NCBI RefSeq assembly: GCF_902713615.1
Contig: NW_024055744.1
Coordinates: forward strand, 346,593-410,592
Length of the DNA stretch: 64,000 bases
Direction: 5' to 3'
Source: Scyliorhinus canicula
Taxonomy: Eukaryota
A program made the translations under genes and the position numbers. Below the pieces are notes generated by a model, which was given only the letters and a program-made list of their open reading frames with translations, searched no databases and was not told the origin of the DNA. This document shows, piece by piece, positions 1-64,000 of the stretch (position 1 is its first letter; every line of letters begins with the position of its first letter).

Positions 1-359
1 GCTGATGAATCTTTATTTATTTTAATCTTAAGTTTATTTTGCTCAAGTCTACTAATCAAATAACTAAAGACCTGGCCGGGGATTCCAGTCCTGCTCCACG
101 TGGGAAAACCAGGAGACTTCTCATGTCCAGAACAATCACAAGTGCAGGAAGTGACATCATCTGGAGCAGCAGGAAGCAAAGGGCAGTGGTGGAGAGGTAT
201 GTTTGTGATTGGTGGAGTATTTCCAGTGGGATTCTAGATTTCCCAGGACACGATTCCATGCTTGCTGAGTTCTATATCAATGCTTTAGACTTTAACATGG
301 GGACAGGATTAAGTCATTTGCGGTCCTCTTTTTGACAGTGAGAAAGAAAGCTGCAGACT

Positions 360-1640
360 TTTATTATTCATTTATGGGAAGTGGACTTCACTGGTTGGGC
401 CAGCATTTATTGCCCATCCCTAGATGCCCTTCAGAACCTGGCGGGGAGTTTCCTTCTTGAACCACTGCAGTCCTTCAGGTGTAGGTACACCCACTGTGCT
501 TTTAGGGAGAGAGTTCAAGGATTTTCTCCCAGCGACAGGAAGAAACGGTGATATATTTCCCAGTCAGGGTGGTGAGTGACTTGGAGGGGAGTCTCCAGGT
601 GGTGGGGTTCCCAGTGATCTGCTGCTCTTGGCCTTCTAGATGGTAATGGTCATGGGTTTGGAAGTTACTGACTAAAGAACATTGGTGAGTTACTGCAGTG
701 CACCTTGTAGGTGGAACACATGGCTGCCACTGTTCGTCAATGATGGATGGTTTGAATGTTTGTGGAAGAGGGAGCTATCAAGCGGGCTGATTTGGCTGGA
801 TGGTGTTAAGCTTCTTGAGTGTTGTTGGAGCTGTACTCCAGGCAGGTGAAGAGTATTCCATTACACTCCTGACTTGTGCCTTTTAGATGGTTGACAGGCT
901 TTGAGGGGTCAGGAGATGAGTTACTCACTGTAGGATTCCTAACCTTTAACCTGCCCTGGTAGCCACAGTATTAATATGGCTAGTCCAGTTCAGTTTCTGA
1001 TCAATGGCAGCCCCCCTCCCAGCCCAGGATTGTTGATAGCGGGGGATTCAGCGAAGGTAATGTCATTAAATGATGGATAGATCCTCTCTTGTAGGAGATA
1101 AAGAACAAGAACAAAGCAAATTACAGCACAGGAATAGGCCCTTCGGCCCTCCCAGCCTGCGCTGATCCAGATCCTGTTGCCTATTTTCCAAGGATCTACT
1201 TCCCTCTGTTCCCCGCCCACCATTGCCTGACACTTGTGTGGCACGAATGTAGCTTGCCACTTATCAGCCCAAGTCTGGATATTGTCCCGGTCTTGCTGCA
1301 TTTAGACATGGACTGCTTCATTATCTGAGGATTGGCGAATGGTGCTGAACATTGTGCAGTCATCCACAAACGTCCCCACTTCTGACCTTACGCTGAAGGC
1401 AGGTCATTGATGAAGCAGCTGAAGATGGTTGGGCTTGGGACACTACCTTGAGGAATGCCTGCAGTGATGTCCTGGAGCTGAAGTGTTTGGCCTCCAACCA
1501 CCGCAACCATCTTCCTTTGTGCCAGGTACGACTCCAACCAGCGGAGAGTGTTCCCCCTGATTCCCATTGAGTCCAGATTAGCTGGGGCTCCTGGATGCCA
1601 TACTCGGTCAAATGCTGCTTTGATGTCAAGGACACTCTCA
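360..1640 (-). mobile_element. Non-LTR retrotransposon (CR1/L2 group) RT 3' fragment, decayed
   Basis: ORF fragments QQDRDNIQTWADKWQATFVPHKCQAM and QAFLKVVSQAQ (frameshifted GVPQGS region) resemble LINE RT; 3' tail at ~360-430 matches the + strand tail at 22320-22375. Confidence 0.75.
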
Positions 1641-1689
1641 CCTCACCTCTGGCATTCAGCGCTTTTATCCATGTTTGAACCAAGGCTGT

Positions 1690-2420
1690 AATGACTGCAG
1701 GAAGACATCAATAGACTGATCAGCTGGCCAGAAAAGTAGCAAACTGAGGTCAATCCAGAGAAGCACGGGGTAATAAATACATTTGGGGAGGACAAACACG
1801 GCAAAGGGAAAGAATATGAATGGTATGATAGTGAGGTGTAGAGGGACAGAGGGGTGTAAGAGTGCATGTCCACAGATCCCTGAAGGTGACCGGAGAGGTA
1901 GATGTGGTGATTGGAAAGGCAGAGAGGATACTTTGTTATTCACGGGTCATAGAGCACTAGAACAGGGAATATTCCCAGCAATTTCTATTGGAGGAAAGAC
2001 CTGAAACCCCTCTCGCCACAGATGCTGCCAGAGCTGCTGAGTATTTCCAGCATTTTCTGTTTTTATTATAAGATCAGGGAGGTTATACTGGAGCTGTCCA
2101 AAACACGAGTTAAGCCACACCTGCGTTACTGAGTACAGTTCTGGTCACCACATTACAGGAAGGATGTGTTCTTACCAGAGAGGATGCAGAGGAGATTGAC
2201 CAGGATGCCGACACAAATGGAGAATTTTAACAATGAGGAAAGATTGGAGAGGCCGAGGTGGTTTTCTGTGGAACAGAGAACGCTGAGGAGAGATTAACTG
2301 AGGTGTTTAACATTCTGAGGGACCTGGATAGAATGCATAAGAAGGATCTATTTCATTAACAGATCAATAACCAAGGGGGTATAGATTTAAAGTAATTAGC
2401 AGAGGATTGGGAGTGGAAGG
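1690..2420 (+). mobile_element. CR1-type LINE 3' fragments
   Basis: Degenerate RT C-terminal sequence (cagttctggtcaccacattacaggaaggatgtg = QFWSPHYRKDV) typical of CR1 ORF2. Confidence 0.75.
1998..2068 (+). mobile_element. Penelope-like element terminal-repeat remnant
   Basis: gacctgaaac...cagatgctgccagagctgctgagtatttccagcattttctgtttttatt; same family as the reverse-oriented 19638-19741 element. Confidence 0.45.
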
Positions 2421-2435
2421 GGGATAATGGATCTC

Positions 2436-3303
2436 TGTGTCTATTCGGAACCCTGGATATGCGTTACCCCTTCTCAGCTCCCAAATAACAGAGGTCAAGT
2501 CTGTGCTTCTTGGCAAAGGCCAGTTGAACTTTATTTGTCAGCTGTGCAACTGGGAAACTTGTTTTTAATACAAAATTTAGAATCAACAACTAGCCCTGCA
2601 GCAAGCTAGTCAGATTAATTGTCTTTCGCGAATACAGAAGTTGAATTTTCATTCAAATCATAATACGCCAGATAAAATAACTGGGTAATTGCGATTAGCA
2701 AAGCGAGCAGGAAAGGTTTCAGAAATATAGATGGAGTGAGCAAGAAGAGAGACAGAACAGCGCAACAGAAGCAATTTTCCATTCCGGTAAGTGATTCTTA
2801 AGAGAATTGTAATCTCAAAGTCTAGCCTTCTTTTTACTGCTGATTGGCTTTAACTAATTTATAATTTATCAGTTCGACCAAAGTTTCTGTCCATCAATTT
2901 AAGAGATATAGGTATTTGAATATGTTGGTGGAATTTTCCCATTCCATTACTTGCCAATTTTCCAAATTATCGACACCTGCATCTCAACATTAATTAGAAA
3001 ATACACAGCCTTCAGGGCATTATGACCTCACACTGTCTATTACCATGGAAACAGGACTGCCCGTGCTGGAAAAGCAGCAGCAGACAATGGGGTCTTTTAG
3101 CTAGTTGGCGTCACTGACCTTGCTTGTCTCAGGCAATTTGCAAATGTTAAAATCTCGGTTGAATGAAAGAAAATTAAAGTGTATGATCTGGATTAACCCT
3201 TAACGGGTTTCCAGCTATTGTTGCACTCAAATTATGCTTAATGAGTTCTCATTTAAGCCTTTTATCTTTATCATCTATAGCTAACTAGAGCCAATTTCTA
3301 TCA
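2436..3303 (-). mobile_element. Putative 3' LTR of the ERV
   Basis: Starts TGATAG (- strand) immediately after a polypurine tract; AATAAA on - strand at 2530-2535; left boundary uncertain. Confidence 0.55.
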
Positions 3304-3324
3304 GTCTCCCCTTTTGATTCTTCT
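3304..3324 (-). other. Retroviral polypurine tract
   Basis: - strand AGAAGAATCAAAAGGGGAGAC directly followed by TG, downstream of env stop. Confidence 0.65.
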
Positions 3325-3617
3325 AAAGAATAATAAGATGAATCAAAATAACAAATATAAATTAAGGAAGAAATGCAACAGGATAGAAGTAAGCGCAGAG
3401 AGGAACGCATTCACTTTGTCTTTCATGGTTCACTTGTTTGAGAACAGCCTTCAGCACTGGAGCGGGCAAAGCTTTGCAAGTGTGACAAGCATTCTAGAGG
3501 TATTTTATTCAAAAAAGTGATTATATAGTACAAGAACAATTCAGTAATAATGGAAGCTGATTATATAATTGCAGTAATAATTTGGTAACAATGCAACAGT
3601 AATGCAGTAACAACAGT

Positions 3618-5024
3618 TCAATAGTAGGAGCCTTCTTCAATGTCATGGGCTGGTGGTGCAGTTGGACCACTATGACCCACTTTGATTGTTGGGGCATTAT
3701 GGGTAGCCATACATTGGCCAATGCATCTGATTGGCAAGATCACTACGTAATTGGCAAGCCCAAAAATGAAAAATAAGAGAAATCCCTGAATGATGGAAAT
3801 TCCTGTGCCGCCCACCCATCCAGAGAGCCATCCCCAGAGTGGTGTCAGAGGGTTGGTAAAGTTTCCTAACGTCTTCTGGAATATGTGCTGACAAGCTTTT
3901 GATTTCTTCTGAATTATCTGGGATGTAGGGGAAATACTCTGCACCAATCAGGGCACAGGTACCACCTTTCTCGGCCAGCAAATAGTCAAGTGCCATCCGA
4001 TTCTGTAAAGCCACATTTTAAATGGCCAGCATCTGGGCTGAAATGCTACTTAGGGCTCAGGCAGTGTCATTGGCTGTTTTCTCTCAGGCTGCGGCCAATT
4101 TAATGTATTCTCTGGTCAGTACGATGATGCCATAGGCAGGGATGAGAGCAGAAAATAATTTCTCAGCCCTGTGATCTCACGTTGAGACCTCTTGATGATA
4201 GCGGTGGGTGAATATTTCTCAAACTGTGGCATGAGTGTCCATGTTTTGGGTCTGTGTTTATAGCATCGGCTAGGGAAAGGGAAAGGGAATGACGGATGAA
4301 GGGGACAATTAATCGTAAATAGAATGCTCCTCTCCAGCTCACTGGTAGCTAAGGGTATGCATTATTACTGCAGATGTAATAGGTGCCATTATATGTAGAA
4401 TATTGGGCAACCACTTGTTCGGACCAACGTTCTGTAAAATTTGTCCCATCGGTGCGATTAGGTAGCCCTTTAAAGTCAATGGGATTCTCTTCATGTCCAT
4501 AGACCACAACCTTTCTTGTGTCATGAGTGCACATTTTACTGGCACTCACATCCAAATAATATTCACATTTACTGTATCCTGCATTCCATGCTCTATGATT
4601 ATAGCTGAATATATGGTCCCAGTATGATTATGACCAGTTGGGAAGGTTACTTGGGGTGGTTTCTGTTTCTGATTATAGACATGTTGAAACCATCCCTTGA
4701 GTGTTTAATGGGTGGCCTGCAGATCGCTATCTCTTAACCTCATGGTTTATCATTTCTTTGGTTCTGGCGTCTCCACATTGGGGAAGGTATTGTCGTGATT
4801 TTGGAAAATGTGCCTTTCTGCCATTTGGGATAAAGTAAAAGGAACAGGCTGTAGTGGGATACCTGCTTGGGAATTGGTCGGGATAGAAGAAGACACCCAG
4901 CACTTAGAGACGTTAAAGTCTCTGGCATAGGTATAGGACATGTAAAGGAACGTGTTAACATTGAACTCCTGGGTAAGGCTGCTGGGCCAAACATGGAACT
5001 GAAAATCAATATTATGGCAAACAT
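3618..5024 (-). pseudogene. env: ERV env, copy 1 (frameshifted, stops)
   Basis: Signal peptide MFAIILIF; immunosuppressive domain LQNRMALDYLLAEKGGTCALIG; degraded CX6CC; membrane-spanning IIQGFLLFFIFGL; split over several ORFs. Confidence 0.9.
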
Positions 5025-5081
5025 TTTTACAGATTCTGAGTTTAGAACGTGCGCTTCACATGTGACGCGTGAATCCATGAT

Positions 5082-6400
5082 TTATTTCCTTGGGAGTTTC
5101 ACGGCTGACTGAGTTGTGAGTAATATCTGGTAGGGGCCTTCCCACTTAGCTGCTAACGGTTCGCGCTGAATTTCTTTTACGTAAACGGATTTGACCGGCA
5201 CCAAGACGTGCCCCGGCCCCCCCCCCCCCCCCCTCCCCCCTCCCCCCTCCCTCAGGAGGATCGCCCCATGCCGCCGACACCTGACAGCATTTGTTATGTT
5301 TTGACAATAACTGAGTAAAGCATCACTCATCAGATGACAATCTGCCTTTCTTAAGTCAATAGTTCCTGGCAGGTACATGGGTCTGCCAGTCATGACCTCA
5401 AATGGGCTTAGGCCTGTGGTTCTGGTTGGGGTTGTTCTGAAACAAAACTAGTGGTAAGGCTTGAATCCAATTCCTGCCTTCTTGGTTGTATTTGGACAAT
5501 CGTTCTTTTAAAATCTGGTCCATGTGTTCCACTTGTCTTGATATTTCTGCATGACAAGGGCAGTGTAGATTCCAATCGATGTTCAGTAACCTGTACACCT
5601 CCTGGCAAACAGCACCTGTAAAGTGGGTTCCATTGTCTCGGTTAATGATAGGTGGTACTCCCCATCTGGGAATATCGTCTTTGTGTAGGACTTTGGCTGT
5701 ATGGGTGGCTGTAGCCCTCCTGATTGGAGCAGCCTCTCCCCATTTCGAGAGGTTATCCACTACTACAAGGATGTCAGTGTATCTTTGACATGTAGGAAGG
5801 GTGATGTAATCGACCTGTTTGTTCTGGAATGTTGCTGCAGGGGCAGGAGCTTTTAGCTGAGGCATTGATGTCATAGGTCCTAAGTTGTTCTTTTGACAGG
5901 TTGCACAGCGGTTTGACACCAATTGTGTATGTTTTTTGAATCCCGTGCCACACCAACTTTTCTGGAATCGAGCCATCATCTTTCCTGGGGCTAAATGTCC
6001 CCATGAATGGATCTGTTGGGCCAGAAATGGCATCAGTGCCTGTGGGGCAACTGGTTTATCCGTCTGAACTTGTCTCCAAATATCATCATCATACCACTGG
6101 ATACCTGAGTCTAACCATGATCATTTCTTTTCTTGTGCAGTGTCATGTTGCATTTCACGTAGATCTTGTAATAAATCGGTCACTCCCAATTTGTAGATGT
6201 GTCTTGGTTCTGCTGAAGAATCCCACTGGGAGGAAGCTTCCTTTGCTACTCGGTCTGCAAGGGCATTTCCTTGTGCTTCTATAGAGTTGTCTTCAGTATG
6301 GGCCTTACACTTTAGAATGGATACTTCCTTTGGCAAAGCTATGGCTTCTCAGAGGTCATCATTTCAGTGGTGGGAGTCTAGAACTCGCTGTCTGACAGGG
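5082..6400 (-). pseudogene. pol: ERV pol (RNase H C-terminus + integrase), copy 1, 5'-truncated
   Basis: RNase H KCKAH...GNALAD; integrase HSWGH/CATC zinc knuckle, DYITL...DNGTHF core, KWEGPYQILLTT GPY/F motif. Confidence 0.9.
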
Positions 6401-6759
6401 TCATAGAAGCAGAAATCCTGATCACTTTAAAATTAATGTCTTGGATATCCAATTGAAGGACTGGGACATACAGGACAATCGACTGAGATCTGCAAAATGG
6501 GATTAAGCTGAATAGCTCCACTTCAGCTAGCACTCACACGATGGGCCAAATGGCCTCTCTCTGTACCAGAACTTTGCGGTTTTTACTCTGAGAGTTGGAG
6601 TTTGTTTCTGATGATAATACCCTCTAAGGGACTGGAGTTTAACATTCTAGGATATTGGTGAAATAAATCAGCTGCTTTAAACACGATGTAGATTCTTGTC
6701 TTTCCCGCCTGAGTGTTTAACATCACCTGGCTGGAGTTCAAAAAGGACAATCTCACTTC

Positions 6760-7084
6760 ATAGAATCAGAGAATTTACAGTGCAGAAGGAGGATATTCGG
6801 CTCATCGAGTCTGGACCAGCCCAAGGAAAGAGCATCCTACTTAAGCCCACGCCTCCACCCTATCCCCGTAACCCCACCTAACCTTTTTGAACACAAAGGG
6901 CAATTTAGCATAGTCAATCCACCTAACCTGCACATCTTTGGAGTGTGGGAAGAAACCGGAGCACCCGGAGGAAACCCACGCAGACACGGGGAGAACTTGC
7001 AGACTCCGCACAGACAGTGACCCAAGCAGGGAATCGAATGTGGGTCCCTGGTGCTGTGAAGCAACAGTGCTACTGTGCTGCCCT
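6760..7084 (-). mobile_element. tRNA-derived V-SINE (HE1-like)
   Basis: Reverse complement of GGGCAGCAC..., B-box-like segment, TGGGTTTCCTCCGGGTGCTCCGG core, CR1-like tail. Confidence 0.85.
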
Positions 7085-7089
7085 TGCAT

Positions 7090-7700
7090 CCAAGCTCCCG
7101 GATTGTCTGTCTTCTCTCTGGGTAAGATTCTGTTTGTCTCTTGTATTCACCGCTGTGACAGGGCGGAGACCTGATGGAAGGGATTCAGACATGAAAGTTC
7201 TGGGGGAAATGGGCAAGGATTTGGGAGGTGACAACATGTTGAAATAGTTTGGAGAGGAGAGGGAGGTTGAAGATGAGGCAGTAATTTGTAAGGATGGCAG
7301 AGTCATGGGTTTGTTTTATTGAGGAGGGGGTGATGATGGCAGATTTGAAGGACAGACGGACAGTACCTGAAGAGAGAGAAATGTTGACAATATCCATGGA
7401 CATAGGGTAGTTGGCTGATCAGTAGCTCAGTGGGAATAGGGTCGATGGAGCAGGAGCTGGGTCTCATGGACAAGATGAGCTCTGAGAGGGCATGAGGGGA
7501 GATGGGAGAGAAACTAGAGAAAGATGTGGGTTCAGGGCTTGGGAAAGGATGAAATTTAGACGCAGTTTGGTCCGGTGGGCTCGTGGAAGGGAGGGAAGCA
7601 GCAGAGGCAGCTGATCGGATTGACTCAATCTCAGTCACAAAGAAGCTCCACAAGCCCCTCACACCTTGTTGGAGGTGAGGATGGAAAAGACAGGGGAGAG
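7090..7700 (-). mobile_element. L2 LINE fragment
   Basis: SAIITP...NYCLIFNLPLLSKLF resembles the L2 NYRPISNLPFLSK motif; paralog at 26690-27310. Confidence 0.75.
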
Positions 7701-7780
7701 CGAGAGTATTTCAAAAGGAACTAACTTGTGTCAGAGATATTAAAAAGTTTCAGCACACTGCGTATTTAACACAAATCTAA

Positions 7781-7786
7781 TTTATT
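7781..7786 (-). promoter_or_regulatory. Poly(A) signal of ZNF gene 1
   Basis: AATAAA ~120 nt after stop; conserved at 27375-27380 in the paralog. Confidence 0.6.
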
Positions 7787-7907
7787 TGACTTTTAGCCAG
7801 AATATTAGCCCCTGTAAATGGGCTGGAGTTTGTTATCAGCAGAAAGAGACCCAAATGAACATGGTTCAGTCCTGAATGTGAGGAACACGAAAATTAATTC
7901 ATTGTGG

Positions 7908-9251
7908 TTACTGGTGGCCCCGTTGGTGCTGCTGCAGGTTGGATGACTGAGTGAATCCCTTCCCACACTCTGAGCAGGTGAATGGTTTCTCCCCAGTGTG
8001 AATTCGCTGGTGCCTCTGCAGGTCATATGATCGTGTGAATCGCTTCCCACACTGGGAGCAGGTGAATGGCCTCTCCCCAGTGTGAATTCGCTGGTGCTTC
8101 TGCAGGTTGGATGAATGAGTGAATCCCTTCCCACACTCTGAGCAGGTGAATGGTCTCTCATCAGTGTGAACTCGCTGGTGACTCAGCAGGTTGGATGACT
8201 GAGTGAATCCCTTCCCACACTTGATGCAGGCGAATGGCCTCTCCACTGTATGAATTCGCTGATGTACGATGAGCTGAGATGATCGTCTGAACCCAGTCCC
8301 GCAGTGAGAGCACCTATACGGTCTCTCGTCAGTGTGAACACGTTGATGGTACATCAGATTCCTAGAATGTTTATAGCATTTCCCGCAGTCTGGACATTGA
8401 AACGGTCTCTCCCCAGTGTGAACTCGCTGGTGTGCCGACAGAGTGGATGACTGAGTGAATCCCTTCCCACACTTGGAGCAGGTGAATGGCCTTTCCCCAG
8501 TGTGAACTCGCTGGTGACTCAGCAGGGAGGATGAATCACTGAATCCCTTCCCGCACTTGGAACAGGTGAATGGTCTCTCCCCAGTGTGAACTCGCTGGTG
8601 CTTCTGAAGGTTGGATGACAGAGTGAATCCCTTCCCACACTCTGAACAAGCGAATGGCCTCTCCCCAGTGTGAACTCGCTGGTGACTCAGCAGATGGGAT
8701 GACCGAGTGAATCCCTTCCCACACTTGGAGCAGGTGAATGGTCTCTCCCCAGTGTGAACTCGCTCGTGTCTTAGCAGGTGGGATGACCGAGTGAATCCCT
8801 TCCCACACTCAGAGCAGGTGAATGGTCTCTCCCCAGTGTGAACTCGCTGGTGTGCGGACAAAGTGGATGACTGAGTGAATCCCTTCCCACACTGAGAGCA
8901 GGGGAACGGCCTCTCCCCAGTGTGAACTCGCTGGTGCCTCAGCAGGTTGGATGTATCACTGAATCCCTTCCCACACATGGAGCATGTGAATGGTCTCTGC
9001 CCAGTGTGAATTCGCTGGTGTGTGGACAGAGTGGATGACTGAGTGAATCTCTTCCCACACTTGGAGCAGGTGAATGGTCTCTCCCCAGTGTGACTGCGTC
9101 GATGAGTTTCCAGCTGGGATGGGGAAGTGAATCCCTTCCCACAGTCCGCACATTTCCACAGTTTCTCCTCAGTGTGACTGCATTTCTGTCTCATGGGGCC
9201 CGATGACGTGTACGGGTTCTCCCCACTGTGAACGATGCTTTTTCCTTCCAT
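7908..9251 (-). CDS. C2H2 zinc-finger protein, 15 tandem fingers, 447 aa (ZNF-1)
   Basis: CxxCxxxFxxxxxLxxHxxxH repeats with TGERPF linkers; start MEGKS taken downstream of a polypyrimidine/CAG acceptor ending at 9360 (exon starts 9359). Confidence 0.93.
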
Positions 9252-9682
9252 GTTCAAAATCCAATGATATTCAGGATATGATAAATTGAGGGCTCTGTCA
9301 GATCCTGATGTGATGCTTGGTTTGAGTTTCTGGACTTTGAAGCCTCCCCTTCGAACGCCCTGTGAAACTGATTTAAAACAGAAAATAGAGAGTGAGAGAG
9401 AACCCACAAAAACACAAAGGCAGGTTGTGAAATTGAGCTGAATGAATCTGGTCATTCGTGGGGCCGGCACTGGGAAAAAGTGACCATGAAAACTGCTGGA
9501 TTGTCACAAAAACCCAATTGGCCTCTTTAGGAGAATAGAGGAAGAGGTGAAGAGGGATTTTGTATATTTACAAGACATATTAAAGAGAATAGATGGAAAG
9601 CAAATTTGATCGAGCTTCATAAACAGTAATATTGATTTTGAAACAGGGAAGCCAGACTTCCGGTGGCACAGTGATTAGCTCA

Positions 9683-10068
9683 CTACCAGACGGATGAGCC
9701 CAGCTGAGCAGCAGTTACTCCTTCGGACTCGATAGATCCAGAATCGAACAGCGGCCACTGTTTCTCTGACCTAAGCCGGGTGCCCGAAGTTAAGTACAGG
9801 TTGTCTTAGTCAATAGGTGTAGTTAACTAGTAGTGTTTATGTTGCATGACTAATAGTTTGTAAATAAAGTAGCCGTGACCTTGAACTAACTAACTGGTGT
9901 TTGGCTCTTTGATCGATAGCCGATTGAACCTTGTGGTGGTATCATTTGATACCCAGCGACTCGAAGCACTAGAATATAGATAACATAGAAAGGGCAAACT
10001 CTCTGATTGCCATAATTGGAACAGACCCACAGAAAGGAGTAAAAAAGTAAAAGAAGAAAAGGCAACAA
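9683..10068 (+). mobile_element. LTR-like fragment (R-U5-like) replacing a SINE interior
   Basis: AATAAA at ~9863, ends ...ggcaaCA; flanked by a SINE head and tail that are joined by a normal SINE body in the paralog at 29800-30143. Confidence 0.45.
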
Positions 10069-10547
10069 TTTGATTGGTTGATTGGCCTCCTTCTGTACTG
10101 AAGGAATTCTATGGTTCTAAGACTCCATTTGTCAACAAACTATTCGTCAATAATTTGGTTTTCTGCAATTTTGATTAGTCGCCTCAGATTGAATCAAGGC
10201 ATCAGAAACAGGAACAGGAGTCAGTAATTCAGCCCATGTTCTAACCATGAGAGGATATTTTGAAGCCAAAGAGATGTTCTGAAGCATCAACACCAGGATG
10301 TGTAAAGAAATAGGACAGGAATCTGTGTCTTTGCTGCATCATCAACAGTTCAAGGGTCAAGCATTGCTTCCTGAGATTGGAAGGTAACTCACGTAGTTCC
10401 CACATTCCAAAGAGTCAGGGAACGACACGCCCCTCAATCACAGGGAAGATGCTTGAAGGATCCAAACTGATTCAGTTTCTGATTACTGGGGTAGAGAAGG
10501 AGCCATTAGAGATTCTCGAATGGCTTCTCAAAAACAAGGTCATGTCT

Positions 10548-10915
10548 TAATAATAACAATAATCTTTATTGTCACAAGTAAGCTTACATTAACACTGCAA
10601 TGAAGTTAGTGTGAAAAGCTCCTAGTTGCCACATTCCGGCCCCTGTTCGGGTACTCAGAGCGATAATTCAGAATGTCCAAATTACCTTGGGACATGTGGG
10701 AGGAAACCGGAGCACCTAGAGGAAACCAACACAGACATGGGAAGAACGTGCAGACTCCAACAGTGACCCAAGCCAGGAATCGAACCTGGGACCCTGACCC
10801 TGGACATTCTGGATTCTCCCGAACAGGCGCCAAATGTGGCGACTAGGGGCTTTTCACAGTAACATCATTGCTGCGCTAATGTAAGCCTACTTGTGACAAT
10901 AACGATTACTATTAT
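10548..10915. mobile_element. SINE (- strand, 10548-10797) abutting an inverted SINE tail (+ strand, ~10803-10915)
   Basis: Tail gtggcgactaggggcttttcacagtaac...ttgtgacaataa present in both orientations. Confidence 0.8.
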
Positions 10916-11139
10916 AAATAAATCAAATTAAAACCTGGGCGAGGGTCACATTCAGGGGAAGATATTAAAATGGAACCACATACAGATAAACTATATCAGT
11001 ATTTACTGACAATTCCATTTGAATCACTGTTTCTGGTACCTGACACCTCAACTTGATCCATCACATCAACACTTAGACTAACTGACTGGGCTGAGGTCTG
11101 TCTTGGATAAAAACCCGAGGATCACTTGTCATCACAGAA

Positions 11140-11710
11140 TGCTAGAAATTTACAGCACAGAGGAGGCCATTCAGCCCATTGTGTCTGTGTTGGCTGAAAA
11201 CGGTTTATCCAATCCACTTTCCACCTCTTGGTCTGTAGCCCTGCAGGTCACAGAAACTCCACATCAGGGTGTCTTTCAATGTGATGAGCGTTTCTGTCTC
11301 TACCACCCTTTCAGACAGAGTTCCAGATCCCCACCACCCCCCTGGGTGAAGAAAATCCTCAATTCCCCCCTAATCCTTCCAACAGATACTTAAATCTCTG
11401 ACCCTAGGTTAATGACCAGCCTGTTAATGAAATAGGTCCTTCTGCCGTCTGATCCACTGCATCTGGGACACTCATGATTTTATGCATCTCAATTAAATGT
11501 CCACTCAGCCTCCTCTGTTCCACAGAAAACAATCCCAGTCGATCCAATCTTTCCTCTTGTTAAAATTCCCCAATCCTGGAAACATCCAGAAAAACCTCTT
11601 CCGTCCTCTCTGCAGGAAGAATGTGATTGTACTGGAATGTGATGACCAGAACTGTACTCCGTACTCTAGCTGTGATATAACTCATGATTTTAGAATAACC
11701 ATTCTGTAAC
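11140..11710 (-). mobile_element. CR1 3' fragment, old
   Basis: Reverse-complemented CR1 tail (acagcacagaggaggccattcagccc) and degenerate RT C-terminus. Confidence 0.65.
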
Positions 11711-12524
11711 CTTCAATGTGATGGAAACTGACAGCTGCAACCTGTCAGTATTTGAAAGATATTTACAAATAATTTAAGAGTTTCTTACAGTTGGGGCCTT
11801 TCTCTGTCCTGTCCATTCGAGGTGTTTGATAACAGCCTTTCTCCTGTGAATATCTAGCTGGAGTTTTGGGACCTGATGTGTTTCCTTGTTCATCTTGTTG
11901 ACTCTAAACATTGAATCTTGTGGTTCAGACACCAGAGAATCAAACTCCCAACAACAGATTGTCTGTTACTGACTTTCTTAACAGCTCTGCAATAAAACAG
12001 ACAGTCAAATCCTTACATGGTTCTGGTCCTCAGTGACATACTTAAATGATCAGCTTTAGATGTAATTCATATATTCCACAGGAAACTAAAGCGCTTCCTG
12101 CAAGCCAGAGAGTAAGGGAGTGAATCTGAACCGTGTCCCTGGGAAAGGAGCACCCTCGGGGACCAGTCATCTGCCTTTCACTCGGGGACTGGGACCGAGC
12201 CGCAAACCACCCATCAAGGAAGCCCACAAAGCTGGCCTGGCTTTCAAATCGGCCTATGGGGAGGTATATTAAGCCCGCCTCCACTCATAACACCAATCGC
12301 AGCTGGAAATCGGAGTAGGAAATCATTAACCAGTCGCTGTGTGTGCAGGAAATCATTAACCAGTGGCTCTGAGTGCGGGAATTCATTAAACAGTGAACTT
12401 TGTGTTAATTTTCGGAAAACCACTTTTACTTGGAATTATTTTTCCATGGAAGTGGATGATCAGCCATGATCATATTAGAGAACAGAGCATGCTCAATGGG
12501 ATGAATGGCCTGCTCCATTCTTAT

Positions 12525-13490
12525 GTACCTGTCCTGGGAGTGTTTGATGGTGACAGTGTAGAGTGAGCTTTACTCTGTACCTAACACCGTGCTGTACCTG
12601 TCCTGGGAGTGTTTGATGGGGACAGTATAGAGTGAGCTTTACTCTGTATCTAACACCATGCTGTACCGGTCTTGGGAGTGTTTAATAGGGGCAGTGTAGA
12701 GGGAGCTTTCCTCTGTATCTAGCCCCGTGCTGTACCCGTCCTGGTAGTGTTTGATGGGGATGGTGTAGAGGGAGCTTTCCTCTGTATCTAGCCCCGTGCT
12801 GTACCTGTCCTGGTAGTGTTTGATGGGGATGGTGTAGAGGGAGCTTTACTCTGTATCTAACCCTGTTCTGTACCTGTCCTGGGAGTGTTTGATGGGGACA
12901 GTGTGGAAGGAGCTTTACTATGTATCTAACACCATACTGTACCTGTCCTGGGAGTGATTGATGGTGACAGTGTAGAGTGAGCTTTACTCTGTATCTAACC
13001 CCGTGCTGGACCTGTCCTGGGAGTGATTGATCGGGACAGTGTAGAGGGAGGGAGTTTTACTTTGCATCTAACCCCGTGCTGTACCTGTCCTGGGAGTGTT
13101 TGATGGTGACAGTGTAGAGTGAGCTTTACTCTGTATCTAACCCTGTGCTGGACCTGTCCTGGGAGTGATTGATCGGGATAGTGCAGAGGGAGCTTTACTC
13201 TGTATCTAACCCCGTGCTGTACCTGTCCTGGGAGTGTTTGATGGTGACAGTGTAGAGTGAGCTTTACTCTGTATCTAACCCTGTGCTGGACCTGTCCTGG
13301 GAGTGATTGATCGGGACAGTGCAGAGGGAGTTTTACTCTGCATCTAACCCTGTGCTGAACCTGTCCTGGGAGTATTTGATGGGGACAGTGTAGAAGGAGC
13401 TTTCCTCTGTATCTAACCCCACGCTGTAACTGTCCTGGGAGTGTTTGATGGGGACAGTGTAGAGGGAGCTTTACTCCCTGTCTAGCACGT
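12525..13490. repeat. 69-bp minisatellite, ~14 copies
   Basis: Unit gtacctgtcctgggagtgtttgatggggacagtgtagagggagctttactctgtatctaaccccgtgct; starts at 12525 and 12594 give period 69. Confidence 0.95.
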
Positions 13491-13802
13491 TGCTCTGTGT
13501 AGATGAATGTGGGTCACACTCCAGCTTTTCACACTTTGAGCCGGTGTTTTCTCTTTCTGCCCGTGTTTATCCATGTCAAATGTTTAAATATTCAGGAGGA
13601 ACAATGTTTATGATGAAACCCGATCAAGCCCCTCGTCTGGAGCCTCAGCCACAGGCTCCAGCTGGTGTGTAAACTGTAACCAGATCCCAGCAGGATTAAA
13701 ACAAGCTGACAAGCGGCAGTAGCTCCTTGTACAGCGAAAGCTGCTCCCGGACCGTCAGCAGATACAGGACCGAAGAAGACCCTCAAACTCTTCACCATAA
13801 AT

Positions 13803-13816
13803 ATGAAGCTTACGAG
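13803..13816 (+). CDS. lingo: Predicted first coding exon of the LINGO gene (MKLT + phase-2 R)
   Basis: aaatATGAAGCTTACGAG|gtaatc donor; phase 2 matches acceptor ttttgcag|G at 14985, giving MKLTRPGGRTLLPVVWPPLL signal peptide. Confidence 0.65.
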
Positions 13817-14489
13817 GTAATCACGATTTTCAGTCAAATATATTCAATCCCTCCCATCTCTCTCTGTACCCCGAAGCCCGCCATTGCATAGAAATTTGGG
13901 AAGGACACAAAGGTGTTTGTGGGAGCGAGGTGAAGCCACAAGAGGGGATGATGATGTGGGGGGATGTTGTGGAGGGTAGTGGAGAGGGTCCGGGAGGGAA
14001 GGTGGACAAGGCTGTGTCATGGGGGCGGGGTGGGGATTCTGGAGAGGATCCAGTCCGGGACGGGGGGTTCTAGAGGCCCCGGGGAAGGTACTGAAGAGTG
14101 GGGGAGATCCCCCCTCAGTGATGGGGTCTATGGTGAAGAGAGTCAAACCACAGAATCCCTACAGTGCAGAGGGAGGCCATTCAGCCCATCGGTTCTGCAC
14201 CGACCCTGTGAAAGTGCACCTGAATCTAGGCCCACTCCCCTATCCCCGTAACCCCACCCATCCTGCACATCTCTGGAGAGTGGGGTGGGGAAGAGAACCT
14301 GGGATGGAGAGACTGTCGAATACGTGGCCCAAAGGAGAGGGGCTGGTGGTGTTCGGGACACCGGGGATCCCGTGTGTGAGGGGGCTCCTGTGGGTGTCTG
14401 GGGAAAGGGGTTCCTCTGCGCGCGGGCGTTTGTGTTTGTGGGGAGGTGGGGCATCCTGTTTCTGGATGTGTGGGGCGGGGGGTCCTGTG

Positions 14490-14940
14490 CTCTTGTGTGT
14501 GTGTGTGGGGGGGGGGGGGGTGGTCCTGTACTGTCGTGTGTGTGTGTGGGGGGCCCTGTGCTGTTGTGTGTGTGTGTGGGGGGCCCTGTGCTGTTGTGTG
14601 TGTGTGTGGGGTGGGCGTCCCGGGGTGGGGGGGGGGGGGGGGTGGGGAGTGTTGAGCGGACGCCTGGGGGAGGGGGTCGTGTGTGTGTGTGCGGGGGGGG
14701 GGGGTGTCCTGTGTATGGGCCGTGGTGTCCTGTGTGTGGGTGTGTGTCTGCGGGGAGGTGTTCTATGTGTGGGGGGAGGTGATCTGTGGGTGGGGGGGAG
14801 GTGATCTGTGGGTGGGGAGATGTGTTGGTGGAGGTGTGCTGTGTGTGTGTGTGTTTGTTTGTAATGGGGGGGGAGGGGAGGTGTTCTGTGTGTGGGTGTG
14901 TGTGTGGGAGAGGTGCCCTGTGTGTGGGTGTGTGTCTGGG
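14490..14940. repeat. GT-rich low-complexity tract with poly-G runs (LINGO intron)
   Basis: (GT)n runs, G12-G18 runs, repeated gggggccctgtgctgttgtgtgtgtg. Confidence 0.9.
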
Positions 14941-14984
14941 GGTCCAGCTCCCCTCACTGACCCCCTGTTGTGTTTGTTTTGCAG

Positions 14985-16917
14985 GCCAGGGGGCAGGACG
15001 CTGTTGCCGGTGGTGTGGCCTCCTCTCCTCCCCCTGCTCCTCCTCCTGGGTCCGGGGCTCGGCTGCCCCTCCGACTGCCTCTGCTGGAGCCCCAACCGGA
15101 CGGTGAGCTGCTCGTCCCGGGGGCTGGAGGCGCTGCCGCGGGGGATCCCGGCTGGCACACGGGCGCTGGACCTGAGCGGCAACCGGCTGGAGCGGCTGGA
15201 CTGGGGCCCGGCGCGAGGCCTGAGCCGTCGGCTGGAGGAGCTGGAATTGGGCCATAACCGGCTGCGGGAGCTGGAAGCCGGCGCCCTGGGTGGCCTGGAG
15301 CGGCTAAGGCGCCTGGGCCTAGGCCACAACCTCCTGCGCTACCTGCAGCCCGGAGCCCTCCGCGGCCTGGCCGCCCTCCACAGCCTGGAGCTGGCCGGCA
15401 ACCCGCTGCTGCTGCTCAGCGATCACACCTTCCGCGGCCTGGCCGCCCTGCGCACCCTCAGTCTGGGCTCCCCCGAGCTGGCCTGGGCCGGCCCGCAGGC
15501 CTGGGCAGGCCTCAGCGGCCTCAACCAACTCACCGTCCGCGGCGCCGCGCTGGCCTGGCCGCCTGGGCCTGTCCTCTCCCCCCTCCTCAATCTGACCGCC
15601 CTCCGCCTGCTGGCCTTTCCCAAGGCCACCGCCCTGCCCGGCCGCCCCTTCCAGGGCCTCTCCCGTCTCCGCCTGCTGGAAATCGACTCCTGGGCCTCAC
15701 TGGCCCAACTAGGCCCCGATTGCCTCCTGGGCCTCAATTTGGTCTGGCTCTCAGTCACCCGCTGCAACCTCAGCGACGTTCCCTATGCCAGCCTGAGGAC
15801 TCAGGCCTACCTGCGCTTCCTCAACCTCTCCCACAATCCCATCACTGCCATCCGCGGAGCGCTGCTGCAGCATGTGACCCGCCTGGAGGAGCTGCGATTG
15901 GTGGGCGGCCGCCTGCGCGTCATCCATGACGCCGCCTTCCGGGGCCTTATCTACTTCCGGCTGCTGGACGTCACGGCCAATCAGCTGGCCAGCCTGCCGG
16001 CCACCGCCTTCCGCTCGCTGGCCTCCCTCCAGAGCCTGGGCCTCGGCCTCAACCCGCTGGCCTGCGACTGCCGCCTGCTCTGGATCGTCCGCCGGCGCCA
16101 TCGCCTCCGCTTCCTGGGCTCCCAGCCGCCCGCCTGTGCCTCCCCGCCCGCCCCTCCGCGGGCGCCGCCTGCCCGAGGCCGCCGGCTCCCTCCCTGCCAG
16201 CACCTTCAGCTGCCGCCGGCCCCGCATCCGCGACAAGAGGCCGCAGCGGCTGCAGGCCCGAGAGGGCCAGACCATCACCCTGCGCTGCTCGGCTGACGGC
16301 CAGCCGCTGCCCCTCATCCTGTGGCTCAACCCACGGCGCCAGCGGCTAGGCCACCCCGAGGCTGGGATGGGCCTCCCCGGGGGCCTGGGCCTAATAGCCG
16401 AGGACCAGGGCCTGAACCCCGAGGACCGCGGCCTCCTCCCCGGGCGTCCGGACCCCAGCCTGCCCCCCGCGCCCCCGCTCCTCTCTGGCCCCGCTGTGGG
16501 CCGCAGCCGCCTCCTGCCGGACGGCAGCCTGCAGATCACCTCGGTCCGCCGCATGGACTCCGGCACCTACCGCTGTGTGGCCCGCAACGCCGGCGGCAAC
16601 GCCACGGCCTCAGCTTCGCTACAGGTGCGGCCGCTCTCGCTGCAGGAGCTGGGACTGGCTGGGCGCTCCGACTCCCGGGCCAAGGCCGGCCAAGGCCCGG
16701 ATACCCCTTCGACACCCACACGCTGCTGGTGGCCACCACCATGGGCTTCACCTCTTTCTTCACCGTGGTGTCGCTCTGCTTCACTTTACTCTTCATCTGG
16801 AGCCGGGTCAGCGGGCCCATCAAACACAACATCCATGTCGACTTCGTGCCGCACGCTGGCGGGGGCGGCGGAGGCAGCAGCGGGGATGACGCCAAATACA
16901 ACATGAAGATGGTCTGA
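14985..16917 (+). CDS. lingo: LINGO-family LRR/Ig transmembrane protein, main exon (two frameshifts in this sequence; ~648 aa if repaired)
   Basis: Signal peptide, LRRNT CPSDCLC, LRR array, LRRCT NPLACDCRLLW, Ig I-set (LRCSADG...DSGTYRCVARN), TM LLVATTMGFTSFFTVVSLCF, tail KHNIHVDFVP...KYNMKMV; paralog number not determined. Confidence 0.9.
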
Positions 16918-16959
16918 GGGCTGACGTCACTGTTCCTGAGACGTCACTGCGACCCCATC

Positions 16960-18300
16960 TATGCCTCAATTGCTAAAGGACAAGTGCCCCATATGCCTCT
17001 TTCACCATCCTATTAACCTGCCCTTCCACCTTTAGAGATCTATGGACAAACACGCCAAGGTCCCTTTGTTCCTCAGATGTCACAGTGTCAGGCCGTTCAT
17101 TGAATGCTTCCTTTTCAAATTACTTCTTACAAAGTGTGTCACCTCACATTTTTCAGGGTTAAATTCCATCTGCCCCGTTTCTGCCCATTTGATCATCCTG
17201 TCTATATCTTCCTGTAACCCAAGACACTCAACCTCACTGTTAGTCACCAGGCCAAGCTGTGCGTCATCCATAAAGGTAACGATTCTACCCCACACAAAGT
17301 CATCTATGGCGTTTATATAAATGACAAACAACAGGGGACCCAGCGCAGATCCCTGTGCTAACCCCACTGGACACTGGCTTCCAGACACTAAAGCAGCCGT
17401 CTGTCATCACCCTCTCCTACAGCTAAGCCAATTTTGAATCCACCTTACCATGTTACTCTGTATCACATGTGTATTTGTCTTCTTTATAAAGTCTCCCATG
17501 TGGGATCTTGTCAAAGGCTGAAATCTGTGTAAACTACGTCACTACCACCATCAACACACCTGGTGTCAATCAATCAATCAAAATTTGTGAGGCATGACCT
17601 CCCGCTGAGCCATGCTGACTATTCCTGATCAAACCTTGCCTCTCCAAGTGGAGATAGATTCTCTCCTTCAGAATTTTCTCCGATAGTTTCCACTACCACT
17701 GACGTGAGACTCACTGCTTTGCAGTTCCCTGGCTTATCTCGACAATCTTCCTTAAATAGTGGGATCATATTAGCTGATCTCCAGTCCTCTAGCACCAACC
17801 TCATAGCCAAAGAGGAATTAGAAATTTGGGTCAGGGCCCCTGCAATCTCGCCTCCCACAGCATCCTGCAACACAATTCGTCCAGACCTGGAGATTTTAAG
17901 CCTGCCAACACTTCCAATGCCTTGGCACTCCTTCTGTCAATTCGCTCAAGAAACTCTCGATCTCTCTCCCCGAGTTCCATATCTACCTCCTCATTCTCTT
18001 GGCTGGAGACAGATGTGAAATATTTGTTCATCACCCAACCAATGTCCTCTGAAGTTTCTCTCCATTTAAATAATAAGTTGTCTTTTTATTCCTCTGACCA
18101 AAATGGATAACCTTAGACTTATGCATGTTAATTTCCATCTTCTCAAATGTATTCTGGAAGTCCAAATATCTGGCTTATTACTTCAAACAACTCCAAACAA
18201 ATGAGTCAAACACAATCTACCCTTCACAAAACCACGCTGACTGATGGATTGCGGTTTGACTTTCCAAATGTCCAGTTACTACTTCCTCAATAATGGATTC
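16960..18300 (-). mobile_element. CR1 ORF2 fragments
   Basis: QGSALGPLLFVIYIN, WRSANMIPLFK, CKAVSLTSVV motifs. Confidence 0.85.
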
Positions 18301-18399
18301 CAAGTCTCCCAACAAGAGGTTTTAAACTAACTAGTTTCCTATTTTCTGCCTTTTTGAACAGGAGGGGTTACATTAGACTTGCCCACTAATGCAGTGACA

Positions 18400-19100
18400 T
18401 TGTCACTGGGTCAGTGACGCCCCCCTGGTCTCTCTGAGGTTGTTTGTGGAGAGAAGCCAGAAGTGACGGACTGTGAGAGTGGAGACTGTTCAATGTTTCA
18501 CATTCGGCTCTGGGGCCCCACTGGTGTCAGTAAACCCCGTCCCCCGACACTGACCTCTTACCTGACACCTCACAATGCCCGGGCAATGATTGACGGCAGC
18601 TGCTGACCAATAGGGTTCAGGGGGCGGATTCAGATGACTGGACGGGAGTGGCTGGTCCTCCAGCCAATCGGAGTGAATGAGGGGGCGGGACTGGGGCAAG
18701 TGAAACATGCGCAGTGCGATTAATGGCGGCGCAACGAAAGTTCTTTCTGGGATCCAAAATCCGGAAAGTTGGGAATGGCGGAAGCGAGGGAGAGCTCGAT
18801 TAGGCGCGTCGTTGGACACACTTCTTAAACATGTTATGTAAACCGAAAACCCGGAAGAATAACCTACCGGTACCGGGGGCCCTGAGCTTTCTCAGAGACG
18901 GGACAGCGAGTCCGCCATCTCTCCACGCACCAGCGTAGCTGCGCATGCGCATTCGCCAACTTTATTGGGGCGCTCGCTGCCGTGCGCGCGCGCGCGCACC
19001 CACCACCTGTGCTGGGGGCGGTAGTAGCGAAGCGCACGCGCATCCACCATCTTCATTGGGGGCAGCAGCAGGCTCAGTCGCCATCATTGTTGAGGGCAAT
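18400..19100. promoter_or_regulatory. CpG-island-like promoter / first-exon region, copy 1
   Basis: CCAAT boxes, GC boxes, ETS-like ccggaa, NRF1 GCGCATGCGC (18941-18950), YY1-like CCGCCATCT; - strand donor CAG|GTAAGA at 18561. Confidence 0.65.
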
Positions 19101-19315
19101 ATTTTTCAAATGTTTCTTCATGACAGAGTGTTTAACTCCGAGTTACAAATTCGTATGTATGAGACGTATGTATGAACAATTATATCTGTCCAGGGTAGTG
19201 ACAACAATTCGTATTTATTGTGCCTTGACACATCTCAGAGAAATGTTATAAAATAACAATTGACAGTGAGCAACATGAGGAGATATTAGATTTTAAGGAT
19301 AATCTTAACAGAGGA

Positions 19316-19556
19316 TGATGTGTTGGGCAGACTGGGTCGATGTGGACTGCACTTGATGCAGTGTAGCGAGAGACAGACTTCCAACACTTGATGAAATGCA
19401 ACACGATTTTATTTTACATCTAAACTATTATACATGTTCAACTGTGGATTGGCACGATACTGACTTGACTGGAGACCTGATACTAGCCTAACCAGATTTA
19501 AGTGTCAATCACTGCCTGTCTGCACTCCATTATATACATAGATGTATATCATGACA
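19316..19556 (-). mobile_element. Solo LTR, 241 bp, 5-bp TSD GAGGA
   Basis: TG...CA ends; TSD 19311-19315 and 19557-19561; TATATAA then AATAAA on - strand; single GAGGA at the paralogous site ~42840. Confidence 0.85.
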
Positions 19557-19637
19557 GAGGAAAGTGAGTTAGAGAGTCGCAGAGTTTTAAGGAGGAAATT
19601 CCAGAGCTTGTGGCCCAGTCAAATGATAAAAGGCCAG

Positions 19638-19741
19638 CAACGAAAGGGAAAATGCTGGAAAATCTCAGCAAGTCTGGCAGCATCTGTCGGGACAGAAAAG
19701 AGCTAACATTTCGAGTCCGATGACTCTTTGTCAAAGCTGAG
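19638..19741 (-). mobile_element. 104-bp Penelope-like mini-element with degenerate hammerhead ribozyme fold, 10-bp TSD
   Basis: AAAAGGCCAG direct repeats at 19628-19637 and 19742-19751; - strand AGCU-UUGACAA-A-GAGUC-AUCG-GACUC-GAA-AUGU-U-AGCU. Confidence 0.65.
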
Positions 19742-19941
19742 AAAAGGCCAGTAATGGTGGACCGAATAAATTAGGAGTGCAATAGTGGCTGGAATTAAAT
19801 TAGTGCAGAGATCTTGAAGGGGTATGGAGGAGATGACAGTGATCAGAATGATCACAACTAGAAGAAACAAAGAATGGGAAATTTCAACTTTTGGTCCTTC
19901 TTAAAAGGAAAGTGAGCACAGGGGATGGTTAAACAAGACTT

Positions 19942-20278
19942 AGAACAGTACAGCACAGAACAGGCCCTTCGGCCCTCAATGTTGTGCCGAGCCATGATCA
20001 CCCTACTCAACCCACGTATCCACCCTATACCCGTAACCAAACAATCCCCCCTTAACCTTACTTTTTATTAGGACACTACGGGCAATTTAGCATGGTCAAT
20101 CCACCTAACCCGCACATCTTTGGACTGTGGGAGGAAACCGGAGCACCCGGAGGAAACCCACGCACACAGGGGGAGGACGTGCAGACTCCACACAGACAGT
20201 GACCCAGCCGGGAATCGAACCTGGGACCCTGGAGCTGTGAAGCATTTATGCTAACCACCATGCTACCCTGCTGCCCCA
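19942..20278 (-). mobile_element. V-SINE (HE1-like), full length
   Basis: tRNA-like head, V-core, tail agggccgaagggcctgttctgtgctgtactgttct. Confidence 0.9.
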
Positions 20279-20344
20279 GTTTGTACACTTGTTTGTATTG
20301 TATCTGTTTCATTGTCACATGTACTGAGGTACAATGAAAAGTAT

Positions 20345-20551
20345 TGTTCTGTGTACAGTCAGAGGTTCTGATGTGGAGATGCCAGCGTTGGACTGGGGTG
20401 AGCGCAGTAAGAAGTCTTCCAACACCAGGTTAAAGTCCAACAGGTTTGTTTCAAATAATTAGCTTTCAGAGGAAGGAGCAGTGCTCCGAAAGCTAGTCAT
20501 TTGAAACAAACCTGTTGGGAATTGAACCTGGTGTTGTAAGACTTCTGACTG
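20345..20551. mobile_element. Penelope-like inverted terminal repeat (hairpin) with hammerhead remnant
   Basis: ~63-bp arms 20405-20467 and 20488-20551; central GAGGA-A-GGAGC-AGT-GCTCC-GAAAGCTA. Confidence 0.6.
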
Positions 20552-21046
20552 CAGTCATAAGTTCATAAGATACAGGAGCAGAATTAGGCCATTTGGCCCA
20601 ACGTGTCTACTCCGCCATTCTATCATAGCTGATATGTTCCTCATCTGCTACCCACAATGCTAAAGACCAAGAGCTGGATTGCAAAATCAGCCAGAGCATC
20701 TCCTCCCGAGAACACATGACCGAGGAGCAGGAGTAGGCAATGCAGCCTCCCGAGCCTAAACACATTGAATGTGATCATGGCTGATCCCATCCTGGGCTCA
20801 ACTCCGCTGTCCTCCATAAGCCTTCAACACATTACTAATTAAAAATCTGTCTAACTCCTCTTTGAATTTATTCACTGTCCCTTCATCCACCGCACTCTGG
20901 GTAGCGAATTCCACAGATTCACAACCCTTTGGAAGAAGTAGTTTCTCTTCAAATCTGTTTTAAATTTGCTACCTCTTATTCTAAGATTATGACCTCTCGT
21001 TTAAAATGCCCCACAAGAGGAAGCATCAGCTCCACGTCTACTTTAT

Positions 21047-21345
21047 GATCTTCATTATTGTCACAAGTAGGCTTACATTAACACTGTAATGAAATTACTG
21101 TGTAAATTCCCTAGTCGCCACATTCCAACACCTTTTCAGGTACACAGAGGGAGAATTCAGGATGCCCAAATTAACCACCAGCATGGCTTTCGGGACTTGT
21201 GGGATGAAACCGAAACGCCCAGAGAAAAGCCACGCCGACACAGGGAGAATGTGCGGACACCGCAAAGACAGTGACCTAAGCCGGGAATCGAACCTGGGAC
21301 CCTGGCGCTGTGAAGCAACAATGCTAACCACTGTGCTACCTTGCC
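21047..21345 (-). mobile_element. V-SINE with alternative (gtggcgactagg) tail
   Basis: Same head and core as HE1-like copies, different 3' tail. Confidence 0.85.
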
Positions 21346-21349
21346 GTCC

Positions 21350-22050
21350 ACTATCCATACCTTTTAACATCTTCTTTACCTCAATTAGATCTCCCCTCAT
21401 TCTTCTAAACTCCAGAGAGTATAGGCCTAAACTGTTCAACCTTTCCTCATACGACAAACCCCCCATCTCTGGAATCAATCAAGTGAACCTCCTCTGAACT
21501 GCCTCCAATGCCACTACAACTTTCCTCAAAAAGGGGTCAAAACTGTGCACAATACTCCAGGTGCGGTCTTACCAATGCCGTGTATAGTTGCAACAACTCT
21601 TTATTACTCAATTCCTTTTGCTAACATTCCATTTTCTTTCCTAACCTATCTATATCCATTTGTAAGGTTCTTATTTTCTCATTGCAGCTTCCTGTCCCAC
21701 CTATTTTTGTGTAATCTGTGAATTTGGTTATAGAACCTTCTATACCTGTATCCAAGTTGTTAATATAGATTGTAAATAGCTGGGGCCCAAGGACCGAACT
21801 CTGTGGCAGCCCACTAGTTACATCTTGCCATCCAGAAAAATATCCATTATCCTGACTCGCTGTCTCCTGTCTGTCAGCCAGTCTTCTATCTAAACTAATA
21901 ATTTACTCCTTATCCCATGTGATTTCACCTTGTCAATTAACCTTCTGTGCGGCAACTTATCAAACGCCTTCCGGAAGTCCAGATATACTACATCTCCAGG
22001 ATCCCCATTATCCACTTTGCTCGTTACATCTTCGAAGAACTCACAATTCT
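21350..22050 (-). mobile_element. CR1 RT fragment
   Basis: LYSLEFRRMRGDLIEV; LDFRKAFDK on - strand. Confidence 0.8.
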
Positions 22051-22084
22051 TTAGTCCAGAAATTAACTTCTTAGTTAGTATCTG

Positions 22085-22890
22085 GAATGGTTGGAATGTG
22101 AATTCAATTTTTTTAAATCTGGAATTAAAAGTCTAATGATGACCATGAAACCATCGTTGTTTGTCATAAAACCCCATCTGGTTCCCTCATGTCCTTCAGG
22201 GAAGGAAATCTCCTGCCCTTACCTGGTGTGGCCGACATGTGACACCAGACCCACAGGAAAGTGGTCGACTCTTAAAATGCCCTCTGAAACGGCTGAGCAA
22301 ACCACTCAGTTCAAGGGCAATTAATGATGGGCAGTAAATGCCCAGCCAGCGTCACCACATCCCCATGAAATTATTTTTTTAAACTTGAGGAAGGATGTGA
22401 AGGCATCGGAGTACAGAGTCCAGAGAAGATTCACAAGAATCATTCCAGGGATAAATAACTGGAGCTATGAGGAGAGGTTGGGTCTGTTTTCCTTGGAGAA
22501 AAGAAGGCTGATTGGAGAGTTGTAGAGGTAATCAAGATCCTGAGGGGTTTGGACAGGGTAAATAATGAAAAGCTATTTCCCCTCAAGAGTACATCAAGAA
22601 CGAGAGAGCACAGATTCAAAATAATTAGCAAAAGCAGCAGAGGTGATGCGAGGCCAAATGTTTCCACCCAGAGGGTGGATGGAGTCTAGAATGAACATAT
22701 TAAGATGGAGATGGAGCTTCAATCAAGGTATTTAAGAGGGAATTGGATTATTATCTACAAAGAAAGAATGTGCAAGGTTACAGGGATAAGGCAGGGGAGT
22801 GGGATTAGATAGAATGTTCTTTCAGTGAGCAGTTCAGGCTCGATGGGCTGAATGGCCTCCTCCTGAACTGTAACAATTCGGTGGTTCTGT
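22085..22890 (+). mobile_element. Two LINE 3' ends in tandem
   Basis: 22085-22375 matches the tail at 360-430; 22385-22890 is a CR1 C-terminus ending gatgggctgaatggcctcctcctg. Confidence 0.7.
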
Positions 22891-23329
22891 CAGCACAGGC
22901 CCTCCATCATCAGCATTGAAACTGAAACTCCGATCATTCCATCAACACAGAACCACACTGGAATTTCAGAAAACCGGGAAATCTTCCGAGGGCAACTGAC
23001 ACCAACATCAGGTGAAATTCACCAACCGCCCAATGTCTCCAACAGATTGATAGGATTGATGAAAGCTCAGTGTTTAATCTGGGAGAAGGTGAACCAGAGA
23101 ATAGAAATAATTCAGAGTAAGATCAAAATAATGTCCCAGTCAACAGATCAGTCTCCTCTTATCATTGAGGAATCCAAATATTCAAAACACAGTGTCTGAA
23201 TCAAAGCTGATTTAATCAATATTTATACAGAACATCAATGCACACCCCAGTTTTCAGCCTTATTAATATCAGCAGCAACAAACTCCAGCTGTCAGAGTGA
23301 AGATGGTTCGGTCCGGATTTGATTAACAG

Positions 23330-23489
23330 CAGAATCCAAATCCAATCCCTTCAGTCACTTGTGGAATAGCTGGTGCCTCAGCCTGTGGGATTACTGAGTG
23401 AACCTCTTCTCACACACCGAGCAGATGAATGGCCTCTCCCCAGTGTGACTCCGCTGGTGCTTAAGTAGGTTGGACTTCCAAGTAAAGCC
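23330..23489 (-). pseudogene. 3' end of a C2H2 ZNF gene (1.5 fingers, internal stop), fused to ERV env
   Basis: - strand translates [43 protein letters not shown]. Confidence 0.85.
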
Positions 23490-24812
23490 ACAGTTCGAAT
23501 GGCTAGCATCTTGGCTGAAATACTACCTAGGGCTCGGGCAGTGTCATTGGGTTATTTTCTCTCAGGCTGCAGCCAGTTTAATGTATTCTCTGGCCAGTAC
23601 GATGATGCCATAGGCAGGGGCAGCACGGTAGCATAGTGGTTAGCATCAATGCTTCACAGCTCCAGGGTCCCAGGTTCGGTTCCCGGCTGGGTCACTGTCT
23701 GTGCGGAGTCTGCACGTCCTCCCTGTGTGTGCGTGGGTTTCCTCCGGGTGCTCCGGTTTCCTCCCACAGTCCAAAGATGTACGGGTTAGGTGGATTGGCT
23801 ATGCTAAATTGCCCGTAGTGTTCCAAAAAGTAAGGTTAAGGGGGAGTTGTTGGGTTACGGGTATATGGTGGATATGTGAGTTTGAGTAGGGTGATCATTG
23901 CTCGGCACAACATCGAGGGCCGAAGGGCCTGTTCTGTGCTGTACTGTTCTAAAAGAATTTCTCAGCCCCTGTGATCTCAAGTTTAGACCTCTTGATGATA
24001 GCGGGAGGTTGACATTTCTCAAACTGTGGGATGAGAGGGCCATGTTTTGAGTCTGCGTTTATAGCATCGGCTAGGGAAAGGGAAAGACGGATGAAAGGGA
24101 TAATGAATCCTAAATAGCACGCTCCTCTCCCGCTCACTGGGAGCCAAGGTTATGCAGTATTACTGAAGATGTAATAGGTGCCATTATAGGTAGAATATTG
24201 GGACCAACGTTCTGTAAAATTTGTCCCATCGGTGCGATTAGGTAGCCCTTTAAAGTCAATGGGATTCTCTTCATGTCCATAGACCACAACCTTTCTTGTG
24301 TCATGAGTGCACATTTTACTGGTACTCACATCCAAATAATATTCACATTTACTGTATCTTGCATTCCATGCTCTATGATTATAGCTGATTAAACATATGG
24401 TCCCAGTATAATTATGACCAGTTGGGAAGGTTACTTGGGGTGGTTTCTGTTTCTGATTATAGACATGTTGATACCATCCCTTGAAAGTGTTTAATGGGCG
24501 GCCTGCAGATCGCCATCTCTTAACCTCATGGTTTATCATTTCTTTGGTTCTGGTGTCTCCACATTGGGGAAGGGTATAGTCGGGATTTTGGAAAATGTAC
24601 CATTCTGCCATTTGGGATAAAGTAAAAGGAACAGGCTGTAGTGGGATACCTGCTTGGGAATTGGTCGGGATACAAGAACACACCCAGCACTTAGAGAGGT
24701 TAAAGTCTCTGGCATAGGTATAGGACATGTAAAGGAACGTGTTAACATTGAACTCCTGGGTAAGGCCTGCTGGGCCAAACATGTAACTGAAAATCAACAT
24801 TATGGCAAACAT
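23482..24812 (-). pseudogene. env: ERV env, copy 2 (SU frame open for 220 aa; TM truncated; SINE inserted)
   Basis: MFAIMLIF signal, CWVC (CXXC) motif; aligns with 4005-5024. Confidence 0.9.
23618..23951 (+). mobile_element. V-SINE (HE1-like) inserted in env copy 2
   Basis: Full-length; absent from copy 1 at ~4140. Confidence 0.92.
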
Positions 24813-24869
24813 TTTTACAGATTCTGATTTTTGTCAGCCTGCTTCACATATGATGCGTGAATCCATGAT

Positions 24870-26175
24870 TTATTTCCTTGGAGTTTCACGGCTGACTGGG
24901 CTGTGAGTAATATCTGGTAGGGGCCTTCCCACTTGGCTGCTAACCGTTCACGCTGAATTTTTTTTACGTAAACGGATTCGCCGGGCACCAAGTCATGGCC
25001 CCCCTCAGGAGGATCGCCTCACGCTGCCGACACCTGTTGAGAAGCAGAACTGACAGCATTTGTTGAGTTTTGACAATAATTGAGTAAAGCATCACTCATC
25101 AGATGGCAGTCTGCCTTTCTTAAGTCAATAGTTCCTGGCAGGGACATGGGTCTGCCAGTGATGACCTCAAATGGGCTTCGGCCTGTGGTTCTGGTTGGGG
25201 TTGCTCTGAAACTGCACAAAACTAGTGGCAAGGCTTAAATCCAATTCCTGCCTTCTTGGTTGTATTTGGACAATCGTTCTTTTAAAGTCCGGTTCATGCG
25301 TTCCACTTGTCCTGATGATTCTGGATAAGGGCAGTGTAGATTCCAATTGATGTTCAGTAACCTGCACACCTCCTGGCAAACAGCACCTGTAAAGTGGGTT
25401 CCATTGTCTGAGTCAATGCTAGCTGGTACTCCCCATCTGGGAATATCGTCTTTGTATAGGACTTTGGCTGTATGGGTGGCTGTAGCCCTCCTGGCTGGAG
25501 CAGCCTCGGCCCATCTAGAGAACCTATCCACTATTACAAGGACATCAGTGTATCTTTGGCATGTAGGAAGGGTGATGTAATCGACCTGTTTGTTCTGGAA
25601 TGTTGCTGCAGGGGCAGGAGCTTTTAGCTGAGGCATTGATGTTATAGGTCCTAAATTGTTCTTTTGACAGGTTGCACAGCGGTTTGACACCAATTGTGCA
25701 TGTGTCTTGAATCCTTTGCCACACCAACTTTTCCGGAATCAAGCCATCATCTGTCCTGGGGCTAAATGTCCCCATGAATGGATCTGTTGGGCCAGAAATG
25801 GCATCAGTGCCTGTGGGGCAACTGGTTTATCCGTCTGAACTTGTCTCCAAATATCATCATCATACCACTGGATACCTGAGTCTAACCATGATCATTTCTC
25901 TTCTTGTGAAGAGTCATGTTGCATTTCACGTAGATCTTGTAATAAATCGGTCACTCCCAATTTGTAGGTGTGTCTTGGTTCTGTTGAAGAATCCCACTGG
26001 GAGGAAGCTTCCTTTGCTACTCGGTCTGCAAGGCTGTTTCCTTGTGCTTCCATAGTGTTGTCTTCAGTATGGGCCTTGCACTTTAGAATGGATACTTCCT
26101 TTGGCAAAGCTATGGCTTCCAGCAGCTCATCATTTCAGTGGTAGGAGTCTAGAACTCGCTGTCTGATAGGGTCAT
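24870..26175 (-). pseudogene. pol: ERV pol (RNase H + integrase), copy 2
   Basis: VDRFSRW, SIDSDNGTHFT, SSGQVERMNRTLKE (D,D,E residues present); KWEGPY motif; frameshifted and truncated. Confidence 0.9.
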
Positions 26176-26529
26176 AGAAGCAGAAATCCGGATCACTTTC
26201 AAATAAATATCTTGGATATCCAATTTAAGGACTGGGACATACAGGACAATCGACTGAGATCTGCAAATGGGATTAAGCTGAATAGCTCCACTTCAGCCAG
26301 CACACACACAATGGGCCAAATGGCCTCTCTCTGTACCAGAACTTTTGAGGTTTTTACTCTGATAGTTGGAGTTTGTTTCTGATGATAATAATCTCTAAGG
26401 GACTGGAGTTTAACATTCTAGATATTGGTGAAATAAATCAGCTGTTTTAAACACGTTGTAGATTTTTGTCTTTCCCGCCTGAGTGTTTAACATCACCTGG
26501 CTGGAGCTCAGAAAGGACAATCTCACCTC

Positions 26530-26686
26530 ATAGAATCAGAGAATTTACAGTGCAGATGGAGACCCACGCAGACAAGGAGAGAACTTGCAGACTCCCCACA
26601 GACAGTGGCCCAATCCGGGAATCGAACCCGCGTCCCTGGTGCTGTGAAGCAACAGTGCTACCCACTGTGCTACCGTGCTGCCCTTG
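26530..26686 (-). mobile_element. V-SINE, internally deleted paralog of 6760-7084
   Basis: Same position in the duplicated block; central part missing. Confidence 0.8.
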
Positions 26687-26689
26687 CTT

Positions 26690-27310
26690 CCAAGCTCCCG
26701 GATTGTCTGTCTTCTCTCCGGGTAAGATTCTGATTGTCTCTTGTATTTCACTGTGACAGGGCAGAGACCTGATTGAAGGATTCAAACATGGGAGTTCTGG
26801 GAAAGATGGGCAAGGATTTGGGGGATGACAACATGTTCAAAACGTTTGGAGAGGAGAGGGAGGTTGAAGATGGGGCAGTAATTTGGAAGGATGGCAGGGT
26901 CAAGGGTTTGTTTTATTGAGGGGGTGATGATGGCAGATTTGAAGGACAGAGGGACAGTACCTGAAGAGAGAGAAATGTTGACAATATCCATGGACACAGG
27001 GTAGTTGGCTGATCAGTAGCTCAGTGGGAATAGGGTCGATGGAGCAGGAGCTGGGTCTCATGGACAAGATGAGCTCTAAGAGGGCATCAGGGGAAATGGT
27101 AGAGAAACTAGAGAAAGATGTGAATTCAGGGCTCGAGATAGGATGAAATTTAGAGACAGTTTGGTCCGGTGGGCTCGTGGAAGGGAGGGAAGCAGCAGAG
27201 GCAGCTGATCGGATTGACTCAATCTCAGTCACAAAGAGGCTCCACAAGCTCCTCACACTTCTTGTTGGAGGTGAGGATGGAACAGACAGGGGAGAGCGAG
27301 AGGACTTCAA
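26690..27310 (-). mobile_element. L2 fragment (paralog of 7090-7700)
   Basis: KQTLDPAILPNYCPIFNLPLLSK. Confidence 0.75.
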
Positions 27311-27500
27311 AAGGAACTTGTGTCAGAGATTTGAAAAAGTTTCTCAATACACTGCGTATTTCACACAAATCTAATTTATTTGACTATTACCCAGAATATT
27401 AGCCTCTGCAACTGAGCTGGAATTGTTATCAATAGAAAGGGACCCAAATGAATATGGTTCAGTCCGGAATGTGAGGAACAGCAAAATCCAATCACTGTGG

Positions 27501-29042
27501 TTACTTGTGGCCTCGCTGGTGTCTCAGCAGGTGGGATGACTGAGTGAATTCCTTTGCACACTTGGTGCAGGCGAATGGCCTCTCCCCAGTGTGAACCCGT
27601 TGGTGTCTCAGCAGGTTGGATAACTGAGTGAATCCCTTTGCACACTTGGCGCAGGTGAATGGTCTCTCCCCAGTGTGAATTTGCTGGTGCATTTTCAGGC
27701 TTAATGACCGAGTGAATCCCTTCCCACACTTGGGGCAAGTGAATGGCCTCTCCCCAGTGTGAATTCGCTGGTGTGTCAGGAGGTTGGATGACTGAGTGAA
27801 TCCCTTCCCACACTCGGAGCAGGTGAATGGCCTCTCTCCGGTGTGACCTCGCTGGTGTGTCTGCAGGGCAGATAACTGAGTGAATCGTTTCCCGCACTTG
27901 GTGCAAGCGAATGGCCTCTCCCCAGTGTGAACCCGTTGGTGTCTCAGCAGGTTGGGTAACTGAGTGAATCCCTTTGCACACTTGGAGCAGGTGAACGGTC
28001 TCTCCCCAGTGTGAATTTGCTGGTGCATTTTCAGGATTAATGACCGAGTGAATCCCTTCCCACACTTGGGGCAGGTGAATGGTCTCTCCCCAGTGTGAAT
28101 TCGCTGATGTACAGTGAGGTCAGATGATTGCCTAAACCCAGTCCCGCAGTGAGAGCACCTGAACGGTCTCTCGTCAGTGTGAGCACGTTGATGGCGCATC
28201 AGTTCCCCAGAACTTTTATAGCAATTCCCGCAATCTGGACATTGAAACGGTTTCTCGTCAGTGTGAACTCGCTGGTGTGTCAGCAGGTTGGATGACTGAG
28301 TGAATCCCTTCCCACACTCGGAGCAGGTGAATGGCCTCTCTCCGGTGTGACCTCGCTGGTGCTTCTGCAGGTCAGATAACTGAGTGCATCGTTTCCCGCA
28401 CTTGGTGCAGGCAAATGGCTTCTCCCCAGTGTGAACCCGTTGGTGTCTCAGCAGGTTGGGTAACTGAGTGAATCCCTTTGCACACTTGGCGCAGGTGAAT
28501 GGTCTCTCCCCAGTGTGAATTCGCTGGTGCATTTTCAGGTTTAATGACTGAGTGAATCCCTTCCCACACTTGGGGCAGGTGAATGGCCTCTCCCCAGTGT
28601 GAACTCGCTGATGTACAGTGAGGTCAGATGATTGCCTGAACCCAATCCCACAGTGAAAGCACCTGAACGGTCTCTCGTCAGTGTGAACACGTTGATGGCG
28701 CATCAGTTCCCCAGAACTTTTATAGCAATTCCCGCAATCTGAACATTGAAACGGTCTCTCGTCAGTGTGAATTCGCTGGTGTGTTTGCAGGGCGGATGAA
28801 GTGGTGAATCCCTTACCACACTCTTCGCAGGTGAATGGTCTCTCCCCAGTGTGACTGCGTCGATGAGTTTCCAGCTGGGATGGGAACGTGAATCCTTTCC
28901 CACAGTCCGCACATTTCCCCGGTTTCTCCTCAGTGTAACTGCATTTGTGGCTTGTGAGGCCTGATGATCGAGTGAATCCTCGTCCACACACACAACACGT
29001 GTACGGTTTCTCCCCAGTATGAACGATGCTTTTTCCTTCCAT
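27501..29042 (-). CDS. C2H2 zinc-finger protein, 17 fingers plus a degenerate first finger, 513 aa (ZNF-2)
   Basis: Open array with TGERPF linkers; acceptor CAG ending 29155; MEGKS start; AATAAA at 27375-27380. Confidence 0.93.
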
Positions 29043-29307
29043 GTTCAATGATATTCCACTGATATTCAGGATATGATAAATTGAGGACTCTGTCAGATCC
29101 TGATGTGATGCTTGGTTTGAGTTTCCGGACTTTGAAGGTTCCCCTTCGAACACCCTGTGAAACTGATTGAAAACAGAAAATAGGGAGTGAGAGAGAACCC
29201 ACAAAAACACAAAGGCAGGTTATGAAATTGAGCTGAATGAATCTGGTCATTTCTGGGACCGGCACTAGGAAAAAGTGACCATGAAAACTGCTAATTGTCA
29301 CTAAAAC

Positions 29308-29650
29308 GGGCAACACGGTAGCATAGTGATTAGCACAATTGCTTCACAGCTGCAGGGTCCCAGGTTCGATTCCTAGCTTGGTTCACTCTCTGTGCGGAGT
29401 CTGCACGTTCTGCCCGTGTGTGCGTAGGTTTCCTCCGGGTGCTTCCGTTTCCTCCCACAGTCCAAAAATATGCGGGTTTGGGGGATTGGCCATGCTAAAT
29501 TGCCCTTCGTGTTCAAAATTAACCTTAGTGTTGGTGGGTTACTGGGTTATGGGGGTAGGGTGGAGGTGTGGGCTTGGGTAGGGTGCTCTTTCCAAGAGCC
29601 GGTGCAGACTCGATGGGCTGAATGGCCTCCTTCTGCACTGTAAATTTTAT
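29308..29650 (+). mobile_element. V-SINE inserted in the ZNF-2 intron (absent in copy 1)
   Basis: Full-length; flanks gtcactaaaac / taaaaacccaa are contiguous at ~9505. Confidence 0.88.
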
Positions 29651-29799
29651 TTTAAAAACCCAACTGGCCTATTCGGGAGAAGAGAGAAAGAGGTGAAGAG
29701 GAATTTTGTATATCTACAAGTCAGATTAAAGAGAGTAGTTGGCAAAGCAAATTCGATCTTCAGCTTCATAAACAGTAATATTGATACAGGAACTATGCT

Positions 29800-30143
29800 T
29801 CTGGTGGCACAGTAATTAGCACTGCTACCTCACAGCACCAGGGACCTGGGTTCAATTCCGGCCTTGGTGACTGTCTGTATGGAGTTTGCACTTTCTCCCC
29901 GTGTCTGCGTGGGTTTCCACCCGGTGCTCAGGTTTCCTCCAACAACCCAAAGAAGGGCAATTTAGGTGGATTGGCCTTGATAAATTCTCCCTTAGTGTCC
30001 AGGGATGTGCAGGTCAGGTGGGGCTATGGGGTTAAAGGGACAGGGTAGGGGTGTGGGCCTAGGCAGGGTGCCCTTTCAGAGAATCAGTGCAGACTCGGTG
30101 GGCCGAATGGCCTCCTTCTGCACTGTTGGAATTCTATGGTTCT
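29800..30143 (+). mobile_element. V-SINE
   Basis: Head ggtggcacagtaattagc, V-core, CR1-like tail. Confidence 0.85.
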
Positions 30144-30299
30144 AATTCTATCCTGTGAATCTTTATAAAGCTCTGGTCACCACTCTTCAGGAAGGATATG
30201 AAGGTTCTTGGAGAAGGTGCAGAGGAGATTTACCAGAATGATTCCAGCAAAGGAGGTTGAGGGGAGATTTGATTCAGGTCCACAAGATTATAGAACAGA

Positions 30300-30470
30300 A
30301 AATAGAAAATCGCTTATTGTCACGAGTAGGCTTCAATGATGTTACTGTGAAAAGCCCCTAGTCGCCACATTCCGCGCCTGTCCAGGGAGGCTGGTATGGG
30401 AATCGAACCGTGCTGCTGGCCTGCTTTGAAAGCCAGCGATTTAGCCCAGTGTGCTAAACCAGCCCCTTTG
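30300..30470 (-). mobile_element. Short tRNA-derived SINE
   Basis: Reverse complement of ggggctggtttagcacactgggctaaatcgctgg...tcacagtaac. Confidence 0.8.
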
Positions 30471-30942
30471 CCAGATTTCCATCGGGTGGACAAACAAACT
30501 CTGTTTCCATTCACTGATCGTACAAGCAGTCAGGACACAGATTTAAAGTTTTGGGTAAAACCTGGCTTGAACGATATAAGACCCGGAGGGGTTTTGACAG
30601 GGTGGATGTGGAGAGGATGTTTCCTCTTGTGGGAGAATCTGGAACAAAAGGGTCACTGTTGCAAAATAAGGAGTCGCCCATTTAAGGTGGAGATGAGGGT
30701 TTTTTATTCTCTTGAGGGTTGTAAGACTCTGCCTTTTAAGGATGCGAGTTCCAGAGTTCTTGAATATTTTAAGGCAGAGCAGATGGGCGAGGGGGTGAAA
30801 GGTTATCAGGGGTAGGCAGGAATGTGGAGTTGAGGTTAGAATGAGATCAGCCGCAATCTTATTGAATGCTGAGCAGGCTCGAGGGGCCGAGTGGCCTGTT
30901 CCTAGTTTGTATGTAAAAGGTACAGGAGATATGAGGAGATAG

Positions 30943-31125
30943 GGGCTGTTTAGCACAGTGGGCTAAATCGCTGGCTTTGAAAGCAGACCAAGCAGGCCAG
31001 CAGCACGGTTCGCTTCCCGTAATAGCCTCCCCGAACAGGCACCGGAATGTGGCGACTAGGGGCTTTTCACAGTAACTTCATTTGAAGCCTACTCGTGACA
31101 ATAAGCGATTTTCATTTCATTTCAT
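30943..31125 (+). mobile_element. Short tRNA-derived SINE with (TTTCA)n tail
   Basis: ggggctgtttagcacagtgggctaaatcgctgg...cgtgacaataagcgattttcatttcatttca. Confidence 0.85.
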
Positions 31126-31534
31126 TTCATATGGGATATTTTTTTACACAGCGAGCGGCAATGACCTGAAACTTGCTGCCTATCAGGGAGTTTGAAAATA
31201 GACACAATGAATGATTTGATTTCAAAAGGAAATTGGATAGACATCCGAGGGAAATAAACCTGCGAGGATACAGGGAGCAGGAGAATGGGACCGACTGGAT
31301 TGCTCCAGAGAGCTAGCATGGATTCAATGGGCCGAACGCCCTTCTCTGTGCCATCATGTCCCTGACTGCTTTGTGTAATCTAGTTTTGTAATTTAACCCC
31401 GGGGGGTTCAGATATCACTCAGGTAAATCTGTGCTACACTCCCTCCGAGGCCATTCTATCCTTCCTCAGGTTTATTGCCAAGAACTGAACACAGTTCTCC
31501 AGGTTTGGTCTCACCAGGGGTTGTGAATCTCGGG

Positions 31535-31760
31535 GCTTTTCCAGTCACACTGAGACCTGAAATCTTCCCTCACAGACAGAACAGACAAACCTTTTACCTT
31601 CCACACCCAGATGCTGCTGATATTCAGGTTCTGATGAATCGAGTGAGTCAGATCGCGATGTGACGTTTGGTTTGTGTTTCCCGTCTGTTAAACCTCCTCT
31701 TCCAGTATCCTGTAAATTTACAGAAACCTCACTGTCAGTTTAGGATAGAAATTCACAACA
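31535..31760 (-). pseudogene. Orphan 5' head of a ZNF terminal exon (no fingers)
   Basis: Acceptor aaatttacag|GATACTGG and following sequence resemble the ZNF-3 exon head at 51800-51990. Confidence 0.6.
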
Positions 31761-31974
31761 TTCTCTCCTCGCCAACTTTGATTAAATGTATTCCTGGAGG
31801 TTTGATCACATGACCTGCCCCCATCCTCCAGCCATTAATCGGTCAACACATCCATCCTTGTGACACACTGCCTTCCTCGGCCAATTGGGAAGCAAAAGGA
31901 CTCATTACCTCACAGGACAGTTACTGTCCTAACGATTTTCCAGACATCCAGGTATGAATCTCACCAACGCAGGA

Positions 31975-33220
31975 AGTGGAGTTGGAGCTTCGGAACAGTA
32001 AATATAAATAATTAACCTGGGTATTCACGGCCTAGGCGGCAGGGAGCAGGGTTGGTGTGAATCTGGGGAGGAGCAGCTTTGGAACAGTAAATATAAATAA
32101 CTTACCTCGGGGATTCACGGCCTAGTCAGCAGGGAGCGGAGTTCGTGCGAATCTGGGGAGGAGCAGCTTCGGAACAGTAAGTATAAATAATTTACCTGTT
32201 GGGTATCTGGACTGGGGGAAAAAACTGAAACGTGACATCAGAGTAATTAACTGAGTCGGGGAGTAACTAGGAAATTACTAACTCGGAGATTGTTGTTTGT
32301 ATCTATGTCAACGATTTGGATGAGAATGTACAAGGCATGATCAGTAAGTTTGCAGATGACACTAAAATAGGTGGTATTGTCGACAGTGAGGAAGGTTAGC
32401 AAAATTGCAGCAGGAACTTCATCAACTGGGGAAGTGGGCCGAGAAATGACAAATGGAGTTCAATACAGATCAGTGTGAGGTGTTGCATTTCGGAAAGTCA
32501 AATCAAGGTAGGACTTTCACAGTGAATGGTAGGGCCTTAGGGAGTATCGTGGAAAGAGGGACCTTGGTGTTCAGGTGCACGGTTCTCTAAAGGTGGACTC
32601 ACAGGCAGATTGGGCAGTGAAGAAAGCTTTTGGCGTTCTGGCCTTCATCAGTCAGGGCACTGAGTAGAGAAGTTGGGAAATTATGTTGCAGTTGTGCAGG
32701 ACGTTGGTGAGGTCGCACCTGGGGTATTGTGTTCAGTTTTGATGATAGGAAAGATGTTATTAAACTGGAGAGTGCGCAGAAGAGATTTACAAGGACGTTG
32801 CCAGGATTCAAGGGACTGAGTTATAGGGAGAGATTGGACAGGCCAGGGCCTTTTTCTTTGGAGCGTAGGGGACTGAGGTGTATAAGATCATGAGAGGCAT
32901 GGACAGGGTGTATTTTTCTCCGGGTTTGGGGAATCGAGAACCAAAGGGCACAGGTTTAAGTTAAGAGGAGAAACAATTAATGGGAACCGAAGGAGCAATG
33001 GTTTTACACAGAGGGTGGTACGGAACGAGCTGCCAGAGGAAGTGGTAGAGGCAGGGACATTGACAACACTGAAAAGGCATTTGGACAGATACATGGATAG
33101 GAAAGGTTCAGAGGGATATGGGCCAAATGTGGGTATATGGGGTTAGCGTAGATGGGCCTTTAGGTTGGCATGGACTAGTTTGGGCTGAAGGGCCTGTCTC
33201 CGTGCTGTAGATTTTATGAA
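31975..33220 (+). mobile_element. CR1 element: putative tandem-repeat 5' UTR joined to the RT 3' end
   Basis: ~89-bp repeats at 31992, 32081, 32171, then KFADDTKIG at ~32345 and CR1 tail gggctgaagggcctgtctccgtgctg. Confidence 0.7.
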
Positions 33221-33672
33221 CCCCAAGTCTCTTTGGACACCCACTGTACTGAACCTCTTTCCATTTAGAAAGTACTCAGTTCTATCCTTTTTCGGTTCAA
33301 AACAAATAACCTCACACATGTTTACGTTGCCACAGTCTTGCCCGTTCACCTCGTCTGTCAACATCTCCTTACAATTTTATCCTATCATCTAGGCTGTCTA
33401 CGATGCCACCGAACTTTGTATCATCAGCAACACTGCAGAAGAGGCCCTTCGGTCCATCGAGTTTGCACCGACAAATGATAAACCTGGCCCACCGACCTAA
33501 TCCCATTTGCCAGCACTTGGCTCATAGCCTTCAATGTTATGATGTGCCAATCTTCATCCAGGTACTTTTTAAAGGATGTGAGGCAACCCGTCTCTCCCAC
33601 CCTCCCAGGCAGTGCATTCCAGACCATCACCACCCTCTGGGTAAAAAAGTTTTTCCTCGAATCCCCACTAAA

Positions 33673-34469
33673 TGTGGAGAAGTGTGAGGTGATTCACTTT
33701 GGAAAGAATAACAGAAATGCGGAATATTTGGCTAATGGTAAAATTCTTGGTAGTGTGGATGAGCAGAGGGATCTCGGTGTCCATGTACATAGATCCCTGA
33801 AAGTTGCCACCCAGGTTGATAGGGTTGTGAAGAAGGCCTATGGTGTGTTGGCCTTTATTGGTAGAGGGATTGAGTTCCGGAGCCATGAGGTCATGATGCA
33901 GCTGTACCAAACTCTGGTACGGCCGCATTTGGAGTATTGCGTACAGTTCTGGTCGCCTCATTATAGGAAGGACGTGGAAGCTTTGGAACGGGTGCAGAGG
34001 AGATTTACCAGGATGTTGCCTGGTATGGAGGGAAAATCTTATGAGGAAAGGCTGATGGACTTGAGGTTGTTTTCGTTAGAGAGAAGAAGGTTAAGAGGTG
34101 ACTTAATAGAGGCATACAAAATGATCAGAGGGTTAGATAGGGTGGACAGCGAGAGCCTTCTCCCGCGGATGGAGGTGGCTAGCACGAGGGGACATAGCCT
34201 TAAATTGAGGGGTAATAGATATAGGACAGAGGTCAGAGGTGGGTTTTTTACGCAAAGAGTGGTGAGGCCGTGGAATGCCCTACCTGCAACAGTAGTGAAC
34301 TCGCCAACATTGAGGGCATTTAAAAATTTATTGGATAAGCATATGGATGATAAGGGCATAGTGTAGGTTAGATGGCCTTTAGTTTTTTTTTTTTTTCCAT
34401 GTCGGTGCAACATCGAGGGCCGAAGGGCCTGTACTGCGCTGTATCGTTCTATGTTCTATGTTCTATGTT
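33673..34469 (+). mobile_element. Young 5'-truncated CR1 with open ORF2 C-terminus
   Basis: Uninterrupted frame NVEKCEVIHFG...LEYCVQFWSPHYRKD...MDDKGIV*; (GTTCTAT)n tail; CTAAA direct repeat. Confidence 0.9.
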
Positions 34470-34957
34470 CTAAACCTCCTGCCCCTCATCTTGAACTTGT
34501 GTCTCCTTGTGACTGATCTTTCAACCAAGAGAAACAGCTGCTCCCTATCCACCCTGTCCAGGCCCCTCATGTCCACCTCGATCAGGTCACCCCTCAGCCT
34601 TTTGCTCCAACAAAAACAACACATGCCTGTCCAACTTCTCTTCATAACTAAATATTCCACCCAGGCAACATCCTGGTGAATCGCCTCTGCACCCCCTCCA
34701 GTGCAATCACATCCTTCCTATAATGTGGCGACCAGAACTGCACACAGTACTCCAGCTGTGCCCTCACCAAAGTTCAATACAGCTCCAACATGACCACCCT
34801 GCTTTTGTCATCTATGTGACTGGAGAAGTGTCTCGTATGCCTTTACGCCACACTATTAACCTGCCCTTCTGCCTTCAGAGATCTATGGACAAACACACCA
34901 AGATCCCTTTGTCAGACTTCCCAGTGTCAAACCATTCATTCAATGCTTCCCTTTGCA

Positions 34958-35296
34958 GGCAGCACGGTAGCATTGTGGATAGCCCAATTGCTTCACAGCT
35001 CCAGGGTCCCTGGTTCGATTCCAGCTTGGGTCACTATCTGTGTGGAGTCTGCACATCCTCCCCGTGTGTGCGTGGGTTTCCCCCGGGTGCTCCGGTTTTC
35101 TCCCACAGTCCAGAGGTGAGCAGGTTAGGTGGATTGGCCATGCTAAATTGCCCGTAGTGTCCAAAATTGCCCTTAGTGTTGGGTGGGGTTACTGGGTTAT
35201 GGGGATTGGGTGGAGGTGTTGACCTTGGGTAGGGTGTTCTTTCCAGGAGCCGATGCAGACTCGATGGGCTGAATGGACTGCACTGTAAATTCTATG
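34958..35296 (+). mobile_element. V-SINE
   Basis: ggcagcacggtagcattgtgg head, V-core, tail. Confidence 0.88.
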
Positions 35297-36097
35297 ATAA
35301 TTGTCAAATTACTCCTTCCAAAGCGTATCACCTCACACTTCTCAGGGTTAAATTCCATTTGTGACTTTTCTGCCCATTTGACCATCCCGTCTGTATCTTC
35401 CTGTAACCCAAGACACTCAACCTCACTGTTAACCACCCGGCCAAGCTGTGTGTTATCCACAAAGCATTGATCCTACCCCCCACATGGTCATCTATGTTGT
35501 TTATATAAATGATGAATAATCGGGGACCCAGCACAGATCCCTGTGGTACACCACTGGTCACTGGCTTCCAGTCACTGAAACAGCCGTCTGTCATCACCCT
35601 CTGTCTCCTACAGCTATGCCAATTTTCAATTCACCTTATCAAATTACCCCGTATCCCATGTGCATTTGCCGTCTTTTTCTGAGTCTGTCCTCGTTGGAGT
35701 TCAGAAGGATGAGGAGGGATCTTATTGAAACTTACAGGATACTGAGAGGCCTGGAGAGAGTGGACACGGAGAGGATGGTTCCACTAGTGGGAAAAACTAG
35801 AACCCGAGGGCACAGCCTCAGACTGAAGGGAAGATCCTTTAAAACTTAGATGAGGAAGAATTTCTTCTGCCAGAGGGTGGTGAATCTGTGGAACTGATTG
35901 CCACAGAAGGCTGTGGAGACCAAATCAGAGTGTCTTTAAGACAGACAAAGATAGCTTCTTGATTAATAAGAGGATCCTTATTAAGTAAGGATAAGGATCA
36001 TATTTTGTAAGGGGAGAGGGTAGGAGAATTAAGAGGAGAAACATATCAGCCATGATTGAATGGCGGAGCAGACTTGATGGGCCGAATGGTCTAATGT

Positions 36098-36319
36098 AAA
36101 AAAACATTTAGAGTACCAAATTCATTTTTTCCAATTAAGGGGCGATTTAGCGTGTTCAATCCACCTACCATGCGCATCTTTGGGTTGTGGGGACGAAACC
36201 CACGCAAACACACGGATAATGTGCAAACTCCACACGGACAGTAACCCAGAGCCGGGATCGAACCTGGGACCTCGGCGCCGTGAGACTGCAGTGCTACCAC
36301 TGCACCACCGTGCTGCCCA
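36098..36319 (-). mobile_element. Short V-SINE subfamily (A/T-rich tail)
   Basis: Head gggcagcacggtgg, shortened core gggtttcgtccccacaaccc. Confidence 0.85.
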
Positions 36320-36904
36320 GCCTAACTCGGCTCCTATGTCTTATGGTCTTAAATGTCTCCCATTGGGATCTTGTCAAAGGCTTGCTGAAGTCCCTGTAAA
36401 CTGCATCAACTGCACTACCTTCATCTACACAGCTCGTCACGTGCTCAAAAATGCAACCAAATTTGGTCGGCATGACTTCCCTCTGACAAAGCCATGCTGG
36501 TTATTCCTGATCAAATCCTGTCTCTGCAAGTGGAGATAGAGCCTCTCCAATAGTTTCCCTACCACTGAAATGAGACTCGCTGGTCTGCAGTTCCCTGGCT
36601 TATCTCGAGTGCCTTTCTTAAACAGTGGGACCACATTAGCTGATCTCCAGTCCTCTGGCAATTCCCCCGTGGCCAGAGAGGAATTAAAAATTTGTGTCAG
36701 AGCCCCTTCAATCTCCTCCCTCGCCTCCCATTGCAGTCTAGGGCACAACTCATCCGGACCTGCAGATTTGTCCACTTTTAAACCTGCCAACACCTCCAAT
36801 CCCAGGTCACTCCCGATGTTAATTTGCTCAGGAACCTCAGTCTCTGCCCAAGTTCCATATCTGCCTCCTCATTCTCTGGGGTGAAGATAAATGTGGTGTT
36901 CGTT

Positions 36905-37630
36905 CAACACCCTACGTCAGACTGCTGTTCATAGACTACAGCTCCACCTTCAGCACCATTATCCCAACAAAACTAATAACCAAACTCTGCAACCTTGGAC
37001 TTGACACCTCCCTGTGCAGCTGGATCCTTGACTCCCTAACCAACAGACTGCAATCTGTCAGGATAGGCAACAGCATCTCCCCCACAATAGTCCTCAATAC
37101 CAGGGCCCCGCGAGGTTGTGTGCTCAGTCCTCTACTGTACTCCTTATACACACACAAGACTGGGTGGCAAGCTTTAACTCCAATTCTATCTATAAGTTGC
37201 AAATTATACGAATGTGGTGGATCGTATCTCAAACAACGATGAGTCAGACTACAGAAGGGAGAAAGATCACTTGGTGTACCGAAAACAACCTCTCTCGAAA
37301 TGCCAGCAAAACCAAGGAACTGATCATCGACTTCAGGAAGTGTAGTATGACACACACCCCCGTCTACATCAATGGCTCTGAAGTGGGGATGGTCGATAGC
37401 TTAAAGTTCCTGGGGGGGTCACCATTACCTACCATTTGCCCTCGTCCACTCACATTGATGCAACAGTGAAGAAAGCCCAACAGTGTCTCTACGTCCAACG
37501 GAAACTAAAGAAATTAGGCATGTCCGCATCGACTCTCACAAACTTCCACAGATGTGCGATTGAGAGCATCCTGTCCGGCTGCATCACAGCCTGGTACGGC
37601 AACTGCTCGGCCCAAAATCGCAAGAAACTT
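36905..37630 (+). mobile_element. Rex1/Babar-like LINE RT fragment
   Basis: WCTENNLSRNASKTKELIIDFRK and ESILSGCITAWYGNC motifs; a matching-type 3' end (RTRTNRFINSFF) lies at 39890-40200. Confidence 0.75.
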
Positions 37631-37739
37631 GAATTAAAAAATCACAGCAGCCCAGGTGGTGTCTAACCAGGATTTTATATATCTCAGTGCTTCTCCAGTC
37701 ACACAGATTCCAGAAATCTTTACCGACAAACAAAACAGA

Positions 37740-39790
37740 CCAGAAGAAATAGGAACAGGAGTCAGTCATTCAGCCCTTTGAGCTGCTCCAGCATTTAATC
37801 AGATCACGACTGATCTAACTCTCACTCAGTCCACTTTCCTACCTTCCCTCACTAACTCTTAATTCCCCAACCGATTAAAAATATCAATCTCAGCCTTGCA
37901 ACTGATCAAGGACTCGGCCTCCACATTTCCTGTTGTAAATAATTCCAAGATTCACCAGTTTGGGAGAAGAAATTCTTTCCACATTTGGCAGTCCCTCCAA
38001 ACACAGCATCACACGAGTGAACCTCCTTTGTGCTACGTCCAATGATAATATATCTTTCCTTAAATAAGACTGTACACATTATTCTAAATGTAGCCTCACT
38101 GGTAGCTTGTACAGTTGCAGCTATACAACTTGTGTGTAGACTCCAGCCCCCTTGAAATAAAACATGGAGGACTAGGCTAAAACTATGGCCTCTCCTTCTA
38201 GGCTGTCTAACAAGGGGAAACATCCGCCCTATGTCTACCCCATCAATCCCCTTTAGCATCTTATATACCTCAATTAGATCTCCTCTCATTCTTCTAAACT
38301 CTACTGAGTATTGGCCTAAACTTCTCAAATCCCTCTTCACAAGACAATCAATCTAGTGAACCTTCTCTGAACTGCCTCTAATGCATTTATGTCATTGTCC
38401 AAGTAAGGTACCAAAACTGCAGCATTCCACATGTGGTCTCACCAACACCCTGTACAGTTACAACAGCACTGCCCTACTTTATACTCTATTCCATTAGCAA
38501 TGAAGCCAAAATTCCATTTGCCTTCCTTATTACCTGCTGCACCTGCAGACTGTCTGCGATCCATGCACAAGGGCACCAAGATACCTTTGTACAAAAGCAT
38601 TTTGAACTTTCTCTCCATTTAGATAATAAGGTGCCTCTTTATTCCTCTCACCAAAATGGATAACCACCACTTATGCACGTTAAATTCCATCTGTCACATT
38701 TTTGCCCACTCACCTATTTCTCATTTCAGCTTGCTTTCCCACCCATTTCAGTGTTAGCTGCAAATTTGGCTATTGTAAGACCATAAGATATAGAAGCAGA
38801 ATTAGGCCACTCGGCCCATCGGGTCTGCTCCGCCAATCAATCATGGCTGATATTTTCTCATCCCCATTCTCTTGCCTTCTCCCCATAATCCCTAATCCCC
38901 TTATTAATCAAGAACCTATTTATGTCTTAAAGACACTCAGTAATTTGGCCTCCACAGCCTTCTGCGGCAAAGAGCTCCGCAGATTCACCACCCTCAGGCT
39001 GAAGAAACTCCTCCTCATCTCTGTTTTAAAGGATCGTCCCTTTAGTCTGAGATGGTGTCTTCTGGTTCTAGATTTTCCTACAAGTGGAAACATCCTCTCC
39101 ATGTCCACTCTATCCAGGCCTCGCAGTATCCTGTAAGTTTCAATAAGGTCCCCCCTAATCCTTCTAAACTCCAACAGACCCAGAGTCCTCAACCGTTCCT
39201 CATACGATAAGCTCATCATTCCAGGGATCATTCTTGGGGAAACTCCTCTGGACCCTTTCCAAGGCCAGCACATCCTTCCTTAAATATGGAGCCCCAAACC
39301 ACTCACAATACTCCAAATGGGGTCTGTCCAGAGCCATATACAACCTCAGAAGCACATCCCTGGTCTTGTATTCAAGCCCTCTTGACATGAATGCTAGCAT
39401 TGCATTTGCCTTCTTAACTGCCGACTGAACCTGCACATTAATCTTCAGAGAATTGTGAACAAGGACTCCCAAGTCCCTTTGTGCTTCTGATTTCCTCATC
39501 ATTTCCCCATTTAGAAAATAGCCGATGCCTAAATTTCTCCTTCCAAAGTGTATAACCTCACACTTTTCCACGTTGTATTTAATTTGCCACTTTATTGCCC
39601 ACTCTCCAAGCTTGTCCAAGTCCTTCTGCAGCCCCCTTGCTTCCTCAATACTACCTGTCCCTCTACAAATCTTTGGATCATCTGCAAACTTAGCAACAGT
39701 GCCTTCAGTACCTTCTTCCAGATCATGAATCATACAGTCTATCTCTCCCATAATCATGAATATAGACTGTAAATAGTTGGGGGCCAAGGA
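37740..39790 (-). mobile_element. Stacked CR1 fragments
   Basis: KFADDPKI, RPHLEYC, LEFRRIRGDLIET. Confidence 0.85.
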
Positions 39791-40299
39791 CCGAACCCTG
39801 TGGCACACCACTAGTTACAGCTTGCCAACCAGAAAAAGACAGAAGAGTATAATCATGGACCCCTCACAATTGTGGTATTTTCTCTTCCATTGGGCAGAAG
39901 ATACTAAAGTCTGAGAACACGCACCAACAGATTCATAAACAGTTTCTTCCATGCTGTTACCAGACTCCTGAATGACCCTCTTATGGACTGAACTGATCTC
40001 TCCACGGCATCTTCTCCACTGAATAGTACTACACTCCTAATGCTTCATCCCATATCATTGAATTTACATTGTGTTTTTATTGTATGTCCGATGTTTTTCA
40101 TGCATGGAACAATCTGCCTGGACTGTACCCAGAACAATAATTTTCACTGTACCTCGGTACATGTGTGAATAAATATAATTCTAATCTAAATCTAATATAA
40201 TCTAATCCCCACTCTCTGCTGTTGGTTAGCCAATCCTCTATCCAAGTTTGTATATTACCTCTTGGCCCCGTGGGATCTTATCTTGTTTATTACAAAGAA

Positions 40300-41530
40300 A
40301 AGTACAGCACAGGAACAGGCCCTTCAGCCCTCCAAGCCTGTGCTGACCATGCTGCCTGTCTAAACTAAAATCTTCTACACTTCCGGGGCCCGTATACCTC
40401 TATTTCCATCCTATCATGTATTTGTCAAGATGCCCCTTAACTTCACTATCGTCCCTGCTTCCACCACCTTCTATGACGTTGCCAGTTATATATCCACCTT
40501 GCCAGCTCATCTCTAATCCTGTGTGACTTCACCTTTTGTGCCAGTCTGCCATCAGGGACCTTGTCAAATGGCTTACTGAAGTCCACATAGACCACATCCA
40601 CTGCCCTACCTGCATCAATCATCTTTTTGACCTCCCCTTCACAAAACCATGCTGCATTTCGCTAATACGTCCACTTGCTTCCAAATGGGAGTAGATCCTG
40701 TCTCGAAGAATTCTCTCCAGTAATTTCCCTACCACTGACGTAATGCTCACCGGCCTGTAGTTCCCTGGATTATCCTTGCAACCCTTCTTAAACAAAGGAA
40801 CAACATTGGCTATTCTCCAGTCCTCCCGGACATCACCTGAAGAGAGTGAGGATTCAAAGATTTCTGTCAAGGCTTCAGCAATTTCCTCTCTGGCCTCCTT
40901 TCGCATTCTAGGATAGATCCCATCAGGCTCTGGGGACTTATCCACCTTAATATTTTTCAAGACTCCCAACATCTCACCTTTTTGGATCTCAATGTGACCC
41001 AGGCTATCTACACACCCTTCTCCAGACTCCACATCCAACAATTCCTTTTCTTTAGTGAATGCTTTTAAAAAAATAAATTTAGAGTACCCAATTAATATTT
41101 TCCCAATTAAGGGGCAATTTAGCGTGGCCAATCCACCTACTCTGCACATCTTTGGGTTGTGGGGGTGAAACCCACGCAAACACGGGGAGAATGTGCAAAC
41201 TCCACACGGACAGTGACCCATAGCCAGGATCGAACCTGGGACCTCAGCGCCGTGAGACTACAGGGCTAACCCACTGCGCTGCCCGTTCTTTGGTGAATAC
41301 TGATGCAAAGTATTCATTTCATACTTCGCCCATTTCCTCTGGCTCCACACATAGATTCCCTTCCCTGTCCTTCAATGGGCCAACCCTTTCCCTGGCAACC
41401 CTCTTGCTTTTTATGTACATGTAAAAAGCTGTGGGATTTTCCTTAACCCTATTTGCCAATGACTTTTCGTGACCTCTTTGAGCCCTCCTGACTCCTTGCT
41501 TAAGTTCTTTCCTACTTTCCTTATGTTCCA
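40300..41530 (-). mobile_element. CR1 ORF2 fragment interrupted by a SINE
   Basis: DWRIANVVPLFKKG, NYRPVSITSVVGKLLE, QHGFVKGRS. Confidence 0.85.
41061..41284 (-). mobile_element. Short V-SINE with 13-bp TSD
   Basis: TTCTTTAGTGAAT / TTCTTTGGTGAAT flanks. Confidence 0.85.
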
Positions 41531-41899
41531 CACAGGCTTTGTCTGTCCCCAGCCTTCTAGCCCTGACAAATGCCTCCTTCCTCTTTTGTGTGACACCTTA
41601 TCAAATGTATTCTGGGAGTCCAAATACGTCAACAGGACCCCATTATCCACTTGGCTTGTTACATCTTCCAAGAACCCCAACAAATGATTCAAAGATGATC
41701 TACCCTTCACAAAACCACGCTGACTCGGATGGATTGAAGTTTGACTTTCAAAATGTCCAGTTACTACTTCCTCAACATGGATTCCAACAGTTTACCAACA
41801 ACAGGTTTAAAACTAACAAGTTACCTACTTTCGGCCTTTTTGAACAGAGGGGTTACATTAGACTTTTCCACTAATGCAGTGACATTGTCACTGGGTCAG

Positions 41900-42620
41900 T
41901 GTCTCTCCCCCTCCCTCCCTTCTTTGGTCTCTGTGAGGTTGTTTGTGGAGAGAAGCCGGAAGTGACGGACAGTGAGAGTGTCGAATGTTCATTGTTTCAC
42001 ATTCGGCTCTGGGGCCGCACTGGGGTTTGTAAACCCCGCCCCACGACACTGACCTCTCACCTGACACCTCACAATGCGCGAAGTGATTGACGGCAGCACC
42101 TAACCAATAGGCAAAGAGTGGGCGGGTCCGGGGGACTGATCGGGAGTGACTGGTCCTCCAACCAATCAGTGTGAATGAGGAGGCAGGACTGGGCTGAGTG
42201 AAGTATGCGCAGTGTGATTAATGGCGATGGAGAAAATGTTCTTTCTCGGATTCACAATCCGTGAAGGTGGGAATGGCGGGACGGGGGTTGAGGGACGGGG
42301 GGAGAGCTCGATCAGGCGGGTAATTAGAACGCTTCGTGTTATATAAACCGAAAATCCGTAAAAATAACCAACCGGCACCTGGAGATCTGAGCGGGAGCTG
42401 CAGCTTTCTCACAGACAGGATTAAGCAAACGCCATCTTTATTTGGCTCTGGCAGACGTGCGCATGCGCCGTCTCAATATTGGGTTACTCGCAGCAGTGGG
42501 CATGCGCCATCGGCATCCTTCTTTGGCTCACTAGCGGCAGTGCGCATACGCATCCACCATCTTTATTGGCGCACGTACATCAGAGCGCATGCTCAGTCGC
42601 CAACATTGTTGGGGGCAACA
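41900..42620. promoter_or_regulatory. CpG-island-like promoter, copy 2 (paralog of 18400-19100)
   Basis: ccggaagtga ETS, CCAAT boxes, gcgcatgcgc NRF1, cgccatctt YY1-like; - strand donor CAG|GTGAGA at ~42060. Confidence 0.65.
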
Positions 42621-44124
42621 TTTTTGAAACGTTCGTTCATGACAGAATGTTCAGCAAACTGCTTCACTCTGAGTTACAAATTCCTATTTATGGGGCAGAA
42701 TATATGTCCAGGGTAGTGACAATAATTCTAATTTATATTGTGAACAGAATAAAACGTTTAAGACTTTCAGAGAAACGTTACAAAGTGACAATTGACACTG
42801 AGCCACATGAGGAGATTAGATTTTAAGGACAATCTTAACGGAGGAAAGTGAGTCGGAGAGTTTTAAGGAGGAAATTGCGGCCTTGGCAACACAGTAATGG
42901 TGGAGAGATTAAAATTGGGAATGCTGAAGTGGCTGGAATTAAATAAGTGCAGATATCTCAAAGGGTGTGTGTGGAGGAGATTACAGTGATCAATATGATC
43001 ATTACCATGGAGGAAAATAATGAGAAATTTAAACTTCTTGTGCCTTTTAAAAGGAAACATTTGTAGATCAGTGGGCACGGGCTGGTATGAGTAAGCACTT
43101 GGGTAGCAGAGTTTGGGATGGGATGGAGGGGGTTTAATGTTGGAGTTCGGCTGCGAGTGCGTTGGAATAATTTGTTTGAGAGTTAACAGAAGAATAGATA
43201 ATGGTTTCTGCAGCAGATGAATAGAGACTAAAGTGGAGTTGAGCTATGTTCCTGAGGTCGAAATCGGCAATCTTGGTGATGATGTGGATCTGTGGTCAAG
43301 AGCTCATCTCGGGGTGAAATATTTCACCCGGGCTGTGAACAGTCTGCTTCAGCCTCAGACATTTGACAGGAATGGAATTGGTGGCAAGGGAGTGGAGTTT
43401 GTAGAGGGGACAGGAAGGGAATGGGTTCAGTCTTGTCAATATTTAAATGAAGGAAAGTTCTGCTCACCCAGCACTGGATGTCAGACAAGTTTGGACAGTG
43501 TGTGGCTTGGAATGGAACTTGCAGGTGGTGATGTTCACATACATCTGCTGTCCTGCTCCATCCAGGTGGTGGAGGTTAAGTGTTTAGGAGATTCTGTCAA
43601 ATTGTGATTCATTTGTTGGTCCATTGCTTCCTGTTACCCTCACTCCGTTCCCACTCTCTCTCCCTTTCCCTCAATCTTTTTGACTCTCTCTCCCCCACTA
43701 CTCACTCTCTTTCTCTCTCACTCTGTTTCTCACATAGAATTCTCTAGCCCAGAGGGTTGTGGATGATAATAACAATAATCATTATTGTAGGCTTACACTA
43801 ACACTGCAATGAAGTTACTGTGACCATCACTGAATATATTTAAGGCTGAGATGGTGAGATTTTTAGTCTCTCAGGAAGTCGAAGGACATAGAGAGCTAAC
43901 GGGAAAGTGGAATTGAAGACTGAGATCAACCACAATCGTGTTCAACGGCAGAGCAGGTTCGACGGGCCGAATGGTCTACTTCAGCTCATATTTCTTGTGT
44001 CCTTGCAGAGGCCTGAATCTTGTGTGGGCTCAGGCCGGTGGCAGGCTCCCTTCCCTGAAGGACATTAACAAACTAATTCACTTTTCACAAAAGGTTCAAC
44101 AGTTTTCGCAGTCACTTTTTCCCA

Positions 44125-44680
44125 GTGCCGGCCTCACAAATTACCAGATTCATTCAGCTCAATTTCACAACCTGCCTTTGTGTTTTTGTGGGATCTCTCT
44201 CACTCCCTTTTTTCTGTTTTAAATCAGTTTCGCAGGGTATGAGCAGGGAAGGATGTGCAATTGGGAAACTCCAACCAAACACCACATCAAAATCTGACAG
44301 CGGTGTAACTGATCGGAACCTGAATATCATCAGATTTTGAACATGGAACACAGTTCACAGTGGGGACAAACCGTACATGTGTTCTGTGTGTGGACGAAGC
44401 TTCAGCCGATCATCTGGCCTGTCAAAACACAAGCGCAGTCACAGCAGGGAGAAACCATGGAAATGTGGGGACTGTGGCAAGGAGTTCAATTACCCATCTG
44501 ACCTGGCAACCCAGGTGCTTCGACTGTGGTTCTGGGTTCAGACGATCGTCTCAACTCACTCTGCAGCAGCAGATTCACACTGGGGAGAGACCACTCACCT
44601 GCTCCCAGTGTGGAAAGGGTTCATTCATTCAGGCAACCTGCTGAGACACCAGCGGGTTCACAAGTACCTGCTGTGATTGA
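44125..44680 (+). pseudogene. C2H2 ZNF pseudogene, inverted paralog of ZNF-1/2
   Basis: Same intron end and acceptor; frameshifting deletion after ATG; junction at ~44511 joins finger 2 to a [11 protein letters not shown] finger; second frameshift. Confidence 0.88.
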
Positions 44681-45087
44681 ATTTTGCTGTTAATCACATC
44701 CAGGAATGAACCATGTTTATCGGACTCGGTTTTGACTCATATTTATAAACGTTATAAGGGATAATATTCTGGATAAAAGTCAATTATTTAACACAATTGT
44801 GTTGAATCTTTTAACATTCCATCACAAGTTTGTTCCATTTGAAGATCTCTCCCTCTCCCCGTCTCCTCCATCCTCACCTCACATGTGTGGAGTTCATGAA
44901 GCTTCATTCTCATTAAAATTGAGACAATCTGAGCAGCTGCCTCTGCTGCTTTCCTCTAATCCACTGGGCCAAACTGTCTCGATAATTCCACCTGGCCTGA
45001 GCTCTGAACTCATCTATCTCCAGTTTCTCTCTGACCCTCTATCTTCCTCAGAGCTCATCTTGTCCATTAGACCTGCCTCCTGCCCCC

Positions 45088-45345
45088 GGGACCTGGGTTT
45101 GGTTCCGGCTTGGGTCAGTGTCTGTGCGGAGTCTGCACGTTCTCCCCGTGTCTGTGTGGGTTTCTTCTGGGTGCTCCGGTTTCCTCCCACAAACCGTGTT
45201 TATTGGGTGAATTAGACATTCTGAATTCTCCCTCTGTGTACCCGAACTGGCGCTGGAATGTGGTGACTAGGGGGTTTTCACAGTAACTTCATTGCAGTGT
45301 TAATGTAAACCTACTTGTGACAATAATAAAGATTGTTTGATTATT
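45088..45345 (+). mobile_element. V-SINE, alternative tail, 5'-truncated
   Basis: V-core plus tail cttgtgacaataataaagatt. Confidence 0.8.
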
Positions 45346-45399
45346 ATTATTTAACCAGATTCTCACAAACTGCTGACCATTCAACTTCTCCATGTTGTG

Positions 45400-46230
45400 T
45401 GATATTGTGAATAGCTCTGTCTCTCGGTCCTGTTGCTTGTCTTTAAATGCACCATCATCACCCATCCTAAAACAATATTTAACTCCACCATCATTGCAAA
45501 CCACTGCATCAAAACCTCCCTTTCCTCTCCAAAGTCCATGTACTTGGTGTTCCCAAGGATCTATCCTCGGCCCCTCCTATTTCCCATCTGCAAGCTGCCA
45601 CTGGGTGACATCATCCCAAAGCACCGTGTTAGTTTTCACATGTACACTGACAACACCCAGCTATACCTCACCCCAATCCCTCTCCATTTCTCCACTGTTA
45701 CTAAATTATCAAACTGCTTATCCCACATCCGGTACTGGATGAGCAGAAATTTCCTCCAATTAAATATTGGGAAGACCAAAGCCATTGTCTTCAGTCACCA
45801 TTCGAAATTCCCTTTCCTAACTCCCGAGTCCATCCCTCTCCCTGGGAACAGTCTGAGGCTGAACCACACTCTGCACAATCTCTGTGTCAGATCTGACCCC
45901 AAGATGAGTTTCTGACTATATATCCAAACCATCACTAATAACAGATACTTCAATCTCCATAATGTCGCCAGTCTCCACCCCACACCCCAGCTCATCTGCT
46001 GCTGAAACCCTCATCCATGTCCCTGTTACCTTTAGACTTGATTCCAATACATTCCTCCCCTGCCTCTCACATTCACCCCACACGGAAACGTGAGATCATC
46101 CAAACCTCTGCTGGCCATGTATTTTCTCACACAAAGTCCTGTTCACCATCGCCCCTATCCTCACTGACCTACATTGGCTCAGATTAAACAATGTCTCCAT
46201 TATAAAATTTGCATTCATGTTGTCAAATCT
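45400..46230 (+). mobile_element. L2 LINE RT fragment
   Basis: LPLGDIIPKHRVSFHMYTDNTQLYL (YADD region), NFLQLNIGKT. Confidence 0.85.
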
Positions 46231-46259
46231 CTCCATGGCCATGAACATCATCAGTCTTT

Positions 46260-46520
46260 AACCATGGAAGCAAAGAGCCCTGTTCAATGTGGGAGAAACA
46301 GTTCACGTGTTCTGAATGTGGATGATATTTTAGCCGATGGTCTGACCTTTTGAACGATATGTAGTCACGCTGGAAGAAACCTTGGAAATCTGGGGGCTGT
46401 GGAATAGATTTAATCAGACCGGGAGATTCATCGAACTGTTCACACTGAGGAGCGACCGTTAATGTTCTCCGTGTGTGGAGGAAGAGATTCACTCAGTTCA
46501 CCAGCCTCACTTCATCATGG
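46260..46520 (+). pseudogene. Highly decayed ZNF relic
   Basis: ccatggaa...cacgtgttctgaatgtgg...aaaccttggaaat...cacactgaggagcgaccgtt...ttcactcagtt finger/linker remnants. Confidence 0.6.
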
Positions 46521-46884
46521 TCAATCTGTACTGGACTGGTACCAAGTCCAATGTATCTTTCCTGAAATTGGTGGCCAGTACGGAACACAGTTCATGCAGG
46601 AAAAGACAGCAGGAATTTCTCTAATCTGTGATTTACAAGGACACATTCTTGGTTCCCAGCAGTTACGCTTCTGCAGTAATTTCCTCATTTTCCCTAAACT
46701 ACCCTGCCTGTTAATTCTATTATTTCTGATAATTCCATTGCTGTAGCGAAAACATCACACATTAGAATTTAATTTGTTCCATTATTCACTCTGGTTTAAG
46801 TTTATGTTGAGGTTAACAACAGGCAAACTCTGTCCTCTCCCCGATCCGATTACAGTTTCCAATGAGTGGATTCTGTGGAATGAA

Positions 46885-47012
46885 ATGTCTGATCAGCGTT
46901 TCCACGGTGACCTGTCTGCAGAGAAAGAATGTCTTATCAGCGTTTCCACGGTGATCTGTCTGCAGTGCAGGAATGTCTGATCAGCGTTTCCATGGTGACC
47001 TGTCTGCAATGA
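46885..47012. repeat. 44-bp tandem repeat, 3 copies
   Basis: atcagcgtttcca at 46892, 46936, 46980. Confidence 0.9.
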
Positions 47013-47449
47013 AGTGCCTGTTTGATTTTCTAACTTCTCTCCCATAACACACATTATATCAGACATTGGATGTCAATATATTTCAGCCATGTTTTGTTAA
47101 TGTTTCCAAAACCCTAAAAGGAGTTCAGATACACAAACTTTTCAATGTGGGAGGACAAGTTGATAAAGCGTTTAAAAAACACATGGGATCCAAGGTTTTA
47201 TAATTCTGGGTGTGGAGTACAAAAGGACAGAGGTCATGTAAACCTGTACAGATCATTGGTTAGGCTGCAGTTGGAATATTAGATCAGGTTTTGGGGATCT
47301 TGCACCAGGAAGGATGTCAAGGCCTTGGAGAGGGTGTAGAAAAGATTCACTGAGATGATCCCAGGGAAGAGAGGCTTTAGTTACCAGGAGGGATTAGAGA
47401 AACTGGGGCTCTTTTCATTCGAACAACGGCTGACTGGAGATCAGAGGGA

Positions 47450-47738
47450 GGGGTTTTGATTCCGGCCTTGGGTGACTCTGTAGGGTTTGCACTTCCTCCC
47501 CGTGTCTGCGTGAGTTCCTTCCGGGTGCTCCAATTTCCTCCCTCAGTCCAAAGATTGTAGCGCTAACAAGATACACAGGTTAGGTGGATTGGCCATAATA
47601 AGAGATTTCCCCTGTCCAAAGGTTAGGTGGGGTTCTGGGGATAGGGTGGAGGAGTGGTCCTGAGTGAGGTGCCATATTGGAGGGTCAGTGCAGACCTGAT
47701 GGGCTGAATGGCCTCCTTCTGCATTGTAGAGATTCTAT
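47450..47738 (+). mobile_element. V-SINE, 5'-truncated
   Basis: V-core and CR1-like tail. Confidence 0.8.
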
Positions 47739-47994
47739 GGAACAGAAAAAGACACATATGAAATATCAAGCAGACTGTACAACAATGTTCAGTACTCTCA
47801 CTGTACCTTTGGGCCTGCGTGGTGGTGGTGGTGGGGGGGGGGGGGGGGGGGGGGGGGGGGGAGAGACAGTGGGGGGACCGGTGATGGTTTCTATTATGTC
47901 TGAATGAAATGTAATTTTTAAAGTGAAGGGTGTCTGTACTGGAAAATCTGAGTACCAAGTGCCAGCTTGAACCATTCTCCAATCAGTTACAACA

Positions 47995-48185
47995 CAGCTC
48001 CCTCTACGTTGCCCCATGAAACATTCCCAAGACTGATACAAAATGGTGTTAGAAGCAGAGTAAATCTCCCTCGATGCTGTCCCCATCAAACACTCCCATG
48101 ATAGGTATAGCACAAGGTTGGGTACAATGTAAATGGTCCTCTGCACTGTCCCCATCAAACAGTCAAAGGACAGGTACAGCATACC
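47995..48185 (-). repeat. Degenerate reverse copies (~2.5 units) of the 69-bp minisatellite
   Basis: ctgtccccatcaaacactccca...acaggtacagca. Confidence 0.75.
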
Positions 48186-49199
48186 TTCTGGAAATCCAGA
48201 TAAAGCACATCTACAGGTTCCCCTTTATTGACATCCCTTGTTACTTCCTCAGAGAACCTTGATAAATTAGTCAATCACGATGACTCCCTGAACCCATTTT
48301 GAAACACTGTCTAAAAGAAAATTTAAATCTCCTCTACCCCTCTGGCTCCTTTGCCAATTACCTTAGAGGGACTCTGTATCTGTTAAAGAGCCTGTCAACC
48401 CCTCTCACCCACTTTCTCAAAAGTGAACAAATTTAATCTGGAACAGTCCAACAAATTCAAATATTTTCTTTTTAAAAGTTTATTGATGAAATGGAACATG
48501 GTTAAAAAAACTAACGGAAAATTACTTGAGGATCAAAGACAACCCGAGTAACAGGATGTTCATAACGTTCTGGTCCAAATGGTTTCCCTTCAGCTCCTCT
48601 GTACCCTGTTCCCATGACTCCCCGCTTTGGACACTGGGGCACTGAACCCTGGGGGTCAAATCACCATCTGCCTGGTCACCCCCCCTCGCCCCTGAACCCT
48701 GATTGGTTGGAGGTGCAGTTCCCAGTCAGGCCTCCAGCACCTTCCTGTCTCTATTAGCGACGCCCATGGCAGTTTCCCAATTGGGGAACAGGCCCCGTTA
48801 TTCTCAGCTAAATTCAGCCCTCAGCTCCATCACCTCGCTGTCAGTGACATGAGCAATAGAGACAGAAAGGTGCCCGAGGCTCAAATAGGAAATCAAAACT
48901 TGTGGATTTAGACTCCAATAAAGGTCAGCAACTTCTTCGAAAAAATCAAATTCCCAGTCAACAAATTATAGGATCACACGGCGGGACTTCAAGTTTTATG
49001 ATTTTCATGCAACAAACAAACAAACTAGAAGCTACTTTAACTCGGAAACCTACACATTAAACTATAAACTAGAACTTTGCCCTTTTGCACAATCTAAAAT
49101 CACACTCCACGATTATAGTTACTCTGCCCTATAGGTCGAAACTTAATTGTCTCAGAACCTGTCAAAAGTGATGATTCATTCCTGAGGATTTATGTCCTT

Positions 49200-49860
49200 T
49201 CTTCGACCAAGACCCCGAGAAACAAAGGGAGAATAGAATAGAATGTGAACGAGCAAAATACATAAAAATGGACTGCAAAAGTTTCTATGGCTACGTAAAA
49301 AGGAAACGCTTGGCTCAGACAAAGGTTTGTCCATTCCAGATAGAGTCAGGAGAATTTAGAATGAGGAATAGAGATCTCTACAGCCACCTCGTTCAACACT
49401 CTGGGATGTAGATCATCAGCTTTTGGGGATTTATTAACTTTCAAGCCCATTAATTTCTCCAGTACTACTTTTTCACCAATACTAATCTCTGCCAGTCCCT
49501 TGGCTCTCTGTTGTTTTGGGGACAATTTCTGTATCTTCCTCTGTGAAGACAGACACACATTGTTTAGTTTCTCTGCCATTTCCTTACTCCGCATTATAAA
49601 CTCTCCTGTCTCTGTCTGGAATGGAGCCACATTGGTCTTTGCTAATCTTTTCCTTTTCACATTCCTGTAGAAGCTTTTCCAGTTGGTTTTTATGTTTCTC
49701 GCCAGTTTGCTCTCATCAGTTTCTTGGTCCTCTTTGCTGAATTCTAATGGATCTCATGGAATCTTTTAACTTTTCTTGTTAGCCACGGTTCCATCACTTT
49801 TCCTGTTGGATTTTTGTTCCTTAAAGGAATCTATATTTGTTGTATGTGAAATAAAAGTCC
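49200..49860. mobile_element. CR1 fragments in both orientations
   Basis: KRKRLAKTNVAP present on - strand with a short + strand copy before it. Confidence 0.7.
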
Positions 49861-49889
49861 AAAAATCCCAGAGGACCATAGATTGCTCT

Positions 49890-50070
49890 CCCCTTTGACA
49901 GAGAGAGAGCTGACTGGAGGTGATTTAACCCGAGGGTCAGCACACCTCAGGCGAGGGGCCTGGCTGAGAAGGCCGGGCCTTCATGAATAAACTCAGCCAG
50001 TATGGGAGTTGAAGCCCCACTGTTGGCCTTGAACCAGCCGTCCAGCCAACTGAGCTAACCGACCCCTGTT
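49890..50070 (-). mobile_element. tRNA-derived SINE of a separate family
   Basis: - strand gggtcggttagctcagttggctgg head; body cccctcgcctgaggtgtg...cagtcagctctc also found at 55265-55335. Confidence 0.7.
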
Positions 50071-50539
50071 AAATATGTAATAATTCCTTAACCATTAGCT
50101 AGTCCCTGTACCAATCAGTTTCCCAGTCCATCTCAGACAACTTGCCCCTCATACCCGGATAGTTTTCTTCTGTGAGGGACATCCAGATAAATTAAACAAA
50201 GGAACCATGTAACCACGAGGGCCCATCTCCATGGCAATATGGCTTGGGGGGGGGGGGGGGGGGTTCCAAACAGAAATGGAAACGAAATATCTTCTAACTT
50301 CCAAACCCCCTTTCACTTTGTGATCCTTGTGCAATTTGAAGCCAGGTATTAGCAACAAGGCTCAAAGAGCATCAGCCCACTGGAGGCAAAGTGGTGAGAC
50401 CGGCCAGTCCAGCAGAAAGAAACCCTCCGACCATCCCCACTGACCACCTGTCAGAATGAACAAAATGCAGTCCTGGGTGTAGAGCAGAAACAATAACAGC
50501 AGAATCCAACCCCTGTAATCGATTGTGAAATTGTTGGTG

Positions 50540-51610
50540 TCACAGGAGGTGCGATGAAGCACGCAAACCCGTCTCACATTGAGGGGTGGACAGCGTCTCC
50601 TCAGTGTGAACTTGCTGGTGTCTCCGCAGGGTGGATAAACGAGTAAATCCTTTCCCACACTGGGAGCAGGTGAATGGCCTCTCCCCAGTGTGAACTCGCT
50701 GGTGTGTCTGCAGGTGAGATAACTGAGTGAATCCCTTCCCACACGGAGAGCAGGTGAAAGGCCTCTCCCCAGAGTGGACTCGCTGATGTCTCCGCAGGGT
50801 GGATAACTGAGTAAATCCTTTCCCACACTTGGAGCAGGTGAATGGCCTCTCCCCAGTGTGAACTCGCTGATATCTCCGCAGGGTGGATAACTGAGTAAAT
50901 CCTTTCCCACACTGAGAGCAGGTGAATGGCCTCTCCCTAGTGTGAACTCGTTGGTGTATCTGCAGGTTGAATAAATTACTGAATCCCTTCCCACACTGAG
51001 AGCAGGTGAACAGTCTCTCCCCAGTGTGAACTCGCTGGTGTGTCTGCAGGCTGGATAACTGAGTGAATCCCTTCCCACACTGAGAGCAGGTGAATGGCCT
51101 TTCCCCAGTGTGAACTCGCTGATGCTTCCACAGGCCGGATAAATCACCAAATCTCTTCCCACACTGAGAGCAAGTGAACGGCCTCTCCCCAGTGTGAACT
51201 CGCTGGTGTGTCTGCAGGTTGAATAAATTACTGAATCCCTTCCCACACTGAGAGCAGGTGAACGGTCTCTCCCCAGTGTGAACTCGCTGGTGTGACTGCA
51301 GGTTGGATAACTGACTGAATCCCTTCCCACACTGGGAGCAGATGAACGCCCTTTCCCCAGTGTGAACCTGCTGATGCTTCCACAGGCCGGATGAATCACT
51401 GAATCCCTTCCCACACTGAGAGCAAGTGAAAGGCTTCTCCCCAGTGTGAACTCGCTGGTGTGTCTGCAGGCTGGATAACTGAGTGAATCCCTTCCCACAC
51501 CGAGAGCAGGTGAACGGTCTCTCCCCAGTGTGACTGCGTATATGGATCTCCACCTGAGATGGGGCTTGGAATCCCTTCCCACAGTCCTCACATTTCCACG
51601 GTTTCTTCAT
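50540..51610 (-). CDS. C2H2 zinc-finger protein, 12 fingers (finger 9 H>Y), 356 aa (ZNF-3)
   Basis: MKKPWKC start, TGERPF linkers; exon acceptor tttttacag| ending 51970. Confidence 0.88.
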   Translation of the reverse strand: MKKPWKCEDCGKGFQAPSQVEIHIRSHTGERPFTCSRCGKGFTQLSSLQTHQRVHTGEKPFTCSQCGKGFSDSSGLWKHQQVHTGERAFICSQCGKGFSQLSNLQSHQRVHTGERPFTCSQCGKGFSNLFNLQTHQRVHTGERPFTCSQCGKRFGDLSGLWKHQRVHTGERPFTCSQCGKGFTQLSSLQTHQRVHTGERLFTCSQCGKGFSNLFNLQIHQRVHTRERPFTCSQCGKGFTQLSTLRRYQRVHTGERPFTCSKCGKGFTQLSTLRRHQRVHSGERPFTCSPCGKGFTQLSHLQTHQRVHTGERPFTCSQCGKGFTRLSTLRRHQQVHTEETLSTPQCETGLRASSHLL

Positions 51611-52779
51611 GTTTTGGGTCTCCTCGTGTCTCTCCAGGCCGGATGATCAGTTGAAGCCTCATCCACACACACAACACGGGTACGGTCTTTACACGCTGTG
51701 AATAGTGTGATGTTTTTTCAGGCTGTGTAACTGGTTAAAGCTCTTTCCACAGTCAGTTCACTGAAACTCTCACTCGGGTGTGTGTTGTGTGGGTCTCGGT
51801 GTTTTTCCAGTCACACTGATGTTTAAAATCTTTAGCTGACAGTTTTGGTAAACATTTCACCTTCTTGATTCAAAGGCCAATGATATTCAGGTTCTAAGGA
51901 ATCGAGTGACTATCAGATCGAGACGTGACTTTTGAGATTTCTGTCTGTAATTCCTCCTTGTCCAATATCCTGTAAAAACAATTTACAAAATTCATCACTG
52001 TCAGTACAGGGTAGAAACAGACAATTCTAGTTTCTATGTCACATATATTCCTTTCTCTTATTCCACGAAAGCTGCAAATTTCCATCCCACACAGTCTCCC
52101 TCCATTCTCACTCTGCTGTATCTAATATTCACCCTCCCAATTCTCCCAAAGGTGCTGATTAATGTTGATTGATAGATCCAAACTCACAGCTTCCTGTCCA
52201 GGAGATCAGAACAAATATGAGCTGCAGTCAGCCATTCGGCCCATCAAACCTGAACCATTCAATGGGATCATTGGCCGATCTACCTCAGCAACATTTCACC
52301 ACACTATCCTCATGTCCCTTGACCTCTTGAATATCTAGAAACCTATCAGTCTGTGTCTTAAAAATACTTGATGACTAAATCTCCAGAATCCTCGGAGGTA
52401 GAGAATTCCAAACCTTCACCACATCCTCAAACAAAGAAATCCCTTCTCATCTCAGCTTTCTCTCCATTTACCTGCCAGTTCCCCATAACCCTCCACACCC
52501 TCAATCAGAAATCTGTCTGTGACTGGGATGGGGGGTGTCAGGCATGTGATACGGGTGCGGGAGTAGCTGCCTTACCACAGGTTCTGGTGCCACTCACCTA
52601 TAACCTGACAGTTATCCTGATTGCCTGGCACTCATCTACCTAATCCTTGCATTAATATTTGTTATCGTGTCCCTGGAAGACTCAGAGTTGGATTGGTAGG
52701 ATTATGCCGGAAAAAGTGAAGAAATCATCGATAAACAGCGCAGGTGGATTCAGCGGGAATGGAGCCGCCTTTTCAACAT

Positions 52780-53800
52780 GGCTGCCTGACCCTCAGGAGG
52801 TCTCTCAACCCCCCGCTCTCCGGGGCTCTCTGGGAGGCGGTGAAAATGATGACTGCCGACGTTATCCGTGGTTTTGACCAGAGGCTGAGTGTGCTGACTC
52901 AATATCTGTGAGCTCATGTGGCCCAGTTGCAAAACCCCATGAAGAGGCTCGATGATCCGGAGGAGAGAATCCTGAACATTCAGCAAGAAGCCTCCTTGAT
53001 GGAGGCAAGAATTCAATCCTTTGAAAACCAGCTGAGTGGCTGGCAGAGGTCCTGGAGGACCGAGGGTCAGAGAAAGAACATCTGAGCCGTTGGCCTGTCT
53101 GATGGTCATCACAGGATGTACAGCGCAGGAGGCCACTCGGCCCATTGAGTCTGAGCCTTGGAAACAGCACCCCACCCAAGCCCAAATCCCATCCCCGTAA
53201 CACAGTAACCCCACCTAACCTTTTATTTGGGCACTAAGGGAAATTTATCATGGCCAATTCACCTAACCTGCACATCTTAGGACTCTGGGAGGAAACCTAC
53301 GCAGACATGGGGAGAACGTGCAGATTCCAGACAGACAGTGACCCAAGCCAGGAATCGAACCTGGGACCTTGGAGCATTGGAGCAACTGTGATAACCACTG
53401 TGCTACCGTGCTGCCCATAAATGATGTTATTTTCTGCCCATTTAGTGTGGAGGGTAAGGCTCCCGTTAGGTTCTTCAAGGACCGACTGCCGCGTTTTCTC
53501 AAGCTGGATGTGAAGCCTGGGCGTTTCAAATTAGAAACGGTGCATCGGTCTGTGAGTCCGAGGGATAGTTTTCATCCAGGCCAGTAATAATTTGCTTCCA
53601 CAATTTGAAAGAAGGTCCTGGAGAGGGAACGACGAGGTAGCACCTGGCTCCAGGAAGGAGTGAGGATTTACGTGTTCCAGGACTTTTCGGCAGCAACACA
53701 AACGAATCGTCGAGGCTTCGATGAAGTTCAAAGGCAGCTCAAGGCTGCGGGCAGTGAATTACGACAGGCTTTATCCTGAGACCCGAAAAATGGTACCCAA
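52780..53800 (+). mobile_element. L1-clade ORF1p fragment, split by a SINE
   Basis: RLDDPEERI...QRKNI*AVGL, EGKAPVRFFKDRLP, KLETVHRS, FQDFSAATQ, LYPE resemble ORF1p coiled-coil/RRM/CTD. Confidence 0.7.
53107..53415 (-). mobile_element. V-SINE
   Basis: Head, shortened core, tail. Confidence 0.85.
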
Positions 53801-54328
53801 CAACTCTGTCAAGTCTTTCAATAATCCAACTATTGCCTTGGTCTTCATTAAATCCATGAAGGGCAACGATCTCGAGGGATGGTTTGCAGCTCGGGCTAAC
53901 TCAGGTCTAATCCAGACTCTTTCCCTGTCACGGTATTGTCTGAATTTCAGAATCACAGAAATACGCACAGGGACAGGAGTAGGCCATTCAGCCCTTCGAG
54001 TCTGTCCTACCATTTAGTGGGATCAGACTGATCAGTGACCTAACCCCATATCCATTAATATCTTTGCTCAACAAAACTCAGATTTAAACTTAACAACTGT
54101 TCCAGCTTCACCTGCTGTTTGTGGGAAAGAGTTCCAAACCTCTCCCACCCCGTGTGTGAAGAAGTTCTTCCTAACATCTCTCCTGAACGGTCCAGCCCTG
54201 ATTTTTAGACAATGATCCCTAGTTTTAGCATCTCCAACCAGTGGAAATAGTTGATCTTTATCTACCCTGTCTTTCCCTGTTAATATCTTAAATATTTCAA
54301 TTAGATCACACCTTAAATGTCCAAATTC

Positions 54329-54553
54329 GGGCAGCACGGTGGCCTAGTGGTTAGCACAACCGCCTCACGGCGCTGAGGTCCCAGGTTCGATCCCGGCTCT
54401 GGGTCACTGTCTGTGTGGAGTTTGCACATTCTCCCCGTGTCTGCGTGGGTTTCGCCCCCACAACCCAAAAATGTGCAGAGTAGGTGGATTGGCTATGCTA
54501 AATTGCCCCTTAATTGGAAAAAATAATTGGGTAATCTAAATTTATAAAAAAAA
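54329..54553 (+). mobile_element. Short V-SINE with poly(A) tail and perfect 14-bp TSD
   Basis: AAATGTCCAAATTC at 54315-54328 and 54554-54567; inserted in a - strand CR1. Confidence 0.92.
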
Positions 54554-54689
54554 AAATGTCCAAATTCTAGCAAAAACAGGACTAATTTGTGGTTAAAACT
54601 TTGGGTCAGAGCCGCTGCAATCTCTCCCTCGCCTCCCACAGCATCCTGGGACACAATTCGTCCAGAATTAGTAATCTAATAATCTTATG

Positions 54690-54965
54690 GGTGGTATGGT
54701 AGGTTAGCACCAGGGACCTGGATTTGATTCCGCACTTGGTTCACTGTCTGTGGGGAGTCTGTATGTTCTCTCTGTGTTTGCATGGGGTTTTTCCGGGTGC
54801 TCCAGTTTCCTCCCACAAGATGAGCTTGTTGGGTGAATTGGACATTCTGAATTCTCACTCTGTGTACCCGAACAGGCTCTAGAGTGTGGCGACTGGGGGA
54901 TTTTCAGCGTAACTTCATTGCTGTGTTAATGTAAACCTACTTGTGGCAATAATAAAGATTATTAT
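54690..54965 (+). mobile_element. V-SINE, alternative tail
   Basis: V-core plus tail aataataaagattatta. Confidence 0.8.
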
Positions 54966-55318
54966 GAATGGGCCAAAGGGCCTCTATCTGTGCTGTAAAG
55001 AGACGGAATGAAAAGAGAGGAAATGAATGAGAAGGACTTTACAGAGAAACTGGCAAAGCCCCAACATTCACCAGCTCTAAGGACACACCTTAGCTCCCTT
55101 TCCAATCTGAAAGCAGCCTGAGCTGGATTTACATTCCCCTTAATTCATCATTGCTGGGTGATAATCCTGTACTTCCTTACCTCACACCACTGTGACAGCA
55201 CCTTCACTACACAGACTGCAGCAACTGACCAAACATCACCGTCCCAGTTATTCCTGAAGGCACCGCCTTCCCAACCTGGCCCCTTGCCTGAGGTGTGGTG
55301 ATCCTCAGGTCACCTCAC

Positions 55319-55395
55319 CGCCGGTCAGCTCTCTGTCCCGGGACCAGGCCCAGCGTCACAGCCGCCATCTTGGGGAACCAGAGCGCATGCGCTGG
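55319..55395 (-). promoter_or_regulatory. Candidate promoter / first exon for ZNF-3
   Basis: NRF1 GCGCATGCGC at 55383-55392; YY1 AAGATGGCGGC at 55361-55371; donor CG|GTGAGG at 55318. Confidence 0.55.
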
Positions 55396-56439
55396 CATCT
55401 TGGTGACGCAACAGCTGGTGGGTGGGACCTGAAGGTTTCTGTTCCCAGCCGGGTCCTAGTGCCCTTAGATCGACAACTTTTCAACAGGTTTTTTAAATGT
55501 TTCACCCACTCTCAGGCTGAAGCTGATGTTTGCAGGCTGGAGGTGTCTCTGTATCGCGGATACATTCAGTGCGAGAGGCTGCAGCCTCTATATAGCTACC
55601 TGAAGGGGGTTATACAACGGGTGATTACATTTCGTGGTCGTTTCCTGTCCATTATCAGGATGTTTGTGTGCTTTTTCTGACCCTCAGCGTGATATTTCTT
55701 TATTTAAAATACATTTCAGCAGCAGGCTTACTGGTGATTTTTAAAGGAATAAAGGTTATTTATTTTCACAACCTTTCCCTGGATGTTTGAGCATCTAAGT
55801 CTCTCGGCTCTTTCACTCACTGACATACACAGAAATTAGGTACAGGTCAAGTTGAAGCTGTGATGATGAACATGGAAAGTAGACTGCAATCTTTACATCG
55901 CTGCAGGTCTGTTATCCTCTTATTGAGGTGATTCTTTAGTTGGAGTGAAGGTTTTTAGACACAAATAATTCTCATGAGTCTCTGAAGCTTCTCATATGAC
56001 CATAAGACATAGGAGCAGAATTAGGCCATTTGGTCCATCGAGTCTGTTCCTCCATTCAATCATGGCTGATAAGCCTACTTGTGACAGTAAATATTATTAT
56101 TATGGAGGGGGCCTGGCAGCCGACTTCTGTTCCGTGGACTTGTCTATTCCCAGTGGCCCTGCAGAGGCAGCATGCGATATCCACCGGAATGTTTGACACC
56201 TTCCACACCAAGTGGATACCTCAGCGGACAGAGTGTTTCAGAGACACTGGGAACAATATTCTGGTTCAGTTAGGAAGGTTCCCTACACTTTTGTTGGGAC
56301 TTCCAGCTGATTTTGGTCTTTTATTTTGACTGGACCACATGCTTGGGGAAAGCAAGACAGGAAAGAAGGTTCGATATAAACTAGAATGATATGTTGTGAA
56401 TTTCTATCCCATTCTTAGTGAGCACAGTGATCATTTTTG

Positions 56440-56710
56440 TAAACTTCTTTTTCAGGCATTAGAACGGGAGGATTGGCAGCTGGGAAACTCGAACCAAATA
56501 TAACATCAAGATCTGACAGTCACTCAATTCATTAGGATCTAAATATCACAAACTGTCAATGTACTTGTCTGTTCTGACGGTGGGAAGACATTTCAAACAT
56601 CAGTGTGATTGGAAAAGCCCCGAGACTCACACACACCCGAGTGGGAGTGTTCCAGTGAACTGACTGTGGAAAGAGCTTTAACCAGTTACACAGCCTGAAA
56701 AATCATCTTG
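56440..56710 (+). pseudogene. Truncated ZNF terminal-exon head (inverted paralog of ZNF-3 5' part)
   Basis: cagtgaactgactgtggaaagagctttaaccagttacacagcctgaaaaa matches the reverse complement of ~51715-51765; cut off by a CR1 fragment at 56710. Confidence 0.75.
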
Positions 56711-57524
56711 TTTCCTCTTGTGGGACAGTCTGAGGGCATAATCTCAGAGTAAGGAGTCTCAAATTTAGGACAGAGACGAGGAAGCATTCTTCCATCGGAG
56801 GGCAGTGAATCTGTGGAATTCTTCAGCTGTGCAATCATTCTGTCTCTGGAGTTTACCATAAAAGGCAAAGGTGAAGGTGTCTTATCCCGGATGGGCCGCT
56901 TGGTGGCGCAGTCGCTCTTTCACTGAGGGGTTTTGAGTTCAGACATTACAGACAGGACAGGTGAGAAATTTCTGTCTGGGAAAGGGGAGACAACTGTATA
57001 ATCGGCGAAAAGGATCAGTGCCGATGGACCTGAGAGAAAGGAGTTCAGATTAGTCTTATTTTTTCATTTTTGATTCAATATTTATTAAAATTTCAGCGAA
57101 AATATTACACAAAAGTTTATTTTGATGTTTACAAAAGGGAACATAACGATTGAGGGTCACAGTGAGAACAGAACACATGCCCTCTGAGCTGCCAAATGTA
57201 TGTACAACTGTAACAGACACAAGAGAGAACAGGAGCTCAACATAAAGGGAAGGCAACAGTTGCATGAGGAACGAGATAAGTTACTTATTTAGACATGACA
57301 TTGAGGGAAATTATTAATTACAATTACATTACAGCCAAAATTATCTCGTACATTTTAAACTGAAAAGCAGAAATACTGTCCATGATTGTCTCAGTTACAG
57401 ATGCAGAATAATAAACTGAGATAATTTTACTGTTAGAGTCACCAAGAGGAGATATTGTATTTCTGTCACACACAGATCATAATAAACAGCTGAGGAAAAT
57501 CTACAGCGTCCGAACGTCAACCGA

Positions 57525-57533
57525 TCACTTGAT
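57525..57533 (-). CDS. ighm: IgM heavy chain TM2 exon (IK*)
   Basis: ttttacag|ATC AAG TGA; AATAAA at 57116-57121 and 57081-57086. Confidence 0.85.
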   Translation of the reverse strand: MK

Positions 57534-57671
57534 CTGTAAAAGAGAAATAAAATAATGAAGCAGATGTTTATGATCTGGGACATTGATGTTAGAGTTTTTA
57601 ATCAATCAAACATTTAGTGTTTTTAAACGACTTCTGTCAGTTTGAAGTGTGAGTGGATTGAATCTTCTCAC

Positions 57672-57799
57672 CTTCACCAGAGTGACTGCAGCGCTGTAGG
57701 AAATGCTCAGGAAGAACAGGGTGATGAATGTGGAAGCGGTTGTCCAGATGTTGCCGTTATCATCCTCATCGTCTTCAGTCCAGGTGTGGTCTGTGTTAT
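57672..57799 (-). CDS. ighm: IgM heavy chain TM1 exon
   Basis: DNTDHTWTEDDEDDNGNIWTTASTFITLFFLSISYSAAVTLVK (CART motif); tag| acceptor, AAG|GTGAGA donor; phase fits the CH4 internal donor. Confidence 0.95.
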
Positions 57800-57964
57800 C
57801 TACGGGAATAGAGCCGGATAAATATAATCAGATTGTTTGTTAATACACGTTTTGTTTTTAATATTCTCGTTTCATTTTCTCCCACTGCTAATTCATTCTT
57901 TAATATATTTGTCATTGCATATCTACTGTTGAGTTCATGACACTCAGAAATCGATCTCTATAAC

Positions 57965-58146
57965 TTTTTTCTTCCAATTAAGGGTCAAGTTAGCATGGCC
58001 AATCCACCTACCCTGCACATCTTTGGGTTGTGGGGGTGAGACCCACGGGTCACGGGGAAAGTCCACAGGGACCCAGGAGCGGGTTCAACCCCAGGTCCAT
58101 GGCGGCGTGAGGCAGCAGTGCTAACCACTATGCCACCGTGCCGCCC
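57965..58146 (-). mobile_element. Short V-SINE, degenerate
   Basis: Head and shortened core on - strand. Confidence 0.75.
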
Positions 58147-58539
58147 TTGCCTGACGTTTGTGTTTGTTCTTTATCTTTGTGTCTGTGTAGATGCGAAATT
58201 CGTGTTTTGCTTTACTCATCTTTTGTATGTCCCGATGTCTTTATAAGTGCCATTGTGTGTGTTCATGTGTCAATGAGTATTGATCTGTGTATTTGTGTGT
58301 CAGCGCCTGTATGTGAACTTTGTTTCTCTTCTGTCAATGTGTATAGCTGGGTGTTTTATTGTGTGTGTTTATGTGTTGAAATCTATGTTTATATATTAAT
58401 GTCTGTGTTAATATAAGTTTATACTTCCATGCCCAGTAATAAAAGTATTAATGTGTCTTTATACGTTCAACATGCATGTCAGTGTCTTAATGTTTCTGTC
58501 TGGATAAGTGTGTGTGTTTGTTGATGCGTGTATTTCATC

Positions 58540-58865
58540 ATAGAATCATCATTAAATATAATCCCTACTGTGCCGAACGAGGCCATTCGGCTCAATGAGT
58601 CTGCACCGACCCTCCGAAAGAGCACTCTGCCTGGACGCATGCCCCTGCCCTGTCCCCAGAACCTCGTAATCCCAACTAACGTTGTGGGCACTAAGGGGTA
58701 ATATAGCCTGGCCAATCCACCTAACCTGCACATCTTTGGACTGTGGGAGGAAACCGGAGCAGGCGGAGGAAACAGGAACAGACACTGGAGAACGTGGGAA
58801 CTCTACACAATCACCCAAGGATGGAATTGAACCCTGGTTTATGGTGCTGTGAGGCAGCAGTGCTA
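58540..58865 (-). mobile_element. V-SINE
   Basis: Head, V-core, tail. Confidence 0.8.
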
Positions 58866-59500
58866 TTTATGCGTTGATGGTTGTTTATAACTATCTATTG
58901 ATGTGTATTGATGACTATGTTTATTCATATGTGTTCGTGTTAGCGTGTGTACGAGTCAGCTAATATGTGTCTACGTGAGCCCATTAGTGTGTTAATGTGG
59001 ATTATTGTCTCTAAATGGAAATATTTCTGTCATCGTGAAATTCTGCTAATGTATATGTTATTGGTTACATTTGTGTTTAATATTCTTCAGTCAGCTTGCT
59101 TATCTGGTCTTATTGTTTGTGTATCTGTGTGGACATGTGGCTGTATGTGTCTGTTTGTGTACATTTGTGTACCCGCTTGTATGTGTGGATTTGTGTCTGT
59201 ATGTGCAAATGTGCACGTGTGTCTGTGAGTGCATAAACGTGTGCTTTTTTGTGTTTATGTGCATGTTTGCGAATTTTTGCGCACGTTTGCGTGTGTTTTG
59301 TGGCAAAATATGTTTGGTTCGTTGTGCCTGGGTGTTTGTTTATGCATGTGTTTCTATGTGTGTGTCTATGTGTGTGTTTGTGCCTACGTGTGAGCGTGTG
59401 TGTGTTTGTGGGTCTATGTGCATGTGTTTGTAGTGTTTGTGTCTGTTTATCTGTCTCTGTGTTTGTATTAGCTGCCTGTAGCTTTGCCACTTGTGGCTAT
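58860..59500. repeat. Degenerate TG-rich low-complexity region
   Basis: Imperfect (TG)n throughout; similar tract at 58140-58520. Confidence 0.85.
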
Positions 59501-59959
59501 TATTGATACCGATGTAGAATATGTTGAACTTTCTGCTTATAAATGAGTTTTGTGTGAGTTGCAAACTGACATCAGGTGACCTAATGCAAAAATACAAGGA
59601 GGTGCCTCAGGAGAGAACAGTGAAAACCCAGCGAGAATTCAATCACCAGTCTGGATTTGGATTCTGGGGAATCGGTCTCAGCATACGGATAAGAGGAACA
59701 AGAGTGGTAAAGGAATTCTGTTGCATAAATAGATATTTTAAGAACATCTTCATCATGATGGTCTTTTAAACCCTTCAGCCAGTAAGCTACATGCCGTCTT
59801 GTAATGTCAGTAACTGAGTTCTTTGTCCAGACAACCGTTTACTTCCAAACTCCCTGCTTGGGGACTGGGAAGATATTGAGTTAATAATCGCCCTCTCTCT
59901 GGTCAGCTCAGCAAATTGCCTTTGGGTTCTCCCTGCTGGAGGTGGAGATACAGAGAGTT

Positions 59960-60490
59960 CAATCGTCACCTTCCTCCTCTTTTGGTCGGGAAAGTGGAGG
60001 TAAAATGGGTTAGTATTGCCCCTTTGCTCTATTTGTTGGGGAAGTGTGGGTACAGTTGTTTAAATAATGCCGCTCCACTTATTGTTGGAAGCGGGTGGAT
60101 AGTGGATTAACTCAGCCCCCACCATCTCTTTGTAGGGGACGTGAGGGCACAATGTGTTAACTAATGCCCCTCCCCCTCACTTTGCCTGGGAAATGGGGGT
60201 ACAGTGCTTTAAGTAATGCCCCTCTTCCTCTCTTTGTTGAGGAAGTGGGGGTACAGTGTATTAACTAATGCCCCTCCCCCTCTCTCTGTTGGGGAAGTGG
60301 GGGTTCAGTGGAATAACAATTTCCCTTTCCCCTTTCTCTGTTGGGGAAGTGGGGGTACAGTGGATTAACTAATGCCCCTCCCCATCTCTGTTGGGGAAGT
60401 GGGGGTAAAGTGGATTAACTAATGCCCCTCCCCCTCTCTGTTGGGGAAGTGCGGGTACAGTGGATTAACAATTTCACTTTCCCCTCTCTT
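59960..60490. repeat. ~51-bp minisatellite in the CH4-TM1 intron
   Basis: gtacag-like anchors at 60199, 60251, 60303, 60355, 60405, 60455; unit aactaatgcccctccccctctctgttggggaagtgggggtacagtggatt. Confidence 0.88.
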
Positions 60491-60819
60491 TGACTGGGGA
60501 TTGCTGGTCCATGTTTCTGTGTGACCCTCAATTCAGTTCCCAGTGGGTGTGATACAGCAACTTAAAGCTGGCATCAATTTTAAAGGGACGGACAATGGGA
60601 GAAGCAGGAACACCGATACCTAAATGTGATGGGTTTGTTTGTCTTGAATGGTCCGATTTCTCCTCAGCTGGAGGAAAGTCAATGAAGATATTTTGCTGAA
60701 TCCTGTAATGAATGAGTTTTGCTCTGTCTCTAACTCTGAGCTGGGAGATCTGGTTGTATCAGACTTGGTGCCGAGACCTGTAGAAATCCGGGTCTCATTG
60801 AACAGATGTAATATCTGTT

Positions 60820-60980
60820 GGCTGGTTTAGCTCACTCAGCTAAATCGCTGGCTTTTAAAGCACGGTTCGATTCCCGTATCAGCCTCCCCAGACAGGCGCC
60901 GGAATGTGGCGACTAGGGACTTTTCACAGTAACTTCATTGAAGCCTACTCGTGACAATAAGCAATTTTCATTTCATTTTA
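60820..60980 (+). mobile_element. Short tRNA-derived SINE
   Basis: ggctggtttagctcactcagctaaatcgctgg...tttcatttca. Confidence 0.82.
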
Positions 60981-61098
60981 TTTTTCATATCAGCAAAGTG
61001 GAAACACCATTAATTAGGCGGCTGTACATTTAAATCACAATTAGAGGGAAGATAACTTTATTATTTTTATTTTAGTTCGAAATGCAATTGATAGGTTC

Positions 61099-61490
61099 TC
61101 ATTGACATGAATTAACGGTGTCCATCAGAGCGAGTGAAATGTTCACAAAACTGGGTTTACCGCTGGATTTATCAACCGTTCTGTTGATGATCTTCAAGGG
61201 GATGGCTTCATGTCCCACCACACAGGAGTAAGAAGCGCCGCTGGCCCACTCCTCCGCTGCAATGGATAACAGGCTGTACATGAAGAAGGAGCTATTGCCG
61301 TTCTCCGCCATCACCTCGGTGTTCTTGTAGTTCCCGGGATTCACCGGCTTGTCATTGACGGTCCACTTGACGAAGATCTCTCGGGGGGAGAAACCTCTCA
61401 CTAAGCAGCTGAGGGAGACGAATCTCTGAGCGGAGACGTCTTCAGCCGAGGGCAGGAGGACAGAGACGGACGGTTCCCGCGGATTGGGAT
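61099..61490 (-). CDS. ighm: IgM CH4 exon plus secretory tailpiece
   Basis: [17 protein letters not shown]...YSCVVGHEA...[20 protein letters not shown]; internal donor G|GTAAAC at 61160; AATAAA at 61057-61062. Confidence 0.96.
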
Positions 61491-61779
61491 CTGCAGAAAA
61501 TGTACAATAAATGTCAATAAAATGGGGAATTCCGGAGACAATGGAACCGCGGGTTAGATGTGAGAGAAATGTGTTTTGTGTTGGATTTTAAAGGTTTCCA
61601 TTTTCCACTTTGGGATCTGTCCGGTTTCCCAGCTCGGAGCAGAGGTGGACACAATCCTTTTCCCTGAGAATTTACGGATATTGGATTCGTAAGTTTCAGA
61701 AAATGTACAGCAGGGAAACAGGCCATTCGGCCCAACTGTTTCCTGGTGTATAAACTCCACACCAGGCTCCTCCCACCTT

Positions 61780-62770
61780 ACCCCAAGAGGATTGGGAAAC
61801 TGCCAATGTAACACCCTTATTCAAAAGGGTGAATAGGCCAGTGACCTTAACATCTGTCAGTGGAAAACAGTTCGAGTCCATTATAACGGATCCAATAGCT
61901 GAGCATTTAGAAATACTCAATATAATCAAACAGAGTCAGCATGGCTTCGTGAAGGGGAAATCATTTATTGACAAATGTATTGCCCTTATTTGAGGTGATA
62001 ACGAGAAGGCTGGAGAGAGGGGGGGGGGGGGGGCAATAGATGTAATATACATGAATTTCAAAACTGTGTTTAATAAATGAATGTACTATTCCCACGTTTG
62101 CAGATGACAAAAAATAGGTAGAAAGGCAAGTGGTGAGGATTACAGAAAATCCACAGAGGGACAGAGAATGTGAGGTTAGGCACTTTGGTAGGAGGAAGAA
62201 CATAAAGAATTATTATTCAGATGGAGAAATACTGGAGAAAGCTGAAGTAACGGGGGAATTGGGAGTCCTCGTGCAGAAACCACAAAAAGCAAGTTCTGCA
62301 GGTAATATGGAGACAAATTGAATGCTGATCTTTATTTTAAAGGGAATAGAATATAAACATGGGGAAGCCTAGCTAAAACTGGGGAATTAGTTAGACAACA
62401 CCTGATATATTTTGAATAGCTTTGGTGCCCTTATCTAAGGAAGACAGATTGGTTTTGAAGGCAGTCCAGAGAAGGATCACGAGGTTGATCCCGAGTATGG
62501 AGGGATTTTCTTATGGGGAGAGGTTAAGTAGGCTGGGCTGTACTTATTGGAGTTTAGAAGAATGAAGGCGACCTCAGATTCTGGGTCGGTCAGTACACTC
62601 AAGGTTGACGGACACATATTTTAAATCAGTAAAAACTTCAAGAGATATGGGGATAAGGCGGGAAAGAGGAATTGAAGATTATCACATCAGATCAGTCATG
62701 ACCTCACTGAAGGCTGGACCAGTGTTAATGGGCCCAATGGCCTACATGTGCTCCTACGTCTTGTTGTCTA
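61780..62770 (+). mobile_element. Degenerate CR1 fragments in the CH3-CH4 intron
   Basis: tttgcagatgacaaaaaa (FADD), gcatggcttcgtgaagggg. Confidence 0.7.
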
Positions 62771-62990
62771 TGGTCTCGCTTCATCTAAACCCAATATCAC
62801 TGGGTTTAATTCATTGTTCATTCACCTGCATATCAATTTCCCCCTTAAACTCTAAACGCCCAGAGTATTCAGTTAGTGGAATTACCAATCAGAATGGACC
62901 ATAAATACACTGAATGCTAAATACTGACCGCTGCACTGACACTGGAAATAGACACAATGGCTCAATTATTGCTTCAGTCTCACCGCTCAC

Positions 62991-63299
62991 CTATTTTTTT
63001 GTGAATTGAAATTCTTAAAGGAGTTGGCAGGTCCTGATGGCTCGCCACACAGTCAAACACAGCCCCACTCAGCCAGGCTTGTGTCGAGATGTTTAATTTG
63101 CTGACCACGCTCTCAGTATCTGCCCCAGGCTGGTCGGCGATCTCTGATTTCAGCGGCTTCTTCGCTTCACTCCAGGACACGTTGACTCCATAAGGAGCAT
63201 TCGAAATGACGCAGGTTAAGGTTACAGTCGCCTCCAGTAAGACCTGTTCTATTGGTGGTGGCTGTATTGTTACTGAGGCATCAGTGCAAACGGAAGGAT
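62991..63299 (-). CDS. ighm: IgM CH3 exon
   Basis: [43 protein letters not shown]...[13 protein letters not shown]; 309 nt, phase 1 at both ends, canonical AG/GT. Confidence 0.96.
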
Positions 63300-63737
63300 C
63301 TGTGAATGAAAAAAGTGTAAATCAACCCAAGTTTGATCTTCAGAATCAGGTCAGCAGGATTCAGCCTGAACTCTAAATGGGAATAAATCAACTTCGAAAC
63401 ATCAACCTCGAAATAATCAACTTCGAAGCATCAACCCCTAAAGATCGCCTTTAATCCTCGATACGCATTGGAAAATCAGTTTGGTTTCTGAAAACTATTC
63501 TCATTGTGAAATACAGTCAGCCCTGATATCATTCTAACGAATCAGTATTGCAGCATTCCCAATACAAATATTCAATTCCTGATCTCAGGGACGAAGTACT
63601 GGAGGCTGATCCATAAATAGGTTGGATGAACTTTCCAACACTTCCCCCGGAGCTGTTATCAGTTAAAGGTTCCAGACACCCACTGACTCTCAAATATAAT
63701 CAGCTGTCTGAGGATAAAGCTGATATCAAGTCCACCA

Positions 63738-63915
63738 GGGGCTGGTTTAGCACAGGGCTAAATAGCTGACTTTTAAAGTAGACCAAGTAAGGCCAGCAGC
63801 GTGGGTTCAATTCCCATACCAGCCTCCCCGAACAGGCGCCGGAATGTGGCGACGAGGGTTTTTTCACAGTAACTTCATTTGAAGCCTACTTGTGACTATG
63901 AGCGATTTTCATTTC
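63738..63915 (+). mobile_element. Short tRNA-derived SINE
   Basis: ggggctggtttagcacagggctaaatagctg...ttttcatttca. Confidence 0.82.
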
Positions 63916-64000
63916 ATTGATTCACCTCACTCACTAAATTACTTCAAATTATAGGAATACATTTATTTCTATATTCATAAAATCGTGAATGGTCAGCAAT

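What the first reader, a model, noticed from the sequence alone, without database searches (positions are those of the whole stretch)
4005..10118. A ~6 kb ERV + L2 + ZNF module duplicated as one unit (second copy 23482-30143)
Seen: env, pol, SINE, L2, the ZNF terminal exon and its intron are collinear and closely similar in both copies, while the finger arrays differ strongly. Inference: a shark ZNF cluster expanding by segmental duplication with embedded ERV sequence, analogous to ERV-rich KRAB-ZNF clusters in mammals but with no KRAB domain visible. Candidate for a transposon-responsive ZNF system.
Basis: partly seen in the sequence, partly recalled or inferred. Interest (0 to 1): 0.72.

Follow-up and report, generated by a model that had tools for sequence, protein, structure and literature searches.

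The report
One retrovirus copied with shark zinc-fingers
A single old retrovirus insertion beside a shark zinc-finger gene was copied about 25 times as a decaying passenger while the gene family duplicated and reshuffled its DNA-reading fingers, a process known from mice; these shark proteins lack the mammalian silencing domain, and that they target transposons is possible but untested.

Summary
The duplication is real: non-finger parts are 92-95% identical and no DNA-contact signature is shared between the two finger arrays. But 6 kb is not the unit, and the two copies are cousins, not parent and daughter.

They belong to a ZNF family of at least 262-283 genes. One ERV inserted 1.5 kb behind one member, with a 4-bp target duplication. 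Of 53 related loci, 25 carry ERV remnants, 1 a solo LTR, 20 the empty site, 6 lost the site and 1 is undetermined. The ZNF unit also spread without the ERV, whose env and integrase drift neutrally (dN/dS about 1).

The family is transcribed and spliced, but the upstream exon and leader are non-coding, so the proteins are fingers only. Zinc-binding residues are strongly conserved. Arrays diverge mainly by whole-finger shuffling, with a modest excess of change at contact residues.

This matches ERV multiplication by segmental duplication in mouse KRAB-ZNF clusters, without KRAB. Transposon targeting is untested. This scan has reported finger-only shark clusters before on other DNA. A side finding: the LINGO gene between the copies has 15 copies under purifying selection.

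The parts
2421..2424 (.). left copy of the 4-bp target-site duplication (GGGA)
   Evidence: empty-site paralogs have one copy; solo-LTR paralog L038 has it on both sides
2425..3303 (-). ERV 3' LTR, followed inward by a polypurine tract
   Evidence: 71-75% match to LTRs of free ERV copies; sequence
3330..5040 (-). broken env (gamma-type TM motif); stops and frameshifts
5070..6357 (-). pol remnant: end of RNase H plus integrase; the 5' half of the provirus is deleted
   Evidence: Pfam rve, Integrase_H2C2, MLVIN_C, RNase_H; junction
6358..6757 (.). host DNA flanking the insertion site (not viral)
   Evidence: no match in 8 free ERV loci; joined directly to window <=2424 in empty paralogs
6758..7083 (-). 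SINE (name from recalled motifs)
   Evidence: many copies in window self-comparison
7090..7780 (-). L2-like LINE fragment (name recalled), shared by the wider ZNF family
7781..7786 (-). AATAAA about 125 nt after the stop; predicted transcript end, before L2 and ERV
   Evidence: same signal in copy 2 at 27380
7908..9251 (-). ZNF copy 1 ORF, 447 aa, 15 C2H2 fingers, starts MEGKS
9252..9369 (-). non-coding leader of the terminal exon and its splice acceptor (AG at 9369-9368)
   Evidence: RNA depth drop and spliced loose ends; dN/dS 0.96 and frame-breaking indels
14987..16917 (+). LINGO-family gene riding in the same duplications; this copy has two 1-base indels against an intact copy
18401..19300 (-). 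CpG-rich family promoter-like element with a donor motif near 18562 (role inferred)
   Evidence: 90 genome matches, nearly all on ZNF-family contigs
23298..23481 (-). last finger and 3' end of another ZNF gene, fused to env by a deletion
23482..26128 (-). ERV remnant of copy 2 (5' part of env, integrase, RNase H end), with a private SINE at 23618-23950
26129..27374 (-). host spacer, shortened SINE and L2 fragment of copy 2
27501..29042 (-). ZNF copy 2 ORF, 513 aa, 17 fingers, with internal finger-block duplications (96-99% identical fingers)
31597..31709 (-). upstream non-coding exon A, itself homologous to the ZNF exon's leader
   Evidence: spliced loose ends, located, analysed
41886..42829 (-). 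second family promoter-like element, likely serving copy 2
   Evidence: 72% match to 18401-19300

Best explanation
The two copies are cousins in a large family of finger-only zinc-finger genes, and their shared retroviral DNA is one old insertion that was copied as a neutral passenger, likely by recombination-driven segmental duplication. Shown: one class I-like ERV inserted about 1.5 kb behind one gene's stop codon, with a 4-bp target duplication. Descendants carry a solo LTR or differently deleted halves of it, while sister genes keep the empty site. The family is spliced from a non-coding exon, and the ORF starts at MEGKS. Inferred: unequal recombination between repeats duplicates and recombines 10-20+ kb blocks. 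The same process acting on the 84-bp finger repeats adds, removes and swaps whole fingers, giving each copy a new DNA specificity, while selection keeps the zinc-binding scaffold. Function, inferred and untested: sequence-specific DNA binders that would act by occupying sites or recruiting partners through the fingers themselves. Repeats and transposons are the most likely target class (about 40%).
For: SINGLE INSERTION: env of 19 module copies forms one clade (bootstrap 100) against 3 free copies; K2P is 0.055 within modules and 0.113 to free copies. The same host flanks occur on both sides in empty (20), solo-LTR (1) and ERV-bearing (25) loci of 53 examined. None of 8 chromosome-scale ERV copies has a finger array in the 10-20 kb read. 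PASSENGER: env dN/dS 0.92 (1.19 in copy 2's lineage), integrase 1.02; many different deletions; it lies beyond the polyA signal. LARGER MOSAIC BLOCKS; nearest relative switches between segments, e.g. L009 has an L003-like ERV but copy 1's exact fingerprints. FAMILY SIZE: 283 donor and 262 acceptor motif matches, reversed controls 0; the 100 places listed for each are on C17 at 105-133.8 Mb or on small contigs. EXPRESSION: minus-strand RNA, depth 134-280 in the exon against 4-8 in the intron (run X23); 40, 189 and 65 reads run into exon A in three runs from two studies. NO EFFECTOR: leader lengths 109-120 nt in all three frames, dN/dS 0.96, exon A with stops in all frames in most copies, no Pfam hit. 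FINGERS: 26 of 30 ORFs intact; structural residues dN/dS 0.02-0.05 (p<=1e-9); finger dS 0.134 against flank K 0.064, so many aligned fingers are not orthologous; contact residues change 2.3 times faster than backbone (p=1e-6).
Against: On host-only segments ERV-bearing copies do not form one clade; basal support is weak (55-80) and three empty loci are interleaved, so the order of events is blurred by a burst and by conversion. Some near-identical copies (0-0.4% apart) may be uncollapsed haplotypes, which would lower the counts. Positive selection is only suggestive: contact dN/dS 1.32 (p=0.09) in deep pairs and 0.98 in shallow pairs; p=0.009-0.013 with backbone-matched fingers, a liberal test, and 0.089 at the strictest cut. 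Only 21 of 1137, 62 of 4130 and 10 of 891 reads were at least 99% like copy 1, and copy 1 lacks exon A nearby, so its own expression is not shown. Exon 1 was not seen in RNA. No binding data exist.
Confidence: 0.8

Rival explanations
1. The ERV drives the duplications as a recombination substrate, and the ZNFs evolve to silence this and other ERVs (the full mouse model, and the first reader's idea).
For: About half of the subfamily examined carries the ERV (25 of 53); contact residues change fastest; some breakpoints fall inside ERV sequence.
Against: The ERV-free clade expanded just as well (17 loci, support 100). ERV-bearing genes are only about 9-10% of the family. Clear block switches sit at SINEs (L009; copy 1's right edge). 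No repressor domain is present.
Confidence: 0.2
2. The module is itself a mobile element, or an ERV that captured a ZNF gene.
For: ZNF, L2, SINE and ERV share one strand, and many copies lie on different contigs.
Against: Empty sites show that the ERV inserted into an existing ZNF flank. Copies keep introns and share long, variable flanks with no common ends.
Confidence: 0.03
3. The retained env half has been co-opted, for example as a receptor-blocking factor.
For: 5 of 19 copies have no stop or frameshift over a 227-codon env stretch; some lineages lost pol but kept env.
Against: dN/dS 0.92-1.19. Those loci were found with an env query, which biases towards retention. Env lies downstream of the polyA signal. 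Its expression was not tested.
Confidence: 0.04
4. The duplication is an assembly or haplotype artefact.
For: Most copies lie on small unplaced contigs, and a few are nearly identical.
Against: Lineages differ by 5-9%, with private insertions and 24 distinct arrays among 30 ORFs. The two window copies share one contig. RNA reads are mostly 90-95% like copy 1, as expected from many paralogs.
Confidence: 0.03

Closest known systems
Young mouse KRAB-ZFP clusters (Bruno et al. 2025, PMC12575710; abstract and sections 12 and 13 read)
   Same: ZNF clusters grow by segmental duplication, ERVs multiply by being duplicated rather than by new insertion, and finger fingerprints diverge.
   Different: No KRAB or other effector exon here. 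One traced insertion with empty, solo and partial states. An ERV-free sister clade expanded too. No binding data.
Cyprinid FiNZ-ZNF family on zebrafish chr4q (Wells et al. 2023, PMC10547256; abstract, sections 4 and 10, and passages read)
   Same: Hundreds of lineage-specific clustered tandem ZNF genes, with contact residues changing fastest.
   Different: FiNZ is a conserved coding upstream exon; here the upstream exon and leader are non-coding. TE repression was shown there and not here. The main text has no occurrence of 'shark' or 'chondrichthy'; supplements were not read and may include shark counts.
ZNF-only polydactyl C2H2 genes (Liu et al. 2014, PMC3971581; passages read)
   Same: No effector domain; arrays diverge by in-phase finger deletion and duplication.
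   Different: There they are described in tetrapods and include most of the deeply conserved genes; here a young, rapidly duplicating family.
Catshark ZNF gene clusters noted in a genome paper (PMC11979771; passages read)
   Same: One clause notes clusters of recently duplicated zinc-finger genes on chromosomes 13 and 17, in regions of high diversity.
   Different: The main text has no occurrence of 'ERV' or 'lingo'. I did not establish that G000 is that assembly.

Membership tests
KRAB-ZFP / FiNZ-ZNF | tandem C2H2 array in one terminal exon | tested here: met
   15 and 17 fingers
KRAB-ZFP / FiNZ-ZNF | coding upstream exon with KRAB, SCAN, BTB or FiNZ domain | tested here: not met
   the spliced upstream exon and leader are non-coding; no Pfam hit. 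Exon 1 was not seen in RNA, but the leader's varying frame excludes a conserved fusion.
KRAB-ZFP / FiNZ-ZNF | positive selection at DNA-contact residues | tested here: inconclusive
   dN/dS 0.98-1.32; p 0.009-0.9 by test
KRAB-ZFP / FiNZ-ZNF | binds and represses TEs | not testable with these tools
   needs ChIP or knock-down
ERV-laden, segmentally duplicating ZNF cluster (mouse type) | ERV copies multiplied by duplication, not insertion | tested here: met
   one clade, shared flanks and target duplication, empty sites
ERV-laden, segmentally duplicating ZNF cluster (mouse type) | large multi-gene duplicated blocks | tested here: met
   blocks of 9-18 kb at 91-97% identity including LINGO
ERV-laden, segmentally duplicating ZNF cluster (mouse type) | ERVs promote the recombination | tested here: inconclusive
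   breakpoints lie in both ERV and SINE; the ERV-free clade also expanded
Class I (gamma/epsilon-like) ERV | integrase with MLVIN_C tail, gamma-type TM, LTR with PPT, short target duplication | tested here: met
   (MLVIN_C and TM hits are below Pfam's cut-offs)
Class I (gamma/epsilon-like) ERV | RT phylogeny and primer-binding site | not tested
   RT and the 5' LTR are deleted in the module; free copies were not analysed for this

The most novel reading that the evidence does not exclude
Sharks run a third vertebrate ZNF-transposon arms race, independent of KRAB and FiNZ, with finger-only proteins. Their recombinogenic cluster generates new DNA specificities by whole-finger shuffling plus selection on contact residues. 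The same cluster captured and amplified a LINGO receptor gene into a catshark-specific family kept under purifying selection.
Probability: 0.3. Interest if true: 0.78.

Novelty: new variant of a known kind. Interest (0 to 1): 0.47.

Why it matters
It shows that ERV multiplication by segmental duplication in ZNF clusters, described in mice, also occurs in a cartilaginous fish without KRAB. The empty, solo-LTR and partial states of one insertion give a natural control: the ERV was carried along and was not needed for expansion. The family poses a testable question, namely how hundreds of finger-only proteins act without a repressor domain. The amplified LINGO gene suggests such clusters can seed new host gene families.

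Tried and rejected
- I first read the 34 hits as ERV-bearing. One search showed that junction is host DNA against SINE, and the counts were redone. In the tree, L081-L083 are mislabelled 'noERV'; they carry ERV remnants.
- L022 was dropped as a duplicate of L013. L006, L010 and L017 are cut by contig ends or gaps and were left out of finger analyses. For 13 of the 15 loci L081-L095 the script did not parse the ZNF ORF, so ORF counts rest on the 30 loci.
- A coding N-terminal extension, suggested by copy 1's open leader, was rejected. Env co-option and a mobile module were rejected (see rivals).
- The protein search with the finger ORF returned mostly tetrapod ZNFs, many with KRAB. Three cartilaginous-fish hits were read (P0011, P0087, P0107); none has a KRAB annotation or a shared N-terminal domain, but they are automatic models. 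Exact look-up of both ORFs found nothing.
- The look-up of sequencing runs listed no indexed holder on record as RNA, which is no evidence either way. RNA was laid only on 9130-10540, so the 3' end, ERV and LINGO expression are untested.
- Eight paper searches showed no paper describing ERV-ZNF duplication in sharks or a catshark LINGO expansion. The library lacks most subscription papers, and no supplements were read.
Full report
OBSERVATION. Self-comparison and a global alignment confirm that window 4005-~9680 and 23482-~29820 are collinear, with SINE ends extending to 10118/30143. Non-finger segments are mostly 92-95% identical (K2P 0.05-0.08); fingers are 84% identical, with 84-bp gaps. 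The ORFs have 15 and 17 fingers and share no (-1,2,3,6) fingerprint. The organism is a catshark-like shark: the nearest named relatives of the LINGO protein are Scyliorhinus torazame models at 91-93%.

NOT A TWO-COPY, 6-KB UNIT. An env query against the own genome (40 of 222 candidates scored) gave close copies (89-96%) on small contigs and more distant ones (81-87%) on chromosome-scale contigs. All 14 close copies with enough sequence carry a finger array behind the ERV. None of 8 distant copies examined does. The 4005 edge is a deletion that joins env to the last finger of another ZNF gene, shared by copy 2's lineage; copy 1 keeps the 3' LTR. The window is a patchwork of larger blocks: 1-18432 matches C48, 6995-18432 C451, 14372-23606 C262 and C81, 26558-29196 C66, and 28253-42243 C623, at 91-97%. 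The two window copies are not each other's nearest relatives except for a tie in one 237-base piece, and several paralogs switch relatives mid-module.

ONE INSERTION, TRACED. The ERV stops at 6357, and 6358-6757 is host DNA. Many paralogs join window <=2424 directly to 6358, which is the empty site. One has a solo LTR flanked by GGGA on both sides. Of 53 subfamily loci examined, 25 carry ERV remnants (18 with one shared pol-host junction; 2 with larger deletions; 3 with a variant junction; 2 cut by gaps). One has a solo LTR, 20 are empty (15 match the exact pattern genome-wide), 6 lost the site, and 1 is undetermined. Env of 19 module copies is one clade (bootstrap 100) against 3 free copies: K2P 0.055 within, 0.113 between; one free provirus has LTRs 0.077 apart. 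Env and integrase drift neutrally among copies, with dN/dS 0.92, 1.02 and 1.19. The host-segment tree is star-like, with weak basal support and a 17-member empty-site clade. So the insertion fell during a burst of duplication that also went on without it.

THE GENE. RNA from three runs (two studies) laid on 9130-10540 at 90% or more shows minus-strand transcription, a 30- to 50-fold depth drop at the acceptor in run X23, and reads continuing into an upstream exon. That exon lies at 31597-31709 for copy 2 and is itself homologous to the terminal exon's leader. Donor and acceptor motifs occur 283 and 262 times in the genome; the listed places are on C17 at 105-133.8 Mb and on small contigs. A CpG-rich promoter-like element occurs 90 times, nearly all on such contigs. 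ERV-bearing genes are thus about a tenth of the family. The leader is 109-120 nt in all three frames with dN/dS 0.96, and exon A has stops in all frames in most copies, while 26 of 30 finger ORFs are intact. The proteins therefore start at MEGKS and carry no effector domain. AATAAA lies about 125 nt after the stop in both copies, so L2 and ERV are predicted to be outside the mRNA. Copy 1 lacks a nearby exon A and under 2% of reads were at least 99% like it, so its own expression is open.

FINGERS. Zinc-binding and core residues are strongly conserved (dN/dS 0.02-0.05). Synonymous distance between aligned fingers (0.134) is twice the flank distance (0.064), and copy 2 has internal finger pairs 96-99% identical. 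Contact residues change 2.3 times faster than backbone (p=1e-6). An excess over synonymous change is only suggestive: dN/dS 1.32 (p=0.09) in deep pairs, 0.98 in shallow pairs, and p=0.009-0.089 with backbone-matched fingers, a liberal test.

MECHANISM. Shown: a single insertion, passive decay, mosaic blocks, non-coding upstream exons and purifying selection on the scaffold. Inferred: non-allelic recombination between SINEs, ERV remnants and finger repeats makes the duplications and new specificities. Untested: what the fingers bind and how they act without a repressor.

KNOWN SYSTEMS. Bruno et al. (PMC12575710; abstract and sections 12-13 read) show ERVs multiplying by segmental duplication in mouse KZFP clusters, and KZFPs binding ERVs. 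Wells et al. (PMC10547256; abstract, sections 4 and 10, passages) show FiNZ-ZNFs repressing TEs in zebrafish. ZNF-only genes and in-phase finger indels are known (PMC3971581, passages). [quoted passage not shown] A catshark genome paper mentions recent ZNF clusters in one clause (PMC11979771, passages). This locus works like the mouse clusters but fails the KRAB/FiNZ membership test. Earlier notes of this scan describe finger-only shark clusters, finger shuffling and passenger repeats on other genomes. What this locus adds is the traced ERV insertion with its empty-site control, and LINGO.

LINGO. The gene between the copies has 15 matches at 88-100% on the same contigs. Seven are full-length and open, and dN/dS among copies is 0.18-0.32 (p<=4e-4). 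S. torazame has 7 distinct annotated proteins on one 331-Mb contig. Each of the other six clusters looked up showed a single member or, as far as names were shown, one member per source. Full names were cut off, so the paralog number is not settled.

VERDICT. The duplication is real and well explained: a shark variant of a known process. The ERV is a passenger and transposon targeting is unproven. Interest 0.47.

Noticed in passing
window 14987-16917; G000 C48, C451, C262, C621 (two), C428, C633, C34, C536, C644, C106, C105, C81, C273: LINGO-family gene amplified to 15 copies within the ZNF duplications; 7 are intact and dN/dS is 0.18-0.32. Seven proteins are annotated in S. torazame. It lies antisense between a family promoter-like element and a ZNF exon. 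Worth its own follow-up.
   Followed up: partly
window 31597-31709 vs 9252-9367: The upstream non-coding exon is a truncated duplicate of the ZNF exon's own leader; the position of the start codon (MEGK) has become a splice donor.
   Followed up: yes
window 18401-19300 and 41886-42829: Family-wide CpG promoter-like element with CCAAT, GC-box and GCGCATGCGC motifs (factor names not tested). It may be bidirectional: head-to-head ZNFs flank it here and in C262.
   Followed up: partly
window 44097-45086 (+) and 50495-52020 (-): A decayed ZNF pseudogene that already carries the L2 fragment (about 70% identity), and an 11-finger ZNF of an older MKKPWKC-type subfamily.
   Followed up: partly
window 9680-10075: An LTR-like insertion (identity inferred from sequence) inside a SINE in copy 1's intron; RNA reads from related copies cover it on both strands.
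   Followed up: no
window 61099-61587 (-): Immunoglobulin heavy-chain constant exon with a secretory tail (Pfam C1-set, E 1e-21), placing an Ig cluster inside the ZNF region.
   Followed up: no
window 12521-13494 and 47996-48182: A 69-bp tandem repeat, variable in length among paralogous blocks.
   Followed up: no
P0087 (Heptranchias perlo model): The N-terminus looks like a retroviral env TM region joined to a finger array (recalled resemblance; likely a gene-model artefact), hinting at ERV-ZNF adjacency in another shark.
   Followed up: no
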